Origin: Promethearchaeota archaeon
GTDB lineage: Archaea; Asgardarchaeota; Lokiarchaeia; Sigyniarchaeales; SOKP01
Reading direction: 5' to 3'
Assembly (NCBI GenBank): GCA_048938025.1
Contig: JBHLMP010000004.1
Location: 32,001-96,000, forward strand
Length of the DNA stretch: 64,000 nt
Part shown: positions 1 through 64,000 of the stretch, one piece after another
Layout of the letters: each line of letters starts with the position of its first letter
Position numbering within the stretch: the stretch's first letter is position 1
Notes under the pieces: model-generated
Databases searched by the model: none
The model's input: the letters and a program-made list of their open reading frames with translations, nothing else
Told to the model about the DNA's origin: nothing
Made by a program: the position numbers and the translations under genes

Positions 1-560
1 CTATGTTCAAAATGAAACTCTGCATGAAACCCCAATTTATAGTAGCGATGAGGATACCTTCAAGTTTATCTCAATGGGTCGGGATGGCGATACTCAACAA
101 GCCTGTGATGAGATCGATTTTGTATTCATTCGCTTTAACATCTCTTCAGAGGATGCGATGGAAATCCTGAATCTCTTGCTTGAATGCTTAATAAACGAGA
201 CGACCAATGAAACTGCGTTTGTATACAGCTATATTTCAACTAAACTGAATGGGACTTCGGCGGTGATGATGAATCTGCCGATTCCGGTGCTAGGCATTAT
301 CCCGTGGTTTTGTGCGATGGAAAGCTCTTCTTTTGGCAAGACACCGAAAACTAGCAAACAAGCATTCTGGGAACCCTTAAAAAAGGTGGTATCGTTTGCT
401 GTCGGCTTAATTATAACCATTGGAATGGCGATTCTAGAACTGGTGGAGTTGATCGCAGAATTTGTTATGGACATTTTAATGGAGTGGCTACCCATATTAG
501 AGTATATATTATGGCTGATCATACGTGTACTTATTCTCATACTAGTTTGGATTATCTTTG
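1..560 (+). repeat. Direct repeat copy A (conserved cassette core)
   Basis: Aligns to 3038-~3600 at offset 3037; first 51 nt identical, 58/60 over the first 60 nt; similarity fades after the MEWLPILE...WIxFA segment. Confidence 0.9.
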
Positions 561-1528
561 CAATTACACTTTTAATAGTTATTATTGAATTTGTTTCTAT
601 AGTTGGAGTGTTATACACAATAAGTCTTTTCAGAGATGTTCAAATTACAACAAAAATCGATAATATCAAGGCAGAAGGTGATTTAAATATCGAATTTGGA
701 TATGATATTGGTTCAAAATACATTGATTTTCTTGAATTTTATATACCTACCATTGAAACTTATTTCGAAGCAGATAATTTATCAATGGTGTTTAAATTAA
801 ACTTTTTTTCAGTTTACATAAATTTCGAAAAATTTCCAGAAGATGTTTGTGATCAAGTTTTAAATAATGATCCCATACAATCTTCAGGATTATATCCAAA
901 AAGTAGTTCTAGTAGTGATGATGAATTAATCTATATTCTCGAAATTATATCAAATATAGGAGATGGAACTGGACATTGTGGTGCGGTGTTTACTATTACG
1001 GCATTTGTTTCTCATATTAATGAAGCAGATAAAAGTGGGTTTACAGGATTTTATGCTGGATTAATTGTGGCTATTTTTGAAATTGTTTCTTTTATAATAA
1101 TAACATTTACTTACGAACAAGATATTAAAATAATAGCTTCTGCTCTTTTGGGTCTAGGTATAGGATATCTTTTTTCGGGTGTGATTGCTATTGCTAGTGC
1201 AATTTATATGCACTTAATAGGAACTGTTATTTTTAATAGTAATGTTGATACATTGTTATTTCTTTTTCAAATTGATGATGCACTCTTAACTGTTTTTGGC
1301 ATTGTAGTAGCGATAGGTGAACTAGTAAAGGGTCTTCCCGATGATGAAATTTGGTGGTTAACCGAAGAATCTATAACAAGTATTACTGGAGGTTTTTTTG
1401 GATTGACAGTTGGAATTATGTCAATGATGACAGTTGCTAATAAAGGGATAGTTGGTATGGAAGGATTATTTTTCATATTTGTTGGTTTAGCATTGATAAT
1501 AACAAGTATTTCAATGGTTAGTGATTAA
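2..1528 (+). CDS. 5'-partial membrane protein, variable-C-terminus cassette 1
   Basis: Frame is open from base 2 (YVQNETLHETPIY...), so the ATG at 74 is internal. The first ~185 aa are highly similar to the middle of ORF 2439-4523; the C-terminus has several Gly-rich hydrophobic helices. Confidence 0.8.
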   Translation, partial: YVQNETLHETPIYSSDEDTFKFISMGRDGDTQQACDEIDFVFIRFNISSEDAMEILNLLLECLINETTNETAFVYSYISTKLNGTSAVMMNLPIPVLGIIPWFCAMESSSFGKTPKTSKQAFWEPLKKVVSFAVGLIITIGMAILELVELIAEFVMDILMEWLPILEYILWLIIRVLILILVWIIFAITLLIVIIEFVSIVGVLYTISLFRDVQITTKIDNIKAEGDLNIEFGYDIGSKYIDFLEFYIPTIETYFEADNLSMVFKLNFFSVYINFEKFPEDVCDQVLNNDPIQSSGLYPKSSSSSDDELIYILEIISNIGDGTGHCGAVFTITAFVSHINEADKSGFTGFYAGLIVAIFEIVSFIIITFTYEQDIKIIASALLGLGIGYLFSGVIAIASAIYMHLIGTVIFNSNVDTLLFLFQIDDALLTVFGIVVAIGELVKGLPDDEIWWLTEESITSITGGFFGLTVGIMSMMTVANKGIVGMEGLFFIFVGLALIITSISMVSD

Positions 1529-1685
1529 TTGTTAAATAAGGAGAACCTAATTATTTATAAATAATTTTTTTTTAAATACATAATTTTTTATATATAATGT
1601 TAATCTAAAAATAATACAAAGAAAAATTAAGTAATGATAATAATCATAAATAAAATTTTAATTCAAGAAAAAAAATTGGATTTTT

Positions 1686-2150
1686 ATGAATTTATATGTT
1701 TATAAATTAAAGGCTACTTGGAATCGTGTATCCTATGAAGAAATTCTTTTAGATTGTGTTGGGAGTGGTAATGAAGAAGATCCCGCTATAATAGAGCCCT
1801 CAGAATATCTCCCAGATTCTTTCTCCATTTTTAATTCTAATACTTTCATTAATATAAGGAACTGTATAAAAAGATTTATCGGATTTAAATTAAGTCAAAA
1901 TATATCATTGAAAGACTGTAAGATTAATAATTGTTTAGTAGATAATTCTTCAAAAATTAATATCAAAAATGTCATAATTGATAATTATCTCAAAGTACAT
2001 TCAAGTGATCATATTTATATTACAGATTCTAATATTAAAAAATTGAAGTTAAAACAAGCGAGTAGTAATATTATAAAAAATTGTACTATTCAAAAAATAA
2101 AAGAAATTAAAGGATTTAGTAACACTTTTCAAGATATAAAATCTATGTAG
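1686..2150 (+). CDS. Small right-handed beta-helix-like protein
   Basis: GSGNEEDPAIIE motif followed by repeated I-x-N-C-x-I / S-x-N-I patterns typical of parallel beta-helix repeats. Confidence 0.6.
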   Translation: MNLYVYKLKATWNRVSYEEILLDCVGSGNEEDPAIIEPSEYLPDSFSIFNSNTFINIRNCIKRFIGFKLSQNISLKDCKINNCLVDNSSKINIKNVIIDNYLKVHSSDHIYITDSNIKKLKLKQASSNIIKNCTIQKIKEIKGFSNTFQDIKSM

Positions 2151-2348
2151 GATGAGACTATTAAATTTAAAAAATCTTGTTGTTTTAATTTCCTTGCCAA
2201 TTTTAAGTTATATAGTTGATTGTCATATTTTTGTTATTTCATTTATCCTTTATAATTCTTTTACATTCTTGAATTCTTACACATTTAATCAAGTCTGCTG
2301 AAAATTTTAATTTTATTCCTAAATTTTGAATCTATAAGACTTATGTGA

Positions 2349-4523
2349 AAAGTTTTTGAAAAATTTCATCCTATAAGCGCAGATACGGATGGAGATGGTG
2401 TCTGGGATAAATTCGATCGAGATCCACATAAAGACGTAATGCTTGAGATCAGTCCCATTTCTGGATCGGTTCCCAATGATTACAAATTGAAAATTGTGAT
2501 TAAATTTAATGATGGTACAGGCGAAAAGTATTATATTCCAACACCAAAAGAAGTAGCAGATATATTTGAAGATCCCTTATACACTGCTTATTTTGATCTC
2601 CATTATTACATTGATATAAGCGATGATAAACGAGTTCCGAATAATTATGGTGCCATGAGGTTTGATATTGAATTATGGAGAGTGGATAGATACTGGGGAT
2701 TGATCAAAAAGTGGGATAAAAAGCTTGTTTCTGGTGATGAATATTACTACATCCAAACTCCAGGGCACGATGATACGCTAACAGTCGAGAAATATGATGA
2801 ATCTGAATTAGTTTATCAAGCTAAGGTAAAGGTTAAAACTATTGGAGTTGAAAAGGCAAACACCATCGCGATTTATGAAACCAATGGTACTGTGTTTAAT
2901 GGACATTATCAAGAACAGGAGCGGATGAATATTATACAACTGTATGTGAATGATAGCGGTGTGGGTACCCCTTTCGTAGAAGGACCTAATGTCATCGTGA
3001 TTCCAACCAGCCTCTTTACCGAAACTATCTTTAACGCCTATGTTCAAAATGAAACTCTGCATGAAACCCCAATTTATAGTAGCGATGATGATATCTTCAA
3101 ATTCATCTCAGTGGGTCGGGATGGCAGTACCGAGCAAGCCTGCGATGAAATCGATTTTGTATTCATTCGATTTGACATTTCTTCGCAAGATGCTATGGAA
3201 ATCCTGAATTTATTGCTTGAATGCTTGGTAAACGAGACCACCAATGAAACTGCGATCGTGTATAGCTATGTTTCTACCAAACTGAATGGAACTTTGGCTG
3301 TGATGATGAATCTGCCGATATCGGTGCTAGGTTTTGTCCCGTGGTTTTGCAACTTTGAAAATTCAATTATAGGTTCAAAACCGGAAACCAGAGACGATGT
3401 ATTCTGGAAAGGAATAAAAAAATTAATATCACTCGCCGTAGGGTTAATTGTAATCATTGGAATGGCGATTCTCGAGCTGGTGGAACTGATTGGAGATTTC
3501 ATCATGGAGATTTTAATGGAGTGGCTACCGATACTAGAATTTATACTGTTGTTAATAATTGGAGCGATAATTTTAATATATATCTGGATTATGTTCGCTT
3601 TCACAGTCTTATCTTTTATGTTATTATTTCTTCAGATAAGTTTAATATTCATATTTTTTAGTACAGTACTTGGAACAGAACCTATAATTAAGCTAAATTA
3701 CTTAGCAGTTGAAAATGATGATCTTAGTTTTAATTCAGATTACAGAATCGGTGAGAAATATAATAATTTCCTTAAATTAAAAATCCCAACATTATTCTTT
3801 TCTCTTGAAGTTAATCAGACTTCTTATAACACATATATAAACTTTTTTGATAGTGGTTCGATTGTTGAACTCGATTTCTTCGAAACAATTCTTCAGAAAC
3901 AAAATGTTTCAAGTAAAGATGCAAATGAAGAATCAGAATCTTGGTGGAATGGATTTAATCTAATTTTAGGGAGTTTTACCCTTTTAGAGTCTTCACATTT
4001 CATAACGAGATTATTTATTGATAATCCAATATATAATATACTTGTAAAAGTTGCTTTTTATTTAGGAGTCTTCTCTCTAACTCTAGGAATCATGAATGTT
4101 TGCTTAGATTTTCAAGACAAGGAAAAGAGGTTTGATACTTTACGCGGGTTGATTTTTGCTTCAATTGTTTTATTTGGTATTAATTTTTTGTTAAGAACTT
4201 TATATAGAAAAGGTGCACCTGGAGGATCAGGATTAAGTAATACACTTAGAAAATTATTTAAGTTGGGATTGGTGGTTGCTCTTTTTGGTAGCGGAGTGAA
4301 TGTTTTAAATTCAATTATGAGTTTTTTTGGCATTGATTTAGGAGTATCAAATTATTTATCGCTATTAACTTCAATACCGCTTTGGCTTGTCTCGCTCTTA
4401 ATTATAAGTCACTTGCCAAAAAATAAAGATAGAAAAGAAGTAATTAACGACTGGTTGTGGATTTCTATATTCCTAATCTTTTGTGTTGTTGTATATGCGG
4501 CAATAATTTTAAATCTTAATTAA
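2349..4523 (+). CDS. Variable-C-terminus cassette 2, apparently 5'-truncated (first ATG 2439)
   Basis: Frame opens after TGA at 2346-2348 and reads KVFEKFHPISADTDGDGVWDKFDRDPHKDVM, a DxDxDG Ca-binding-type repeat upstream of the first ATG; no signal peptide; multi-TM C-terminus. Confidence 0.75.
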   Translation, partial: KVFEKFHPISADTDGDGVWDKFDRDPHKDVMLEISPISGSVPNDYKLKIVIKFNDGTGEKYYIPTPKEVADIFEDPLYTAYFDLHYYIDISDDKRVPNNYGAMRFDIELWRVDRYWGLIKKWDKKLVSGDEYYYIQTPGHDDTLTVEKYDESELVYQAKVKVKTIGVEKANTIAIYETNGTVFNGHYQEQERMNIIQLYVNDSGVGTPFVEGPNVIVIPTSLFTETIFNAYVQNETLHETPIYSSDDDIFKFISVGRDGSTEQACDEIDFVFIRFDISSQDAMEILNLLLECLVNETTNETAIVYSYVSTKLNGTLAVMMNLPISVLGFVPWFCNFENSIIGSKPETRDDVFWKGIKKLISLAVGLIVIIGMAILELVELIGDFIMEILMEWLPILEFILLLIIGAIILIYIWIMFAFTVLSFMLLFLQISLIFIFFSTVLGTEPIIKLNYLAVENDDLSFNSDYRIGEKYNNFLKLKIPTLFFSLEVNQTSYNTYINFFDSGSIVELDFFETILQKQNVSSKDANEESESWWNGFNLILGSFTLLESSHFITRLFIDNPIYNILVKVAFYLGVFSLTLGIMNVCLDFQDKEKRFDTLRGLIFASIVLFGINFLLRTLYRKGAPGGSGLSNTLRKLFKLGLVVALFGSGVNVLNSIMSFFGIDLGVSNYLSLLTSIPLWLVSLLIISHLPKNKDRKEVINDWLWISIFLIFCVVVYAAIILNLN
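3038..3600 (+). repeat. Direct repeat copy B (conserved cassette core)
   Basis: Homologous to 1-560 at DNA and protein level (ACDEIDFVFIRF, AMEILNLLLECL, IGMAILELVELI shared). Confidence 0.9.
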
Positions 4524-4706
4524 TTTTTTTTTTTTAAAATCTAAAAATAATAGTTTAATTTGGTTTAACAAAAATTTTTTTAATCTAATTCAAAAAATTT
4601 GAGTTAGTGATTTTTTCGAATAATTAATGTTCGTAATTAACATTTATTTTTTTCTCTTTGTTATATTTTTTTAAATTTGATGGAAATTAAAAAGCATAAA
4701 ACATTT

Positions 4707-6176
4707 TTAATTAATTTTGTAAAATCTGTTTCTAAGATTTAGGATTTTTGTAAATAAGTTAACTTTTTTTGTTGGATTTATTTCAATTTTAGTGTTTTCA
4801 TCAGGACTTATACCTTCAATAGGATTTTTAAGGTGGATTTCAATATTTTGACGATTTAATTTATTAAAATAAGTAACGGCTACAACATTATTATAAGGAA
4901 TAGAATAGATTTTATTTGATTTTTCTAATATAATTCTCTGAGATGTAAATAAATATTTCCAAAATTTTTGTGTAAGAAAAATGATTAGCCCGAATATAAA
5001 TATTGAACAAATCCCCAAGAACACCAGCAAAGCATCTACTGATAAATTTATGACAGAGAAAGTAGTAAAATAAAAATATATGATTACTAAAAAAATAATT
5101 ATGATCATTTTTATTGAGGAATAAATTTTTTTAGGAAAATATATTATAAGAATCCTTTCAGTTTTGTTCAAATACTCTAAAAATGGTAAAATTCTTTCTT
5201 TAGAATACGTTATAGGTTCAACTTTCCTCTCAACTTTATTTATTTCTTTTATATATTCATAGGGTTTTTGTTCCTCTATTAAATTTAATATTTCTTCAAC
5301 ATGTAATAATAAATCTTTATTAAATTTCCAAGTCAAAAATTTTAAATAGATTAATTCTAAAACATCAAGAAAATTCTCAATAGGACCAAAAGTAAACTCA
5401 TCATAAGATGGTTCATAAGAAGATTTTATTATTAGTGTATTTATTTCATAATTTAGATAAAAATTATTATCAAATTCAATCTTTTGACTATTGATTCCCT
5501 TAGTTAAAACAAGATTATCATTATAAACTTTTAAAGAAACATTTTGTTTTGTTTCAACAAATTCATGAAAATCTTGAGTACCAACTTCATTATTAATTAC
5601 TTCTAGTCTCTTTTCTATATTCCCATAATGCCAAATTATTGATTCAATTATTTGAATTACCTTTGATATATTTTTGATTGGAGGTGTGATTATACTATTT
5701 TTTTTATGGAGTTGCTTATAATTTTTAAAATTTTTATAAATAAATTCAATTCTTCCCTTATCTTTGAAATAATCAATAAATTGAACACTAATAGCTTGTA
5801 AAGAAGATAATTCTACTATATCTGCACTAGAATTCATAGCAGATCTTATACTCAAGAGATAAATTTTTTTATTACTTATATAAATAAATAGTTTTAAAGG
5901 TTTTGACATTTGAAACGTATAAATGAAACCTATAGGAAATATAACAAAAATAGAAAGGGATAATATTAAGTAATCTTTAAAAAAATCTGATGTAAGAAAA
6001 GGAAAAATTACAAAAATAAAGCTAATTGGAATTAGAAAGAGAAATAAAATCATAATAATTTGTTCTTTTGAAAAAAATTTAAGTTTCAATTTATAAAGTA
6101 ATTTCTCATCTGGAAGCAAATTGTATAAAATATTCTCAGAAATATCAAAAATTTCGGTTTGCTCAGTTCTAAACAT
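4707..6176 (-). CDS. Membrane protein with two TM-hairpin + bacterial-PH-like modules
   Basis: 489 aa; repeated pattern LLPDEKLLY-TM-TM-YISNKKIY and LNKTERILII-TM-TM-YLFTSQRII. Confidence 0.55.
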   Translation of the reverse strand: MFRTEQTEIFDISENILYNLLPDEKLLYKLKLKFFSKEQIIMILFLFLIPISFIFVIFPFLTSDFFKDYLILSLSIFVIFPIGFIYTFQMSKPLKLFIYISNKKIYLLSIRSAMNSSADIVELSSLQAISVQFIDYFKDKGRIEFIYKNFKNYKQLHKKNSIITPPIKNISKVIQIIESIIWHYGNIEKRLEVINNEVGTQDFHEFVETKQNVSLKVYNDNLVLTKGINSQKIEFDNNFYLNYEINTLIIKSSYEPSYDEFTFGPIENFLDVLELIYLKFLTWKFNKDLLLHVEEILNLIEEQKPYEYIKEINKVERKVEPITYSKERILPFLEYLNKTERILIIYFPKKIYSSIKMIIIIFLVIIYFYFTTFSVINLSVDALLVFLGICSIFIFGLIIFLTQKFWKYLFTSQRIILEKSNKIYSIPYNNVVAVTYFNKLNRQNIEIHLKNPIEGISPDENTKIEINPTKKVNLFTKILNLRNRFYKIN

Positions 6177-6364
6177 TTTAAATCATGATCTATTAATAAA
6201 TTATGTACATTATTACAGAAAATACTTCATTAAAAAAGTATAATTATCATTTAAGATTTTTTGATTTAATTATTAATGTAAATAATGATTTTAGTCCCTT
6301 AAGAATAAATATTATTACTCTATAATAAAAATCTTCGCTTTTATTTAGTAAATAAATTAATAAA

Positions 6365-9340
6365 TTATTGAAACTTATATTCTGGAATTACTTGAATAGG
6401 ACTAGCTGATCTTAAAATATTGATACCAATATTACGGATTTCTCTTAATTCCTCTAAGACTAAATTTCTAATTTCCGTTTCTTTGATTTTTTTGCTGCCT
6501 AAAACATAATTTTTGACTTTTTGTGAACATATTTTAGAAAGAGTTGTGATTTTTAACTGTTCGTCAGTATCTTTAAATTTTGGAATATTAAAATATAATG
6601 GTCTTTTATGATGATGTCTTGTATCACTTATAATTTTCACACTTTTTGCTAGATCAGGAATACTTAACATACCACACAAATAATATGCTTCATCTTCATT
6701 TTTAGTACCATAATAGTATAAAGTTGAGTCAACATAAATTCTTCCTTCTGGATCATTAATAACAGCCGCAAGTAATCTTTTAGCGTTTGGAAACACAACT
6801 TTATAGGGTAATCTTTGAACTTTTTTAACAATGTTGTTAGTACATAACTTATTTCTATAATTAATTCCTACCTCAAATAAATCCTTATTAACTTCTTTTC
6901 GATAAATTTCTTTTATGAAATTCCAATGCTTTCTACTAAATGGACCTAATGTGGAAACTGAAAAAGTAAAATTTTCATTTAAGGGTAAAAATATTGCATA
7001 AGGTTTAATATAAAATGGATAAAGTTGACGAGAAAGTGTTGCTTGAAAAAGACAAATTGTTTCAATCCGTGCATGTTTATAATGGGGTTTCTTCCAAATA
7101 TCTTTAGCCTGTGGTGAGATCCAAGGTTCTATTATAGAAATTTTACCATTTTGAATGGTTTCTATTATATTACAATAAAGTAAAACTTTAGGGATTAAAT
7201 CAGCACCTTGAATAAATTCGCTATAATAATCAGATAAATGACATGGAAGTAAATCTGCTTTTTTCTCAGATTTAATTAACTTTTTGACCAAATATTTCTC
7301 ATTCTTTTTTTCTTGGAAATAAACATAGGGTTCTAAATGGTACTGATCTAGTACCTCCATTGTATTAGCATCTAAATAATGACATAATATGGGATATTTC
7401 TTATGAACATCCTCTATTCCTATAATTTTATCAATAACATGAGCAAAAATACAGCAACAATCAATATTAAATACTAAATTATTAAATTCAAAGAATTCTA
7501 TATTTTCAAATGGTTCAAATCTTCTTGCTTTTTGATTTTGCGAGGAAACTAATAATGAACGAGGCATTACAAATGCGATTTTACCATTTCCATCTTTTCT
7601 AAGATAAAGATCTGGAACTCTATACAAAAAAATAACTGCTTCTTCTATATTTGTTATGTTTTGAGCTGCAGGTTTTATATTAAATTTGTTAGATAGCTTT
7701 TTCATGGTTTCTTTTAGTCTTGGATCTGCATCCTTATAAGTTAACCATGGTGGATTTGTAATAATTAAATCCATTTTTTTTTTCATTAAAAGTAAACGTA
7801 TTCCAAGTAAATTGTTCAATATATAAAGCCAAATATGATCTTTATCTTGTTTTCTTAACTCAAACAACTTTTTGAAAAATTGATAGATAGAATTGATAAA
7901 TGGTTGATCTAAATTAGAGTAAGATTCTTTTAAATTATCCTTATTTGAAATTGCGGCAATCCAAGTATCCTTAAATTTATCAAAATCTTCCCACACATTA
8001 TAAAGAGATTTTACTAATTCTTGAAAAGTTTCAATATTAGAAGAGGATAAAAAATCACCAGGTATTCTAAGTTCTAATTCACTATCCAATAAATCAACAC
8101 AAAAAGCATAATATTTTCCTAATTCAATATCTGCTACTTCAGAAAATTCTAATGGATCAATAGAATTACACAAATAAACATTAATAGAAATGCTTTCAAT
8201 CCATTCTTTTCTATTTTTAAAATATAATATACAATTTGCCTTTGTTGTTAATACTGCAATGGGATTAATATCAAATCCAAATATATTATTTATTGCATCA
8301 AACCATTCTTTAGGAGGTTTTACTTCTTTATCTAAATTGAATTGAGAATCTATTCTTTTATATGTCTCAATAATAAAGGTTCCTGAGCCACAAGATGAGT
8401 CTAGAACTCTATCTCCCAATTCATATTGTTTTTCAACCATTTTTTTACATAAAAATTCTGGTGTATAATATTCTCCTAATCTATGTCTTACTCCAGCAAT
8501 AATCATCTCTTGATAGATAGTCCTAAAGATATCAGTAGCTTTTAAAGTGATTGTTTTCAAAATCTCAAAATAATCGTCACATAATCCTTGAACGTTTATT
8601 ATCCACCTGAAAAAATCATAATGAAACAAAGATATACCGAGTAGTTCGAAATAATTTTCTAAATCTTTGAAATATTCACGGGAATATTGCTCTGGATTAA
8701 TGAATTCTTTATATAAAATCAACTTTAAAAGCATACTCAGATAAGAGTGTCTTAAAAATAATTCTTTACCTACTTCTTCATCGTGATAAGCAAGCCTAAA
8801 ATGTTTTTTCCATTGTTGAAAACAAATGGTTTTTTCTCCGCTATGGTCTTCAAAATGCTTCTCTAATCGAGAATATGATAAAATGTAAAGGGGAGAGTTT
8901 ACACCAAATAGAATTGCAAATTGTTCGGAATCCAAAGATTTAGTTTCTAACAAACACTCCATTAATGATCTAATAGATCTTTCATTAATCTCACGCTTAT
9001 TTCTTAAAATAAGATCTTCATCATAATACCAAATATAGGATTCTGAGATAATAATTAATAAATTTGGATATTTTCCTTTAGTTTCAAAATATTCTTGAAT
9101 GTATTGCTTACCTTTTAAATTCAGCCAATTATTTAGAGTTTTATTTGAAATTTTATATTTATAATCAAGAATTATATCTCCAATCAAACAATCTGGTTTT
9201 CCGTATAAAATTCTTTGTTGAGCTTGATAAGTTAATCCTATCTTATCAAATAAGCTATCAAACCAATGTTCAATGTCAAATTCATTTGAAGATCTTTTAA
9301 TGGGAGTTATGTCGATTTCTAAATCCTTTATTAAATACAT
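6365..9340 (-). CDS. Type IIG-like restriction-modification protein (N6-adenine methyltransferase with N-terminal PD-(D/E)xK-like domain)
   Basis: GEYYTPEF, motif I VLDSSCGSGTF, GFDINPIA, motif IV IITNPPW; N-terminal KPDCLIGDIILDYK. Confidence 0.85.
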   Translation of the reverse strand: MYLIKDLEIDITPIKRSSNEFDIEHWFDSLFDKIGLTYQAQQRILYGKPDCLIGDIILDYKYKISNKTLNNWLNLKGKQYIQEYFETKGKYPNLLIIISESYIWYYDEDLILRNKREINERSIRSLMECLLETKSLDSEQFAILFGVNSPLYILSYSRLEKHFEDHSGEKTICFQQWKKHFRLAYHDEEVGKELFLRHSYLSMLLKLILYKEFINPEQYSREYFKDLENYFELLGISLFHYDFFRWIINVQGLCDDYFEILKTITLKATDIFRTIYQEMIIAGVRHRLGEYYTPEFLCKKMVEKQYELGDRVLDSSCGSGTFIIETYKRIDSQFNLDKEVKPPKEWFDAINNIFGFDINPIAVLTTKANCILYFKNRKEWIESISINVYLCNSIDPLEFSEVADIELGKYYAFCVDLLDSELELRIPGDFLSSSNIETFQELVKSLYNVWEDFDKFKDTWIAAISNKDNLKESYSNLDQPFINSIYQFFKKLFELRKQDKDHIWLYILNNLLGIRLLLMKKKMDLIITNPPWLTYKDADPRLKETMKKLSNKFNIKPAAQNITNIEEAVIFLYRVPDLYLRKDGNGKIAFVMPRSLLVSSQNQKARRFEPFENIEFFEFNNLVFNIDCCCIFAHVIDKIIGIEDVHKKYPILCHYLDANTMEVLDQYHLEPYVYFQEKKNEKYLVKKLIKSEKKADLLPCHLSDYYSEFIQGADLIPKVLLYCNIIETIQNGKISIIEPWISPQAKDIWKKPHYKHARIETICLFQATLSRQLYPFYIKPYAIFLPLNENFTFSVSTLGPFSRKHWNFIKEIYRKEVNKDLFEVGINYRNKLCTNNIVKKVQRLPYKVVFPNAKRLLAAVINDPEGRIYVDSTLYYYGTKNEDEAYYLCGMLSIPDLAKSVKIISDTRHHHKRPLYFNIPKFKDTDEQLKITTLSKICSQKVKNYVLGSKKIKETEIRNLVLEELREIRNIGINILRSASPIQVIPEYKFQ

Positions 9341-9456
9341 GATAATTAGATTTATTTTTAAAGGTGATTGAAAGATTTTAGTAAATTACAGTAAATAATT
9401 AAACTCTTATGATTTTTATATAATTTTGTCAAAAGTAATTATAAAAATACAGTGAT

Positions 9457-9993
9457 ATGAACATGATATTGAATGAAAATTTCGCTGATCTTGTGGATAT
9501 TGAATATAAGATAGATAAAGAGAAACTTAAAACTATAGAATTAGCTCTTGAAAAAATTTGTAGAGATACAGGTGAAGATGAATATGATTCTATCATTGAT
9601 TTAGAAGTGAAATTTAAAATTTGGATCACTGATGAAAAAATTGTAACTTTAAATGGAAGACAAATATGGATTTGGGTTATTGAGCCTTTCGTAGAGCAGA
9701 TTTTAACTAATATTAAGGCATATCTTAAAAAATTAAACTTACCAATCTCAGAATTTATTGAAATTGTTGAATTTCATCAACAAAAATGTATTAAACATCC
9801 TGAAAAAGTAGCAATATGCGCCATCCATAAAGATATCTTCCAAATAATGAAAGAAGAACATGGGATAACTGGTAGTTATTTGAAATGTTATGAATGGGAG
9901 CAAATTCAAAATTCTGAATTATGGAGAAAAGTAGAAATACAGATTACACGAGAATTAATTGCAGATAAATTAATGAGAAAACTTAAAACATAA
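9457..9993 (+). CDS. Hypothetical protein
   Basis: 178-aa ORF with normal composition; no recognised motif. Confidence 0.6.
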   Translation: MNMILNENFADLVDIEYKIDKEKLKTIELALEKICRDTGEDEYDSIIDLEVKFKIWITDEKIVTLNGRQIWIWVIEPFVEQILTNIKAYLKKLNLPISEFIEIVEFHQQKCIKHPEKVAICAIHKDIFQIMKEEHGITGSYLKCYEWEQIQNSELWRKVEIQITRELIADKLMRKLKT

Positions 9994-10021
9994 AAAAAGA
10001 AAGTTTGAAAGAATATACTTT

Positions 10022-10089
10022 TTGTCCTATTTCTACATCCATTTTCTTAGGCTCTTCAAGAAGAGCATCAATAACGGAAGATCTGCTAA
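10022..10089 (-). pseudogene. Orphan diverged copy of the acs 3' end
   Basis: Minus strand reads LAD(fs)SVIDALLEEPKKMDVEIG vs Acs C-terminus LADPSVVEKLLEERKKMDIEIG (21536-21604); 52/69 nt identical by hand alignment, one 1-nt deletion. Confidence 0.85.
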
Positions 10090-10153
10090 TTTAAAGGGTT
10101 TGGTAATAAATACCCAAGATTTTATCGAAGAGAAAATGGAAAATGGATGTAGA
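10032..10153. repeat. Perfect 15-bp inverted repeat flanking ~90 bp
   Basis: tctacatccattttc (10032-10046) and gaaaatggatgtaga (10139-10153). Confidence 0.8.
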
Positions 10154-10163
10154 TTTATTAAAA

Positions 10164-11078
10164 TTAAGCTAAATTAACTTTAATATCTTTCTTAATCATT
10201 AATTTTAGCACTGATTCCTTCCATTTGATTCTTTCATTTGAGTAAAGCTCTCTATAATAAGAAAATACATGGTCAAATTGTAGTGCCGATTTTAAGTTCT
10301 CAAGATATTTTTTTATCTGTCCTGTTCTTAACTCTCGTGGTATATATTGCTTTTTTAAAAGACCGATCCATATAGTTCCCACATCTCTTTCATAATCTAA
10401 AGCTGACATGTGGGGCATTAATTTCTCAATTAAATCATAAGGCTCCTCATCCAATAAAGGTTCAGCACTAATCGTAGTGGAAAAGCCTTCGTTTGTAGCA
10501 TGTTTAAGACTTTCTAATCTTTCCTCAAAGTTACTCCCAAAAGGCTCAAATAGTCTCAAAATATCAGAATTAACAGAACCAATAGTAAATCTAAATCCTA
10601 TAGTATCTTTGAATTTTTCAAAAATATTACATAATTTCTTTACGACAGCAAGATTTGGTTTAATAGTGATAAGAACTGTATTTTTTGCATTTAAACATTT
10701 TTTTAAAACTTTTATACATGCAGAAAAATAAGGTTCCTCAATAAAGATATTATGTGTAGTAGGAAACATAATATCCCATGGAACAGAAGTTTTTTTCTTT
10801 GATTTATCATATCTTTTTTTTACAGCATGGTCATTAACTCGCATTAACCTCCAAGAATCATCGGTATACCCTCTGTAATGTTTAGCCATAGCTTTAGCAT
10901 AACAATAAATGCATCCTATTCCACAGCCTTTAATGCAGTTCACATTCCTTCCTGCCCATTCTTTTGTACCCATTTTAAGTTTTTTTAATAAATTTTCTTT
11001 TTCTAGGGCTGTATAATTTGCTTTTAATTCTATAGCTTGGACATCGATTATAGATTTGTCTTTAGTAGATTCAATCAT
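10164..11078 (-). CDS. Radical SAM-type protein (DUF5131/SPL-like)
   Basis: GTKEWAGRNVNCIKGCGIGCIYCYAK contains CxxxCxxC; downstream FTIGS...FEP...ERLESL and SAEPLL. Confidence 0.8.
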   Translation of the reverse strand: MIESTKDKSIIDVQAIELKANYTALEKENLLKKLKMGTKEWAGRNVNCIKGCGIGCIYCYAKAMAKHYRGYTDDSWRLMRVNDHAVKKRYDKSKKKTSVPWDIMFPTTHNIFIEEPYFSACIKVLKKCLNAKNTVLITIKPNLAVVKKLCNIFEKFKDTIGFRFTIGSVNSDILRLFEPFGSNFEERLESLKHATNEGFSTTISAEPLLDEEPYDLIEKLMPHMSALDYERDVGTIWIGLLKKQYIPRELRTGQIKKYLENLKSALQFDHVFSYYRELYSNERIKWKESVLKLMIKKDIKVNLA

Positions 11079-11275
11079 TTTTTTAACACTTGATTTAATG
11101 TATATAAATTAAACTATTCTCATCTTCTTTTAAATAAAAAAACATGAGGATCATCTCTGGATATTATATTTGTTATATAAAAGTTAACAATAGATTTTTA
11201 AGTAAGATGGATATTATTAATTTTGTCAAGAGATAATTTTTAAGGGTAAGACCTCAGATTAAAATTGTTTTTGTT

Positions 11276-11283
11276 AAGGAGGA
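11276..11283 (+). promoter_or_regulatory. Shine-Dalgarno-like site
   Basis: aaggagga 4 nt upstream of the TTG start at 11288. Confidence 0.5.
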
Positions 11284-11287
11284 TATT

Positions 11288-12631
11288 TTGTTTGACTTAA
11301 AGTTTGAAGAGCATACTCAAGAGAAGTTAGATGAAATCAATTACTATTATAAAACTTGGTTTGGAATCGTAAAACAACAAAAGACATACATAATTGATGC
11401 ATATGCAGGTACAGGTTATAATGAGATTAAAGGAGAGAAAAATAAAAAATCCTTAGGTTCCGCATTGTTGGCAGTTGATTTATACAGATTAGATAGTCTC
11501 GATAACCTATATATTAAATTAATCAATATAAATAGTGAGGAAATCGATATCCTTGAGAAGAATATAAGAGATTTTATAAAAAATACAAAAATGAAACAAG
11601 ATATTATCAAAAGGATTGAAGTTATAAATGATGATTGGTCTAAGGTAATAGAAGATATCATTAATCAGACAAAGGATGGTATTCGTTTATTTTTACTTGA
11701 TCCTTATGGAGCAAAGTCATTATCATGGAAAGATGTCATACAAATTGCAAAAGAGGGTAAAAGCAAATTTGGATATAAGGAGAGTGGTACTGAAATCTTG
11801 ATTAATTGGGCATGGCACACGGTAAGACGGCTTTTGGGGAAATATTATAAGAGCAAAAGAGAGGCAGAAATTAATCACTATACAGAAGTTGATAATCTTG
11901 ATACTCTATTTGGTCCTTTTAATTGGAAACAAGTAGCTAATAGATATCCCGATACGATATTCACTGAAAAAGATATAGAGAAAATTAATCAATTAAAGAA
12001 TGAATTAGTTTTAGGTTATTCTTTGAATTTATTCGAGTTTTTTAGATATATTTGTATCCACCCTGTTTATGCAAGAGTTCAAACAAGCCGTAAACAGTAT
12101 AAAGAAAGGGGTGAAATTGTATATTATCTCATTTTTGCTTCAAATTATTATGATGCCCCCAAGATTATAGCAACTAAATTTAGAGAATATATAAATAAAG
12201 AAGTATATCTACCTAAAAGTCAACCAAGCTTGGAAAAATTTATTCCAATAAAAAATACAAGCAATAAACCTATCAAAAAAAGAATAACAATTAACGATAA
12301 AATAAAGAATTTAGAGAATAAATTAAAAAGAACATTTACAATAAAGCAAAAAAATATTATTAAACAGTTCTATAAAAGAAAATCTCAAGATTATGGATAT
12401 TTTGAGTTTTATCTATTAAAAGAAATTGGATGTGAAAAAAATAATAAAGAATTTCAGATATTAATAGATCTTGGGATTATATCAATGAGACAAAAAGAAT
12501 TTAGAACTTCAGAGGGGAGTGGTGAATATTATTACTTAGACCAAACTATGTTAGTAAATAGAGAAAATTATCTTTATTTTAACAAGAAGATATACAAGTT
12601 TCTTAATGGAAGATTAAAACAAGTTAAATAG
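11288..12631 (+). CDS. tcmP: Three-Cys-motif partner protein (TcmP-like, SAM-methyltransferase fold)
   Basis: HTQEKL, YIIDAYAGTG, GSALLA, LFLLDPYG, TEILIN, YYLIFAS motifs; adjacent to a three-Cys protein. Confidence 0.8.
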   Translation: MFDLKFEEHTQEKLDEINYYYKTWFGIVKQQKTYIIDAYAGTGYNEIKGEKNKKSLGSALLAVDLYRLDSLDNLYIKLININSEEIDILEKNIRDFIKNTKMKQDIIKRIEVINDDWSKVIEDIINQTKDGIRLFLLDPYGAKSLSWKDVIQIAKEGKSKFGYKESGTEILINWAWHTVRRLLGKYYKSKREAEINHYTEVDNLDTLFGPFNWKQVANRYPDTIFTEKDIEKINQLKNELVLGYSLNLFEFFRYICIHPVYARVQTSRKQYKERGEIVYYLIFASNYYDAPKIIATKFREYINKEVYLPKSQPSLEKFIPIKNTSNKPIKKRITINDKIKNLENKLKRTFTIKQKNIIKQFYKRKSQDYGYFEFYLLKEIGCEKNNKEFQILIDLGIISMRQKEFRTSEGSGEYYYLDQTMLVNRENYLYFNKKIYKFLNGRLKQVK

Positions 12632-12670
12632 TTATATTCCTTGATTTTTATTATGCAAAACAATCTTAAT

Positions 12671-13705
12671 CTAAAGATTTCTAAAGTAATTGTCTACTTC
12701 ATTTGGAGAAAAGCCTTCAATCTCTATATTTTTTGAGCTTAAAGGAATGTTATTTTTTTTTAATTCTTTAAAAATATTTTTAAAAAGCAGGATTTGGGAC
12801 TTATCAATCCAAAATTGTTCCAATTTTTTTATAAATTCACACCCTATATCTATTTGTTCTATCGGATTATTAGAAATATCAAATTCCTTTAAATCTTTTA
12901 TATTTATTATCTCAGAGGGGATAAAGCTTACATTATTCATTGGTAAATATAAAATCCTTAAATGAACCATTTTAAAGATAGAATTTGGAATGATATCAAG
13001 TTCTATGTTATTTAATTCTAAATGAACTATTTCCTTAAACATATTTAGTTTATCTATGAGATTTCCAATAGGATGATCATCAATATGTAAGCTACGAACA
13101 TTTCCATATACGATATAACATGAATTTGGAATACTGATTTGTTTTTTATAATCTAATATTATTGATAATTCAAAACCAAGTTTTTGATTTATCTTTTGAA
13201 TTAAATCGAATTCATCTGGAACAAGACCCATATATTGATATAGTTTATATCTTGTTCTAAGGAGACCATATCTCTCAAGAAGATTAATACCATCTCTGCA
13301 TTCAGAGATATATTTTTCTAAAGTGAATCTATCCCAATAATGTGTTATATATTGCCCTTCTTGATTAATAGCTTTAAAATTGTCTTGAACTGATGTACTT
13401 GGTATAGTTGTAGTGATTAAAAAATAACCATCCGTATTATGTATCTTACAAGCACTACGAATATCTCCGAGTTCAGACTCATAAACTGATTTATTTGAGA
13501 CAGCTTTATTTTTGCATTGTACTAAAAATTTATAATTCTGATGTCTACCAATTACATCCTTTACAGAATATCTAATTATAAGATCTTTTTTTCTATCTGG
13601 ACCTCTCGAAGGTCCTTCCACAATTTCAATCCCAATCGATTCTAATAAATCTCTACAGAAAAATTCAAAATCTTCCCCACTAAGACTACTGAAATCAATT
13701 GGCAT
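12671..13705 (-). CDS. Mrr-like restriction endonuclease fused to leucine-rich repeats
   Basis: N-terminal FEFFCRDLL...GPDRKKDLI...LVQCK; C-terminal LxxLxLxxNxLxxIP repeats (HLELNNIELDIIP, LRILYLPMNNVSFIP, LKEFDISNNPI). Confidence 0.8.
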   Translation of the reverse strand: MPIDFSSLSGEDFEFFCRDLLESIGIEIVEGPSRGPDRKKDLIIRYSVKDVIGRHQNYKFLVQCKNKAVSNKSVYESELGDIRSACKIHNTDGYFLITTTIPSTSVQDNFKAINQEGQYITHYWDRFTLEKYISECRDGINLLERYGLLRTRYKLYQYMGLVPDEFDLIQKINQKLGFELSIILDYKKQISIPNSCYIVYGNVRSLHIDDHPIGNLIDKLNMFKEIVHLELNNIELDIIPNSIFKMVHLRILYLPMNNVSFIPSEIINIKDLKEFDISNNPIEQIDIGCEFIKKLEQFWIDKSQILLFKNIFKELKKNNIPLSSKNIEIEGFSPNEVDNYFRNL

Positions 13706-14059
13706 AATTAAAACAAAATCTATATTCTTTTAAATATTTTTAATAAATTTTTGCATATTAAGGTTAAGCACCATAAAGAGACTCTAAAGTATGAAGGGAT
13801 ACTCCTTAATGATAAAGGGGGTTGCATCGCATTATAAGGGGGGACGTTGGGAGAGAGTGTTTATTATTTGGTATGAAATGTCTCGTTTATTTGATGATTC
13901 TTTCAGTAGTGATTTTGATAGTTACATCGTTAGTTTTTATTCGCTTTTCAATAATCTAAACACAATTCTTCATACTTTTTATAGAATACTTGTTTTTATC
14001 TTTATTGGATATATTAAAAATTAAAAAAATAGAATAGATCAAATAATTGCGATAATAAT

Positions 14060-14578
14060 ATGTATGGCAAAAAAGATGGAAAAAAGTTAAAAATTGTAGA
14101 TATTGGTCAAATTCTAAATATATTACAAACAAACTGGGACAGAGTTGAATTAACAGGTGATCAAATACCATGCTTTTTATCTAGATTGACATATAATACT
14201 GAATGTAAGGTATATGCTAGTGGCTACCAAGGACCAGATTATAGAAATTATGATTCAGAATATGGATGTCCAATAACAGCAGGAATCAGGGTTGCTCGTA
14301 AATCAAAAGGGATACCATCAGGGATTATGTGGAAATTTGATGACTATACTGTCTTCAGGAATAATGCTACAGGATTACAGTTCTTAGTTGCAGGACCTTA
14401 TAAACACCCAACTGAACATCACATTGGTGATCTTCCAGATGACTATAAATCCATAGAAATCTTTGAATTTAACTATCCTAATTGTCCAAGATGTGGTTTT
14501 AAATTAAATAGGGAATATCATTGTTGTGATAAATGTGGTTGGAATAAAAAAAACCCTAACCTTTCCCAAGTAGAATAA
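14060..14578 (+). CDS. Hypothetical protein with C-terminal zinc ribbon
   Basis: CPRCG...CDKCG at the C-terminus. Confidence 0.65.
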   Translation: MYGKKDGKKLKIVDIGQILNILQTNWDRVELTGDQIPCFLSRLTYNTECKVYASGYQGPDYRNYDSEYGCPITAGIRVARKSKGIPSGIMWKFDDYTVFRNNATGLQFLVAGPYKHPTEHHIGDLPDDYKSIEIFEFNYPNCPRCGFKLNREYHCCDKCGWNKKNPNLSQVE

Positions 14579-14585
14579 TTAATAG

Positions 14586-14614
14586 AAAAACAAGATTTAG
14601 AAATTCTTGTTTTT
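14586..14614. terminator. Hairpin between convergent genes
   Basis: aaaaacaaga / tcttgttttt 10-bp stem with 9-nt loop. Confidence 0.4.
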
Positions 14615-14648
14615 TCACAGGAATTTTCATTGAAATCAGACCCTTAAT

Positions 14649-15293
14649 TTATCTCTTCTTCAAATTCACCTCTTTTTTTAAAATATACTTGATTAGAAAA
14701 TCGAGATTTTCTTTTAAAGCATTTTGCCTTGATATAGTACTGCTTTTAACATTTTTGCCATTGAGTATATGGGCTATTTTTTTGGAAACATTTGAGTTTC
14801 CAAATCTTTCTTCAGATCTTAATTGGAGTTCCTGATTCTTTAGGATAATTATATATTCTTTAACAATCCTTTTTACCTTATTTAAATTATTAAATTGGAG
14901 CTTAAGTTGTTCTTCATAATAATTTTTCGTAATTCGATGAGTATTAGCATCAATTTCTTTCCGTTTTATGGCTTTATCTAAGTGTAAAATATATTGCTTC
15001 AATTTTTTTATTTGGTTTGATAATTCAAAAAAGTTATGTGAATCCTTTACTTGAGAAAGGATTATCTTCTTATTTTGGACAATCTCATTAGAAATTTTTT
15101 TTAACGCTTTAAGTTTAATTGAGAGATCCTCGTTGGGATTTTTTTTTATAGTTTTTTGCAATTTATGTAGCTTTTTGAGTAATATTTCTCTCTGATTATC
15201 AAGTTTATATATCTTATATAGTAAATCTAACTGTCTAAAACCTTCTTCTTCAGGTAATTGGTTATTTTGGTCAAAATTACTTGCTTTTATCAT
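14649..15293 (-). CDS. Basic coiled-coil hypothetical protein
   Basis: 214 aa, K/L/Q-rich heptads; follows 15328-18384 on the same strand. Confidence 0.55.
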   Translation of the reverse strand: MIKASNFDQNNQLPEEEGFRQLDLLYKIYKLDNQREILLKKLHKLQKTIKKNPNEDLSIKLKALKKISNEIVQNKKIILSQVKDSHNFFELSNQIKKLKQYILHLDKAIKRKEIDANTHRITKNYYEEQLKLQFNNLNKVKRIVKEYIIILKNQELQLRSEERFGNSNVSKKIAHILNGKNVKSSTISRQNALKENLDFLIKYILKKEVNLKKR

Positions 15294-15327
15294 TTTTTTT
15301 CACGCTTCTCTTTTTTTTCCTAATAAA

Positions 15328-18300
15328 TTATAGATCTTCATTACTCAATATATCATCAAATACATCTTTCATTTTTTTACCCTTTTTAATTTCTAATTCT
15401 AATTTTAAAGGTGTGTTTTCTTTTTTCCTTCTATATTTTTTTCCAAAAATCCATTTTGTAAACTTATTTGAAACAAATAAAGAAAATCCACAAATACCTA
15501 CAAAGATACATAAAGCTAGAATTGTCCAGAGAATTGAGGACTCTTGAGAAGTTCCTCCACCAGGATTGATGGGTTCAGAAGGATTTATTTCGTATTCATA
15601 TAAAATCATTCCATCAGGATGGAATCCATCATAAATTAAAAATTGAACAGAATATTCAATATCATCCAGATTTTCATAATACATTGTAAATTTGGACAAA
15701 TCTGAATAATCCTCTCTCTCAAGTTCAACAGATTCTACTAATAAGAAATTTCTATAAATATTCCCAATTATCATTGAATTGGATGCTGGATTTTGCCCTG
15801 ATGAAAATTCATAAGAGATATTCATCTCAAAGATGAGTTCTTGATGTTTATCTATTATTTTCAAGCCTGAATCATGAAACACATAGAATGTTCTAATATT
15901 AACTGGAACTTGCCCTAATTGCTCATAACCTTTATAGATCGCCACAACCCCTTCTACTTTTGGATGACAACTGGGATTTTCAGGTATTTTAAAATCTTTA
16001 TAATAAGTATTGTTTTCCAATTCCTCAAAATTAATTATTCCGAGCTGTAAGCTTTCAAAAACAACCGAAATGTCATCTCCAAAATCATCAATAATCAAAT
16101 TCTGAAATGAAACTGTAAGACTATTAACACCCCCTAAAATTATTTGTTCCATATATTCACATTCAATTTCTAATTCACTATTCAGAGCCATTTCGCAAAT
16201 CCAGAGAAAAAAATCTTGGTTAACTATTTGATAGTTTGAATTCATGTAAAACTCATTTAAATCTTCTGAATAAAGCAAATCAGCTAGATTTATTACTAAA
16301 TCATAATTGAATTCAAGACTAATATCCAAAATTTCTGAGATTTTGTATGAATAATAGATATTGTTTATTTTATTGTAGTTTATATTTTGTTGCACAAATT
16401 CTTTGATTTTTTGATTATTTAAATCATAAAGATCAAGTGCTTTTAAAACATATATCATGTAATAAGTGTTTTGTAAGATAATATCGATATTAGAGGTATA
16501 TTGAGGATCAAAATATAGTAAGGAGGAGGTTTCAACGATATTTCTTTGAATATATTCACGTAAAGCTACTTTATTAAAAGACAAATCAACAATATTTCCT
16601 AAATTCAGATGATCTACCAGCAATTCTAATGATTTTATCGCGTAATATGAATATTCAAAAAAGATTTTCTGTAATTGGCTTTCAAGGGAGAAAAAAGTAA
16701 ATCCATGCGTAGGTAAAAAAGCCCCGTACACTTCAGGAAATGAGGAATTTAGAAATTGTGATTGTGTGATGTCTTCAATTAAATTGGTTAAATCAACCTC
16801 TCCTCCAAAATCATCCAATTTAAATAGGGTATTCATTGAATTTAAGGCAAAGTACATAGATTTAAAGGAAGTAAAATAATCAATACTTGTAATGTAATTA
16901 TGATACCCTCTATTATAATATTCAATTGGGTACGAGCGAAATTCAGGCTTTAAACTATCTGCATTTATATAAGGTAGAAAAACATACCAATCTTTAGGAT
17001 AATTATTATACCTGAAAGAATTCTTTATTTCATTATATATACCTTGTATATTTAAATCTGAGACCCTATCAAATAATTGAAACGAAGAGATAATGGTATT
17101 AAGAAGATTAAGGGATGTATATTCTTGAGAGATAAGGGAAAATCCTTTAAGTTGATGATAATTATTAAGTGCTGTTAAAATCTCAGATTTGTCCAACGTA
17201 GTAAGGTTAAAAATTGCACCACTGTTATTTAAAGCTCGAATAACTTGGAAAAGATCCATTAACTCATGCATTGTAACTGTTGTAGAGGAATGCCACGTAC
17301 CTTGAGAATTTCTATTATCTAAAATGAAATTGATGACCGAAGTTTCATTTATACCTGAAAAGCCTGTCATTTTAGAAAGATCTAACCCAATTGTGGTTGC
17401 AATGAGATTAGTTATATTATGTTCAAAAACAGACATTTGAAAATAATTGTCATCTTTATATAACTCATTGAGAAATTGATGAAAGCTGTTACTGTTAATC
17501 GATTCTTCCATTCCAAAGATTTCTAATGTTTTGATACAGTAATAAGAAGAAAGAAGGTTGGGCTCATGGAGAGGCTTAATACTATCAAATAAACTATCTT
17601 TATCATTATAAAATCCTCCATATCTCCAATCAGTATTTATTGAATCTTGTAAGTCATTTATATGTTGTATTATCTCATTTTTTCGCACGGTATAACTAAT
17701 CCAATCTTCCATTAGCAAATTTAATGCCATAACTGCAAAATATGTATTATCCATTGTAGAAATTTTAAAAGAGTCTTCTAAATCTACATTATATGGTTGA
17801 CCGATAAAGCCAATTGTGATAGGATTATAACAACTCCAGATGAAATCGATAAATTTTTGTCTGTCGATTAAGTCTAATTTGTTTAAAATATGTAATGATA
17901 AAATAGCATAGCAATTGACTTCAAGGAGAGATGTCAAAGGATAATATGCTTGTGAGAAATCTGTGTCCAAGTATCGATAAGAATATTCATCGAAAAATAA
18001 ATTAGATTCTTGATTATAAGTAGAGATTATATAATTCGTTATTGTTGTTTTATTTATTTCACCTAAATTACCAAGAACATCAAGAATATACAACCCATAA
18101 TATGTAGCTTGTAGCGAAGGTTTATAAATTTGAGGAAAATAGGCATATAATTCATAATCACTAAGTTTTCTGTCAAAAATAGCTTCAATATTGTCCATAT
18201 TTCTACAGGTTGAAGCTTTTAGTTGATTTTTAGTTCTAGATTCTACTCTCTCATCATAATATTGGTGATCATTGACTGAATCTATTCTATATTTAATATT

Positions 18301-18384
18301 ATTAATTGGATACGTGAAAATAATTTGAGAAACTACAAATATTATTACCAATACAATAGTTTTATTCCTTTTCATGCTGACCAT
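15328..18384 (-). CDS. Membrane-anchored prenyltransferase/squalene-oxidase-repeat protein
   Basis: N-terminal signal peptide; repeats LQATYYGLYILDVLG, MDNTYFAVMALNLL, LLSSYYCIKTLEIFG; C-terminal TM helix plus basic tail. Confidence 0.7.
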   Translation of the reverse strand: MVSMKRNKTIVLVIIFVVSQIIFTYPINNIKYRIDSVNDHQYYDERVESRTKNQLKASTCRNMDNIEAIFDRKLSDYELYAYFPQIYKPSLQATYYGLYILDVLGNLGEINKTTITNYIISTYNQESNLFFDEYSYRYLDTDFSQAYYPLTSLLEVNCYAILSLHILNKLDLIDRQKFIDFIWSCYNPITIGFIGQPYNVDLEDSFKISTMDNTYFAVMALNLLMEDWISYTVRKNEIIQHINDLQDSINTDWRYGGFYNDKDSLFDSIKPLHEPNLLSSYYCIKTLEIFGMEESINSNSFHQFLNELYKDDNYFQMSVFEHNITNLIATTIGLDLSKMTGFSGINETSVINFILDNRNSQGTWHSSTTVTMHELMDLFQVIRALNNSGAIFNLTTLDKSEILTALNNYHQLKGFSLISQEYTSLNLLNTIISSFQLFDRVSDLNIQGIYNEIKNSFRYNNYPKDWYVFLPYINADSLKPEFRSYPIEYYNRGYHNYITSIDYFTSFKSMYFALNSMNTLFKLDDFGGEVDLTNLIEDITQSQFLNSSFPEVYGAFLPTHGFTFFSLESQLQKIFFEYSYYAIKSLELLVDHLNLGNIVDLSFNKVALREYIQRNIVETSSLLYFDPQYTSNIDIILQNTYYMIYVLKALDLYDLNNQKIKEFVQQNINYNKINNIYYSYKISEILDISLEFNYDLVINLADLLYSEDLNEFYMNSNYQIVNQDFFLWICEMALNSELEIECEYMEQIILGGVNSLTVSFQNLIIDDFGDDISVVFESLQLGIINFEELENNTYYKDFKIPENPSCHPKVEGVVAIYKGYEQLGQVPVNIRTFYVFHDSGLKIIDKHQELIFEMNISYEFSSGQNPASNSMIIGNIYRNFLLVESVELEREDYSDLSKFTMYYENLDDIEYSVQFLIYDGFHPDGMILYEYEINPSEPINPGGGTSQESSILWTILALCIFVGICGFSLFVSNKFTKWIFGKKYRRKKENTPLKLELEIKKGKKMKDVFDDILSNEDL

Positions 18385-18557
18385 TTTCCTATTTTATTAT
18401 CATTTTTTGTTTAACCACTTTTATGTTGGTTATATTTAAATGAAAAAGAAAAGTATTGGACATTTTTGTAAGTCTTTAATTTTGTTTTTTTGTTTATAAA
18501 TAAATAACAGAATTAAGGTGAAATTAACTATAAATTAATTTTTACAACAGGAATAAA

Positions 18558-21497
18558 ATGATTAAAGATCTCTCTGAGACCAAAGCTGATTTGACTTGTG
18601 AAGAATGTGGTGAACCAATAAAACATAATCAAATAGACAATAAACCTATATATTGTGAATTTTGTGGTGCTCAATATAGCTCTGTAGATTTGCGACATCC
18701 AGAAATATCACAACCGGAACAGGAAAGAATAAGATTTTCTTATACTACTGAAGAATTAAGCCAAGCAATTAGAAATCTTACCTATCAGAAAATTTATGAA
18801 TTGCTGAAAGCTAATTTTTCAATCATCAGCCGTTTAAAGGACCAAGAGGATCTTAAACAATCGCAAATATTAAAACTGGCTAAAAAATTACGAAGAGCAT
18901 TATTATTTCTTTCCCTTCCTTCCAACAATACTGAGTTGCTGACTAAGACCTCAAAGAAAAAGATTGAAAATTTTTTTGAGGACTTCCAAGCAAATTTAAA
19001 AAAAAAGAGAAAAAAGCAATCCAATTATGTGCCTTATTTGACGAAAAATATCAAATTCATTTATAGATTAATCAAGGGAGATTTTGAATTCTCAACTCTT
19101 GCTAAATATAATCAGAAAGCGGTGAATAAATTAAAAACCAAATTTGGGTTTAAAATCAATGCTAAAACTAAAAACGCATTCTCTTACTATTTATCAATAC
19201 TCCTGTGTAGAAAAATATATAAAATTATAACAACTCAGGGGCAGATCTTAGATTTAAAACATAGTAGAAATGAATTAACTAAGCAATATACATTAAACAC
19301 TGCTAAAGATATAACTGCATTAGTTTTAAACAATTACTTCAAGGGAAATTTCTCAAAAGCATATAGAAAATTAAAAATGGAGCTCGAGATCGATTGGGTT
19401 TACCGTGAAAGCTTTATTGACCATGTCCGCTCATTAATAAAACTGGTCTATAAATTAGCATATAACAACGGCTATACCTCTAGACTTGGAGGATTTCAAA
19501 AATTATTTGCTGAAGATTTAAAAGAAAGTAGGTTTTTTGAAGATGACACTATTTTTTCACCCTATTTTAAAGTGAATTTAACTCTGATTCTAAGCAGAAT
19601 TATTCACTGTATTCTTAATTCATCCCAAAATTTAACTCCACTACAATCTGACCCCAGAAAATTAAATCCTACTGATAACCTAAGATCGGCAAATGAGATT
19701 TTAGATGAACTTCTTGCAGATAAAAAAATTAAATCAGAATTTTTAAAGGAGTTTTATAACCTCTCTTTAGAAGAATTTCAAAAAGAATATGAGAATTTAC
19801 TAGCCAAATTAAAATCTGATATGCTCTATAAAGAAAACTTTCTATCATTCCTACAAAAACTTATAAATTCTGTTTACAAAATTACACACATCAAAAGTAA
19901 AAAATCGAATCATTCGAAAATAGAATTGGGAATTATCAAAGATCTGGCTAATTATAACTTTAATTGGGAGTCACTCAAAAAAGAAAAATCATGTTTCTAC
20001 TCAGAGGAAAAAGATAAAAGATATGATATATTTACAACAGAGATTCCAGAAAATAGTCTATTGTGGCGAGTAAGGGCTTATGTTATTGGATTCTTATTAT
20101 CAGATGGTTCAATAAGATATAATCCCTATGAAGTCGCAGCTTCTCAAAATTTAAAAGATAGAGACATACTAGATAATATTAAAAAAGCTTTAGGCGGAGA
20201 TATTCAAGGACCTGACAAAAAAAGTAAGTACTATTGGAGTGTATATAATAAAAGTTTAGTACTAACATTGAAGAAATATGGAATGGTCAAAGCACACTCA
20301 AAAGAACATATCGCAAAGAATCTAGTACCGCCTGATTTTATAACATTGATGATTAATGGAAAGTCAATATTGAGAGACTTTATTAGAGGATTTTATGATG
20401 GGGATGGTTGGATAACTGGTTCTTTTATAAGAGGTGATACTGGTTTCAAAATATTGGGTCCAGAAAAATTTTTAACAATAATACAAGAAATGATTTCAAT
20501 AGATGTTCCAGATATAAAATCATATATTACACCAGAAAGAAAACAATATTTTTTTATTAACAATAAGAAGTACCTTCTTTTTACTAAATCAAAAATATAT
20601 AAGAAAGGATACGGTTTTTATAAGCTCTCAACTGAAGAAAAAAAGAAAGGAGAAATAAAGATTTTGGATCATCCTTGGTTAAAGATTCTTCACTTCTCGG
20701 GAAACTTAAATGCTACTAAATTCTTTAACTGGTTATATGAGGATAATGACAAATTTGATCAATATGAGATTAATGGTATAAAAATTTGTGGTACAAGGAA
20801 GTTTAGAAAGGCTATTTCTATATTAGGAGATAAAAAGAAAAGAAAAGAAAGATTAGCTCCTGATTGGAAAGATACTATGACAGAAATTATACCCAAATTA
20901 AAAGCACGATTTTATAAAATAACAGAATTAAGAGATTTAACAAATGATTTACTTCTTGAAGAATTAAGGTCCTTAGGATTAGAACATCTATATGATGGAC
21001 AAAAAGCTAAAAATATGGATAAATTTCGAGAAAGATTAAAGTTTTTTGAATATCTAGATAATTTATTAGGACATTATAAAAAATCAAACATAAATTATTA
21101 TTTCAGTAAAATAAATCCTCCATCGATAATCCCTAAAGATTTTAAGAGAAGTATCTATTTGATTAAAAACGGAGATATTCGTAAAAACATTAAAAGCTTC
21201 ATAATTTATGTCCTTCTTTTGAAAGATAATCCCATGAAATTTGATGAAATTCTAAAAGAACTCAAGAAATCAAAAATTTTCGATAAGAACACTCTATATA
21301 TCAAGAATATTATAATAAATATCGTTGAATTAATATCATTTGAAATTATTTTTATCGAAGAACTTAAAAAACCAAGATTTATATTTAAGAATTTTAAAGA
21401 TCAAGATTTATATTTAAATATTTCAAGATTAAAAGTAATTTTAGGAATAGATTTAAAAGAGATTAAATTAAAACTAAAAAAACTATATTATAAATGA
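18558..21497 (+). CDS. Large free-standing double-motif LAGLIDADG protein with N-terminal zinc ribbon
   Basis: CEECG...CEFCG; AYVIGFLLSDG (~20076-20108) and DFIRGFYDGDG (~20376-20408). Confidence 0.8.
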   Translation: MIKDLSETKADLTCEECGEPIKHNQIDNKPIYCEFCGAQYSSVDLRHPEISQPEQERIRFSYTTEELSQAIRNLTYQKIYELLKANFSIISRLKDQEDLKQSQILKLAKKLRRALLFLSLPSNNTELLTKTSKKKIENFFEDFQANLKKKRKKQSNYVPYLTKNIKFIYRLIKGDFEFSTLAKYNQKAVNKLKTKFGFKINAKTKNAFSYYLSILLCRKIYKIITTQGQILDLKHSRNELTKQYTLNTAKDITALVLNNYFKGNFSKAYRKLKMELEIDWVYRESFIDHVRSLIKLVYKLAYNNGYTSRLGGFQKLFAEDLKESRFFEDDTIFSPYFKVNLTLILSRIIHCILNSSQNLTPLQSDPRKLNPTDNLRSANEILDELLADKKIKSEFLKEFYNLSLEEFQKEYENLLAKLKSDMLYKENFLSFLQKLINSVYKITHIKSKKSNHSKIELGIIKDLANYNFNWESLKKEKSCFYSEEKDKRYDIFTTEIPENSLLWRVRAYVIGFLLSDGSIRYNPYEVAASQNLKDRDILDNIKKALGGDIQGPDKKSKYYWSVYNKSLVLTLKKYGMVKAHSKEHIAKNLVPPDFITLMINGKSILRDFIRGFYDGDGWITGSFIRGDTGFKILGPEKFLTIIQEMISIDVPDIKSYITPERKQYFFINNKKYLLFTKSKIYKKGYGFYKLSTEEKKKGEIKILDHPWLKILHFSGNLNATKFFNWLYEDNDKFDQYEINGIKICGTRKFRKAISILGDKKKRKERLAPDWKDTMTEIIPKLKARFYKITELRDLTNDLLLEELRSLGLEHLYDGQKAKNMDKFRERLKFFEYLDNLLGHYKKSNINYYFSKINPPSIIPKDFKRSIYLIKNGDIRKNIKSFIIYVLLLKDNPMKFDEILKELKKSKIFDKNTLYIKNIIINIVELISFEIIFIEELKKPRFIFKNFKDQDLYLNISRLKVILGIDLKEIKLKLKKLYYK

Positions 21498-21535
21498 TAA
21501 TTTGAAAAAAAAAAGTGTAAAAAATTAATTAAATA

Positions 21536-23548
21536 TTAACCAATTTCAATATCCATCTTTTTACGTTCTTCAAGTAGCTTTTCAACAACAGAAGGATCTG
21601 CTAACGTTGTAACGTTTCCGATTTCTGTTCCAGAAGCTATAGCTTTTAAGATTCTCCGCATTATCTTGCCACTTCGCGTCTTAGGTAAATCATCGGCAAA
21701 TTGAATCACATCTGGCTGAAATACAGGACCGATCTCCTGTCTTACATGCATTCTTATCTCTTTCGATAACTTAGCTGATTTTTCGACTCCTTGGATTAAG
21801 GTTATAAATGCCCAAATTGCTTGTCCTTTGATTTTATGCGGAAATGGAGCTACAGCTGCTTCAGCAACCTTTGGATGGCTTACAAGAGCAGATTCTACTT
21901 CCATAGTTCCAATTCGATGACCTGAGACTTTAATGACATCATCTAATCGCCCAAGAATCCAATAATAACCATCTTCATCTCGTCGTGCTCCATCACCAGT
22001 ATAATAGTATCCTGGATACTTTTCAAGATATGTTGATTTAAATCTCTCTGTATCTCCCCAAACGTCTCTTAACATTCCTGGCCAAGGTTGTGCCATGGCA
22101 AAATACCCACCTTCATTTGGTTCTGTAATTTCGTCCCCTTCTAAATCGAAAATGACTGGTTTAATCCCTAAAAAGGGAAAACAACATGATCCTGGTTTTG
22201 TGGGTGTTGCTGTAGCAATTGGTGTCATTATAAAACCCCCTGTCTCTGTTAACCAATGTACGCGTTATGCGTCCATTTTTTGCCAGTAAGTATCAACTAT
22301 TGGGGCTTTACCTTTTCCAACGACTTTATGGTACCAGGTCCAAGCTTCGGGATTTATTGGCTCTCCAACAGTTCCTAATACTTTTAATGAACTTAAATCA
22401 TGCTTCTTAACTGGTTCATCACCATATCTCATCAAGGCGCGAATTGCTGTGGGAGCTGTATAGAAATGAGTTACTTTATTATGTTCTACAATATCCCAGA
22501 ATCTATCTACATCAGGATATGTTGGAACTCCCTCAAACATTAATGTAGTTGCACCATTAGCTAAAGGTCCATATACAATATAGGAGTGACCGGTAATCCA
22601 GCCGATATCTGCAGTACAGTACCAAATATCACTTTCATGGTAATTAAATACGATTTTATGTGTAAGCGACGTATATAATATATAACCTGCTGTTGTATGT
22701 TTAACACCTTTTGGTTTTCCAGTTGTTCCACTTGTATATAATATAAATAAAGTATCCTCAGAATCCATTGCTTCAGGTTCGCATTCATCGCTCATCCCTT
22801 CAATAAAATCATGATACCAAATGTCTTTATTAGTGTGGGGAACTTCTCTTCCGGAACGTTTTACTACTATGACATGCTCTATTGTTGGAACATCATCAAT
22901 AATTTGAACAACATCTGATATTTTTGGATAAAATTTCCCTGCTCTTAATGTTTCATCGCTTGTGAATAAGAGTCGTGAGTCAGAATCATCGATTCGATCC
23001 TTTACAGCTTCTTTTGAGAAACCACCAAAAACTATAGAATGAATAACTCCAAGGCGAGCACAAGCAAGCATTATTATTGCTAATTCAGGAACCATAGGTA
23101 ACCAAATGGTTACACGATCTCCCTTTTTCAAACCAAGTTTTTTCATACCATTGGCAACTTTATTGACTTCTTTTAATAATTCAGTGTAAGTATAAGTTTT
23201 AACATGTCCAGGTTCATCAGCTTCCCAAATAAGAGCCACTGTATCGCCTTTTCCAGCTTTTATGTGCCTATCTAAACTGTTATAAGCAACATTTAGTTTT
23301 CCTCCGACAAACCATTTACCAGGAAACAATTCTGTTTTTTCCCATACTTTTTTATAAGGCTCGAACCAGTCCAGAGATTTAGCTTGTTCATCCCAGAAAC
23401 CTTCCATATCTTCGATTGATTGTTTGTAAAGTTTTTTATATTCTTCTAAAGATATACCTGTTTTAGCAAATTTCTTGTTTAACTTAACAGGATCGAAAAT
23501 ACGTGTTTCAGTAAGAATACTTTCCATCTTTTTGTCTTTTTCAGACAT
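21536..23548 (-). CDS. acs: Acetyl-CoA synthetase (AMP-forming), interrupted by a 30-nt in-frame insertion; 660 aa if excised
   Basis: YTSGTTGKPKG, TADIGWITGHSY, VGEPINPEAW, TGDGA, LPKTRSGKIMRR; ORFs 22265-23548 and 21536-22228 are in the same frame. Confidence 0.95.
22249..22278 (-). other. Candidate bulge-helix-bulge mRNA intron (30 nt)
   Basis: mRNA ...UACUGGCAAA|AAAUGGACGCAUAACGCGUACAUUGGUUAA|CAGAGACA...; removal restores DTYWQTETGG; internal stem AAUGGACGC/GCGUACAUU. Confidence 0.65.
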
Positions 23549-23824
23549 ACCATTTCACTTCTTTGAATTTTATTATATTTGAATTATTTTATGTTATAAT
23601 TTTTGTTAATACATTAAAAATTTTAAAGATTCATATTCAGTCTCATCGTATTTAAAATTATCATTTTAATAAGACGAGAATAAGTCAAAAAATAGATATA
23701 TTAAATCATTTTTAAACATTTTATTTATAATTTCAAAAAAATTATATGGATAAAAGAGTATATAATAAAACTATTCAATATAATTTTAATAAAATAAAAT
23801 CTATTTTTAGCGTGAGTATTAAAA

Positions 23825-25735
23825 ATGAAAAAGTTAGATTTTCCAGACAATGATTGGAGAAAGAAATGGATAGAGAAAGAGATCACAGCAGAAGAAGCAG
23901 TTAGAAAAATTATCCCAGGGAATAGAGTATTCATAGATTCAGGGTGTGCAGAACCACAGTTATTAACTACAGAATTAATTAAACATTCAGAAACGTTGAT
24001 CGATACTGAAATTCTCCATTTTTTAACAATAGGTCCTGAAAAATATTTCAAAGATAAAGCTGAAGATCTTTTCCGGCATAATGCATTTTTTATTGGAAAA
24101 ACTCTTCGTGAGGAAATAAATAAAGGACAAGCAGATTATACTCCGATTTATGCTAGTGAAATTCCATCTTTATTTGTGACAGGAAGAAAACATATTGATG
24201 TAGCTCTTATACAGATTACACCACCAGATCCTTATGGTTTTTGTTCTTTTGGAATTAATGTTGATATAGCAAAACCAATAGCAAAATCATCTTATATAAC
24301 AATTGCAGAAATTAATCCCCAAATGCCAAGAACGTTAGGCAACAGCTTTATTCATATGAAAGAAATTGATTATTATGTTTATAATGATGTTCCATTATTA
24401 GAATTTCATTTTGATGAACCGGATGAAATTGCTAAAAGAATAGGACAGAATCTAGCAAATTTAATCGAAAATAAATCAACAATTCATGTTGGTTTTGGTG
24501 ATTTGCCAAATGCTGCTTTAAAATTTTTAGGTGAAAAAAAAGATTTAGGAATGCATTCGCATTATATTACAGACAATATAATACCTCTTATTGAAGAAGG
24601 TGTTTTAACATGTAGGAAAAAGAATTTTCACCCAGAAAAAATTTTAACCAGCTATGCTTTAGGGACTAAGAAATTATATGATTTTGTTAACAATAATCCC
24701 TATCTTGAGTTTTATCCCTCTGATTATGTTTGTAATCCTAGATTTATTGGAATGAATAAAAAATTGGTGTCAATAAATTCTGCTCGCCAAATTGATCTAA
24801 CTGGACAAGTAAATGCTTCTACAGAAGGATATCGATTTTATTCTGGACTTGGTGAAACTATTGATTTTATGAGAGGAGCCGCTTTTTCTAAAGGGGGTAA
24901 ACCGGTTATAATTATACCATCAACATCTAGAGATGGCAAAAAATCAAGAATAGTATCTCATTTAGATGAAGGGGCAGGGATAATGTTATCTCGAGGAGAT
25001 GTGCATTATGTAGTAACCGAATGGGGTGTTGCTTATCTCCATGGCAAATCAATTAGAGAAAGAGTACTTGAATTGATTTGTATTGCCCATCCACAATTCC
25101 GTCAATCACTATTAGACGAGGCTAAAAAACTAAATTATGTATATTCTGACCAAGTACTTCCATGTGATGATAATGGGAATATTTGTCTTTATCCCTTTCA
25201 ATATGTAACTATTTATGAAACACACGATAAACAAAAGATTAGAATACGTCCTGTTAAAACTACTGATGAACCATTATTAAGAGATTTGTATTACTCATTG
25301 AGTGAGAGGGATAGATATTTAAGGTTTTTTGAGTTGAAAAAAGAATTTACTCATTCTAAAACTCAATTTGAAGTAAATATTGATTATAACAATGTTTTTT
25401 CCATTGGAGCATTTACAGGAGAAATTGGAAATGAAAAGATGATAGGAAATGCTACTTATTATTTAAATCCTAAATTAAATATGGGAGAGTATAGTTTCCT
25501 TGTGAGAGATGATTATAGAGGCAAAGGAATTGGTGGATTTCTCTATCAACAAATAATCATTATCGCAAAAGAAAGAGGATTAAAAGGACTTTATGGAAAT
25601 ATTCATATTCAAAATAAAAGTGCTGTCAGAATAATTAGAACAGGTGGATATACTAGAATTACTCCTCCAGGAAATCTTGATGGAAAAGAACTGTTCTATG
25701 AAGTCTTTTTTGATAAAGAGGATTCAACAAATTGA
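23825..25735 (+). CDS. Acetyl-CoA hydrolase/CoA-transferase family domain fused to GNAT acetyltransferase
   Basis: GCAEP, EINPQMPRTLG, QIDLTGQV, DFMRGA, DVHYVVTEWGVA; C-terminal IRIRP...RYLRFF and YRGKGIG. Confidence 0.9.
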   Translation: MKKLDFPDNDWRKKWIEKEITAEEAVRKIIPGNRVFIDSGCAEPQLLTTELIKHSETLIDTEILHFLTIGPEKYFKDKAEDLFRHNAFFIGKTLREEINKGQADYTPIYASEIPSLFVTGRKHIDVALIQITPPDPYGFCSFGINVDIAKPIAKSSYITIAEINPQMPRTLGNSFIHMKEIDYYVYNDVPLLEFHFDEPDEIAKRIGQNLANLIENKSTIHVGFGDLPNAALKFLGEKKDLGMHSHYITDNIIPLIEEGVLTCRKKNFHPEKILTSYALGTKKLYDFVNNNPYLEFYPSDYVCNPRFIGMNKKLVSINSARQIDLTGQVNASTEGYRFYSGLGETIDFMRGAAFSKGGKPVIIIPSTSRDGKKSRIVSHLDEGAGIMLSRGDVHYVVTEWGVAYLHGKSIRERVLELICIAHPQFRQSLLDEAKKLNYVYSDQVLPCDDNGNICLYPFQYVTIYETHDKQKIRIRPVKTTDEPLLRDLYYSLSERDRYLRFFELKKEFTHSKTQFEVNIDYNNVFSIGAFTGEIGNEKMIGNATYYLNPKLNMGEYSFLVRDDYRGKGIGGFLYQQIIIIAKERGLKGLYGNIHIQNKSAVRIIRTGGYTRITPPGNLDGKELFYEVFFDKEDSTN

Positions 25736-25931
25736 TTAATCAGTTAAGATAACCCAAGAAAACTTCCAAAGGGCTTTTTTATAAAGGATTGAATAGATTG
25801 AACCTTATCTAAATTGCTTCACTTCATTTCTAAAAAGCAATCTTTATTACTCGAGATTTCAATTATTACAAGTAAAAAAAGCACAGTTGTTATCACCAAG
25901 AATTATTTTATGAAGTCTTTTTTGATAAAGA
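25697..25931 (+). repeat. Duplicated 3' end of the CoA-transferase-GNAT gene
   Basis: Exact 23-mer tatgaagtcttttttgataaaga at 25697-25719 and 25909-25931; ELFYEVFFDKEDSTN* vs ELFYEVFFDKENSME*. Confidence 0.85.
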
Positions 25932-25996
25932 AAATTCCATGGAATAAATAAACAATATTTTTATCTTTCTTCTTTAATTATCAATTTTGTTGATTT

Positions 25997-26800
25997 ATGA
26001 GATTTAAATTTACAGATTTTCATGTTCACACAAGAGATTGGAGTATAGATGTAGCAGACGATGGTCCTGCTTTTGAAGATTATATAAAAGTGGCTGAAAA
26101 GCACCGAATTAATGTCTGTTTTCTTGATCATTATGAGCTTTATTACATAGAAAATGATAAGACCAATCCGTTTTATGGTGGTAAAATAGATGATTATCTT
26201 GAAGAGATTGATAACTTTAAAGAAACATATGATTTTATACTCAGCGGTTTAGAAGTTGAATATTATGAGGATAAAGAGATTCAACTACTTGAATTAATGG
26301 ATGATTATAGGAAAGAACTTGATTTTATTGGAGGATCTATTCACGAATGGATCATTGGTTATCCAATTACAACAAAAGAGGGTTTAACAGGCTTACTAGA
26401 AAAAAAGCCAATTAAACAAATTATTGATGAATATTTTAGGATTAGTGAAAAAATGATAAATTCGAATATTTTTAAGAATATCTGTCACATTGATACTATT
26501 TTTCGTTATATTAATAATAATGATTTAATACCTACAGATGATTGTGACGTTTCTGATAGTCGAATAATAAATTTAGGTCGTTTATGTATAAAAAATAGAA
26601 TTAAGATAGAATTGAACTTATCTGGATTGAGGTTTCCAATAAATAGGACGTTTCCTTCCTTGCATGTTGTGAAAAAATTAAAGAATGAGGGAGGAGAATT
26701 TTTTGTAGGATCTGATTCACATTCAATTGAATATTTCAAAAAACAAATTCCAGAAGTACAGAAAGCTTACAATTTTTTAAATTTAATTCATAAAAATTAA
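25997..26800 (+). CDS. PHP-family phosphatase (histidinol-phosphatase-like)
   Basis: DFHVHT, LDHY, GLEVEY, GSIH, CHID, GSDSH. Confidence 0.85.
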   Translation: MRFKFTDFHVHTRDWSIDVADDGPAFEDYIKVAEKHRINVCFLDHYELYYIENDKTNPFYGGKIDDYLEEIDNFKETYDFILSGLEVEYYEDKEIQLLELMDDYRKELDFIGGSIHEWIIGYPITTKEGLTGLLEKKPIKQIIDEYFRISEKMINSNIFKNICHIDTIFRYINNNDLIPTDDCDVSDSRIINLGRLCIKNRIKIELNLSGLRFPINRTFPSLHVVKKLKNEGGEFFVGSDSHSIEYFKKQIPEVQKAYNFLNLIHKN

Positions 26801-26812
26801 ATTATTATTAGC

Positions 26813-27529
26813 ATGGAATCAAACGAATTTATAGCAAGAGTGGATAAATGGGATCAAAAAATCATTCTGAAATATAATGGAATAGGAGGAAAAGCATTTA
26901 CATATGTATTAAAACCAATTTCATTTCTTGGGAGAGAAACGGTATGGATTTCTTTAATCGCATTTTATTTATTAATATGGTACGATCCGTTTTTATTTTC
27001 TCATTTTTCTGCTATATTCTTAAATGGATTTATTTTAATATTCTCAATTAAGAATATTGTTAAAAGATCAAGACCATTTGACAGATTTAATGAAAATAAA
27101 TTACAAGTGTTAGAACGTAAGCCAGTCTCCAAGAGTTTTCCTTCTTGGCATTCGTATAATGTTGTTGCTTATGGGTTATTATTTGGCTTTTTACTAAATT
27201 CACTTTTGTTGATGATTGTTATGTTATGTATTGCTGTGGTAGTATCTTTTTCAAGAATTCAAATAGGAGTACACTACCCTACTGATGTAATTTTTGGTTA
27301 TTTTCTGGGAATTATTGGTTTTATTTTAGCAATCTATATCGTTTCCCCATTATTAAATATGCTTATAATATATTTAGAACAGTTTATTAAACAAGAAATT
27401 CAATACCAACAAATTAATACAATGTTAATTAAAAACTTCTGGTATCTATTTTTATGTGTTGGTATTTTTTTAGGGATATTTTTATTAGCCATATCACGAG
27501 TGATTAAAGAATATATTAAAAAAAAATAA
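26813..27529 (+). CDS. PAP2-family membrane phosphatase
   Basis: KNIVKRSRP, SFPSWHS, SRIQIGVHYPTDV. Confidence 0.9.
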   Translation: MESNEFIARVDKWDQKIILKYNGIGGKAFTYVLKPISFLGRETVWISLIAFYLLIWYDPFLFSHFSAIFLNGFILIFSIKNIVKRSRPFDRFNENKLQVLERKPVSKSFPSWHSYNVVAYGLLFGFLLNSLLLMIVMLCIAVVVSFSRIQIGVHYPTDVIFGYFLGIIGFILAIYIVSPLLNMLIIYLEQFIKQEIQYQQINTMLIKNFWYLFLCVGIFLGIFLLAISRVIKEYIKKK

Positions 27530-27538
27530 TATGCGTAT

Positions 27539-28810
27539 CTAAAGATCTAAGCGTTTTTTCTTCGCAAACAAGTCTTTTAACTCATCCAGAACCCGTAATC
27601 TTGTATTTTCTCTTGCTCCAACTTTAGCTTGATCTGGGTTAGCAATTCCTATTGGTACGCCACTTTGAGCCATTTGAAATGCTCCTGATTCTATAGCTCG
27701 AAGGCGGCTATCAATATCATTTAATTGTTTAGCCAAACTTTCAGAGAGTCGTATAATAACATTCATCGTTTCTTCTAATGTCTTACCAAGACCATCTACC
27801 TTTCTAAGGGTGGGATCAGCTAAAGAATGAGTATCACTCATTATTTTTTTTATGTATTTAGCAAATTGAGGTTCATGGGAAATCATTGAATAGATAGAAG
27901 TTAAATAAATCTCGACCTCAAAAATAAATTCTTTATTTTGTAATAATTCATTTAATTTCTCCTTTAAAAGCTCAGTATTCAATAAAATTTCAGGATCCTT
28001 CTTCAAATCAGGATCAAATTTATGAATAAAAACTAGAATATATGGATTTTCTTCTAAGGTTATTATTAAATCAATAACTTTACCAAAATAGTCTATTGTT
28101 TCATCAAATCTATCTGAATCTTGGACGTCAATAACATAAATTAAAAGATCTATTTGCAGAAAGTATTGTTCTGGATTTTCTAAATATCTTGATCTGTATT
28201 CCTCTTGACCTCCTAAATCCCAGATATATAGAGAAAGCTTTTCACTGCCCACATTCATTCGATAAACTCCTTTTGTTGGTTGTGTCTTGATCAAATCACT
28301 TACGCCTAGACGACCTCCCAGTTTGGATAAGGAGGCAGTCTTTCCAGCATTATCTAGTCCTGCTACTACAATCTTTTGTGCTTGAGTCCCAAAATCTCTT
28401 ATATCAGCTTCAAAATTAGTAATTATGGAACTTATTGTTATTGCTTTTTTCAAATTTCTTTCAAGTGCAGGAAATTTTTCTTTAAGCTCCTCGATTTTTA
28501 CTGACAAATTTTCTTTCATTTCAGATACAGTCGATGGATCCTCTGCGTCTTCAAGAAATTTAATTATACTTTCAAATGGGTTTTCTTTATTTAATTTTGA
28601 AATTTCACTAATCTTAGAAATTTCGAACAATTCCTTTACAATATTTGATTCTTCTTTATTTAAGAATTTAAATGTATGAATTGGTAATTTTAAAATATCA
28701 TCTAAAGTTTTTAGTTTGGTAATCTTAGCATCTTTAGGATCTAAGAATTTAGAAAATACATTTATTACACTAGAAAAATCTGTTTCTGTTTTAGCCATTT
28801 TAGTAATCAA
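27539..28810 (-). CDS. Arf-like small GTPase with N- and C-terminal helical extensions
   Basis: GLDNAGKT, PTKG, WDLGGQ, HKFD, LTSI. Confidence 0.9.
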   Translation of the reverse strand: MITKMAKTETDFSSVINVFSKFLDPKDAKITKLKTLDDILKLPIHTFKFLNKEESNIVKELFEISKISEISKLNKENPFESIIKFLEDAEDPSTVSEMKENLSVKIEELKEKFPALERNLKKAITISSIITNFEADIRDFGTQAQKIVVAGLDNAGKTASLSKLGGRLGVSDLIKTQPTKGVYRMNVGSEKLSLYIWDLGGQEEYRSRYLENPEQYFLQIDLLIYVIDVQDSDRFDETIDYFGKVIDLIITLEENPYILVFIHKFDPDLKKDPEILLNTELLKEKLNELLQNKEFIFEVEIYLTSIYSMISHEPQFAKYIKKIMSDTHSLADPTLRKVDGLGKTLEETMNVIIRLSESLAKQLNDIDSRLRAIESGAFQMAQSGVPIGIANPDQAKVGARENTRLRVLDELKDLFAKKKRLDL

Positions 28811-29008
28811 TCTTTCTTTTTAATTATATTATGTTAAAATAATTTTTATTATTATTTATTAAACTTTTAAGATACTAGTTAAAAAGATAAAGATTTAAAT
28901 TTTCACACCCGTTTTTAATCTAGATCAAAATTTAAATATTTAGTTTATTTTAAATATAATACGAAAAAGTAATAATCCCAATAAAATCCTTTAATAATTT
29001 AAACTATT

Positions 29009-29926
29009 ATGCCATCTCATTTTGAAGATGATGAATTCTTTGAGGATAAAGATCAAGAATCATGTTGTGATTCACCAAAGATCTCTCAAGAGGATGGTTT
29101 CTATGTTTGTTTAAATTGTGGCTCTGTATACAGTAGAATTCTCGATGATAGCCCTCGAAGAGCTTTTACTCAAGAAGAGATCCAAAAAAGAAAAAGTAAT
29201 GAAAGAGTCTACAGCCCAATTGGCCCCAGAACAATTATAAGAGGTAGTAGAGACGCTCGAGGAACATTATTAAGTCCAAAATATAAATCCAAATTTAATA
29301 GACTAGCTAAAATTCATAGATCGCTGACTACAAGTTATGAGAGAAACTTATGGATTGCGTTACCAAACCTACAACGCTTACAAAAAAGACTAGGAATTCC
29401 TGATACTGTTGCAGAAGATGCCCTTAGAATCTATACTCAAACTGTAAAAAAGAAATTGACTATGGGGAGAAGTATTGATACTTTACTTTCGGCTTCAATA
29501 TTCGCTGCTTTAAGAGTCCATGGTATTCCAAGAACAGTTGAAGAAATAACAAAAGTAGCACAGATACCAAAAAAGAAGGTTATTAAAAGTTATAGATTAA
29601 TACTCATGGAAGTACTTCCCAAATTAAATTTAAAAGTTCAACACTTTTCACCAATTCGTTATGTTGATAAATTTAATGATGAATTAAAACTTTCTATGCA
29701 ATGTAGAAATATAGCTGTTAAAATAATTGAAAAAGCTAAAGAATGTGGATTTAACTCAGCAGGAAAAGACCCTAAAGGAATTGCGGCAGCAGCAATATAT
29801 ATTGGTTCAAAAATCTGCGATGAAAATCGAACTCAGAAGGAAATTAGCAAGTTAGCGCGCGTTACTGAAGTTACTTTAAGAATGAGAGTAAAAGATTTGC
29901 AAAAATATGCTAGCATTGTTGAATAA
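29009..29926 (+). CDS. tfb: Transcription initiation factor IIB
   Basis: Zinc ribbon CCD...CLNCG, ERNL, GRS, PRT, GKDPKGIAAAAIY, TQKEI...VTEVTLR. Confidence 0.95.
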   Translation: MPSHFEDDEFFEDKDQESCCDSPKISQEDGFYVCLNCGSVYSRILDDSPRRAFTQEEIQKRKSNERVYSPIGPRTIIRGSRDARGTLLSPKYKSKFNRLAKIHRSLTTSYERNLWIALPNLQRLQKRLGIPDTVAEDALRIYTQTVKKKLTMGRSIDTLLSASIFAALRVHGIPRTVEEITKVAQIPKKKVIKSYRLILMEVLPKLNLKVQHFSPIRYVDKFNDELKLSMQCRNIAVKIIEKAKECGFNSAGKDPKGIAAAAIYIGSKICDENRTQKEISKLARVTEVTLRMRVKDLQKYASIVE

Positions 29927-29927
29927 T

Positions 29928-32900
29928 CTAAGATTCAGTTTTAAGTGATATTAATTCTTTCTCTTCTTCAAATAGTGGTAAAATCTCTAGCATCTCATTA
30001 ATTTTTGGCAAAAATCTTTCCATTTTATATAATTTAACATCAAGTAAAAACAAGATTAACAAGATATAAAAAGTATCTTCAACTAACTTTCTATTTATTC
30101 CTAAACTATTTAAGAAATTATTCACGTTATCTCTAATGAGTTGTATAGATTCTCCTGCTTTTAATAAAGATAAACCATGGAGAAGTATTAATAGCGAACT
30201 AGTGTTATAATCTTGTCTTTTAGAAATTGTAATAGCTAAATCAAAATATGTTTTACCCGCTTTTTTGAATTCTTTTATTTCTAATAAACTTAATACGTCA
30301 AGATAATATCGTTTTCTCATAGCTTTTCGTTTAATATAAAAATCACTTTTTTCTCTTCGGATATCTACTGTTTTAGATTTTATTTTGGCAAATCTTTGAT
30401 CTATTTCTATTTTAAATTTTTCTTCTACTTGTTCAATAGATTTTTCACGTATAACTTCTTTTTTGTAATCCTTACCTAAATAATCATAAAGATATTCCAA
30501 TTCCTCTTCGAATAGTGGTAAATTCTCTATATAGGAGATTGCCTCTTTAAGTTTAGGTTCATCCTTAAGTTTCTCTAATTCTATTATGTATTCTATTAAT
30601 TTTATTGGAAAGCTTTCAGAAATAAGTTTCCATAAATTAGATAACTCTTTTTTAGTTTCATTTAATAATTTAGTAATTTCTTGAGTTTTATTTTGTTTCA
30701 TCAGTATTAGACTAGCTAGAACTAAAGATACTCCAGCTAAATTATACTTTTTACGTTTATTAAATGTGACAATGTTATTTCTATAAATTTCTAAGGCTTT
30801 ATCGATTTCTTGATTCTTTATAAAATTTAAAGCTTCTTCAAAATATACTCTTTTTAATCCTTTCCTCTCTCTAAATTCTTTTTCTCTGTCCATTAGGGCT
30901 CCTTGTGCTTTACTTTTAATAATTGATAATCTTTCCTTTAATATTTCTGCCTTCTTTTTTTCTTCTGCTTTTTTAGATTCAAAACCACTTTTTTCTGCTT
31001 CAAGGTTAGCAATTCTTTTATGAATTTCCGCTTTATATATCTTATCTTCAATTTTATCATTATATATATTAGCTTGATGTAGATCATCTAAAACAATATA
31101 AATTTCAGCAATCTTTTTATATACGTCATCCAAATTAATTTTTAATCGCTCTTCCTTTTCTAAATAAGCCGATGCAATATTCCGTATTTTTTTATCTAAT
31201 TCTATTGCTTGATTAATCCCAGATAAGTTTTCTTCACGCTCTACAACGTTCAAAGCTTCTTTTTTAATAATTTTTATAAAAAGAAGGCTTATTTGTTTTG
31301 ATTCATCATAAAGCATTTGATTTCTGAAAATTCTATTTGAATTCTCAAAAATACTTTCATTTCTTTTATAAGTCTCTTGTTTCTTAATTTCTTTCAATTT
31401 TAGGATATATAATGGATATACTCCTGTTAAATACTTTTTTTTCATATCTTCCGTAAGATGTTCATATAAGACAAAAAAATCTTCAAAAATTTTTGCACGT
31501 AATAATATATCTAGAGATTTTGTTAAGATTTGATCACCAATATCTTCTTTACCAATCATTTTAAGATAATTAGCTTGATTTTTAAGAATATTTGCCGCAT
31601 TTAAATGTTCATTTAGCTCTATTAATTTATTAGCTTCTTTGATTTTCTGAGAATTCATGTCCACAATAATATTTAATTCAGCTTCTATAAATTCACCTAG
31701 TAAATCTACTCCTTTTTTAAGATTTTCCTCTATTTCCTTTTTCTTTGATACTTTATACTCATCTTCTGCTATTGAACTTAATTTTGTTAAGTTTTTCTTT
31801 AATTTTAAAGAACTTAATTTACTAATTAAAATTGTAGAAATACCAAAATTATATTCTTTAAGAAATAAGGTTATCAATTTTTCCAATATTGAATCTAGAT
31901 TTTTCTTTTCTACATTATATGATTCATATAAGTTTTCAATTTCATCATAAGTTTGTTTTGCAGCATAAATCTCATTTTGATTAACCTGTTGTTTTAAGAG
32001 TCTTATTAATATATCACTTAATTTCTCTGTTAATTTTTCTATTTCTTCAGATAATCCCTCGCGTTGGTATTTATCTATAGCTCGATATAACTGTTCTCTT
32101 GCCGATTCAAAATCATTTACATTTACTAAGAAATCTCCTTCATCTCTAATTTTTTTTGAGATCTCCTTCAGGATAGTTAACATTTCTTTATGGGATAAAC
32201 TTTCAAGAATTCTAAATGCATTTTCAACCCTACAAGCGGAAATCCAAGAATTAATAGATAATCTAAAAGCCTCATGAATTATTTTATCATCTTGTAATTC
32301 AATGCTGGACCATTGTGCCGCTTTTTCATATATTTTCGCTGCTTCTTCATATTTTCCCTTATTAAATAACCGATTACCATCAGTAATCATTGCTTCAGCA
32401 TATAGCTTTTTATAATTTATTGATTTCCTTCTGTCAACTTTTTCTAAGATTTTACTTGCTTCTAAATATAAGTTGAGTTTTGAATAAAGATAAGCTGCTT
32501 GCTCACTAAGGATAAAATAATCTTCTTTATTATAAATATCAGCGATAAGAGCTGCTTTTTTTACAGCTTGAGCAGCATAATAATAATTTTTGTTATCATA
32601 ATAAATATTTGCCATTTGGATAAATATTGGAAATCTCATCCATGCATTTTCAATATTTAATGGAGAATCACCATTAATCATAGCTAAACATAGAGCTTGA
32701 AGTGCTTGATGAAAATTTTTAGGTTTTAAATTTACGAAAGCTTCTAAACTGAGATAATTGACCCAAATTGTTTCCAATAACTCATTTACAGACATTGGGA
32801 GAATGCCATTTTGATCATAAAAAATTATAACTGTTGGTATATCTCTTTTAACTGAAAAAATTTCGGGAAGAAGCATTTTAAATAATTCAAATTCTCCTAT

Positions 32901-33143
32901 TTCTAAAGGATTTAAAAAATAAATAATTCCATCAGCAGTAGGAAGTAGCTCATCAAAATCAGCTGTAATATTTGTAATTACATCAACTTCTAAATCGCAA
33001 TAATCTTCTAAAACCTTTATTTCCCTGTACCATTCATTATAAGATTCTTTTTCTTCTCCAATTTCATTAAAAGCTTCAGAAATATAAAGGTTAGAGATTT
33101 CTGGATTGCCTGAAAAGATCAAGATTTTGAAGATATATCGCAT
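29928..33143 (-). CDS. Large TPR/alpha-solenoid protein with degenerate GTPase-like N-terminus
   Basis: FKILIFSG...ADGIIYFLN...DIPTVIIF; TPR-like GNRLFNKGKYEEAAKIYEKA; duplicated C-terminal module ending LPLFEEE. Confidence 0.65.
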   Translation of the reverse strand: MRYIFKILIFSGNPEISNLYISEAFNEIGEEKESYNEWYREIKVLEDYCDLEVDVITNITADFDELLPTADGIIYFLNPLEIGEFELFKMLLPEIFSVKRDIPTVIIFYDQNGILPMSVNELLETIWVNYLSLEAFVNLKPKNFHQALQALCLAMINGDSPLNIENAWMRFPIFIQMANIYYDNKNYYYAAQAVKKAALIADIYNKEDYFILSEQAAYLYSKLNLYLEASKILEKVDRRKSINYKKLYAEAMITDGNRLFNKGKYEEAAKIYEKAAQWSSIELQDDKIIHEAFRLSINSWISACRVENAFRILESLSHKEMLTILKEISKKIRDEGDFLVNVNDFESAREQLYRAIDKYQREGLSEEIEKLTEKLSDILIRLLKQQVNQNEIYAAKQTYDEIENLYESYNVEKKNLDSILEKLITLFLKEYNFGISTILISKLSSLKLKKNLTKLSSIAEDEYKVSKKKEIEENLKKGVDLLGEFIEAELNIIVDMNSQKIKEANKLIELNEHLNAANILKNQANYLKMIGKEDIGDQILTKSLDILLRAKIFEDFFVLYEHLTEDMKKKYLTGVYPLYILKLKEIKKQETYKRNESIFENSNRIFRNQMLYDESKQISLLFIKIIKKEALNVVEREENLSGINQAIELDKKIRNIASAYLEKEERLKINLDDVYKKIAEIYIVLDDLHQANIYNDKIEDKIYKAEIHKRIANLEAEKSGFESKKAEEKKKAEILKERLSIIKSKAQGALMDREKEFRERKGLKRVYFEEALNFIKNQEIDKALEIYRNNIVTFNKRKKYNLAGVSLVLASLILMKQNKTQEITKLLNETKKELSNLWKLISESFPIKLIEYIIELEKLKDEPKLKEAISYIENLPLFEEELEYLYDYLGKDYKKEVIREKSIEQVEEKFKIEIDQRFAKIKSKTVDIRREKSDFYIKRKAMRKRYYLDVLSLLEIKEFKKAGKTYFDLAITISKRQDYNTSSLLILLHGLSLLKAGESIQLIRDNVNNFLNSLGINRKLVEDTFYILLILFLLDVKLYKMERFLPKINEMLEILPLFEEEKELISLKTES

Positions 33144-33368
33144 TTTTTTAAATAGTTATCAATTTTTTTTTAATACTTATTGTATAAATAATTATGATTC
33201 TTTTTTATTTTTATTTTATAACACAGATGGATATTGATTACAATTCACTCATAAAATTAAGAATATAAAACTTATGATAAAATTTATTATTAGAAGGTTT
33301 CTTTTAAATATAATTATTTAAATTCAAGGATTTATAAAATTTTTTAAGGACAAACTGGAGATTCAACA

Positions 33369-34031
33369 TTGGATTACATTGAAAGGAATTATCATATTAT
33401 TGAACAAAGAATGATTGAGCAAATGGAACATTCTATAGAATTAGGAAGACAGTTAATTGAGACAGAATTGGATACAGGGCTATTAAACTTTATCATAAAA
33501 CCTATAGTAAAGACTTTTTATGATTTTTGGGCTAAAAATGATGCAAGGTCTGGAACTTTAAGGCAAATTAAAGTTACTTTAGACTCCGGCAAAAATTTAT
33601 TACTTGTTAGTAATTTAGAACAAAATTTTGATAAAATTGTTGAAGAATGCTTTCCAAAATATTTTGAAGCCGATCAAACCTCACGTCAATGTAATAAGCG
33701 GCATAAAAATTATGAAAGATTAAAACAAGTCTCAAAACAGACTTTTACAAATTATTTGAAAGAAGTAATAGCACTATTAAAGGTTGAGGATAATATTGAT
33801 AATTATGGTGATTTGTGTAGAACCGTATTTAAATCGAAAGAAGAAGCTGAAAAAAATCTCATGAAACAACTAGAATATACAGATAAAGGTATTAAAATAA
33901 TAGAGGAGGATCATTCTTTACTGAATTTACCACTAGGGAGAAGGATTATTGTTAGTGCTTTAAGGAAGGGATTTGAGCAAACAAAAAAAGAATTTATTAA
34001 AGCACTTGATGATACATATAATCAAAAATAA
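33369..34031 (+). CDS. Conserved hypothetical protein, paralog 1 (TTG start)
   Basis: Full-length similarity to 34137-34793; ggag upstream of start. Confidence 0.8.
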   Translation: MDYIERNYHIIEQRMIEQMEHSIELGRQLIETELDTGLLNFIIKPIVKTFYDFWAKNDARSGTLRQIKVTLDSGKNLLLVSNLEQNFDKIVEECFPKYFEADQTSRQCNKRHKNYERLKQVSKQTFTNYLKEVIALLKVEDNIDNYGDLCRTVFKSKEEAEKNLMKQLEYTDKGIKIIEEDHSLLNLPLGRRIIVSALRKGFEQTKKEFIKALDDTYNQK

Positions 34032-34136
34032 TTAAATTATTAACTTTTTAGATAATTTAGAATAATATACAACCTATTTTTCTTAAAATAATAAAAAAAT
34101 AATTTTTACTTGATCAGTTCTGCTGGAGAATAAACC

Positions 34137-34793
34137 ATGGATTATTTGGAAAGAAACTATAAAATTTTAGAACAACGAATGATTGATCAAATGGAAATTT
34201 CACTCAATTATGGAAAATCCCTTATTGATTCTGAATTGAATGTTGGTGCTTTGAATTTTATAGTAAAACCTGTTGTAAAATCATTTTACAAATATTGGAG
34301 TGATAAAGACGCACGTATCGGTACATTAGAACAGATTAGAGTTACACTTGATTCTGCACTAAGAATAGTGAAAGATGGTGCTTCTAACGAACTATTTGAT
34401 AAAGTACTAAGTAAATATTTTCCAATCTACTTGGAAAATGACCAAACAGACCGTCAATGTAAAAAAGATCATAAAAATTATCCGAAATTGAAGGATGTTA
34501 CGAAAAAATGCTTTATTGCCCAAGTTGAAGAAAGTATTTTGTTTTTAAAGGTTAAAGAAGAAATAGGTAATTATGATGAATTATCTAGAGCAGCATTTAA
34601 AACAAAAGAAAAAGCATATCAAGCTTTAAAGCGTCAGTTGGATTTCAATGATGTTGGCATCTCAATTGTAGAAGAAGATGATACAATTTTAAAAGTTCCT
34701 ATGGGCAAAAATATAATTTTAAAAGTACTTCGAAAGGGATTTGAGTTAACAAAAAAACAATTAATAGAAGAACTTGATACTATTTTTAATTAG
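34137..34793 (+). CDS. Conserved hypothetical protein, paralog 2
   Basis: MDYxERNYxIxEQRMI, LNFIxKPxVK, DQTxRQC, LRKGFE shared with paralog 1. Confidence 0.8.
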   Translation: MDYLERNYKILEQRMIDQMEISLNYGKSLIDSELNVGALNFIVKPVVKSFYKYWSDKDARIGTLEQIRVTLDSALRIVKDGASNELFDKVLSKYFPIYLENDQTDRQCKKDHKNYPKLKDVTKKCFIAQVEESILFLKVKEEIGNYDELSRAAFKTKEKAYQALKRQLDFNDVGISIVEEDDTILKVPMGKNIILKVLRKGFELTKKQLIEELDTIFN

Positions 34794-34824
34794 AACAAGG
34801 AAAAAGTAAACATTTGATATTATT

Positions 34825-35886
34825 TTGACAGAAGAAGCTAATGGAAATGAAGAAAAAAGTCTGTTAAGAACTGTTTTCTTAAATCTCTTAATTAATATTT
34901 TCATTATTATGACCTATGTATATATTTCAGAACCTTTTGGATCAATCTCAACCAGTTTTATTAAAAGCCAAGATTTTGAAATAGAATTTGGAGTGATACT
35001 GCTTATTTTTACATTTTTATCTTTTCTAGCAGGATCTTATCATGGATTTATAGCTGGTTTTTTAGGTGAATTACTATATCAACTAGCTTTTTATCATGAA
35101 TTATATCTTGAGTGGTGTCTGATTGTTGCTATTTTAGGTTTTTTATGTGGCATATACAAGTATAAACCTTTAAAATATCAAGAAGGAATGAAAACTTATT
35201 ATACATTTATTATACTAATTGCCATTTCGTTTTTGATAACTGGCATTATCATTTTGTTTTATTACATATTACATCATAGTGAATTTAGTAATGAAACTAT
35301 AATTTTAAATTTTGGTTTCAAATTTTTTATCCAAGCTCTTCTTTCAATTATATTTATAGTTCCTCTGCTTCTCGCATTATATGATAGAGTTTTAGCCAAA
35401 GAAGAAAAATTTATCTATAATATGTTTCTAACTCACCATCCTGTTTCAGCAAGCGACCATACTTTTTATTTTAAATTTGGGAGAACCAGAATTTATCTAT
35501 GTTCAAGGTGTTCTGGAGTAATTTTAGGTGGGATTATTGCACTATTTTCAACTTATTTAATAGAAAATATATTTAATTCTGGATTTAGTCCTGAATTAGC
35601 AGTATTTCTTTGTGTTGTGTTACCAATTCCCGGTATTATTGATTGGGGAACCCAAAGGTTGCTATTAAGGAAAAGTACAACTGCTTCAAGATTATTTACA
35701 GGATTTATTATTGGAAATGCCTTACATTTTATGTCATTTACAGATAAATATTATTTCTTCATTTTATTCCTTGTTATGTTTTATTTCGCTGTTTTTTTTC
35801 TAATATCATATCTCGGTCATAAAAAAGAATTGAAATTATTAAAAGCTGAAGTAGAAGGATTTTCTTCTGAAGAGAAAGGTTATTAA
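34825..35886 (+). CDS. Membrane protein: ECF S-component-like N-terminus + DUF2085-like C-terminus
   Basis: GFIAGFLGELL; HHP...HT...CSRCSG, IDWGTQ, RLFTG. Confidence 0.65.
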   Translation: MTEEANGNEEKSLLRTVFLNLLINIFIIMTYVYISEPFGSISTSFIKSQDFEIEFGVILLIFTFLSFLAGSYHGFIAGFLGELLYQLAFYHELYLEWCLIVAILGFLCGIYKYKPLKYQEGMKTYYTFIILIAISFLITGIIILFYYILHHSEFSNETIILNFGFKFFIQALLSIIFIVPLLLALYDRVLAKEEKFIYNMFLTHHPVSASDHTFYFKFGRTRIYLCSRCSGVILGGIIALFSTYLIENIFNSGFSPELAVFLCVVLPIPGIIDWGTQRLLLRKSTTASRLFTGFIIGNALHFMSFTDKYYFFILFLVMFYFAVFFLISYLGHKKELKLLKAEVEGFSSEEKGY

Positions 35887-35929
35887 TGCTATAATTTACA
35901 AAGAAATACAAAATAATTAGATTCGAAAA

Positions 35930-36460
35930 ATGAAGGTTAAAGAACCAGAAAATGTAATATTTATTCATGGACTCGAAAGTTCTGGTCATGGGTTTAAAGC
36001 TCAATTTTTAAAAAAGCAAATACCTGGGATAATAACACCTAGTTTCAAACAATTCATCCCAGGTATTTCATATAAAATTTTGTTGAAAAAGAGGATGAGC
36101 CAGTTAAATGAAATATTAGAAAGAAAGAATTTATGGATAATTATTGGATCAAGCTTTGGAGGATTAATGGCAGTACTTTATACATGTCAATACCCTTTCA
36201 AAATCAAACATCTGATTCTTCTTGCCCCTTATTTAGCTACCCCTGAACTAGATCCTGAAAATTTTTCAAATTTACCTCTTAACATTCCTATAATTATTTA
36301 TCACGCCAGACAAGATAAAGTCGTTTCAATGAAAAAGTCTCGAGCAAGAGCAGAACAACTTTTCTCAAATATTACTTATCATATAATTGAAGATGATAAT
36401 CATAAACTCCAATCCACTGTACAAAGAATAAATTGGAAAGAATTGATTCAACACATTTAA
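35930..36460 (+). CDS. Alpha/beta hydrolase (YqiA-like)
   Basis: FIHGLES, GSSFGG, LLAP, D and H at expected positions. Confidence 0.85.
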   Translation: MKVKEPENVIFIHGLESSGHGFKAQFLKKQIPGIITPSFKQFIPGISYKILLKKRMSQLNEILERKNLWIIIGSSFGGLMAVLYTCQYPFKIKHLILLAPYLATPELDPENFSNLPLNIPIIIYHARQDKVVSMKKSRARAEQLFSNITYHIIEDDNHKLQSTVQRINWKELIQHI

Positions 36461-36597
36461 CTTAGAAAATTGAAATTTGGAATTTATTATCTATTTCTCT
36501 TTTTGCAATAATTTTTAAAAACTGGACTCCATTTTTTTTAAAATTATTCATTAACATCATTTTATTAACATTTAAAAATCTAAAAAGTGTAATAAAG

Positions 36598-37128
36598 ATG
36601 GATTGGAGTAATATTGCTGATAAAATTTTTTTATGGTATAATGAGTTTATAGAATGGTATTTAGTACAGCCAATTTATGGTCAGATATTAGTAATTATTG
36701 GAATTTTGGCACTTTTAGCATTAATAATTACTCTTGTTTATTATCTAATAAAAGGTATTAGTTATTTAATATACTATGCTCTTAAGGGGGTCTATTATCT
36801 TCTTAAGGGTGTTGGCTTTGGTTTTTATAAATTATGTGAAGGTTTTTATTATTTAATATCGGGTAAACCAAAGCCTAAAACGCAAAAACAGGACGTAAGT
36901 ACCCTAAATAAGAAATCTTATGAAAAATCTGAAGATTCGAACAAATTAATGGAAAATCACCCTAATATTATGTACTGCAATATCATATATTGCAATGAGT
37001 GCGGAAATAAATTTTCCGAAAAGATGCATAATAATTTAAAAACTAACGGAATTACTTTCTGTGTACATTGTGGAAAAAGATTTGAATTAAATGTAACTCC
37101 AAAAAATTCAATTTCTATTTATCCTTAG
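36598..37128 (+). CDS. Membrane protein with C-terminal zinc ribbon
   Basis: Hydrophobic N-terminal half; CNECG...CVHCG. Confidence 0.7.
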   Translation: MDWSNIADKIFLWYNEFIEWYLVQPIYGQILVIIGILALLALIITLVYYLIKGISYLIYYALKGVYYLLKGVGFGFYKLCEGFYYLISGKPKPKTQKQDVSTLNKKSYEKSEDSNKLMENHPNIMYCNIIYCNECGNKFSEKMHNNLKTNGITFCVHCGKRFELNVTPKNSISIYP

Positions 37129-37197
37129 TCGTATTAAAATCAAAAAAAATTAAAAGAAGCAAATAAAAACAATATTATATAGGTGTAGTTAAATAAT

Positions 37198-38799
37198 ATG
37201 TCAAAAAAATTGTTTGTATGCCGTGAATGTGGATATGTTTTTCCAGAACAACTATCTCATTTAATAGAACAAAATATTCAAGTATATTGTGAGAGATGTG
37301 GTTCACCATTTGTTCTAGAAGGAGTTGAATTTAAACCAGCACCAGTTCCATATAGGAGAAAACCATTACCTTCTCCATTAAGCATATCACAAAAAGATTC
37401 AACTGTACTAAATAAGATAATCCAATTATTAAACAAAATTGCATTTATCCCTTTATTTATATTCACTTTCGTTAGTTTTAGTTTAATTTTTGGAGTAATT
37501 TTTGATCCCGATAATTGGTTTGATATTTTTTTCAGATACGCTCTTCAAGGAATTATTGGGCTTTCCATTTTAATTTATGATAGAGCTTACATCTCACCAA
37601 AAATAAAAGAAAGAAAATTTAATGAGATATTTATTGATGCCTTTTGTTGGGGAATATTAGGTTGTGTACTTTACGGTACAGGCGTAATTATTCTTATTAA
37701 GGGCATATTTATCATGCTCTATGTTATAACTGATCGAGAAAATAAAGACTTTAAAGCTTATGATTTTGGATTACTTATTAAAAATTCATTAAATTATTTT
37801 TCAGCTAAAACTGGATTGTTAATAATTTTATTGGGAATATATGGTGTTTATCTTGGTGAATTGTATTTAGTAAGAAATGCCGCTAGAACAATAATTATAG
37901 AATATCCGGTTTATATAGAAATATCTCGTATGCTATTAGCCTTAATTGTCTTACTAATAATAGCATTAATAGCAATTATAATTGACGCTAAGTCAAAACA
38001 TAAAATTAAGGAGAAAAGAGAATTTAAAAAAAGAGATGCTGTTCCTGTAATTATTCGCGGAATATTTGGTACCATATTTTTTGCGGCTGGTATTTTTATT
38101 CTACTGAAAGGAATATTTCTGTTTCTCCTTACTTTTGGTAAGCCTTCTGAAATTAGAAAAGTTATTCCTAAAGAAGAAGAACAAGTATATTATTTTCAGC
38201 CATATAAACAAATTGAGCCACCAGATAGAGTCATTCCTAAAGAAAAAGAAGTTGAGTTTCAAGAACCTTCTAAACCTGTTATTAGTCAGCCACCCTCAGC
38301 AATTCCGCCTAAGGATAAAGTTTTAAAGATTGAGCAACAAAAAGATGTAACGCTTGAGTTAGGTAGAATTGAAAAAGAAGATAAGAAAAAATATAAAAAA
38401 GAAAAAGAAATAAAGGAAAAAGAATTTGAATTAAAACTGCATGAATCTCTTTTACCAGTAAAAGATGAGAAGGATAAGAAATTAGTAAAACAATATTTCT
38501 CAAAAATTTTTACGGTATTATCTAAGGATTTAAGACAACAAATAATTAATCTAAAAATCCCAAAAAAAGAGAAAAAGGAATTATTAGAAGAACTTGTCTT
38601 TTTAACAAAAGAAGAACAAGTTAAATACATCGAAGCCTTAGTTAGTTTATATGAAGAAATACCTCATAAACTAATAGAAAGAATCCGAAAACTCCCTAAT
38701 GTTAAACCTAAACATTATGATAAAATTGTGAACCAATTAAAATATATGGATGCTGAAGAGCAAATAAGGTTCATAAAATTTTTAGAGGAAAACGCCTAA
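37198..38799 (+). CDS. Zinc-ribbon multi-pass membrane protein
   Basis: CRECG...CERCG, several TM helices, Pro-rich linker, helical C-terminus. Confidence 0.7.
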   Translation: MSKKLFVCRECGYVFPEQLSHLIEQNIQVYCERCGSPFVLEGVEFKPAPVPYRRKPLPSPLSISQKDSTVLNKIIQLLNKIAFIPLFIFTFVSFSLIFGVIFDPDNWFDIFFRYALQGIIGLSILIYDRAYISPKIKERKFNEIFIDAFCWGILGCVLYGTGVIILIKGIFIMLYVITDRENKDFKAYDFGLLIKNSLNYFSAKTGLLIILLGIYGVYLGELYLVRNAARTIIIEYPVYIEISRMLLALIVLLIIALIAIIIDAKSKHKIKEKREFKKRDAVPVIIRGIFGTIFFAAGIFILLKGIFLFLLTFGKPSEIRKVIPKEEEQVYYFQPYKQIEPPDRVIPKEKEVEFQEPSKPVISQPPSAIPPKDKVLKIEQQKDVTLELGRIEKEDKKKYKKEKEIKEKEFELKLHESLLPVKDEKDKKLVKQYFSKIFTVLSKDLRQQIINLKIPKKEKKELLEELVFLTKEEQVKYIEALVSLYEEIPHKLIERIRKLPNVKPKHYDKIVNQLKYMDAEEQIRFIKFLEENA

Positions 38800-38801
38800 A
38801 A

Positions 38802-39686
38802 ATGTCACTTGAGAAAAGAAGAGAAACCAATGGAACTAATGAAGAGGATCTTTTAGAGGACAGTTCATTTAGGCGCTCAGATTTTACTCCTCTTGAATTA
38901 AAAGAGGAAAAAGAAATATTAAAAGCACCAATATCAGAAGATTTAACTGAGATTGAAAAAGACATATTAGAAATTGCAAAAGAAATATTAAAATTAAAAC
39001 GCTATGATGCTGAATTTGAGATCGAGTCAGAAAATCAAATACAAAAGTATCCAATAATCGAGAAATTATATGCAAAAAGTATAGCAAAGCTTTCTTATAA
39101 GAAGGGATATAGTAAAGAAGAAATATTTCTCGCAATTCGAAGTTTAGAAGAAAAGAATTGGATAGTTACAAACGAAAGAAGGACGAAATTAGAAATTTTA
39201 AACAACAAAAAATTAATGAATATTTTAAAATTCATTGAAGACCATCCAGGGATTCATGCGAGAGATGAGAGAATTGAAAAAGAGTTAAAAATCACTCGAA
39301 CACCATTTCTAAAACATGTTATGACTTTAGAAAGATTTAAACTTATTAGATCAAAAAGAATTGGTAAATCTCTACATTATTTTTTAAAAGATCTTTCAGA
39401 GGATCATGATAAATATAAAATTATCTTTTTAAATCCAATAATTCCTAAAATTATTGAGGAATTCTTTAAAGATGAGTCTATAACAATTTCTGGGATTGGA
39501 GAAGCGCTTGATATTTATTCAGGCACAATACAATATCATATTAACAAATTAAAAGAATTAAACCTTGTAAAAACTGCCAAAAACCAATCAGGTAAAAAAA
39601 TTCATTTAGTGAATATCGAAATATTAAAGAAATATAACACGTTTTTTAAAGAACCAGATTTTTCTAGGTTGTTACGTGGACTTTAA
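38802..39686 (+). CDS. Winged-helix transcriptional regulator (multiple HTH)
   Basis: ILKFIEDHPGIH...HVMTLERFKLI and TISGIGEALDIYSGTIQYHINKLKELNLV. Confidence 0.75.
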   Translation: MSLEKRRETNGTNEEDLLEDSSFRRSDFTPLELKEEKEILKAPISEDLTEIEKDILEIAKEILKLKRYDAEFEIESENQIQKYPIIEKLYAKSIAKLSYKKGYSKEEIFLAIRSLEEKNWIVTNERRTKLEILNNKKLMNILKFIEDHPGIHARDERIEKELKITRTPFLKHVMTLERFKLIRSKRIGKSLHYFLKDLSEDHDKYKIIFLNPIIPKIIEEFFKDESITISGIGEALDIYSGTIQYHINKLKELNLVKTAKNQSGKKIHLVNIEILKKYNTFFKEPDFSRLLRGL

Positions 39687-40562
39687 TTAAAGAAGTTGTT
39701 TAACTTTTGGTAATACCTTAGTTAACAATTCTATTGCATTATCTATCCCATTTTCCATATCAGGATGAATCTCATTTGAATTAAGCAAGTCAAAATTCGG
39801 ATGTCCGGGTAAGTCTGATACAGAAAGGATTGAAACTGCTTTAAGATTAAACAATTTCCCTAATAAGAATAATATAGAAGATTCCATGTCTATTCCTTGG
39901 ACGTTTATTGATGTCAAAGCTCTTATGAATTCTAAAGTTTCGCAAAATAAAGCATCAGTGGTCCATAAATTAATCTCTTTAACTCTATCAGGTAAAAAGG
40001 AAACTCCTTTAGTTAAACATAAATCTTTTAATATCTCATTGGGTTTAGATATGAATATAGTATGATTTCCAGCAATTATGTTTTGAAATCTAGCTAAAGG
40101 ATTCGAAATAGAATCTAATTGATTTGCTAACGAAGGATTCGTTCTAATATAATTTGGTGAAGTTCCATCATCACAATAAGCTAATTTTGGGATTAGTATG
40201 TCCCCTATGTTGATTGGATAAATTTCATTTTCAATTCCACCACAAAAGTCAATTCGTATTATCACCTTAGTTTTACAGCGTTTTAAACATTCCATTGTTA
40301 AAGCACAATTAGGAGCTCCAACTAAGGAACGAATTACACTAACTCTTATATCATTTATGGTACCATTATAAACTCTCCCATAATTTCTTTTATTCTGAAG
40401 CTTTTGTAAGATTTTTTTCATTACTAATTTTACTGCAGGAAGTATAACAATCTCATTGATATTAGAAGGGCTAGTTTCTAAAAATACTCTTACTATTTTC
40501 TCATCTACGCTGATAAACTTTAGTCCAAGATTTAATAATTCACCTTTTATTCTATTTAGCAT
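39687..40562 (-). CDS. Nucleoside phosphorylase family protein
   Basis: VGAP, IGDILIP, DDGTS, WTTDALFCET, DMES, SVSD. Confidence 0.8.
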   Translation of the reverse strand: MLNRIKGELLNLGLKFISVDEKIVRVFLETSPSNINEIVILPAVKLVMKKILQKLQNKRNYGRVYNGTINDIRVSVIRSLVGAPNCALTMECLKRCKTKVIIRIDFCGGIENEIYPINIGDILIPKLAYCDDGTSPNYIRTNPSLANQLDSISNPLARFQNIIAGNHTIFISKPNEILKDLCLTKGVSFLPDRVKEINLWTTDALFCETLEFIRALTSINVQGIDMESSILFLLGKLFNLKAVSILSVSDLPGHPNFDLLNSNEIHPDMENGIDNAIELLTKVLPKVKQLL

Positions 40563-40868
40563 TTTAAAATCATTGAATATTTGTTAAATATAAATAAACT
40601 ATACCTTATTCTATTTAAAATTAATATTAATTTTTCTAATATTAATATTTCATATTGAACTTAACATGAGTGGCTCGAGATGGGAGATCATTTTTATTAA
40701 ATTTTTAGTAAGTAAATGAAAAGAAATCCAATTGTTTTGATTATAATTTAAAAGAACTCTCCTAATTACTAATAAACTTATAATTTGTAAGAATATAAAT
40801 TTAATATGTTGCTATAATAGATTTATTTATTAAAGCTAATTAGAAATTAGAATTCAAAGGATACTCAG

Positions 40869-42161
40869 ATGAAAAATCGTTTTATCATTGATAACAAAAT
40901 AACAAATGAATTTGTTGAAAAATATACAAAAACAACATATAGAATCATAGGTAAAAATAAACATTCTTTTATCAAACCTTGTTATTGGTTAGAACAAAGA
41001 TTAATGACAGGAAGAGATAACAGAAACTGTTATAAAGGAGTTTTCGGTATAAAAAGTCATAGATGTTTACAAAATACACCTTCTTTACCTTTTTGTAATC
41101 ATCAATGTGTATTTTGTTGGAGAGATATAGAAATTGGCTCTCTCGGAGCAGATTTCGTTGTTGAGCCAGATGATCCAAAATTTCTAGTTGATGAAATGAT
41201 ACGCCACCAGCAGGATATTATAAAAAACCATTTACCTTTAAGACGTTATTTAGATAATTATGAGATAATGATTGATGTTCTTTATTATATGCTTCTCAAT
41301 TCAAATGAAAATCACAATTTAAATTCACTCTCTAATAAAATTCATGTATCCAGAAATAAAATAGAACGTGCGATCAATTTACTAAAAAATCAAGAATATA
41401 TAAAACCTAAAGATCAGTTACTTCAAAATTTTGAACTTGATGATGACTTCAGATGTTGTATTGAGTCAAGAGACGAAATTGAATTATTAATAAATAGAGA
41501 ACTAACTACTCCCGATGAAATCATGGAAACTCATAGTGAAGCAATGTATCCGACCCATGCCGCAATTTCTCTAGATGGAGAGCCATTATTATATCCACGA
41601 CTTTCTGAATTTGTTGAAGAATTTAGGAAACGAAATATAACCACATTTATTGTAACGAACGGTACACTACCAGAAAAGATTGGAAAATTAGAGCCATTAC
41701 CTAGTCAATTATATATAACATTGCCTTCTCCGAATGAAGAGATATATAAAACAGTTTGCCGTCCAATGATTAAAAATGGCTGGGAAAAAATTAAAGAGAG
41801 TTTAAGTTTAATTGAATCATTAGCTTGTAGAACTTTGGTGAGATTAACTGCTGTGAAAGATCTTAATTTAAAAGATCATTATCTTAAAGATTATATTAAA
41901 ATTATTGAAAAGGCGAACCCTAACTTTTTCGAAATTAAAGGATTTACTTTACAAGCTAAAGCTTTATTAATAAAAGAGAGATTAAAAAGTGATAAATCAC
42001 TTCAATCCTATTTTCCGGAATACGATTATTTGGAAGAGATTGCCTTAAAATTTGAAGAATTAAGCGGATTTCCTCTAATCTATAAAAATAAAGCAAGTAG
42101 AGATTTTCTATTCGCAGTAAACTGGGATAAAAATAATGATCCAAAAATAATTAATCCTTAA
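40869..42161 (+). CDS. taw1: 4-demethylwyosine synthase (radical SAM, Taw1/TYW1)
   Basis: KPCYW, CYKGVFGIKSHRC, CNHQCVFCWR, HAAISLDGEP, FIVTNGT. Confidence 0.92.
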   Translation: MKNRFIIDNKITNEFVEKYTKTTYRIIGKNKHSFIKPCYWLEQRLMTGRDNRNCYKGVFGIKSHRCLQNTPSLPFCNHQCVFCWRDIEIGSLGADFVVEPDDPKFLVDEMIRHQQDIIKNHLPLRRYLDNYEIMIDVLYYMLLNSNENHNLNSLSNKIHVSRNKIERAINLLKNQEYIKPKDQLLQNFELDDDFRCCIESRDEIELLINRELTTPDEIMETHSEAMYPTHAAISLDGEPLLYPRLSEFVEEFRKRNITTFIVTNGTLPEKIGKLEPLPSQLYITLPSPNEEIYKTVCRPMIKNGWEKIKESLSLIESLACRTLVRLTAVKDLNLKDHYLKDYIKIIEKANPNFFEIKGFTLQAKALLIKERLKSDKSLQSYFPEYDYLEEIALKFEELSGFPLIYKNKASRDFLFAVNWDKNNDPKIINP

Positions 42162-42172
42162 ATTGATAAAAT

Positions 42173-42820
42173 CTATACTTTTTTTTGTTCTTGGGCTAAA
42201 ACCATTGCTTTTTTTATGATTTTATTATATTGTTCTTTAAAATCCTCAATATTTTCAACCATCTCTCTAAAATATTCCAACCATCTAATCTCTGCTTCAT
42301 TATGCAATCTCCAATGTTTCAAAGGAAGTATGTAAAAAGGATTTAATTTATAAAGAGGATTAGATTTAACTAATTGCTCCCCCTCCTCAGCATGTTTGAA
42401 AGTTTTGTTTCTCTCCTTAATCTGTTTATCTATAGAATCTAATATAAATTGCTTTCCCTTGGTCAGACCAAAAAGCATTATAAAAGGTGTAGCAGCATCT
42501 ATATCAAAATAAATTTCTTGTGCTTGATTAAGTAAGAAAGAAATCTGTTCCTGAAATTCTTTTTTACCTTTGTTTAATAATCTATAGATTATTTGCTCAG
42601 GACGATTACCTTCTTGCTTAGATCCTACCTCTTTAATGAATCTATCCCTCTCAAGTTGATTTAATATATAATAAAAAGAGGCATTTGTAGCTTTAATATA
42701 GTGATCATAACGCCATTCTTTTGCTAAAGAAATGAGCTCATAACCACTCATAGGTTTAGGAATTGTGTTCATTACTCCTAATATAAACGTTTTTAATGGT
42801 GTATATCTCTTTTTTGGCAT
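42173..42820 (-). CDS. PadR-family transcriptional regulator
   Basis: PMSGYELI, SFYYILNQLE, RPEQIIYRLLNKGK. Confidence 0.85.
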   Translation of the reverse strand: MPKKRYTPLKTFILGVMNTIPKPMSGYELISLAKEWRYDHYIKATNASFYYILNQLERDRFIKEVGSKQEGNRPEQIIYRLLNKGKKEFQEQISFLLNQAQEIYFDIDAATPFIMLFGLTKGKQFILDSIDKQIKERNKTFKHAEEGEQLVKSNPLYKLNPFYILPLKHWRLHNEAEIRWLEYFREMVENIEDFKEQYNKIIKKAMVLAQEQKKV

Positions 42821-42960
42821 AGATATAACTCAACTCTTCATATACTTAATATTAATATTATTTTAATAAATGGTTAAATTGAAATAGTTAGATTTAAATA
42901 TTCAATCTTAATTATATATAGTAACATCAATTATTTAAAATTTATGGCGATGTTTGAAAA

Positions 42961-43518
42961 ATGTTGAAAAATAATATAATTACTGAAAAAAAAAGTACTA
43001 ATGCATCAGAGAAAGATATTTCCCTATCAAAATATTCTTGGAAAGATTTTATTCTTTCTATGATCTATCAACCATTATTGATTGCTCAATGCGTTTTAGT
43101 ATTTTTCTTTTACAGTTTTTATCATCTTAATTTTCTTACTTGGTTTGGATGGGTTTTTATGATTTTATTTATGGTAGTTGGATCCTTACCAAAGCAAGCT
43201 TTCAATAGATATGGAGAAATTGAAAAAGGAGAATGTCATATCCACACAACAAGACTAGTGGATAAGGGTATTTATGCCATTATTAGACATCCATATTGGT
43301 TATGTTGGATATTTCTCAGCATTTCATTGACTTTAATGTCGCAATATTGGTTAATGGTGATCTTTGGTATAATTATATGTTCGATTGTTTATGGAGAAAC
43401 TTATCTTTTAGATAAAGGACTTATAGAAAAATTTGGGAATGAATATAAAGCATATAAAGAAAAAGTCCCCAGAATAAATTTGATATTGGGATTTATCAAG
43501 TATGTAAAAAGAAAGTAA
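42961..43518 (+). CDS. ICMT/PEMT-family membrane methyltransferase 1
   Basis: LVDKGIYAIIRHPYW, KFGNEYKAYKEKVPR. Confidence 0.85.
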   Translation: MLKNNIITEKKSTNASEKDISLSKYSWKDFILSMIYQPLLIAQCVLVFFFYSFYHLNFLTWFGWVFMILFMVVGSLPKQAFNRYGEIEKGECHIHTTRLVDKGIYAIIRHPYWLCWIFLSISLTLMSQYWLMVIFGIIICSIVYGETYLLDKGLIEKFGNEYKAYKEKVPRINLILGFIKYVKRK

Positions 43519-43548
43519 TTACAAAATTATTAAATAATAGAAAAAAAG

Positions 43549-44070
43549 GTGAATAATGAAAGAATGACTAACAGAAAGGAAAGAAAAATTAGGAATATAA
43601 TCTTTACAACAATATTTACTGCCTCTTTCTTAGCTCAAATTATCCTAATGTTCATGTTCTTTAACGAATTGAATTTAATCATTTTGACATATATTGGATA
43701 TATAATTTGGGGATTTAGTCTTTATTTTGGTTTAATTTCATTTTGGACTTTTAAAAAACGAGGGGGAGTACAAAAGGGAAAAAGTTATGTACATACAACA
43801 AAGGTAGTGGAAAAAGGTCCATATGCTATAATTCGTCATCCACAATATTTAGGAGGAATTTTATTTAGTATCAGTATTACATTATGGACTCAATTATGGG
43901 TGAGTTTAATCCTTAGCATCATTATCCTAGTTTTAACATACCAATGGACTTATGTAGAGGATAAAAATCTTATTGATAAATTTGGTGAAGATTATGAGAG
44001 ATATAAAGATAAAGTACCACGCCTCAATCCTATATTAGGGATAATTAAGTATTATATTCAGAAAAAATGA
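43549..44070 (+). CDS. ICMT/PEMT-family membrane methyltransferase 2
   Basis: GPYAIIRHPQYLG, ED...KFGEDYERYKDKVPR. Confidence 0.88.
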   Translation: MNNERMTNRKERKIRNIIFTTIFTASFLAQIILMFMFFNELNLIILTYIGYIIWGFSLYFGLISFWTFKKRGGVQKGKSYVHTTKVVEKGPYAIIRHPQYLGGILFSISITLWTQLWVSLILSIIILVLTYQWTYVEDKNLIDKFGEDYERYKDKVPRLNPILGIIKYYIQKK

Positions 44071-44071
44071 G

Positions 44072-44608
44072 GTGAATACCATGTTAACAGATTTTATACC
44101 TTTAATAATATGGAGTGCAATAATGATCTATTGCAGTTATTGGATCATATCCGTGCTAAAAACAGAAACAAAATATGAGATTTCAGAAGCTTTAGCTTTA
44201 GCTTCTTATTTTACAGCTGCAATTCTGGGACAATATTTCGAAATAATTTATCAAAATATATTCTTAACTATAACTGGATTTGTATTAATCTTTATAGGTG
44301 TTTTTATCTTTATTAGTCAGTTGATAATAATGAAAAAATTCGGGCAAGGAGAGCACTGGGAAGATACTACAGTTATAATCAAGAAAGGATGGTTTAAATA
44401 TATACGCCATCCTATGTACTTCGGACTTGCAATTGCTGACATTGGCGTTATAATATGGATTCCTTCTTTTTTTTCAATAATATTTGCCTTAATATCTTTC
44501 ATATTATGCTTAATGAGCTCGATTTGGGAAGATAAAGTAAATATAGACAAGTTTGGAGATGCTTATAGGGAATATATGAAAAAAGTGAAGCTCTGGGGAA
44601 TCTTTTAA
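44072..44608 (+). CDS. ICMT/PEMT-family membrane methyltransferase 3
   Basis: GWFKYIRHPMYFG, ED...KFGDAYREYMKKV. Confidence 0.88.
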   Translation: MNTMLTDFIPLIIWSAIMIYCSYWIISVLKTETKYEISEALALASYFTAAILGQYFEIIYQNIFLTITGFVLIFIGVFIFISQLIIMKKFGQGEHWEDTTVIIKKGWFKYIRHPMYFGLAIADIGVIIWIPSFFSIIFALISFILCLMSSIWEDKVNIDKFGDAYREYMKKVKLWGIF

Positions 44609-45246
44609 AACATATCTTTTAAAAATTTTTGAATAATTTTTTTTAATTTTTCAATATTTATCTTTTGTAAAGCTGAAAACTCGAGATATGGAATTTCTTC
44701 TTTGTTATGGAATTCATGGTCATCTAAATGAACTAAATTTAATTCATAATTCTCTGCCGACTCAATAAATAATTTAATATTTTTATATTTATCAAAGTTA
44801 GATACTTTGTCTATTTTATTAAAAATTAATAAAATGGGTATATCAAATTCTCTCAAAAATTTTATCAATTCAAAACTTAAAGGTATAGTTTCTTGATTAT
44901 GAATAAAATACTTTTCAATCTCGTCTTTAATTCTTAAAATATTAATAACTACCAAGCCGAAAAAATAATCTTGATGATGTTTCTCAATATGTATAACAAT
45001 TTGCTTCTTAATATGCTCTTCTCGTCTATGACTAGCCCGCCTAATATATCCAAAACCAGGAAGATCTATTATTTTATAAGGTAAATCAGTTTGGGTAATA
45101 GATGTTATTAATAAGGTACTTCCAGGATGCTTTCCTATCTTACCTTTAAATTTTCGCGGATTTGGAAGTAAAAGCCTTGTTATTGAACTTTTTCCTACAT
45201 TAGAATTTCCAATAATTAACAAAGAGGGTTTATCATTCATACTCAA
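44605..45246 (-). CDS. engB: GTP-binding protein EngB/YihA family
   Basis: GNSNVGKSS, PGST, DLPGFG, NKID, FSA. Confidence 0.85.
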   Translation of the reverse strand: MSMNDKPSLLIIGNSNVGKSSITRLLLPNPRKFKGKIGKHPGSTLLITSITQTDLPYKIIDLPGFGYIRRASHRREEHIKKQIVIHIEKHHQDYFFGLVVINILRIKDEIEKYFIHNQETIPLSFELIKFLREFDIPILLIFNKIDKVSNFDKYKNIKLFIESAENYELNLVHLDDHEFHNKEEIPYLEFSALQKINIEKLKKIIQKFLKDMF

Positions 45247-45269
45247 ATAATTATTTACATAAAATCCTA

Positions 45270-46148
45270 CTAAAAATCGAGAAAATCATCTTTAAGAAAA
45301 TCTTTATACATTTTTTTCTTTTCTTTTTCTTCAATAACAGGTCTAGTGCTTATTGGTTCACCAGTTTCTTCTAACAATTGTGTTAATTCTTTTACATTCA
45401 CATTTACTTTGAATTTACCATCTCTTAGAAAACGGATTACTTGTTTATTATTTAATGATAATCTTAAAATATAACCTAAACCAAAATAAAATTGATGTTC
45501 TGGAATCGGATCAATTGGAGATTTACTTGTTACCTCTTTTAATACGTCATAAAGTAATTCTTTTGAAGCAATATGATCCTCTACATTAAAAACTAAATAA
45601 TATAACGCATGATACCAAATCTTTTCTCGTTTTTCTTTAAGATAGTTAAGAAATTTTTCGGGAGTTACAATTTCTACTTTTTCTAATTCTTTTCTTTTTG
45701 CTAATTCTTCTTTAATTCTTTGTTCTAATTCTGTGGGAATTACTTGAGGTTTAAATTCTGTATCTTCTTCAGATGGGATCAGCTCTTCCTGTTTAACACT
45801 CTCTATAGCTTCTTTCATCTCCATTAATTCATCCATATCAATTTCATCCATATCAGAAAAATCTGAAAGCATAACTTCTTTGTATTCCTTTTCTTGTTCT
45901 AATTCTGACACAATTTCAGAGTTTTTAATACCTTCAAAGATCTCCCCATTAGCTAATTCTTCGCTTTCCTTAACTTTTTCAATTGCTTCTTGCATTTCTT
46001 GAAGTTCTTCAAAATCCAAATCATCTAAATCAGAAAAATTAGATTCAAGTGCTTTCATTTCAGTTAGATAAGCTTGTAAATCATCTCCTTCTCCTTCTTC
46101 CTCTTTCTCATTTATATTTTCTTGTCTCTCTTCTTGATTTTCATTCAT
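45270..46148 (-). CDS. Hypothetical protein with acidic repeated N-terminus
   Basis: FSDLDDLDFEELQEMQEAIEKVK / FSDMDEIDMDELMEMKEAIESVK duplication; globular C-terminus. Confidence 0.7.
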   Translation of the reverse strand: MNENQEERQENINEKEEEGEGDDLQAYLTEMKALESNFSDLDDLDFEELQEMQEAIEKVKESEELANGEIFEGIKNSEIVSELEQEKEYKEVMLSDFSDMDEIDMDELMEMKEAIESVKQEELIPSEEDTEFKPQVIPTELEQRIKEELAKRKELEKVEIVTPEKFLNYLKEKREKIWYHALYYLVFNVEDHIASKELLYDVLKEVTSKSPIDPIPEHQFYFGLGYILRLSLNNKQVIRFLRDGKFKVNVNVKELTQLLEETGEPISTRPVIEEKEKKKMYKDFLKDDFLDF

Positions 46149-46272
46149 AATTTCTTTTATTTAGATAGTAGGCATTTTATTCAATTTTTTCTATATTAAT
46201 ATTAGTTCTTTAGTTCTTTAAATATTAATATTCGTATAGTTAAAATTGCTCTAAACATTAATTCACTTTAAG

Positions 46273-46980
46273 ATGGATAAAATAAATTTAGAACACTATA
46301 AAGGAATCATTTTTGACCTAGATGGAGTCATTTATGATATTACAGATGCGATCATTAAAGCTGTTGATGATGGAATAGAAAAATACCAATTAAAAGTTAA
46401 CCGTGATGCCGTCATGGAGGAAATTGCTCATTTAATCGAAGAAATTCAAAATTATCCCGTTCCTAAAATTCTGTTAAATTCCTATGAGTTACTTAAAATA
46501 AACTCTTTGGAAGGGCTCAGTTTCTTCAAAAAGTTACGTATAGCTATCTTTTTATTTAACCAGTTTAATAAATATAGAGAAGAAGCTACTATATTCGATG
46601 GTATAGATGATTTAATCTCAAAATTATCAAAGATTTTCAAATTAGCCATATTAACCAATAATAAAAGTCAATATGCTGAAGAAGTATTAGAGAAATTTAA
46701 TTTAACTAAATATTTTGGAACTATAATTGGATTTAATGAAGTGACAGAAGTTAAACCTAACCCGGAAGGAATTCTTAAAATCCTTGAAAAATGGAAGATT
46801 AAACCCTCAGAAGCTATTTTCATTGGGGATATGACAACTGATATTGAAGCAGGGAAAAATGCTAATGTCAAAATGGTATGTGTTGCTAGTGGGCTAGCTC
46901 AAAAAGAGATTTTAAAGGAACATAATCCGGATTTCCTTGTTGATAATACAGTTGAACTAAAACAGCTTTTTAATTTATAA
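46273..46980 (+). CDS. HAD-family hydrolase (phosphoglycolate phosphatase-like)
   Basis: FDLDG, LTN, KPNPEG, IGDMTTD. Confidence 0.9.
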   Translation: MDKINLEHYKGIIFDLDGVIYDITDAIIKAVDDGIEKYQLKVNRDAVMEEIAHLIEEIQNYPVPKILLNSYELLKINSLEGLSFFKKLRIAIFLFNQFNKYREEATIFDGIDDLISKLSKIFKLAILTNNKSQYAEEVLEKFNLTKYFGTIIGFNEVTEVKPNPEGILKILEKWKIKPSEAIFIGDMTTDIEAGKNANVKMVCVASGLAQKEILKEHNPDFLVDNTVELKQLFNL

Positions 46981-47029
46981 TTTTTAAAAAAAATCTGTAA
47001 AATAGTAAGAGTAGAATTTTTAAAAAATT

Positions 47030-49282
47030 TTAAGTTCTTTTATAAATAAATCTTTCCCAACTCTTTGTATTGGGGAGTTCCTGTGGCATTCCCTTTCTTT
47101 TACGAATTTCTAAGATTACATCTTCTTCCAAAGAAGGAGGTACTCTTTCGAAACCTTTAAACTCATATCCGAAAAAAGCCTTTCCCTGTGTAGAGCTTCG
47201 GATTTCGTCTGCTATACCGATTATCTCTGCAGCAGGTATTTGCCCTTGAATTCTTACATATTCCCCTTCAGGGATGACATTGTTTATTCGACCTCGGTGC
47301 CTATTAATTATTGAATTTACTCCACCTTCAGTACCCTGTGGTGTTTTTACATCTATTTTTTGTACTGGCTCGTAAAGATGTGGATCAGCATTAAGCATAG
47401 CTAATGAGAGAGCAGAGTAACTCATGCTTGCGGTCTGTGCAAACTGAGTATGGCGGGGATCCTCATGAATTGTTAAATCTATAAATACTGCTCTAATTCC
47501 CATGGCAGGTTCTTTAGCAATTATGCACTCTTCAATCCAATTTCTAAATGAACTAACTAAATCATTTTTAATTCTATCAAATCGTTGTATTCCAGAAGTT
47601 CCATTTACTAAAATATTTCCTTTATAAACGTCAACAATACGTCTAGCTTCTTTCGTATCCCAACCTGCCTCTTCTCTTAATATTTTAGCACGCTCTTTTT
47701 CATCCTGTAAATCAGTAATTCTACCCTCATCAATTAATTCTTCAGTTTTTTCATCTAAAGGTTCTACGTATAACAGAAGACGATTATGAGCATTTGACGA
47801 TTTAGTATGAAATTGTTTACTTTTTGTATTTATTTTTTCTCTGTATACTATAATAGGTTCTCCTATATCAATTTTTACCTGATTATTTATTCTTTTAACC
47901 AGAATCTCGATTTGGAGTGGATCGATTCCAGAAAGTATATATTCTTTACTCTCCTTATCAAGGCGGAATTCTGCAGTGGGATCCGCTTGTAGCCACTTCC
48001 CAACAACGTCCCCTAATTTACCAAGGTCATGTGGATCTTGAGGTTTAATACTTCTTGACACAACAGCTTTACAAGCATAATGGATTTTTTCAAAAGTAGG
48101 GATTTTGGCAATTTCTTCTTTATCTTTAGGGACCATTTCAGTATGGATAAAAGTCTCTCCAGAAGGACAAATGAATCCATATAAAGCAAAAAGATTTCCT
48201 GCTGGTATCTTAGGAATGTCCAAAAGATCTGTTATCTCCATTACACCTAATCTTTTTACTCGATTTGAAGTTCGACTTCCAAGGAGATAGATTGAGTCAG
48301 TTTGATTGAAGGTTCCAGAGAAAACTCTCCCAATTAAAGTTGCTGCATATTGACGTCTGGGGTCCAAAAATATCTTCGTAATCATCCCATATAATGGTCC
48401 GCTAGCATCACATTTTTGCAGTGATTGTCCCAGTTCTGAGTTCAAATCACCTCCCCAGAGATGAGGAATTCTATATTTAGATGCACTAACAGGATCAGGT
48501 AGATGATCAACAACCATTCTTAACATCGGCTCATCTAATGGTAGATTATCTCGTAGCCATTGAATATCACCTTCATTATATTTTTCGAATACGGTTATAG
48601 GAGTAAGTTCTTTTTCTTTAAGAATCTGATAAGTAAATCCCCAGCCGTGCTTCGCAGAACCTATTGTTACACTATTCTTTGCGAAGTCCACACCCCAGTC
48701 GGAACCTTCTGGTCTTACTTTCTTTATCAAGTCATTAACTTGGTTTGTTATTATATCTATCTTGGCATATGTATCTTTTGGACTTAATCTGAGCTCACTG
48801 ATTAAACGATCTACTTTATTTATAAAAAGTACTGGTTTACAATATTCTTCTCCGACAGCTAATCGAATATTTGTTTCAGTTTGAGTCATAATGCCTTCTA
48901 AGGCATCAACCAAGATCATAGCACCATCACTGCCTCTTAATGCTCGCGATACTTCTCCTGTAAACGAGATATGACCAGGAGTATCGTTTAATTGTAAAAT
49001 ATATGGTTCTTCATCATCTGGTTTTCTAGGGTCTTTAAAAGCGAGTAATACGACACTTGTAAAAATTGTAATACCCCGTTCTTGTTCTTCATCATCTGAA
49101 TCGGTCATTTGGAGTTGCCCTGCATCTTCAGGTCGCATAAGTCCTGCTCTTCTTAACAAGTAATCAGTTGCAGTAGTCTTTCCATGATCGATGTGAGCAG
49201 TAATACTGAAAATTCTCTTCTTTTGATAAGAACCTTGAACCACGAGCCGTTCTATCTCTTCAGGATTCTTTACTTTTACCAT
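47030..49282 (-). CDS. fusA: Translation elongation factor 2 (divergent, possibly the Asgard paralog)
   Basis: AHIDHGKTT, EQERGITI, DTPGH, NKVD; domain IV loop HEDPRHTQFAQ. Confidence 0.92.
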   Translation of the reverse strand: MVKVKNPEEIERLVVQGSYQKKRIFSITAHIDHGKTTATDYLLRRAGLMRPEDAGQLQMTDSDDEEQERGITIFTSVVLLAFKDPRKPDDEEPYILQLNDTPGHISFTGEVSRALRGSDGAMILVDALEGIMTQTETNIRLAVGEEYCKPVLFINKVDRLISELRLSPKDTYAKIDIITNQVNDLIKKVRPEGSDWGVDFAKNSVTIGSAKHGWGFTYQILKEKELTPITVFEKYNEGDIQWLRDNLPLDEPMLRMVVDHLPDPVSASKYRIPHLWGGDLNSELGQSLQKCDASGPLYGMITKIFLDPRRQYAATLIGRVFSGTFNQTDSIYLLGSRTSNRVKRLGVMEITDLLDIPKIPAGNLFALYGFICPSGETFIHTEMVPKDKEEIAKIPTFEKIHYACKAVVSRSIKPQDPHDLGKLGDVVGKWLQADPTAEFRLDKESKEYILSGIDPLQIEILVKRINNQVKIDIGEPIIVYREKINTKSKQFHTKSSNAHNRLLLYVEPLDEKTEELIDEGRITDLQDEKERAKILREEAGWDTKEARRIVDVYKGNILVNGTSGIQRFDRIKNDLVSSFRNWIEECIIAKEPAMGIRAVFIDLTIHEDPRHTQFAQTASMSYSALSLAMLNADPHLYEPVQKIDVKTPQGTEGGVNSIINRHRGRINNVIPEGEYVRIQGQIPAAEIIGIADEIRSSTQGKAFFGYEFKGFERVPPSLEEDVILEIRKRKGMPQELPNTKSWERFIYKRT

Positions 49283-49441
49283 TGTAAGTTCACATTGTTA
49301 TAATTTGAAGTAATTATAATATTTTAATTAAATGAGAAAATATGTCAAATCATAAAAATTTTATGAATATAGGCTATAAACTGGATCTACAAAAAAAATG
49401 AGTGAAACTTTAATAAAGCCAAATAGTAATTAAAAATAATC

Positions 49442-49870
49442 CTACTCATTTGTTTTATTATTCCAAATATAAGAAATATAGTCCGTTAACGTTTCATAGT
49501 TGTGAGTAAGAATATCTTCAAATTTTTGATAATATTTCATATTAGTTCCAAATTTGTTTATTTGGTCTCGAGGAAAATATTCAAAGAATTTACTTACTAT
49601 ATAATCCAGTTCTTTTTTTACCTGTTTATCTTTCACCTTTTTAGGAAATCTGCCCACAAACATGAATCCCTCTTTAGATACAATTTTTACCTGTAAATTA
49701 TGAGTAGCAAAATGGGATAATATATCATTTAAGATGACTTTTGTAAAAGAAGATAATGCACTAATAAAACCTCCTATAAACTGGTCATTGATACTCTCGT
49801 TATTCTTTTTACTAAATACAACTACTCCTCCTTCTTTTAAAATCCATAAGTCTTGTAAATCTCTTATCAC
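49442..49870 (-). CDS. Longin-like domain protein
   Basis: LWILKEGGVVVFS...QFIGGFISALSSF...IVSKFFEYF pattern of archaeal longin-like domains; GTG start. Confidence 0.65.
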   Translation of the reverse strand: MIRDLQDLWILKEGGVVVFSKKNNESINDQFIGGFISALSSFTKVILNDILSHFATHNLQVKIVSKEGFMFVGRFPKKVKDKQVKKELDYIVSKFFEYFPRDQINKFGTNMKYYQKFEDILTHNYETLTDYISYIWNNKTNE

Positions 49871-50036
49871 TATATTTCCTTCTGAATGATGGTAACTAAT
49901 TTAATCAGACTAAACATAATATATACTTCGAATATTTAAACTTGCGCTGATTGCGACAAAAAATGTTGTTTGCCTAATTTTAAAATAAAGAAAGAGAACT
50001 GTAAAATACTAGTTATTTTTCTTAATTTCCTCTGGC

Positions 50037-50468
50037 TTATTCAACGTATTTGTAACCTAATTTCTTTAAGGTTTCAATTTCTTTCTGTTTGTGAATTTCT
50101 GCTAACTTATCTTTTGTTTTTTCCCATTCGGGACCAGTTAGAGGATAAATTTTCATTACAAAAAAACATAATAATAAAAATATTGCAGGCAACAACATCC
50201 ATCCAATAATAATACCTGTTTCTATTCGAAAAGATTGCTGACCGGGATCTAAATCTTTATCAAAACCAAAGACTACAATAATAAACAGAAAGACCGATTC
50301 TGCGATACTATAGGCATATTTCGTTACAAAAGAATTAATGCCAGCATACATTCCTTCTCTTCTTTGACCTGTCATATTTTCATCCTTATCAATTACATCT
50401 CCGTTCATTAAAGGAATTAAATATAAAGCACCTGTTAATCCGATACCTAATCCTATAAATCCTATCAT
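50037..50468 (-). pseudogene. C-terminal fragment of a GPH/MelB-type MFS transporter
   Basis: DVIDKDENMTGQRREGMYAG and YPL motifs; only 143 aa and starts 26 nt after the cca stop. Confidence 0.75.
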
Positions 50469-50494
50469 TGTTATTGAAAAATAAAACTGTAATA

Positions 50495-51952
50495 TTAGAT
50501 ATAAAAAGGTAAAACCATTTCTTTTAAAATGAAAATAGTTTTTTTTCCAGAACTAGATTTACACTTTAAAGAAATTGATACATTATAAATACTAAGGTTA
50601 TCTGGAATCTTATTCTTAATAAAATCTTTTAAAAATTCAGAGAATTGATAATATCCTCTTTTAGTTTCAACCCATAAATAGCCTTTTTTTTCAAAATGTT
50701 CTGGATTTTTTTCTTTAAATTTATTAGCATGAAATTCTTCTTTAACTGGAGGTCCTCTTCGAATATATGTTGTTGAGATTTGTGGTTTTTCACAATAAAT
50801 AGCTATGTTATATTCATCAACTTCATCTTCAAAAAAAATTTCAAAAAATATATTTCCAAATCGTTCTGCACGAGTAAACTCCCTTTCTCCATTAGCTTTA
50901 ATGCTTTCTGCTAGTGAATCTAATTTATCTCTATTTATTGTATAATGAATGTCTTTATTATTATTTCTTAATTCGATAATGAAGATTTTTGATAGAATTG
51001 GATCTTTTAAATTAGAAAGATCTACTTCTGGTATTGCTTTTTGTATGAAAAATTCTTTAGACGGTTTTTTCAAAAACTTTTTTATTTTTTCGTTACAAAA
51101 AGTATATGCTCTTCCTGATATTGCTGAAGCAACATTTCTATTCTTATCTATTGGATCTATAATTATAAGATAATCATTCTGAAAATGTTGTATTCTCTTT
51201 AATTCATTGTTATTTCTTTTATAATAATCCAACGGTTTTTGCTTTAGAGTGTGAAAATTTCTAAAAAGTTTTTGGATATTCCCAAAATAATAGATCAATA
51301 ATTCAGCACTGTATCCAATAAATCCAACCTTACCAACAGCACTAGTATCTCCATAACAATGACTAGATTTAAAGAATTGCTTTAATAACCTAACATCATT
51401 TTTCTGTTCAACAGTTAAATTTTCTCTTATAAATTGACCATGCCACGGAGATCTGTCAACTGCGGTGATTGGTCCCTTTTGTTCTATGAACTTTTTATCT
51501 AAATCAAAATATAGAACAATATCGATTTTTATTTTAATGTTATTTACTACATAATCCACTGTTACATATGGATGTTCAGCATATAGAAGCCGTGGATTTT
51601 GAAATTCTTTTAATGTTAGAGATTTAATAATCCAATTATTACAAAGTCTTAAAAAATCTTTTTTGGATTCTTTTTTTAATTTATTTTTGCTTAGGCCTTC
51701 ATAGGTTGGTTTATATAAATTATAATCTAATCCAATAAATAAGTCGATGTCAAAATCCCCTTTTAATTGAGTTTGTTTGATACCAGTTGATCCCTGCGAT
51801 TCAATTAAAGTGTAATTAATGTTTAATTCTTCTGCTTTGCTTTTCAGTAAATGCTTTAATTTCTCAACTATTTCATTAATTAACTTTAACTCTTGATTAG
51901 TTGGAATGATTTCATTTAAGGTGTTTATTAAGATCTCATTAATCGATGTCAT
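50495..51952 (-). CDS. cca: CCA-adding enzyme (archaeal class I)
   Basis: GS...DFDIDLF, YAEHPY, AVDRSPWH, GYSAELL, DPIDKNRNVASA. Confidence 0.93.
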   Translation of the reverse strand: MTSINEILINTLNEIIPTNQELKLINEIVEKLKHLLKSKAEELNINYTLIESQGSTGIKQTQLKGDFDIDLFIGLDYNLYKPTYEGLSKNKLKKESKKDFLRLCNNWIIKSLTLKEFQNPRLLYAEHPYVTVDYVVNNIKIKIDIVLYFDLDKKFIEQKGPITAVDRSPWHGQFIRENLTVEQKNDVRLLKQFFKSSHCYGDTSAVGKVGFIGYSAELLIYYFGNIQKLFRNFHTLKQKPLDYYKRNNNELKRIQHFQNDYLIIIDPIDKNRNVASAISGRAYTFCNEKIKKFLKKPSKEFFIQKAIPEVDLSNLKDPILSKIFIIELRNNNKDIHYTINRDKLDSLAESIKANGEREFTRAERFGNIFFEIFFEDEVDEYNIAIYCEKPQISTTYIRRGPPVKEEFHANKFKEKNPEHFEKKGYLWVETKRGYYQFSEFLKDFIKNKIPDNLSIYNVSISLKCKSSSGKKTIFILKEMVLPFYI

Positions 51953-52037
51953 ATTACTTGTAAAAATATCAATTAATAATGTAAATAGTATACATACAAT
52001 TAAATATTACTTTAGATAAAAAAAAGAATTCTCATTA

Positions 52038-53846
52038 TTACATACCCCACCAAGGATGTTCGTAGGTTCTCTTTAATTTAATATACTCTCTTAAAGCTTG
52101 TTTTTGATCTGTGGTTAATTCATCAATGAACTTTCCCATTAATTGCCTAACGTGAGATTCGGGGACATTTACAAATAAAGTTTCGTCTTTTCCTATATCT
52201 CGACCTATTTCAATACCACGGATAGAAATAGCTACCTCAGAATCCTTAGATGCTTTTTCTATTGTTTGACCTTTATCTTGAATTTGATGAACTCTTCTGA
52301 CTCTTTTTCCTGTGTTAGTTATTAAGGGTACTTTTGGATATAAAGTTCCAGCTTCAACATATACGCCAAATACTGCGGGATCTGAATTTCGAAATATAAA
52401 ATCTGGGAGCATCTTAATCTTTGCTGGTAATACTAATTCATTTAACGCTTTAGCAGTATCTTCCGCTTTCCTAGTTTCAGCATATTCAATATAATCTTCT
52501 AACAATCGATAAATAACATTATTTGTAAAGATTCTGATATTATCAATATTAGCTTGTTCTTGAGCTTCTGGTAATATCGGAATATTAAACCCTAAAACAG
52601 TTGCAGAATAAGGATCGAAATCTTTGACTATATTTGCATTCATTACATCTTCTTTCTTAATCGACCCAACATCGGCTACACTAATTTTAACTCCATTCTT
52701 TGTAAAAAAACTCACTAAGGCTTCAAGAGAACCTAAAGTATCTGCCTTTAATACTACTCCTGCTTTTTCTGTTCTAATTCTAATAGCTTGAACTTCTTCT
52801 TCAATTTCTTTATAGATAACTTCTTCCTTGGAAGGATCTCCAATTCCCTTAAAAGGTGATCCTGCTACTACATCATCAATATTTGGAGCTAATATTTTTA
52901 CACCAGCTGCGGCACTCACAAATTCTTCCGAATCGAATTTTTGGCGAGGATCTCTGATCTCGTCTAATGGTTTTGGTATTAAAATTGCTCTAACTTTTGA
53001 TTTAATTGGCTTTTCTAATCCTCCAACAATAAATTCATCTCCTTTTCTAATAATACCATCATAAATTAATACATCCATTGTTTTTCCTTGACCCTTTTCC
53101 TTCTTTACTTCTAATACAACTCCTTTAGCAGCACCAGAAGAGAATTTTAAATTTGGTGTTAAAAATTGTTGAACTAAACCCATTAATATCAATAATAATG
53201 TTGAAATACCTTCTCCTGTTTTAGCACTTGTAGGAACGATAGCAATCTTTTTAGTGAAATCTTTTATCTTATCATATCTATCTATGCCTTTAAATCCCTC
53301 TTCTAAGAAGTTAGTACTTATTTGCACAAGCTTCTCATCTAAAAAGTCCTTTACATGAGGTTTTTGAGATTTAAAAGTATCTAAAAAGTCAGCATCATTT
53401 TTTGATTTCCAGCCAGATATTCTATCAATTTTATTAGCAGCTATAACGAAAGGTGTTTTTCTTTCTCTCAATATTCTTACAGATTCCCAAGTTATTGGCA
53501 TTGTCCCAGCTGTAACATCAATTACTAAAATTGCGATATCTGCAACAGCGCCACCTCTTCTTCTAAGATTCAAAAAAGCAGCATGACCGGGAGTATCAAT
53601 TATTAATATACCTGGAAGTTTAATATCTTTTTCTGCAAATTCTTGTTTTGATTTTTTTAAAAAGTCCTTAATATCTTGAGTTGGAAAGTATGATGCTCCT
53701 ATGTGTTGAGTAATCCCTGCCGCTTCTCTTTTTTGAACAACAGTACCCCTAATATAATCTAAGAGTGATGTTTTGCCATGATCAATATGGCCTAAAATAC
53801 ATGCAATTGGGGCTCTAATTATTTTAGATTCTTCTTGAGTAGCCAT
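52038..53846 (-). CDS. infB: Translation initiation factor IF-2 (aIF5B)
   Basis: GHIDHGKT, GITQHIGA, DTPGH, NKID, KADTLGSLEAL, C-terminal WGM. Confidence 0.96.
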   Translation of the reverse strand: MATQEESKIIRAPIACILGHIDHGKTSLLDYIRGTVVQKREAAGITQHIGASYFPTQDIKDFLKKSKQEFAEKDIKLPGILIIDTPGHAAFLNLRRRGGAVADIAILVIDVTAGTMPITWESVRILRERKTPFVIAANKIDRISGWKSKNDADFLDTFKSQKPHVKDFLDEKLVQISTNFLEEGFKGIDRYDKIKDFTKKIAIVPTSAKTGEGISTLLLILMGLVQQFLTPNLKFSSGAAKGVVLEVKKEKGQGKTMDVLIYDGIIRKGDEFIVGGLEKPIKSKVRAILIPKPLDEIRDPRQKFDSEEFVSAAAGVKILAPNIDDVVAGSPFKGIGDPSKEEVIYKEIEEEVQAIRIRTEKAGVVLKADTLGSLEALVSFFTKNGVKISVADVGSIKKEDVMNANIVKDFDPYSATVLGFNIPILPEAQEQANIDNIRIFTNNVIYRLLEDYIEYAETRKAEDTAKALNELVLPAKIKMLPDFIFRNSDPAVFGVYVEAGTLYPKVPLITNTGKRVRRVHQIQDKGQTIEKASKDSEVAISIRGIEIGRDIGKDETLFVNVPESHVRQLMGKFIDELTTDQKQALREYIKLKRTYEHPWWGM

Positions 53847-53945
53847 TTTTCACCACAAATTTGGAATTAATGTATTAATCTTCTTAATATGAATAATATT
53901 TTAAAAAAAGTAAGGAAAAGTAAAGAAATTTTTCTTTCTTAAGAA

Positions 53946-56819
53946 TCAATTATCATTTAAATATTTTTTAAGATACTTTGCGGTATAGGAACTTTTATAA
54001 TTAATTATTTCTTCTGGTGACCCTACTACAACTACTTTACCACCTTTTTCTCCACCTTCAGGTCCAAGATCGATAATATAATCTACAGATTTGATAATAT
54101 CCATATTGTGTTCTATGATAATAACAGTATTCCCCTTATCCACTAATTTTTGAAGAACTTTAAGTAAAAAATTAATGTCATAAGATGATAAACCAGTCGT
54201 CGGCTCATCTAAGATATAAAGTGTATTGCCAGTACTAGTTTTTCTTAATTCTCTTGCGATTTTTATTCTTTGAGACTCTCCACCGCTTAGTGTAGTTGAT
54301 GATTGACCTAATTCTAGATATCCTAATCCAACATCTACAACAGTTTTTAAAGTTCTTTTTAAATTCGGATAACTATCAAAAAACTCAAGTGCTTGATTGA
54401 AGGTCATTTCTAAAACGTCTGATATTGTCTTTCCACGATATTTAATTTCAAGTGTTTCAGCGTTATATCTTTTTCCTTTACATAAATCGCATTTAATATA
54501 AACATCTGGTAAAAAGTACATTTCTTTAAGTATATATCCTGTACCTTTGCATTTCTTACAATGTCCAACTTTTGTATTAAAACTAAATCTTCCTTTTTTA
54601 TATCCTCTTTCTCTTGATTCAGGCAACCCAGCAAAAATTTCTCTAATATAGTCTAATGCTTTTGTATAAGTTGCTGGTACAGACCTAGGAGTTCTTCCTA
54701 TTGGTGATTGATCAATATTAATTATTTTATCAATTTTTTCGAAACCAATTATATCATCAAACTCTCCAGCATATAATTTGGAACTACGTGTATTGATTAT
54801 ATTATGCAACCCTTTATACAAACAATCAATTATCAGACTGGTCTTGCCTGCTCCTGAAACTCCAGTAATACATGTAAATAAACCTAAAGGTATCTTAACA
54901 TCAATCTTTTTTAGATTATTTTCTCTTGCTCCTTTAATTTCTAGATAATCATCATTTATTTTTCGCCTATTTTTTGGAATTTCTATTTTCTTTTTTCCTG
55001 ATAAATACATTCCAGTTAAAGTATCTGAATTTACAATTGTATCCAATGGCCCTTCAGCAACTATTTCCCCGCCTTTTTCTCCTGCTAAGGGACCTAAATC
55101 AATAATATGATCTGCATTTTGTATTATTGCATTATCATGTTCTACCACTATTACAGTATTACCCAAATCCCTCAATTTTTTCAACATATTTATAAGGCGA
55201 TTAATATCTCTTTGATGCAATCCTACGCTAGGTTCATCTAAGACATATAAAACTCCCACTAGACTTGAACCTAATTGAGTGGCTAATCTTATTCTTTCTG
55301 CTTCTCCAACAGATAAAGTATCTGATCGCCGACTAAGAGTAATATAATCTAATCCTACATTTTCTAGAAATGATAATCTATCAAAGATCTCTTTTAAGAC
55401 TTCTTTAACTATAGTTTTTTGTGTTTCATCTAGCTCTAATGCCTTGAAAAATTTAATTGATTCTTTAACTGATAATTCTGATAATTCTGCAATATTGAGG
55501 TCATTAATAGTGACTGCCAAGCTTTCTTGCTTTAACCTTTGACCATTGCATTGGGGGCATTTAACTTTATTCATAAAATTTTCATAAATATCTCGAGCCC
55601 ATTCAGAGCTAGTCTCCATGTATCTTCTGTGTAACCAGGGGATTACTCCTTCAAACGGTCTAACAACATGCCATGAGGATTTAACTTCATTCTTATAATT
55701 TCTATGATTATTATTATCACTTTCAAAATGAAACTCAATTGATTCGTTATCTGTACCAAATAATATCTTATCAAGCTTTTTCGGATCTATATCTTTAATA
55801 ATTGTTTTATTAGTATCAATACCGTAATGCTTAGCAACTTGTTGTAATGATTGCCAAACATATCCTGATTCGGATCCAAATCCAGGAATATTTCTAATAG
55901 GTGTATCTTGAAGTGGAACATCTAAATTATCACCTAAGATTAACCCATAATCAAATTCCATTACTGAACCTAATCCATTGCAATATTTACAACTTCCATG
56001 TGGTATATTAAATGAGAACATTTTGTGGTCTAGTTGAGGAATTGAAATACCACAGTCTACACATGCTAGATGTTCTGAAAATATTTGTTCTGTATTTCCA
56101 AGAATGTCAATAATAACTAAACCATCTGTTAAATCTAAAGCTGTTTCGATTGAATCCGCAAGTCTTGCTCTAATATCTTTATTCATTACTAACCTATCCA
56201 CAATAACATTGATTGTATGTTTCATATTCTTTTCCATTGAAATTTCTTCGTCAAGAGTGTATTGAATACCATCAATCTCAACTCTCCCATATCCCTGTTT
56301 CTTAAGATCTTGTAAGAGTTCTTTATATTCTCCCTTCCGATCTCTTATCACTGGTGCCTTTATTACAAACTTTTGATTTTCTTTGATCGAATCTAAGACT
56401 TGTTGGATTATCTGTTGTGGAGTTTGAGGTTTAATTTCTTTACCACAATTTGGACAATGTGGTATTCCTACATTTGCAAATAATAGTCTGTAATAATCAT
56501 AAATCTCTGTTACTGTACCTACTGTACTTCTTGGATTTTTTGATAATGGCTTTTGTTCAATAGCGATTGCAGGAGATAAACCCTCAATAGAATCTACGTC
56601 TGGTTTATCCATCTCTCCAAGAAATTGTCTTGCATAACTAGATAAAGATTCAAGAAATCTTCTTTGTCCTTCTGCATATAAAGTATCCATTGCTAAACTA
56701 GATTTTCCACTTCCACTAATACCTGTTATTACTATTAATTTATTACGTGGAATTACGACATTAATATTTTTTAAGTTGTTTTGTCTTGCTCCTTTAATTA
56801 TGATGGAATCTTCGCTCAT
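53946..56819 (-). CDS. uvrA: Excinuclease ABC subunit A
   Basis: GISGSGKSSL, EGQRR, LDEPSVGLH, GVSGAGKT, DQSPIGRTPRS, LSGGE, LDEPTTGL. Confidence 0.97.
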   Translation of the reverse strand: MSEDSIIIKGARQNNLKNINVVIPRNKLIVITGISGSGKSSLAMDTLYAEGQRRFLESLSSYARQFLGEMDKPDVDSIEGLSPAIAIEQKPLSKNPRSTVGTVTEIYDYYRLLFANVGIPHCPNCGKEIKPQTPQQIIQQVLDSIKENQKFVIKAPVIRDRKGEYKELLQDLKKQGYGRVEIDGIQYTLDEEISMEKNMKHTINVIVDRLVMNKDIRARLADSIETALDLTDGLVIIDILGNTEQIFSEHLACVDCGISIPQLDHKMFSFNIPHGSCKYCNGLGSVMEFDYGLILGDNLDVPLQDTPIRNIPGFGSESGYVWQSLQQVAKHYGIDTNKTIIKDIDPKKLDKILFGTDNESIEFHFESDNNNHRNYKNEVKSSWHVVRPFEGVIPWLHRRYMETSSEWARDIYENFMNKVKCPQCNGQRLKQESLAVTINDLNIAELSELSVKESIKFFKALELDETQKTIVKEVLKEIFDRLSFLENVGLDYITLSRRSDTLSVGEAERIRLATQLGSSLVGVLYVLDEPSVGLHQRDINRLINMLKKLRDLGNTVIVVEHDNAIIQNADHIIDLGPLAGEKGGEIVAEGPLDTIVNSDTLTGMYLSGKKKIEIPKNRRKINDDYLEIKGARENNLKKIDVKIPLGLFTCITGVSGAGKTSLIIDCLYKGLHNIINTRSSKLYAGEFDDIIGFEKIDKIINIDQSPIGRTPRSVPATYTKALDYIREIFAGLPESRERGYKKGRFSFNTKVGHCKKCKGTGYILKEMYFLPDVYIKCDLCKGKRYNAETLEIKYRGKTISDVLEMTFNQALEFFDSYPNLKRTLKTVVDVGLGYLELGQSSTTLSGGESQRIKIARELRKTSTGNTLYILDEPTTGLSSYDINFLLKVLQKLVDKGNTVIIIEHNMDIIKSVDYIIDLGPEGGEKGGKVVVVGSPEEIINYKSSYTAKYLKKYLNDN

Positions 56820-56860
56820 TGTTTTATCTAACTATTTCAATTTATAATAAAAGAAAAATC

Positions 56861-58882
56861 TCATACTTTTATTTTATAATCTGCTTTAATTTCTTTAATT
56901 CTATCTCTTAAATAAGCAGCATCTTCAAATCTAAGTTCTTTAGCAGCCAGAAACATTTTATTCTCAAGATATTGAATAATTATATCAGTATCTCCTTTTT
57001 TCTCTAATTCTTTGATTTTATCTTTAACTTTTTGCTTTAATCTTTTTACTTCCCGTTCCTTAAATTCCTGCTCTTCAGAAAGAGAATCTAAAATGTTTTT
57101 CTGAATTGTTTGTGGAGTAATGTTATTTTTTATATTATAGTCCATCTGTTTTTTTCTTCTTCTATTTGTCTCATCAATAGCTGCTTTCATAGCTGGTGTC
57201 ATTTTATCAGCATATAAAATTGCTCTTCCGTAAATATTTCTAGAAGCTCTTCCAATAGTCTGAATGAGCGAGCGTGTATCTCTTAGAAAGCCAAGTTTAT
57301 CAGCATCTAATATAGCTACAAGTTGAACTTCAGGTAAATCTAGACCCTCCCTTAGAAGATTTATTCCTACTACCACATCCCAAGTTCCATCTCTTAGCTG
57401 TCTTAATATCTCAAAGCGTTCTACAGTATCAACTTCAGAGTGTAGGTACGCAATTTTAATGTTTAAATCAGCATAATATTCAGAAATATCTTCCGACATG
57501 CGCTTTGTAAGGGTTGTGACTAAGACTCTACCTTGGTTATCAACCACTTTTTGGATTTCTCCTAATAAGTCATCAATTTGGGTTTTTGCAGGACGTATCT
57601 CCACTTGAGGATCAACTAATCCAGTAGGTCTAATTATCTGTTCTGCAGACATTCCACCACTCTTTGCTAATTCATAATCACCTGGTGTAGCTGACATAAA
57701 AATAATATTTTTAATTTTACACTCCCATTCTTTAAATGTAAGAGGTCGATTATCGAAAGCACTAGGCAAACGCCAACCATATTCAACAAGATTTTTCTTA
57801 CGAGAACGATCGCCTTCTATCATTCCATGGATTTGAGGGACAGTAATATGCGATTCATCTACAACAATTAAAAAGTCTTCTGGGAAGTAATCAACTAAAG
57901 TCATTGGTGGTGTTCCTGGAGCCCTAAGATCGAGATGCCTTGAGTAGTTCTCAATTCCTTTACACCACCCCATTTCTCTCATCATTTCTAAATCGAATTT
58001 AGTTCTCCTTTCAATCCACTCAGCTTCAGCATATCTTTTTTTATTTTTAAAGAATTCAATTTGTTCTTTTAATTCTTGTTCAATTAGTTCCAAGGCTTTT
58101 ATTTTATTTTCTTCTGGAATAATAAAATGAGTTGCTGGAAAGATTCTATAATTAGGTACTTTTTGTAAAGGATTGTTGGAAATAGGATGAATTTCGGTTA
58201 TAGATTCAATCTCATCACCGAATAGGGATATTCTGACTGCATTGTTTAAATAAGCAGGATAGATATCAATAATATCCCCCTTTACTCGTACATTTCCGGG
58301 TTTGAATTCAAGATTATTTCGCTCATAGTTCATTTTTACCAGTCGTTTGAGAATTTCAGAACGTTTTTTCTCCATGCCAACCTCTAAATATAGCGCAATT
58401 TTCTCCCAAAGTTCTGCATTTCCCAGACCATAGATACAGGATACTGTTGCTACTATAATTACATCTCTTCTCGTTCTAACAGCGTGTGCCGCGGCAAGCC
58501 TTAATCGTTCAATTTCTTCATTAACACTAAAATCTTTTTCTATATATAAACCAGAAACTGGCATATAAGCCTCTGGCTGATAATAGTCATAATAAGATAC
58601 AAAATAATGTACAGCATTATCTGGAAAGAGTTCTTTAAGCTCATTATATAATTGAGCTGCTAATGTCTTATTAGGAGCCATTATTAAGGTTGGTTTTTGA
58701 ATTTCTTGTATAATGTTTGCAATTGTGAATGTTTTACCAGTTCCAGTGGCACCTAATAAAGTTTGGAACCTTTTTCCATTAGAAATATTATCTGCAAGAG
58801 TTTTTATTGCTTCGGGTTGGTCTCCTGCTGGTTTAAACTCTGATTCAAGTTTGAATTTAGCAATCATTGGGACAATATGCAA
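56861..58882 (-). CDS. uvrB: Excinuclease ABC subunit B (start may be ATG 58867)
   Basis: PAGDQP, GATGTGKT, FVSYYDYYQPEAY, DESH, GINLLREGLDLPEV, QTIGRA. Confidence 0.97.
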   Translation of the reverse strand: MHIVPMIAKFKLESEFKPAGDQPEAIKTLADNISNGKRFQTLLGATGTGKTFTIANIIQEIQKPTLIMAPNKTLAAQLYNELKELFPDNAVHYFVSYYDYYQPEAYMPVSGLYIEKDFSVNEEIERLRLAAAHAVRTRRDVIIVATVSCIYGLGNAELWEKIALYLEVGMEKKRSEILKRLVKMNYERNNLEFKPGNVRVKGDIIDIYPAYLNNAVRISLFGDEIESITEIHPISNNPLQKVPNYRIFPATHFIIPEENKIKALELIEQELKEQIEFFKNKKRYAEAEWIERRTKFDLEMMREMGWCKGIENYSRHLDLRAPGTPPMTLVDYFPEDFLIVVDESHITVPQIHGMIEGDRSRKKNLVEYGWRLPSAFDNRPLTFKEWECKIKNIIFMSATPGDYELAKSGGMSAEQIIRPTGLVDPQVEIRPAKTQIDDLLGEIQKVVDNQGRVLVTTLTKRMSEDISEYYADLNIKIAYLHSEVDTVERFEILRQLRDGTWDVVVGINLLREGLDLPEVQLVAILDADKLGFLRDTRSLIQTIGRASRNIYGRAILYADKMTPAMKAAIDETNRRRKKQMDYNIKNNITPQTIQKNILDSLSEEQEFKEREVKRLKQKVKDKIKELEKKGDTDIIIQYLENKMFLAAKELRFEDAAYLRDRIKEIKADYKIKV

Positions 58883-59013
58883 TTTTTGAACTAATTTAAA
58901 TTTAAAATAAAATCAATATATAAAAGATAAGTCTTAAGATATTCTAGTGTATTATAACTTATGATTTTTACTAAAAATAGACAAAAAATGAAGAAGATAA
59001 TTTAATCATTAAT

Positions 59014-62000
59014 TTATGTGACAAATTCTATATGAGTGTCCTCAGCCCCTTCTACAGTACGGACTATTATGACTAATTCATCACCAGGATTAATAGTACC
59101 AAGTTTAATCTCTATTATAGCCATATCTACTGTTAATTGTAATGAATCACCAGCTCCAATTATAAAATCTTGTTCATTGAACACATCTAAAGAAAAATAA
59201 GTACCATTTATGTAAACAGAATCAACTGTAACATTTAGTAACCCATTATTGTCGGTTAAAATTGTTAGAGTACCTGAACTTACTGCTGATGTTCCACCAT
59301 CATCAATTTCTATATTATAGTATGTCGAATCAACAATTGCAGTTAGATTTGCTATAGCCTGAGCGGAATTATATGTAGTAACTCTTATATTTACTTGATC
59401 AGATGCATTAACTTTTAAATCTGTGATATTAAATGATATTAAAGCACATTCTTGTACGTCTAGAATAGCGTTCCCGTAAATAAATTCCACTTCGTTGCTA
59501 TTTGAGCAATTTAATATTTCTGTCTCATTAAGATATACGCTATCTAAAGTTACCGGAACATTTCCAGTATTTTTAATAACTAGTCTTCCTGTTTCATTAG
59601 CATAAATGTAGGAAACTGGTGTACCCTCAAGATTTTCTATTATTTGAACATCTGGTTCATTCCTTATAGTGTGAATGTAACCAATATCTGAAGCTACTGG
59701 TGTTCCGTAGCTTGTTGTAACACAGAGGAGTATTTCTTCATTTACTTCACCATCAATATAGTCTGTTGCATCAACAACAATAATATCTTCCTCATTTGCA
59801 TCTAAAGTAAAGTTTCCACTAATCGTAAAGAAATGTTCAAGATTAACTGGTTTCAGCGATTCTGTAAGATATATCGGACCTAATGCGTAAATAACATCAC
59901 CAGTATTTTTAACATAAATCTTTATTATGGTACTACCATTGTCATAAGTATAAGCATATGTTTTAGTAAAATCTATTGGTATATGTTTTCGATAATTACT
60001 ATCGATTGCTGCTGCTACTATTTCAGGGGATAGAATTCTATTATCATTATAAATTGTGATCGAATTGTTCTCCTGACTTGAAGTAAATAATATCTCATCT
60101 CTAATATCATTCGGAGTGGCTACTCCGATCTTATTATAAGTTCTTATAGGATAAAAAGATACTGGTGAGTTTTGTAAGTAAATTGTTGCTTTTTCTCCTG
60201 GATATAGTATCGAAGAACCACTAAGATATTCAATATTCTCGTTGAGAAACGTATTACTGACCATATCGTCGTTTACATAAAACCTATCGAGAACAACAAT
60301 AGATTCTCCTACATTTTCCACCTCAAGGAGAGCATTAGCAGTATCATGATCAATCTGAATAACTTTACTGTTTGCTTTATTGATACGTATTGCTCCTTCT
60401 CCTCCTTCTTTAACAAAAAAGTTACTTGTAGAATTTGAAAATGTAAATTTTTTTTCCTCAAGTGCCTCTGATTCGGCTGTAACATTTATTCTTACAACAT
60501 CATCTTTATTGAAAGTTGTACCTCCAGATTTAATATCAACCCAAACGAGATCATCCTCTCCTGCATTCACTATTTTTGTATTTATTCCTTTACCTAAGGT
60601 AAAATTATATTCCTTCCCATTAACTTTTATACTTGTTATCGATAAGTCTTTCTTCCCAATATTATCTAATTTAAAGGTACCATATCCACTATCAAATATT
60701 TCTGGATTGGTTATCATAAATTTAGAATCTAGAGCTGTATAATCGACTTTGTATAATCTTACCATTCCATTTGGTGAAAAATGTTCTTTAACAAAGACTT
60801 TAAAATCATATGCTCCATATGGCGGAATATGAGCTAGCCACAAATTGCCATCAGCAGCTTGTCGCTGATTAATTTGACTAGCATAATGATTTGCTAAACT
60901 ACCTTCAGGGGTAGAAGCAGGATCCGTAGGAATTCCGTAAAACATGAGTCTTACTAATTGACTATCAAACCATTTATCTCCCATAGCTCCAGTCGTTGAA
61001 TTTTGATAGTCATTTTCATCAAATACAGCATTTTCAGCCCAGTTATCCTTTTCAAGGCCCAAACTCTTATAATATTCATAGTGATCATTACATATACGAA
61101 CCATCCATGGCCATTTACCTTCATCCCCGCCTAGTCCAGAATATAAATATCCAAAATATACTAATACATAATCAGCTTTCAGTTCACGAAATATCTCGGC
61201 ACTATAAATTTCATTTGTTTGCATGAATGCCATTCCTGTCATTCCTATTCGTTCACCTTTAAAAGTGGCATTATCATTAACCGTTGTTACGTTTCCTATA
61301 GGTGTGAGCCAATATCCATAATCCCACCATGAAACTACAACAGCAGTACCTGGTAAATTATTTTTCATCCAAGTTAATGATTCTTCCCAATCATGAAGTA
61401 TTCCTACTGGTGCCATTTGATTATAAGATAATCGATCAATTGAAACATCTGTTGTATGAACTACCTGAGCAACGCATAAAAATCCTATTATAAGATATAC
61501 TGCTAACACTTCAGTATTACCCACAGTACCTTTGACCTGTCTCCTCCTTTTTCTACTTACTACACCTTTTTGTTCTCCTATAAAACCACCATAAATTTTT
61601 AAAATATTAACCAAACCATAGGCTCCTACTAGAGATGCAGCAGGAGCAAATAATAGGATTATACGGATCATAGCTCCAGTGAAATAGAACAATAATAATA
61701 CAAAAACTATCATAAAAATATCAGGAGCGTTTAATCTCTTTAAACAAAAATAGATGCCAAGTGGTACTAAAATTAATGGAATCAGAATATTGTAGTAAAA
61801 TACACTCCAGGCACTTGGATTTTGCTCTGCAACTGAGGCAACCAGACTCAAACCTTCTCGTACTAATGGATTTAGCAGAGCATAAAATCTACCACCAAAA
61901 CCAAAAGGAATAAGTGCAGGATCAATCCAGATAAGTATTGCAACAATTAATATCACCGGAATAAGCCCCCATTTTATAAGATTAATTAACCCATTATAAA

Positions 62001-62904
62001 ATCTAGGATATTCATTTTTCTTTGTATAAATTAAATGGAAAATTATTAAAATAATTGTAAAGAAAAAAATTCCTCCTGTTTCTAAGCTCGAGAATAGACT
62101 TTCATGGTTAAACCTAATATATAATGAGAATATTAATAAACCAGTACCTTGAGCTCCAGCATATGCTATTAAAATATTTTCATTATATTTCTTTATCAAA
62201 ATTAGAATAACGCAAATTAGTGGGATAATTAAGTATGCAAATTGATATCCGCCCCAACTTAAGGATAAATAACCTAAAAATACTCCACTTAATATTGAAT
62301 AAGATATTTTTCCCGTTCGTACCGCTTTTAGAAAAAATAAAAAGATCATTAAAACACTAAAAACACCTATAGTTTCATTATCAAAAAAGCCAGCAATGGT
62401 GCGTTGAAGATAGCCAATATTAAAAGCTAAAAAGAAAGCAGCCATAAGACCCGTCCCTTTACTATGTACTTCCTTTCCCAAAAAATACATAACAAGGACC
62501 GTAATGCCACCCATAATTGCGGGGAAGAAATAACAAACATAATATAATGAGACAGGTATTCCGAGAAATTTAAGAGTTTTATAAATTGTTACAACTGTAA
62601 AAGTCAATCCAGGACGTAAGGTACTTCGAAAATAACCTTCAGGGTACCAACTCTTAAGATCTCGCCAATGAAAATATTCATAAAATGAATGGGTTGACAG
62701 ATATTCTGAGTTATAATATTGTATCCATGGATCGAAAGCTTTAATAAGAAGTGGCCCTCTTAGGATTGGAGTTAGCCTTACCACTATTGCTAGGGTAACA
62801 AGTAGAAATAATGCTATGAATAATAATATATTTCGAGTTTTGATTGATACAGAAGCTCGAGCGCGATCACGGAAATTTCTAATTGAAGCAATAACTCTAG
62901 GCAT
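59014..62904 (-). CDS. aglB: Oligosaccharyltransferase AglB/STT3 with long C-terminal extension
   Basis: FDPW, GFFDNE, SVAEQ, WWDYG, DNAT, GGDEGKW. Confidence 0.95.
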   Translation of the reverse strand: MPRVIASIRNFRDRARASVSIKTRNILLFIALFLLVTLAIVVRLTPILRGPLLIKAFDPWIQYYNSEYLSTHSFYEYFHWRDLKSWYPEGYFRSTLRPGLTFTVVTIYKTLKFLGIPVSLYYVCYFFPAIMGGITVLVMYFLGKEVHSKGTGLMAAFFLAFNIGYLQRTIAGFFDNETIGVFSVLMIFLFFLKAVRTGKISYSILSGVFLGYLSLSWGGYQFAYLIIPLICVILILIKKYNENILIAYAGAQGTGLLIFSLYIRFNHESLFSSLETGGIFFFTIILIIFHLIYTKKNEYPRFYNGLINLIKWGLIPVILIVAILIWIDPALIPFGFGGRFYALLNPLVREGLSLVASVAEQNPSAWSVFYYNILIPLILVPLGIYFCLKRLNAPDIFMIVFVLLLFYFTGAMIRIILLFAPAASLVGAYGLVNILKIYGGFIGEQKGVVSRKRRRQVKGTVGNTEVLAVYLIIGFLCVAQVVHTTDVSIDRLSYNQMAPVGILHDWEESLTWMKNNLPGTAVVVSWWDYGYWLTPIGNVTTVNDNATFKGERIGMTGMAFMQTNEIYSAEIFRELKADYVLVYFGYLYSGLGGDEGKWPWMVRICNDHYEYYKSLGLEKDNWAENAVFDENDYQNSTTGAMGDKWFDSQLVRLMFYGIPTDPASTPEGSLANHYASQINQRQAADGNLWLAHIPPYGAYDFKVFVKEHFSPNGMVRLYKVDYTALDSKFMITNPEIFDSGYGTFKLDNIGKKDLSITSIKVNGKEYNFTLGKGINTKIVNAGEDDLVWVDIKSGGTTFNKDDVVRINVTAESEALEEKKFTFSNSTSNFFVKEGGEGAIRINKANSKVIQIDHDTANALLEVENVGESIVVLDRFYVNDDMVSNTFLNENIEYLSGSSILYPGEKATIYLQNSPVSFYPIRTYNKIGVATPNDIRDEILFTSSQENNSITIYNDNRILSPEIVAAAIDSNYRKHIPIDFTKTYAYTYDNGSTIIKIYVKNTGDVIYALGPIYLTESLKPVNLEHFFTISGNFTLDANEEDIIVVDATDYIDGEVNEEILLCVTTSYGTPVASDIGYIHTIRNEPDVQIIENLEGTPVSYIYANETGRLVIKNTGNVPVTLDSVYLNETEILNCSNSNEVEFIYGNAILDVQECALISFNITDLKVNASDQVNIRVTTYNSAQAIANLTAIVDSTYYNIEIDDGGTSAVSSGTLTILTDNNGLLNVTVDSVYINGTYFSLDVFNEQDFIIGAGDSLQLTVDMAIIEIKLGTINPGDELVIIVRTVEGAEDTHIEFVT

Positions 62905-63114
62905 TATTTTTTAAATAAGTTTTTTATAATATTATGCTAAAAAGCATAATGAAATTTTGAATATAAAAAAAATCCCTCTCTTTAAAATGTTATCCTTTAA
63001 TAGAAACATATTACAATATTCTAAAACTTTGAAAAGAATTTATGAGTTTTAGATTTTTAATAATTTTTATAATGATAACAAAATTAATTTCTTGAAATAT
63101 TACTACTAAATGTC

Positions 63115-63960
63115 ATGGAAAGATGTAGATATCTCTTTAAAATATATTATCTTTGTACTAAGAAGTTTTATGGATCGCAAAGACAAAATGATTTTTTAAC
63201 AATCGAAAATAGCCTTCTAAATTCTTTATTAATAAAGGGATATTTTGAAGATGTTAAAAGATCAGGATTAGAATTTGCGAGTAGAACAGATAGATTTGTA
63301 TCTGCTCGCGCTTCTTGCTTCTCTTTCATTACAGAAAAAAAACCTTATTTAATGGAAATTAATTCTGCATTACCTAAAGAAATAGGAGTTTGGGCTTACT
63401 CAGATGTGCCGATGAATTTTTCGTCGAGATATAATGCTATTCTACGTCACTATAAATATATTGTCCCTGAATCAATCACATATCTTCAAAAACAACAATC
63501 TTTAAATCTGGAGATAATGGAAAAAGCTTGTAAAGAATTAGAAGGGACCCATGATTTTATTAATTTCTCTAAAAGAGAAAATGTAAAAAAAAAATCAGTT
63601 AGAGAACTAAAAGTTGTAAAGATGACTATTGATAATAATTTTATAATATTTGATTTTTTAGGTAAAGCTTTTCTGAGACAACAAATTCGCAGAATGGTAA
63701 AAAAGATATTAGAACTTGGAATGAGCAAAATTGACTATGATGATTTTTTATTATTATTTGACAACTCAAGAGATATTTCTTACCAAGGGGCAGATCCAAG
63801 AGGATTGATACTGTGGGATATAATTTATGACGAAAAGATTAAGTTTTTAGAAGATAAAAAATCAAAAGAAAGAATGAAAAATTATTTCTCAAATAAAGAG
63901 TTAAAATGTCATTTTAAACAACAATTATTCCAAATCTTGCAACGAAACAATTCTAGCTAA
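63115..63960 (+). CDS. truA: tRNA pseudouridine synthase A
   Basis: FYGSQRQ, ASRTD, RHYKY, LEGTHDFINF, FLRQQIRRMV. Confidence 0.9.
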   Translation: MERCRYLFKIYYLCTKKFYGSQRQNDFLTIENSLLNSLLIKGYFEDVKRSGLEFASRTDRFVSARASCFSFITEKKPYLMEINSALPKEIGVWAYSDVPMNFSSRYNAILRHYKYIVPESITYLQKQQSLNLEIMEKACKELEGTHDFINFSKRENVKKKSVRELKVVKMTIDNNFIIFDFLGKAFLRQQIRRMVKKILELGMSKIDYDDFLLLFDNSRDISYQGADPRGLILWDIIYDEKIKFLEDKKSKERMKNYFSNKELKCHFKQQLFQILQRNNSS

Positions 63961-64000
63961 TAATGCTTGTAATTGAATATCTTCTGTACTACCTTGACTC

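What the first reader, a model, noticed from the sequence alone, without database searches (positions are those of the whole stretch)
1..4523. Tandem conserved-core / variable-C-terminus cassettes (polymorphic-toxin or antigenic-variation-like array)
Seen: two same-strand ORFs share a ~560-nt core (first 51 nt identical, visibly more GC-rich than the tails), stay weakly similar for ~100 aa, then end in unrelated multi-helix hydrophobic C-termini. Cassette 2 begins abruptly at a DTDGDG repeat with no start codon or signal peptide before it. Each cassette is followed by a different unrelated gene (beta-helix protein; PH-like membrane protein). Established: Rhs, CdiA and MafB loci keep orphan C-terminal cassettes plus immunity genes that recombine onto a full-length gene. 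Inference: an analogous C-terminal swapping system for a large Ca-binding surface protein, with tails that could be pore-forming and neighbours that could be immunity factors.
Basis: partly seen in the sequence, partly recalled or inferred. Interest (0 to 1): 0.8.

Follow-up and report, generated by a model that had tools for sequence, protein, structure and literature searches.

The report
Swappable tail cassettes, Asgard giant adhesin
An Asgard archaeon keeps two spare, start-less copies of the membrane tail of a giant surface protein, each with its own partner gene, laid out like the swappable toxin-immunity cassettes of bacteria, so these cells may use it to fight or to tell each other apart.

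Summary
The window starts inside cassette 1. Just upstream (G000:C51:18526-30330) lies an intact 3,935-aa parent gene with a signal peptide, PKD, LamG and TSP3 repeats, a 242-aa hyperconserved core and a ~320-aa multi-helix tail. Two 5'-truncated core+tail copies follow, each with its own neighbour gene.

The three copies are a significant mosaic, so they exchange segments. Their cores are under purifying selection (dN/dS 0.09-0.16).

In other Asgard metagenome contigs, orthologues of the giant carry the cassette-1 tail followed by an orthologue of the beta-helix neighbour, or the cassette-2 tail followed by an orthologue of the PH-like membrane protein. Both orphan modules therefore end longer genes elsewhere: a 2,301-aa frame for cassette 1, and a frame of at least 1,117 aa, cut by the contig start, for cassette 2.

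The core occurs in 27 of 135 genomes of the family. Of 43 core-bearing frames, 17 look like orphans.

The tails are not unrelated. They form one fast-diverging polytopic membrane family (47 clusters) with no known fold or toxin domain.

This is a new archaeal variant of Rhs/CdiA-type C-terminal module swapping. Toxicity, immunity and expression are untested.

The parts
1..526 (+). Cassette 1, 3' part of the conserved core. The frame opens at G000:C51:31213, 788 nt before the window. Homology to the parent gene starts at C51:31419.
   Evidence: 85% nt identity to giant 28260-29355. The junction was mapped.
527..1528 (+). Cassette 1 variable tail: 333 aa plus stop, with about 4-5 further predicted membrane helices and an embedded beta domain.
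   Evidence: It is 57% identical, together with part of the core, to the end of the 2,301-aa frame of L131.
1686..2150 (+). Neighbour of cassette 1: a 154-aa protein of the 'G.G...DP.II' beta-helix-like family, with no membrane helix.
   Evidence: It is 40.5% identical over 153 aa to the gene after the cassette-1-type tail in L131. A family member matches Pfam DUF3737 (E 1.1e-5) and Beta_helix (E 0.009).
2349..2837 (+). Cassette 2, 5' truncated start. The frame opens after TGA 2346-2348. A TSP3-type Ca-binding repeat remnant lies at 2379-2426, followed by the divergent pre-core (C2-like beta sandwich in the model of cassette 1).
   Evidence: (81% nt identity to giant 28124-28220)
2838..3563 (+). 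Cassette 2 hyperconserved core: 242 aa running from TIGVEKANT... to the junction ...ILLLIIG. It includes the first conserved membrane helices.
   Evidence: 82% mean column identity among 12 copies from relatives.
3564..4523 (+). Cassette 2 variable tail: 319 aa plus stop.
   Evidence: Cassette 2 is 54.6% identical over 744 aa, through to its end, to the frame of at least 1,117 aa in L132.
4707..6176 (-). Convergent neighbour of cassette 2: a 489-aa membrane protein with two tandem (membrane hairpin + bacterial-PH-like) modules.
   Evidence: Atlas structure neighbours are bPH_2 proteins, TM by row 0.5-0.64 (lead only). It is 42.6% identical over 486 aa to the convergent gene after the cassette-2-type tail in L132.

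Best explanation
The locus is a polymorphic C-terminal module system of an Asgard (Promethearchaeota) archaeon.

One expressed 'main' gene encodes a 3,935-aa secreted, Ca-binding surface protein (PKD, LamG and TSP3 repeats). It ends in a hyperconserved juxtamembrane and transmembrane core and a fast-evolving polytopic membrane tail, and is followed by a tail-specific partner gene. Downstream sit two stored or displaced modules. Each is a 5'-truncated piece of the core, a different tail type and that tail's own partner gene. Neither has a start codon or an export signal.

Shown:
- the architecture;
- segmental exchange among the three copies;
- protein-level constraint on the orphan cores;
- the same tail+partner modules ending longer orthologues of the giant in other organisms.

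Inferred: homologous recombination in the core fuses an orphan tail, with its partner gene, onto the main gene, or brings in a new module and pushes the old one downstream. This switches the tail type, as in Rhs and CdiA loci.

Most likely purpose, inferred and untested: discrimination between cells on contact. The tail and its partner would act as a cognate pair. My odds within this explanation are about 45% for a membrane-active effector with its protector, about 35% for a lock-and-key identity pair, and the rest for other roles.
For: Parent gene and layout.

Truncated copies without starts.

Mosaic among the three copies:
- pre-core, giant = cassette 1 at 85-92% nt against about 50% for cassette 2;
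- a 20-codon block where cassette 1 = cassette 2 at 97% against 72-75% for the giant;
- the junction-proximal core, giant = cassette 2 at 83% against 57-68%.
- Among 287 informative sites there are 119 label changes, against 174.7 +/- 7.7 in 10,000 permutations; 0 permutations reached the observed value.
- Nearest neighbours change from segment to segment.

Selection: core dN/dS is 0.09-0.16 at dS 0.55-0.93, also between the two orphans.

Swapped tails on orthologues:
- P0001/L131 is 65% identical to the giant over 1,974 aa, ending exactly at the junction. It then follows cassette 1 to the end (57%) and is followed by a gene 40.5% identical to the cassette-1 neighbour.
- L132 does the same for cassette 2 (54.6% over 744 aa) and its convergent 489-aa neighbour (42.6%).
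- The giant's own tail type sits on a LamG-bearing 1,196-aa protein elsewhere (56% over its whole length).

Recurrence:
- the core is found in 27 of 135 genomes of the family;
- of 43 core-bearing frames in 33 loci, 17 are orphan-like, 12 are 1,500 aa or longer, and 14 are cut by contig ends;
- 7 of the 33 loci hold two or more frames;
- the 5' truncation points vary (giant residues 2881 to 3582), always upstream of the junction at 3620.

Tail diversity: 97 tails fall into 47 clusters.

Precedent for each of these features in CDI/Rhs loci: abstracts of PMC3150448 and PMC3967940.
Against: - The tails are one divergent family of polytopic membrane domains, continuous with conserved membrane helices. 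That looks like a resident anchor, not a detachable toxin.
- No toxin, peptidase or release domain is detectable.
- No known fold is matched.
- The partner genes are heterogeneous. The cassette-1 partner has no membrane helix or signal. The cassette-2 partner is convergent, so it is not co-transcribed with the tail.
- A tail-to-partner link could not be shown for the giant's own tail. Its neighbour's only relative (35% over 105 aa) follows a cassette of another tail type.
- No recombinant junction was seen directly.
- 14 of 43 frames are of undetermined status.
- In G011 and G080 only truncated copies were found. This could be assembly loss, or it could mean that orphans persist without a main gene.
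Confidence: 0.62

Rival explanations
1. The recombination mechanism is the same but the purpose differs. The array would be a silent-cassette store for varying a surface-exposed part of the giant protein, to escape viruses or other agents that use it as a receptor (antigenic-variation type, like pilE/pilS or vlsE/vls). The neighbour genes would be incidental or act as assembly helpers.
For: - Start-less partial copies lie beside one full gene.
- Segmental gene conversion occurs among the copies.
- All tails belong to one homologous family, as expected for alleles of one function.
- An embedded beta domain of about 65-110 aa in the tail could be exposed.
- The locus lies beside restriction-type defence genes.
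Against: - Each tail type keeps its own specific neighbour gene across organisms. Antigenic-variation cassettes do not need this.
- Most of the variable part is predicted membrane helix, not exposed loop.
- The huge exposed body varies far less than the tail: 47-83% against 16-32% identity between orthologues.
Confidence: 0.15
2. The two cassettes are ordinary paralogous genes. They would be expressed from their own internal starts as shorter membrane proteins, independent of the giant gene.
For: - The frames are open for 771 and 724 codons in a 29% GC genome.
- The cores are under purifying selection.
- Gene callers predicted a 759-aa product for cassette 1 (P0002) and a product starting at ATG 2439 for cassette 2.
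Against: - Homology to the parent begins upstream of the first possible start in cassette 2, and that Met is a conserved internal residue.
- No copy has a signal peptide, although about 240-370 residues before the first membrane helix correspond to the extracellular, sequon-rich part of the parent.
- The 5' ends differ from copy to copy, at 14 different truncation points.
- The same sequences are the ends of longer genes elsewhere.
Confidence: 0.1
3. The cassettes are decaying remnants of tandem duplications of the 3' end of the giant gene and have no present function.
For: - Truncated copies exist, one with a cut tail (L013, 54 aa).
- Frameshifted fragments exist (G000:C69:1843-2351; L019).
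- The first ~70 codons of cassette 1 are degenerate.
Against: - dS of 0.55-0.93 between copies with dN/dS of 0.09-0.16, and intact frames longer than 700 codons, do not fit neutral decay of local duplicates.
- The tails are different ancient types, each with relatives in other organisms. They are not diverged copies of the resident tail.
- The same layout recurs in several species.
Confidence: 0.06

Closest known systems
Orphan cdiA-CT/cdiI and rhs-CT/rhsI modules of bacterial CDI and Rhs loci (Poole et al. 2011, PMC3150448; Koskiniemi et al. 2014, PMC3967940; abstracts read)
   Same: A large exported main gene. A sharp switch from a conserved region to a polymorphic C-terminus. Downstream gene fragments that keep part of the conserved region but lack initiation and export signals. 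Each fragment is linked to its own small downstream gene. [quoted passage not shown] There are signs of recombination between the main gene and the orphans.
   Different: The host is an Asgard archaeon. The body is built of PKD, LamG and TSP3 domains, with no YD/RHS repeats, no TPS/FHA domain and no VENN or PAAR. The variable part is a polytopic membrane domain of one divergent family, continuous with conserved membrane helices, not a set of unrelated soluble toxins. The partners include a beta-helix-like protein and a convergent double bPH-like membrane protein. Toxicity and immunity are untested.
Polymorphic toxin systems as defined by comparative genomics (Zhang et al. 2012, PMC3482391; passages read), and archaeal polymorphic toxins (Makarova et al. 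2019, mBio; recalled, not held)
   Same: The logic of trafficking domain + repeats + variable C-terminus + adjacent specific gene + standalone cassettes.
   Different: Zhang et al. note a general paucity of classical systems in archaea and describe only a two-helix pore-forming toxin domain (Tox-WTIP). Here the tail has about six or more helices, and no listed toxin or immunity family matches. I could not check whether the 2019 archaeal survey or its supplements include this family.
Silent-cassette gene conversion systems of bacterial surface proteins (pilE/pilS, vlsE/vls; recalled, no call)
   Same: One expression site plus start-less partial copies, with mosaic exchange of segments between copies.
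   Different: Here whole tail+neighbour modules are the units, and the variable part is mostly membrane-embedded.
Proteus Ids self-recognition pair IdsD/IdsE (recalled, no call)
   Same: A works-like analogy only. A variable, membrane-associated determinant is encoded beside a cognate membrane partner, and identity is decided by the match of the pair.
   Different: No homology was tested or seen. Ids uses type VI secretion and has no orphan array of this kind.

Membership tests
Polymorphic toxin / CDI-Rhs type orphan-module systems | Large exported main protein with an N-terminal export signal and a repeat-rich body | tested here: met
   3,935-aa frame with an N-terminal hydrophobic signal (residues 26-44). 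Pfam PKD/PKD_4, Laminin_G_3 x2 and TSP3_bac.
Polymorphic toxin / CDI-Rhs type orphan-module systems | Sharp conserved-to-polymorphic transition at a conserved junction | tested here: met
   Junction ...M[ED]WLPILEYILWLIIR. Nucleotide identity drops from 70-95% to 55% or less. The orthologue alignment with P0001 ends exactly at giant residue 3620.
Polymorphic toxin / CDI-Rhs type orphan-module systems | Downstream gene fragments that keep part of the conserved region and lack start and export signals | tested here: met
   Cassettes 1 and 2. 17 of 43 core-bearing frames in 33 loci are orphan-like. None of the 11 orphan N-termini printed shows a signal peptide preceded by a start.
Polymorphic toxin / CDI-Rhs type orphan-module systems | Each C-terminal type linked to its own downstream gene (module) | tested here: met
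   Met for 2 of 2 orphan modules: the neighbours are 40.5% and 42.6% identical in L131 and L132. Inconclusive for the giant's own tail.
Polymorphic toxin / CDI-Rhs type orphan-module systems | Orphan modules found fused to full-length genes in other organisms | tested here: met
   L131/P0001 (2,301-aa frame) and L132 (at least 1,117 aa, cut by the contig start).
Polymorphic toxin / CDI-Rhs type orphan-module systems | C-terminal domain is toxic and is neutralised by the cognate neighbour | not testable with these tools
   Needs expression assays.
Polymorphic toxin / CDI-Rhs type orphan-module systems | C-termini drawn from many unrelated toxin folds (nucleases, deaminases and so on) | tested here: not met
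   The tails form one divergent polytopic family (hhalign probabilities 97-99.7% between four types). No Pfam family was found for the core or tail in 79 members.
Rhs / CdiA families proper | YD/RHS repeats with PAAR or a T6SS link; or TPS/FHA-1 repeats with a VENN pretoxin motif | tested here: not met
   Pfam and NCBIfam scans of the giant list only PKD, LamG and TSP3-type matches.
Silent-cassette antigenic variation (pilE/pilS type) | Segmental gene conversion between partial copies and the full gene | tested here: met
   Mosaic blocks and a runs test. The direction of transfer is not resolved.
Silent-cassette antigenic variation (pilE/pilS type) | The variable region is the exposed epitope | tested here: inconclusive
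   The tail is mostly predicted helix bundle, with one embedded beta domain whose side of the membrane is unknown.

The most novel reading that the evidence does not exclude
This may be an allorecognition-type locus of Asgard archaea. A giant adhesin would carry, in its membrane-embedded tail, an identity determinant that must match a co-inherited partner protein. Ancient tail types would be kept across species by frequency-dependent selection and reshuffled from orphan cassettes. If so, it would be the first candidate self/non-self (partner choice, fusion or kin discrimination) system in the archaeal lineage closest to eukaryotes.
Probability: 0.25. Interest if true: 0.9.

Novelty: new variant of a known kind. 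Interest (0 to 1): 0.7.

Why it matters
Classical polymorphic C-terminal cassette systems are regarded as rare in archaea (PMC3482391, passages read). I found no paper describing one in Asgard archaea. Searches found none; the 2019 archaeal survey and all supplements could not be read.

Here the full signature of such a system appears on a giant Ca-binding adhesin, with a twist. The swapped unit is a polytopic membrane domain plus a partner gene, both of unknown fold.

The finding gives a concrete, testable handle on how wall-less Asgard cells, which live in tight partnerships, compete with or recognise each other. It also defines three new families: the core, the tail and the partner proteins. 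Only 169 cluster representatives among 1.84 billion match the core and tail.

Tried and rejected
**Folds.**
- The AlphaFold model of cassette 1 (702 aa, pLDDT 82.7, pTM 0.47) gave no Foldseek match at E <= 0.001.
- With VIA-align it gave only Z <= 7.6 to generic helix bundles (ABC exporter halves, class B and adhesion GPCRs) and Z 6.3-6.7 to frataxin-like folds for the embedded beta domain. This is below the tool's noise level for helical proteins.
- My idea that the conserved 'STK.NGT.AVMMNLP' motif is a GAIN/GPS-like autoproteolytic site found no support. That segment is more likely a first membrane helix followed by a K/R-rich loop.
- The ectodomain model (300 aa, pLDDT 84.7) had no Foldseek match.
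- Residues 1-130 of that model gave a list made up almost wholly of C2 domains at Z 4.1-6.8. This is a lead only.
- The fold of the hyperconserved core (residues ~130-300) was barely tested.

**Sequence libraries.** There was no Pfam or NCBIfam family for the core or tail, no PDB sequence match, and no usable Atlas hit by features for cassette 2.

**Binding.** Complex prediction on the cassette-1 membrane domain plus its beta-helix neighbour returned 'no answer', score 0.00. This is not evidence either way.

**Expression.** No RNA holder was listed among the public runs.

**Tail switching in reads.**
- Only short Logan contigs of four DNA runs could be laid, with many loose ends.
- One joint (L128 3157 to 7595) has a side of only 20 letters.
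- One single low-depth contig (run X2, depth 3.7) joins 47 nt after the giant's stop to 37 nt before cassette 2, with 28 other letters between. It would be a variant lacking the first module, but it may be an error or another strain.

**Giant's own tail and neighbour.** The neighbour's only relative follows a different tail type. The contig of P0152 is not in genome contigs.

**Other dead ends.**
- A metagenome scan with the wide alignment A1 failed for lack of conserved stretches. The narrower A2 worked.
- The 2019 mBio survey of archaeal polymorphic toxins is not held.
- No earlier finding of this scan covers this place.

Full report
**What is in the window.** The window is G000:C51:32001-96000 of a 3.52-Mb, 88-contig, 29% GC assembly. 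Its aEF-2 is up to 94% identical to MAGs titled Promethearchaeota and other Asgard names, and the window holds a long AglB/STT3. The organism is therefore an Asgard archaeon.

In window 1-4523 there are two same-strand frames:
- 2..1528, open at the window edge;
- 2349..4523, which opens after TGA 2346-2348.

They share 61% identity over 270 aa (E 9e-95) and 82.8% over 728 nt. Window 1-51 is repeated exactly at 3038-3088. The shared part is richer in GC than the tails, and its GC3 is 0.37-0.41 against 0.14 in the tail.

Cassette 2 starts in a TSP3-type repeat (ADTDGDGVWDKFDRDP). No ATG, GTG or TTG occurs before ATG 2439.

**The parent gene exists.** Upstream of the window, C51:18508-30330 is one open frame of 3,941 codons, or 3,935 aa from the first Met. 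It has:
- an N-terminal hydrophobic signal;
- four or more PKD domains, two LamG domains and TSP3 repeats;
- 93 N-glycosylation sequons.

It ends with the same core and a third, different tail. The order on the + strand is:
1. the giant;
2. a 193-aa membrane protein (C51:30409-30987);
3. cassette 1 (frame C51:31213-33525);
4. a 154-aa beta-helix-like protein;
5. cassette 2;
6. a convergent 489-aa membrane protein.

Homology to the giant starts at giant residue ~3252 for cassette 1 and ~3203 for cassette 2. A further frameshifted stub of the pre-core lies on C69:1843-2351. It breaks off inside the most conserved block.

**The three copies exchange segments and are constrained.** I made a codon alignment of the three copies.
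- In the pre-core, giant and cassette 1 are 85-92% identical at the nucleotide level, while cassette 2 is ~50%.
- In the next 60 codons, all three are 87-98% identical.
- In the next 20 codons, cassettes 1 and 2 are 97% identical and the giant 72-75%.
- Near the junction, giant and cassette 2 are 83% identical and cassette 1 57-68%.
- After the junction, all pairs are at or below about 60%.

Of 287 informative sites, the pattern changes 119 times, against 174.7 +/- 7.7 in 10,000 shuffles; none was as low. Against all other cassettes, the nearest relative of each copy changes from segment to segment.

Nei-Gojobori estimates for the core give dN/dS 0.09-0.16 at dS 0.55-0.93, also between the two orphans. 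The tails are saturated. These are therefore not recent local duplicates in neutral decay.

**Distribution.** The core is found in 7 of 41 relatives first sampled and in 27 of 135 genomes of the family. That is 9 of 36 among the high-quality genomes, and 6 of 13 genera. It mostly sits at the end of frames of 2,300-6,000 codons.

In 33 loci I found 43 frames with the core:
- 17 have their 5' end inside the locus and are shorter than 1,100 codons (orphan-like; two of these are pieces of one frameshifted copy);
- 12 are 1,500 codons or longer;
- 14 are cut by contig ends.

Seven loci hold two or more copies on one strand. The orphan 5' ends fall at 14 different points between giant residues 2881 and 3582, always before the junction at 3620. 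None of the 11 printed begins with a start plus signal peptide. Many contigs break in these repeats, so counts of 'main' genes per genome are unreliable.

In the whole 1.84-billion-cluster library, only 169 representatives match at E <= 0.001.

**The decisive comparison.** A search with the cassette-1 tail among longer proteins found P0001 (2,291 aa; PKD, LamG, TSP3). Its contig, L131, was recovered from metagenomes. It is 65% identical to the giant over 1,974 aa, and that alignment stops exactly at giant residue 3620. From there on it is 16-32% identical to the giant's tail, but it follows cassette 1 to the last residues (57% over 671 aa). The next gene in L131 is 40.5% identical over 153 aa to the cassette-1 neighbour.

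L132 holds at least 1,117 codons of a giant orthologue (60% over 874 aa). It follows cassette 2 to its end (54.6% over 744 aa) and is followed by a convergent gene 42.6% identical over 486 aa to window 4707-6176.

The giant's own tail type occurs on a LamG-bearing 1,196-aa protein, 56% identical over its whole length.

Orthologous giants thus carry different tails, and both orphan tail+neighbour modules of this genome end longer genes elsewhere. This is the pattern reported for orphan cdiA-CT/cdiI modules (abstract of PMC3150448).

**What the parts look like.** The 242-aa core is the best conserved piece of the whole protein, with 82% mean column identity among 12 copies from several species.

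The tails are 307-398 aa (short class) or about 700-900 aa (long class). All-against-all BLAST and profile comparison show one divergent family:
- four tail types align over 213-279 columns at 97-99.7% probability, except one pair that aligns over only 96 columns;
- the distal ~190 aa are recognisable only within a type;
- the giant's tail is the most divergent.

The 97 tails fall into 47 clusters at >=35% identity. The set holds duplicates between database proteins and loci.

The AlphaFold model of cassette 1 (pLDDT 82.7) shows, in order:
- a beta sandwich;
- an alpha/beta core;
- a long helical hairpin region (residues 312-404);
- a six-stranded beta domain (407-471);
- six long helices (499-701).

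Hydropathy gives about 7-9 membrane segments in all. A K/R-rich loop after the 'AVMMNLP...PWF' segment fits a cytoplasmic loop. No known fold or family matches. The pre-core resembles C2-type sandwiches only weakly (Z <= 6.8; Atlas rows).

**The neighbours.**
- The cassette-1 neighbour belongs to a family of 13 'G.G...DP.II' beta-helix-like proteins found in 8 of the 33 loci, some with a C-terminal membrane hairpin. A member matches DUF3737 and Beta_helix.
- The cassette-2 neighbour has two (hairpin + PH-like) modules. The Atlas model's nearest structures are bPH_2 proteins (lead only).
- A related layout, with an 'EEILW' start, two membrane helices and a ~100-aa domain, follows tails in five other loci.
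- Membrane PH-domain proteins are known from leaderless-bacteriocin loci (PMC8657885; title and start of abstract only).
- Long-tail giants of other genera are followed by a secreted protein of 406-520 aa with weak Zn-phospholipase-C matches: 8 loci, one above Pfam's cut-off.

**How it most likely works.**

Shown:
- a main gene plus start-less modules;
- exchange of segments;
- constraint on the cores;
- modules that move as tail+partner units between orthologues.

Inferred: recombination in the hyperconserved core replaces the tail and partner of the main gene, or inserts an incoming module and displaces the old one downstream. This was demonstrated for an orphan Rhs toxin in Salmonella (abstract of PMC3967940).

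The purpose is open. Module-specific partners and many ancient tail types shared across species point to a cognate pair under diversifying or balancing selection, that is, contact-dependent antagonism or identity recognition. Because the tail is continuous with conserved membrane helices and all tails are homologous, I do not file it as a toxin. It works like a polymorphic toxin locus but fails two membership features: unrelated toxin folds, and the Rhs/CdiA delivery domains.

**Limits.**
- There are no expression data.
- No direct recombinant read was seen, only short contigs.
- Assemblies are fragmented.
- Paper supplements, and the 2019 survey of archaeal polymorphic toxins, could not be read and may already list this family.
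I did not test it.

Noticed in passing
G000:C69:1843-2351 (-), outside the window: A frameshifted stub of the giant's pre-core. It breaks off inside the most conserved block (TIGIEKANTIAIY...), far from the main locus. It may be a leftover of a recombination event.
   Followed up: partly
window 1-526 and 2838-3563; G000:C51:28528-29529: Third-position GC is 0.37-0.41 in the recombining core, 0.24-0.31 in the rest of the giant and 0.14 in the tail. This could reflect GC-biased gene conversion or foreign origin.
   Followed up: no
window 6365-9340 (-) and 12671-13705 (-): A 991-aa N6-methylase/Eco57I-type fused restriction-modification enzyme, and a protein with an Mrr-like nuclease domain fused to leucine-rich repeats, lie just beyond the array. 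LRR proteins also recur near the cassette loci of relatives (9 members).
   Followed up: no
L017, L038, L042-L047, L133 (relatives): Giants with long tails (700-900 aa) are followed by, or lie near, a secreted protein of 406-520 aa with weak Zn-dependent phospholipase C matches. One is above Pfam's cut-off: L044, 31.4 bits.
   Followed up: partly
window 2349-2837 and cassette 1 model residues 1-130: The pre-core folds as a beta sandwich whose nearest solved structures are almost all C2 domains (Z 4.1-6.8). The Atlas model of cassette 2 also lists C2 clusters. The scores are too weak to name the fold.
   Followed up: partly
L128 (G000:C51:27601-37000) in runs X1-X4: The assembly graphs of the public runs branch many times in this region (many loose ends). 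One low-depth contig links the end of the giant to just before cassette 2. This hints at strain-level structural variation.
   Followed up: partly
window 59014-62904 (-): An unusually long (1,296-aa) AglB/STT3 oligosaccharyltransferase. This fits a heavily glycosylated surface; the giant has 93 sequons.
   Followed up: no

What the first reader, a model, noticed from the sequence alone, without database searches (positions are those of the whole stretch)
22249..22278. Candidate 30-nt bulge-helix-bulge intron in the acetyl-CoA synthetase mRNA
Seen: both halves of acs are intact and in one frame, but the conserved DTYWQ-TETGG motif is split by exactly 10 extra codons (KMDA*RVHWL) including a TAA. 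The insert folds into a 9-bp stem (AAUGGACGC/GCGUACAUU, one G.A mismatch, 5-nt loop). Applying BHB geometry outward from that stem (bulge AA|A, central helix GGCA/GGUU, bulge AA|C, exon pairs CU/AG) gives 1+23+6 = 30 nt and rejoins UGG CAA ACA GAG = WQTE. Established: archaeal splicing endonuclease EndA cuts after the second nucleotide of each 3-nt bulge and RtcB ligates; cbf5 of Crenarchaeota is the classic mRNA example. Inference: a spliced intron in a central-metabolism mRNA of an Asgard archaeon, possibly a regulatory switch, relevant to intron origins. Caveat: the central helix is weak (two G-U pairs, one A.G mismatch), so only a relaxed BHB fits.
Basis: partly seen in the sequence, partly recalled or inferred. 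Interest (0 to 1): 0.95.

Follow-up and report, generated by a model that had tools for sequence, protein, structure and literature searches.

The report
Spliced mini-intron in archaeal acs gene
A 30-base insert that breaks the acetyl-CoA synthetase gene of this Asgard archaeon looks like a small intron cut out by the tRNA-splicing enzymes, and relatives carry up to five such introns in the same gene.

Summary
The acs gene (minus strand, 21536-23548) has 30 extra bases (22249-22278) with an in-frame TAA between DTYWQ and TETGG. An independent contig from a public run carries the insert unchanged.

The insert is not a one-off. Among 68 acs loci from relatives, 7 have a 30-nt insert at this site. 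Their inner stems differ by compensatory changes. Their flanking exons show dN/dS of 0.02-0.12 at mostly saturated dS. This argues against a pseudogene.

Three relatives carry four or five short inserts (30, 32, 33 or 60 nt) in acs. Fifteen of the 18 inserts fit bulge-helix-bulge geometry in a register that restores the reading frame. Chance rates were 0.56% per position and 3.1% for shuffled inserts.

Two other genes are interrupted in the same way:
- An acetoacetyl-CoA-synthetase-like paralogue, in 7 congeners.
- A JAB/MPN protease gene, in this genome and 11 congeners. Here the exon and intron strands of the central helix covary.

The genome encodes two EndA paralogues and RtcB.

The best reading is an EndA/RtcB-spliced pre-mRNA intron (confidence 0.85). 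No RNA data covered the junction. I found no report of such introns in Asgard protein genes.

The parts
22279..23548 (-). acs exon 1 (start codon to the 5' cut). It encodes ACAS_N and AMP-binding profile positions 6-321 of 384, and ends ...DTYWQ plus the first A of the Thr codon.
   Evidence: cut position from the BHB rule (PMC2738675 passage)
22249..22278 (-). 30-nt intron in the BHB register: 1 bulge nt, a 23-nt hairpin, the 4-nt H' strand and 2 bulge nt.
21536..22248 (-). acs exon 2, from the last two bases of the Thr codon (TETGG...) to the stop codon at 21536-21538. It contains AMP-binding_C.
22285..22289 (-). Outer helix h, 5' strand (UUACU, exonic). It pairs with 22243-22247: 4 of 5 positions pair and the middle one is A.A.
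22281..22284 (-). Central helix H, 5' strand (GGCA, exonic: the Trp-Gln codons).
22278..22280 (-). 5' bulge AAA. The predicted cut is after its second base, between 22279 and 22278.
   Evidence: cut rule from PMC2738675
22255..22277 (-). Inner hairpin h'. The 9-bp stem is 22269-22277 with 22255-22263 (one G.A mismatch) and the 5-nt loop is 22264-22268. Four stem pairs show two-sided compensatory changes among the 7 homologous introns.
22265..22267 (-). In-frame TAA, which lies in the loop region of the hairpin and ends the unspliced reading frame.
22251..22254 (-). Central helix H, 3' strand (GGUU, intronic). With GGCA it forms G.U, G.U, C-G and an A.G mismatch.
22248..22250 (-). 3' bulge AAC. 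The predicted cut is after its second base, between 22249 and 22248.
22243..22247 (-). Outer helix h, 3' strand (AGAGA, exonic).

Best explanation
The 30 bases at 22249-22278 (minus strand) are a small archaeal bulge-helix-bulge (BHB) intron in the acs pre-mRNA.

Proposed mechanism:
1. In the transcript, the exon bases GGCA pair with the intron's own GGUU to form the central helix.
2. That helix is flanked by two 3-nt bulges (AAA and AAC), a 9-bp intronic hairpin and a short exon-exon helix.
3. The two-subunit splicing endonuclease EndA cuts after the second base of each bulge.
4. RtcB joins the exons to give ...UGG CAA ACA GAG..., restoring the conserved DTYWQTETGG motif and a 661-residue acetyl-CoA synthetase.
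5. The in-frame TAA only matters for unspliced RNA.

Shown here: the insert, its structure, its conservation and covariation at this site, purifying selection on both exons, sibling introns in this and two other genes that obey the same cut rule, and the presence of the enzymes.

Inferred: cleavage, ligation and the exact cut positions.
For: 1. Real DNA. A 662-nt contig of run X1 spans the insert with 0 differences.

2. Homologous inserts. 7 of 68 acs loci carry a 30-nt insert at this site: the window, L100, L108, L109, L113, L115 and L116. The 68 include some genomes fetched twice. All seven are exactly 30 nt although only 83% of columns are identical.

3. Covariation.
- 86.6% of cells pair, against 31-47% when the partner is slid by 1-3 columns.
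- Four inner-stem pairs have two-sided changes (9 cells).
- The covariation score is 0.336 against a shuffled 0.222 +/- 0.031, reached by 0 of 500 shuffles.
- The intron strand of the central helix varies (GGUU, GGCU, UGCU, AGCU, UGUC) but always keeps at least 3 of 4 pairs with GGCA. It keeps 4 of 4 in L108 and L116.

4. Selection.
- Pairwise dN/dS among the seven intron-bearing genes is 0.02-0.08 upstream of the site and up to 0.12 downstream.
- dS is mostly above 1.
- Window against L113, which shares the intron with one loop difference: dS 0.48 and 0.25, dN/dS 0.05 and 0.12.

5. Geometry.
- 15 of 18 short inserts in acs of relatives (six sites; 30, 32, 33 and 60 nt) meet a BHB criterion at exactly one register within +/-4 nt.
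- Chance rates are 1,998 of 357,324 position-length pairs (0.56%) in insert-free acs genes and 113 of 3,600 shuffled inserts (3.1%).
- Each fitting register restores the conserved peptide (and my hand check of L116 site F).
- The 32-nt inserts shift the frame, so they cannot be translated through.

6. Other genes.
- An AMP-binding paralogue has a 30-nt TAA insert inside SWMM|WNW in 8 copies from 7 of 54 congeners. It has the same 1+23+6 layout and dN/dS 0.02-0.13 on both halves.
- A JAB/MPN gene is broken inside its HSHPGF|KVMMSHID motif in the window's genome and 11 others of 51. The inserts are 29-32 nt. The central helix pairs 4 of 4 in 6 of 6 sequences seen and covaries between exon and intron: GGCU/AGCU, GGUU/AACU, GACU/AGUU.

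7. Machinery.
- Two paralogues carry both tRNA_int_endo domains, at 201 and 200 aa, and RtcB is present.
- Passages of PMC5829648 say Asgard archaea have the (alpha-beta)2 EndA with the L1 loop linked to relaxed-BHB cleavage.
- ARAGORN calls introns in 18 of 32 tRNA genes of this genome.

8. No spare copy. The next-best acs-like match in this genome is the 32%-identical paralogue.
Against: - No RNA evidence. The only RNA run laid (X19) covers 22689-22938, not the junction.
- In this genome the central helix is weak: two G.U pairs, one C-G and one A.G mismatch.
- The nearest-neighbour model prefers a non-BHB fold by about 8.6 kcal/mol (-11.6 against -3.0). It prefers a non-BHB fold by 4.8-8.6 kcal/mol in all seven homologues.
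- RNAalifold recovers the inner stem and an outer CUG/CAG helix, but not the central helix.
- The exon strand of the central helix is invariant at this site, so its pairing shows only one-sided changes here.
- A covariance model built from the 8 paralogue introns did not find the acs insert in the window at E <= 10 with filters off. Likeness between the two introns is therefore architectural, not in sequence.
- 3 of the 18 inserts failed my stem criterion: L115 sites A and B, and L116 site E.
- On the acs tree the six intron-bearing rows are scattered. Six changes are needed, no better than shuffled labels. The history is unclear, and recombination may confound that tree.
Confidence: 0.85

Rival explanations
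1. The insert is a recent disabling insertion, so this acs is a young pseudogene whose halves merely look intact.
For: - The insert carries a stop codon and sits in an essential motif.
- 29 of 29 orthologues first sampled lack it.
- In the genus search, 41 of 42 assessable rows are uninterrupted.
- The nearest insert-free relative has identical flanks.
Against: - The same 30-nt insert, diverged and with compensatory changes, sits at this site in six other assemblies.
- Both exons show dN/dS 0.02-0.12 at mostly saturated dS, including against L113, which shares the insert.
- There is no second acs orthologue in a genome that is 96.7% complete.
- Two other genes carry like inserts across many species under purifying selection.
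Confidence: 0.04
2. The insert is dealt with by something other than EndA. The options are ribosomal bypassing of the kind known from phage T4 gene 60, stop-codon read-through with 10 extra residues, or an unknown RNA-level excision.
For: - The insert is a multiple of three, holds a hairpin and has a stop soon after the break, as in known bypass elements (recalled).
- In the paralogue the insert lies between two ATG codons that could serve as take-off and landing sites.
- The unconstrained fold is not a BHB.
Against: - At the acs site the codon before the insert (CAA) and the last codon of the insert (UUA) do not match.
- Sibling inserts of 32 nt in acs and of 29, 31 and 32 nt in the JAB gene shift the frame. 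Insert length varies at one site, which fits RNA excision and not decoding.
- The cut rule of EndA predicts the frame-restoring register in 15 of 18 cases.
- Read-through would put 10 residues into DTYWQTETGG.
Confidence: 0.07
3. The gene is split, and two polypeptides are made and assemble.
For: - Both halves are long open frames of 427 and 230 aa.
- In the paralogue the insert ends in ATG.
Against: - The first in-frame ATG of the acs C-half lies after TETGGFI, so that motif would be lost.
- The Pfam AMP-binding match is cut at profile position 321 of 384, and the JAB match at 97 of 117.
- A split gene does not explain hairpin covariation or the fixed 30-nt length.
Confidence: 0.02
4. The insert is an assembly or sequencing artefact.
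For: The window comes from a metagenome-assembled genome with 5.14% estimated contamination. Palindromes can be mis-assembled.
Against: - An independent contig assembly of run X1 holds the insert exactly at depth 43.5, and no variant without it was listed.
- Six other assemblies have an insert at the same site.
Confidence: 0.01

Closest known systems
cbf5 pre-mRNA intron of Crenarchaeota (Desulfurococcales and Sulfolobales)
   Same: It is a BHB-like motif in a protein-coding transcript. It is cut between the second and third bulge bases by a hetero-oligomeric EndA. The motif is often relaxed, and presence or absence varies among relatives (passages of PMC2738675).
   Different: - The gene differs: acs, an acs-like paralogue and a JAB/MPN gene rather than cbf5.
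- The phylum differs: Promethearchaeota, an Asgard group.
- The size and layout are uniform: about 30 nt, with a 9-10 bp stem and a 5-nt loop.
- Up to five are present in one gene.
- Splicing of cbf5 was shown by cDNA, whereas here it is inferred.
Non-canonical tRNA introns of Asgard archaea
   Same: The predicted enzymes and motif are the same. The abstract of bioRxiv 10.64898/2026.10.13.758758 reports heavily interrupted tRNA genes with repeated gains at BHB-competent sites. ARAGORN calls introns in 18 of 32 tRNA genes here.
   Different: The host here is an mRNA, so the exon half of the motif is also constrained by coding. My term search of that preprint found 0 occurrences of 'mRNA'.
HAC1/XBP1 unconventional mRNA splicing in eukaryotes (recalled)
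   Same: A short intron in a protein-coding mRNA is removed by a protein endonuclease at stem-loops and sealed by a tRNA ligase. RtcB can do the HAC1 step, according to a reference title seen.
   Different: - The nuclease is Ire1 rather than EndA.
- That splicing is regulatory and stress-induced.
- There is no BHB motif.
Translational bypass element of phage T4 gene 60 (recalled)
   Same: It is a short non-coding gap in an open reading frame, with a hairpin and an early stop codon.
   Different: It needs matched take-off and landing codons and acts on the ribosome. The acs site lacks matched codons, and sibling inserts shift the frame.

Membership tests
Archaeal BHB intron (EndA substrate) | [quoted passage not shown] | tested here: inconclusive
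   The window has bulges AAA and AAC, and a central helix GGCA/GGUU with 3 of 4 pairs (two of them G.U) plus an A.G mismatch. Homologues L108 and L116 have 4 of 4. The energy model does not favour the BHB fold. It fits the relaxed form but not the strict one.
Archaeal BHB intron (EndA substrate) | Cuts after the second base of each bulge give a functional joined RNA | tested here: met
   The predicted cuts remove 22249-22278 and restore DTYWQTETGG. The same rule restores the frame for 15 of 18 sibling inserts, against 0.56% and 3.1% in the controls.
Archaeal BHB intron (EndA substrate) | Flanking helices h (exon-exon) and h' (intronic) | tested here: met
   There is a 9-bp inner stem with four covarying pairs. 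The outer helix pairs in 89% of cells over 4 pairs.
Archaeal BHB intron (EndA substrate) | The host encodes a splicing endonuclease able to take relaxed motifs, and an RNA ligase | tested here: met
   Two PF01974+PF02778 proteins of 201 and 200 aa and one RtcB. That two paralogues mean an (alpha-beta)2 enzyme with an L1 loop rests on passages of PMC5829648. I did not check for the loop itself.
Archaeal BHB intron (EndA substrate) | Excision seen in RNA (spliced junction, circular or linear intron) | not testable with these tools
   One run search and one laying were allowed. The RNA run X19 covers 22689-22938 only.
cbf5-type pre-mRNA intron | Located in the cbf5 (pseudouridine synthase) gene of Crenarchaeota | tested here: not met
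   The host gene is acs (Pfam ACAS_N, AMP-binding and AMP-binding_C). The relatives are titled Promethearchaeota. It works the same way but is a different gene.
Programmed translational bypass | Matched take-off and landing codons, with length free of splicing geometry | tested here: not met
   CAA before the insert against UUA at its end. Sibling inserts of 29, 31 and 32 nt shift the frame.
Group I / group II intron or other described RNA family | A match to a curated RNA family | tested here: not met
   0 Rfam matches at E <= 1 in 21400-23700. A 30-nt insert is far below the size of those ribozymes (recalled).
Miniature repeat or transposon footprint | Repeated copies in the genome | tested here: not met
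   The 23-nt hairpin occurs once in the 3.52-Mb genome at up to 3 mismatches.

The most novel reading that the evidence does not exclude
These Promethearchaeota hold a proliferating family of uniform mini-introns of about 30 nt. Each begins with one bulge base, then a 9-10 bp stem with a 5-nt loop, then a 4-nt guide complementary to the upstream exon, and usually ends in AA.

The family colonises protein-coding genes, with up to five copies in one acs gene. Copies are gained, lost and passed between alleles by recombination.

If so, the closest prokaryotic relatives of eukaryotes would have multi-intron mRNAs that must be spliced by the tRNA-splicing machinery before or during translation.
Probability: 0.3. 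Interest if true: 0.95.

Novelty: new member of a known kind. Interest (0 to 1): 0.85.

Why it matters
In what I read, protein-enzyme (BHB) splicing of archaeal mRNAs is documented only for cbf5 in Crenarchaeota. The evidence for that is passages of PMC2738675 and PMC5829648.

This finding would add several things:
- Central-metabolism and protease genes.
- An Asgard phylum.
- Several introns per gene.
- Presence or absence that varies among congeners.

It raises testable questions:
- How does a cell with coupled transcription and translation avoid translating unspliced mRNA?
- How do such introns arrive at new sites?
- Did mRNA splicing by tRNA enzymes exist in the archaeal ancestors of eukaryotes?

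There is also a practical side. Gene callers will split or truncate such genes, so Asgard gene counts and pseudogene calls may be biased.

Seven literature searches found no paper describing BHB introns in Asgard protein-coding genes.

Tried and rejected
**Steps that led nowhere or were rejected**

1. Genome-wide in-frame scan of the window's genome. I looked for two open stretches of at least 80 codons separated by one stop, and found 197 pairs. Nearly all are neighbouring genes. Only acs stood out, plus five HdrA-like pairs with TGA.

2. A loose BHB descriptor gave 48,684 hits in this 29% G+C genome, which is uninformative. A stricter one gave 107,105 raw hits and 167 that join open frames. 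By eye only acs and the JAB/MPN gene were convincing, and I did not test the rest. The number of mRNA introns in this genome is therefore a lower bound of two.

3. Covariance model R1, built from the 8 paralogue introns, did not find the acs insert in the window. There were 12 matches at E <= 10, none at the acs insert.

4. MAFFT could not align the acs intron with the paralogue intron.

5. The metagenome scan with a degenerate pattern of the site-E intron matched 46 stretches. 0 of 46 lie in an acs context, so they are chance matches. Records near the window's genome may have been left out by the tool.

6. Sequencing runs. 20 runs were listed, 2 of them RNA with shares of 0.05-0.06. I laid X1, X4, X5 and X19. 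The RNA contig misses the junction. X4 has a loose end at 22281 that reads like a relative without the insert.

7. The genus search with the acs C-half showed short open frames in G043 and G014. Both are contig ends, not introns.

8. The whole-gene tree does not say whether the pattern reflects gain or loss. The sliding identity looks mosaic.

10. I did not use protein homology searches, structure prediction, complex prediction or the protein atlas, because the question did not need them.
Full report
**1. The observation**

The acs gene runs on the minus strand from 23548 to 21536. Read straight through, it gives DTYWQ, then KMDA*RVHWL, then TETGG. The TAA is at 22265-22267.

Three 30-nt deletion registers give the same joined DNA.

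- outer helix UUACU/AGAGA (4 of 5 positions pair)
- central helix GGCA/GGUU (G.U, G.U, C-G, A.G)
- bulges AAA and AAC
- a 9-bp stem with one G.A mismatch and the loop AUAAC

The 51-nt region folds better than all of 200 shuffles, with z = -3.70. In an 81-nt context z is only -1.44. The 23-nt hairpin is unique in the 3.52-Mb genome at up to 3 mismatches. Rfam has no match in 21400-23700.

**2. Is the insert real DNA?**

A 662-nt contig of public run X1, at depth 43.5, spans 22080-22741 with no difference and no gap. No variant without the insert was listed. X1 may be the source sample, so this checks the assembler but not the sample.

Stronger support comes from section 4: six other assemblies carry an insert at the same site.

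The RNA run I laid (X19) covers only 22689-22938, so there is no RNA evidence either way.

**3. First comparison**

In 40 relatives, 29 of 29 orthologous loci read D[TS]YWQTETG without interruption. These were 20 from the genus and 9 from the order. The closest one, G012, is 93% identical in protein and has the same flanking DNA without the 30 bases.

A later search of all 54 genomes of the genus with the C-terminal half gave 45 rows. 41 rows have open frames of 630-671 aa. The window's genome has 242. Three rows are cut by contig ends.

Taken alone, this would fit a young pseudogene.

**4. The same site in other assemblies**

A scan of species-representative genomes returned 46 archaeal loci, titled Promethearchaeota or Promethearchaeia, with a few carrying other Asgard labels. 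That is the basis for calling the organism an Asgard archaeon.

I aligned 68 loci to the insert-free G012 gene. The set was L002-L022, L072-L117 and L135, and some genomes were fetched twice. 7 of the 68 have a 30-nt insert at this site: the window, L100, L108, L109, L113, L115 and L116.
- L113 differs from the window by one loop base, which turns TAA into TAG.
- The others differ at many positions but are all exactly 30 nt.
- 6 of the 7 have an in-frame stop, at different places. L116 has none (my reading).

Counted against the BHB structure:
- 86.6% of cells pair, against 31-47% with the partner slid by 1-3 columns.
- Four inner-stem pairs change on both sides (9 cells).
- The covariation score is 0.336 against a shuffled 0.222 +/- 0.031, reached by 0 of 500 shuffles.

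The tool warns that related sequences can beat shuffles without structure. The slid controls, which keep relatedness, are the safer comparison, and they are far lower.

The exon strand of the central helix (GGCA, inside the Trp-Gln codons) never varies. The intron strand varies as GGUU, GGCU, UGCU, AGCU and UGUC. It keeps 3 of 4 pairs in five sequences and 4 of 4 in L108 and L116.

RNAalifold on its own finds the inner stem and a CUG/CAG outer helix, but not the central helix. The energy model prefers non-BHB folds by 4.8-8.6 kcal/mol in all seven sequences. The central helix therefore rests on geometry and on the one-sided changes. It does not rest on thermodynamics.

**5. Selection**

Among the seven intron-bearing genes, pairwise dN/dS is 0.02-0.08 upstream of the site and up to 0.12 downstream. 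dS is mostly above 1 or saturated.

For the window against L113, which shares the intron, dS is 0.48 upstream and 0.25 downstream, with dN/dS of 0.05 and 0.12. Both halves have therefore been kept as coding sequence while the insert was in place.

The genome, 96.7% complete, has no second acs orthologue. The next match is a 32%-identical paralogue.

**6. More inserts in acs**

The seven loci hold 18 short inserts at six sites:

| Site | Position in the G012 reference | Insert length and loci |
|---|---|---|
| A | CTAD\|IGW, ref nt 940 | 32 nt in L113, L115, L116 |
| B | ref nt 1036-1042 | 33 nt in L113, 60 nt in L115 |
| C | ref nt 1084 | 30 nt in L113 |
| D | GEPI\|NPEAW, ref nt 1193 | 30 nt in L108, L113, L115, L116 |
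| E | this finding, ref nt 1268 | 30 nt in seven loci |
| F | YPGYY\|YTGD, ref nt 1513 | 32 nt in L116 |

L113 has five inserts, and L115 and L116 have four each.

I set a fixed criterion. The central helix needs at least 3 of 4 pairs. The inner hairpin must close directly next to the bulges, with at least 6 stacked pairs and at most one mismatch. Cuts fall after the second bulge base.
- 15 of 18 inserts pass, each at exactly one register within +/-4 nt.
- The same criterion passes 1,998 of 357,324 position-length pairs (0.56%) in insert-free acs genes.
- It passes 113 of 3,600 shuffled inserts (3.1%).

The passing registers restore the conserved peptides. For L116 site F the aligner's register gives a TAA and the BHB register gives YPGYYYTGD (and my hand check).

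L113 site A is a textbook case: central helix CGGC/GCUG at 4 of 4, bulges AGA and AAA, a 10-bp stem, and an outer helix at 5 of 5.

The three failures are L115 sites A and B and L116 site E. All still have at least 3 of 4 central pairs but irregular inner stems.

The 32-nt inserts shift the reading frame, which excludes any explanation that works at decoding.

**7. Other genes**

(a) An acs-like paralogue (Pfam ACAS_N and AMP-binding). I call it acetoacetyl-CoA-synthetase-like from the SWMMWNW motif, which I recall and did not test.
- It has a 30-nt insert with TAA between SWMM and WNW in 8 copies from 7 of the 54 genus genomes. The window's own copy is uninterrupted.
- The layout is again 1+23+6, with central helix UGGA/GCCA. 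In G053 the helix becomes a full UGGA/UCCA.
- Two stem pairs change on both sides. The covariation measures are reached by 18 of 500 shuffles, which is modest.
- Pairwise dN/dS is 0.02-0.13 on both halves, with dS mostly above 0.8.

(b) A JAB/MPN gene (Pfam JAB, cut at profile position 97 of 117).
- It is broken in the window's genome at contig C9:20655-20685, outside the window. The 31-nt insert lies inside HSHPGF|KVMMSHID.
- Across the genus, 38 of 51 orthologues have open frames of 317-357 aa. 12 stop at 213-214 aa at the same point. One differs.
- In the six interrupted sequences I read, the inserts are 31, 32, 29, 30, 30 and 31 nt.
- The central helix pairs 4 of 4 in 6 of 6, and it covaries between the exon (Gly or Asp codon) and the intron: GGCU/AGCU, GGUU/AACU, GACU/AGUU, GGCU/AGUU.
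- This is the two-sided evidence for the central helix that the acs site cannot give.

**8. Machinery and context**

The genome has two proteins carrying both tRNA-intron-endonuclease domains, of 201 and 200 aa, and one RtcB.

Passages of PMC5829648 state that Asgard archaea have the (alpha-beta)2 EndA with the L1 insert, and that only such enzymes cut relaxed motifs. Passages of PMC2738675 give the cut rule and describe relaxed motifs in the cbf5 intron.

ARAGORN finds 32 tRNA genes, 18 with introns. The low total suggests that more are hidden.

The abstract of a 2026 preprint (10.64898/2026.10.13.758758) reports heavily interrupted Asgard tRNA genes with repeated gains at BHB sites. My term search of its text found no occurrence of 'mRNA'.

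**9. Mechanism**

Shown:
- A conserved, covarying RNA structure interrupts coding sequence that is otherwise under selection.
- One simple cut rule restores the frame at eight sites in three genes.
- The enzymes are present.

Inferred:
- EndA cuts after the second base of each bulge.
- RtcB ligates the exons.
- The intron leaves as a 30-nt piece, probably circular.

Unknown:
- How efficient splicing is.
- Whether splicing is regulated.
- How translation of unspliced RNA is avoided.
- How the introns arise.

The shared build is a leading bulge base, usually A; a 9-10 bp stem; a 5-nt loop that often ends in C; a 4-nt strand complementary to the upstream exon; and a 3' end that is usually AA. This hints at either a common origin or a common requirement of the enzyme. 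I cannot tell which.

**10. History**

On a maximum-likelihood tree of 50 distinct near-full-length acs sequences, the six intron-bearing rows each sit next to an insert-free sister. Six changes are needed, and shuffled labels do as well in 500 of 500 trials. L113 was dropped from this tree as truncated, and rows with identical projected sequences were merged.

Identity in 120-nt windows is mosaic:
- G012 and L113 are 93-99% alike over the first 840 nt, but 75-82% alike from 960 to the end of L113's contig at about nt 1364. That stretch holds four of L113's five introns (B-E); site A lies just upstream, at nt 940.
- The window follows G012 up to about nt 1080. It is nearer L113 after nt 1320, though that comparison rests on only 44 nt.

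Recombination between alleles with and without introns is a plausible cause of the patchy pattern, but I did not test it.

**11. Rivals**

- Pseudogene: argued against by sections 4, 5 and 7.
- Assembly artefact: argued against by sections 2 and 4.
- Split gene: the C-half has no start codon before TETGG, and the Pfam domains are cut mid-profile.
- Ribosomal bypass or read-through: the codons at the two ends do not match, and sibling inserts shift the frame.
- An unknown excision system cannot be excluded without biochemistry. I give it and the decoding ideas together 0.07.

**12. Novelty**

The mechanism is the known one: BHB splicing of a pre-mRNA, as in cbf5. I therefore file the insert as a new member of a known kind.

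What is new:
- the host genes
- the Asgard lineage
- several introns in one protein gene
- the uniform mini size
- the variation in presence among congeners

Seven full-text searches found no description of this.

**Verdict**

Confidence that this is an EndA/RtcB-spliced intron is 0.85. Interest is 0.85. The missing piece is direct RNA evidence.

Noticed in passing
G000 contig C9:20655-20685 (outside the window; locus L152 1156-1186, minus strand): A second interrupted gene in the same genome. A 31-nt frameshifting insert lies inside the HSHPGF|KVMMSHID motif of a JAB/MPN protein, with a 4-of-4 central helix GGCU/AGCU. 12 of 51 genus orthologues are broken at the same point.
   Followed up: yes
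Loci L034, L035, L045, L054, L056, L059, L061, L068: An acs-like paralogue of 7 congeners carries a conserved 30-nt insert with TAA inside SWMM|WNW, and both halves are under purifying selection. The window's own genome lacks it.
   Followed up: yes
L113 3440-3935; L115 3440-3930; L116 (acs gene): These three relatives carry four or five short inserts (30, 32, 33 or 60 nt) in one acs gene, at six sites in all. Most fit BHB geometry.
   Followed up: partly
acs gene, reference nt 840-1440 (window about 22100-22700): Nucleotide identity is mosaic. The window follows the insert-free G012 allele up to about nt 1080 and is nearer the intron-rich L113 allele after nt 1320 (only 44 nt compared). G012 and L113 drop from 93-99% to 75-82% identity from about nt 960, the stretch that holds four of L113's five introns. 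This suggests recombination between alleles.
   Followed up: partly
G000 contigs C15, C26, C29, C85, C87 (outside the window): Five HdrA-like reading frames are each broken by a single in-frame TGA after ...FPTDDC[SAG]I. This may be selenocysteine. That reading is recalled, and no SECIS element or Sec machinery was looked for.
   Followed up: partly
whole genome G000: ARAGORN finds only 32 tRNA genes, and 18 of them have introns, several at odd positions. The low total suggests tRNA genes hidden by multiple introns.
   Followed up: partly
window 18558-21497 (+): The 979-aa open frame next to acs contains stretches that look to me like LAGLIDADG homing-endonuclease motifs (LLSDGSI..., FYDGDGW...) in the translation. 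The motif is recalled and no family search was run.
   Followed up: no
L109 (acs), about residue 120: The projection onto the reference shows an extra in-frame stop beside a small gap. It could be an alignment slip, a frameshift or another small insert.
   Followed up: no
window 22271-22290 against the paralogue loci (alignment A1): MAFFT aligned the 5' exon-intron boundary of acs (...CUGGCAAAAAAUGGA) to the 3' intron-exon boundary of the paralogue intron (...CAGCCAAAAUGUGGA). This is probably chance and was not tested.
   Followed up: no
G043:C39 end (L195) and G014:C199 end (L196): In two congeners the acs gene is cut by a contig end 14-16 residues after the site-E junction (query residues 14 and 16 of the C-half). 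L113's contig ends at about the same place (reference nt 1364). The cause of the assembly breaks is unknown.
   Followed up: no
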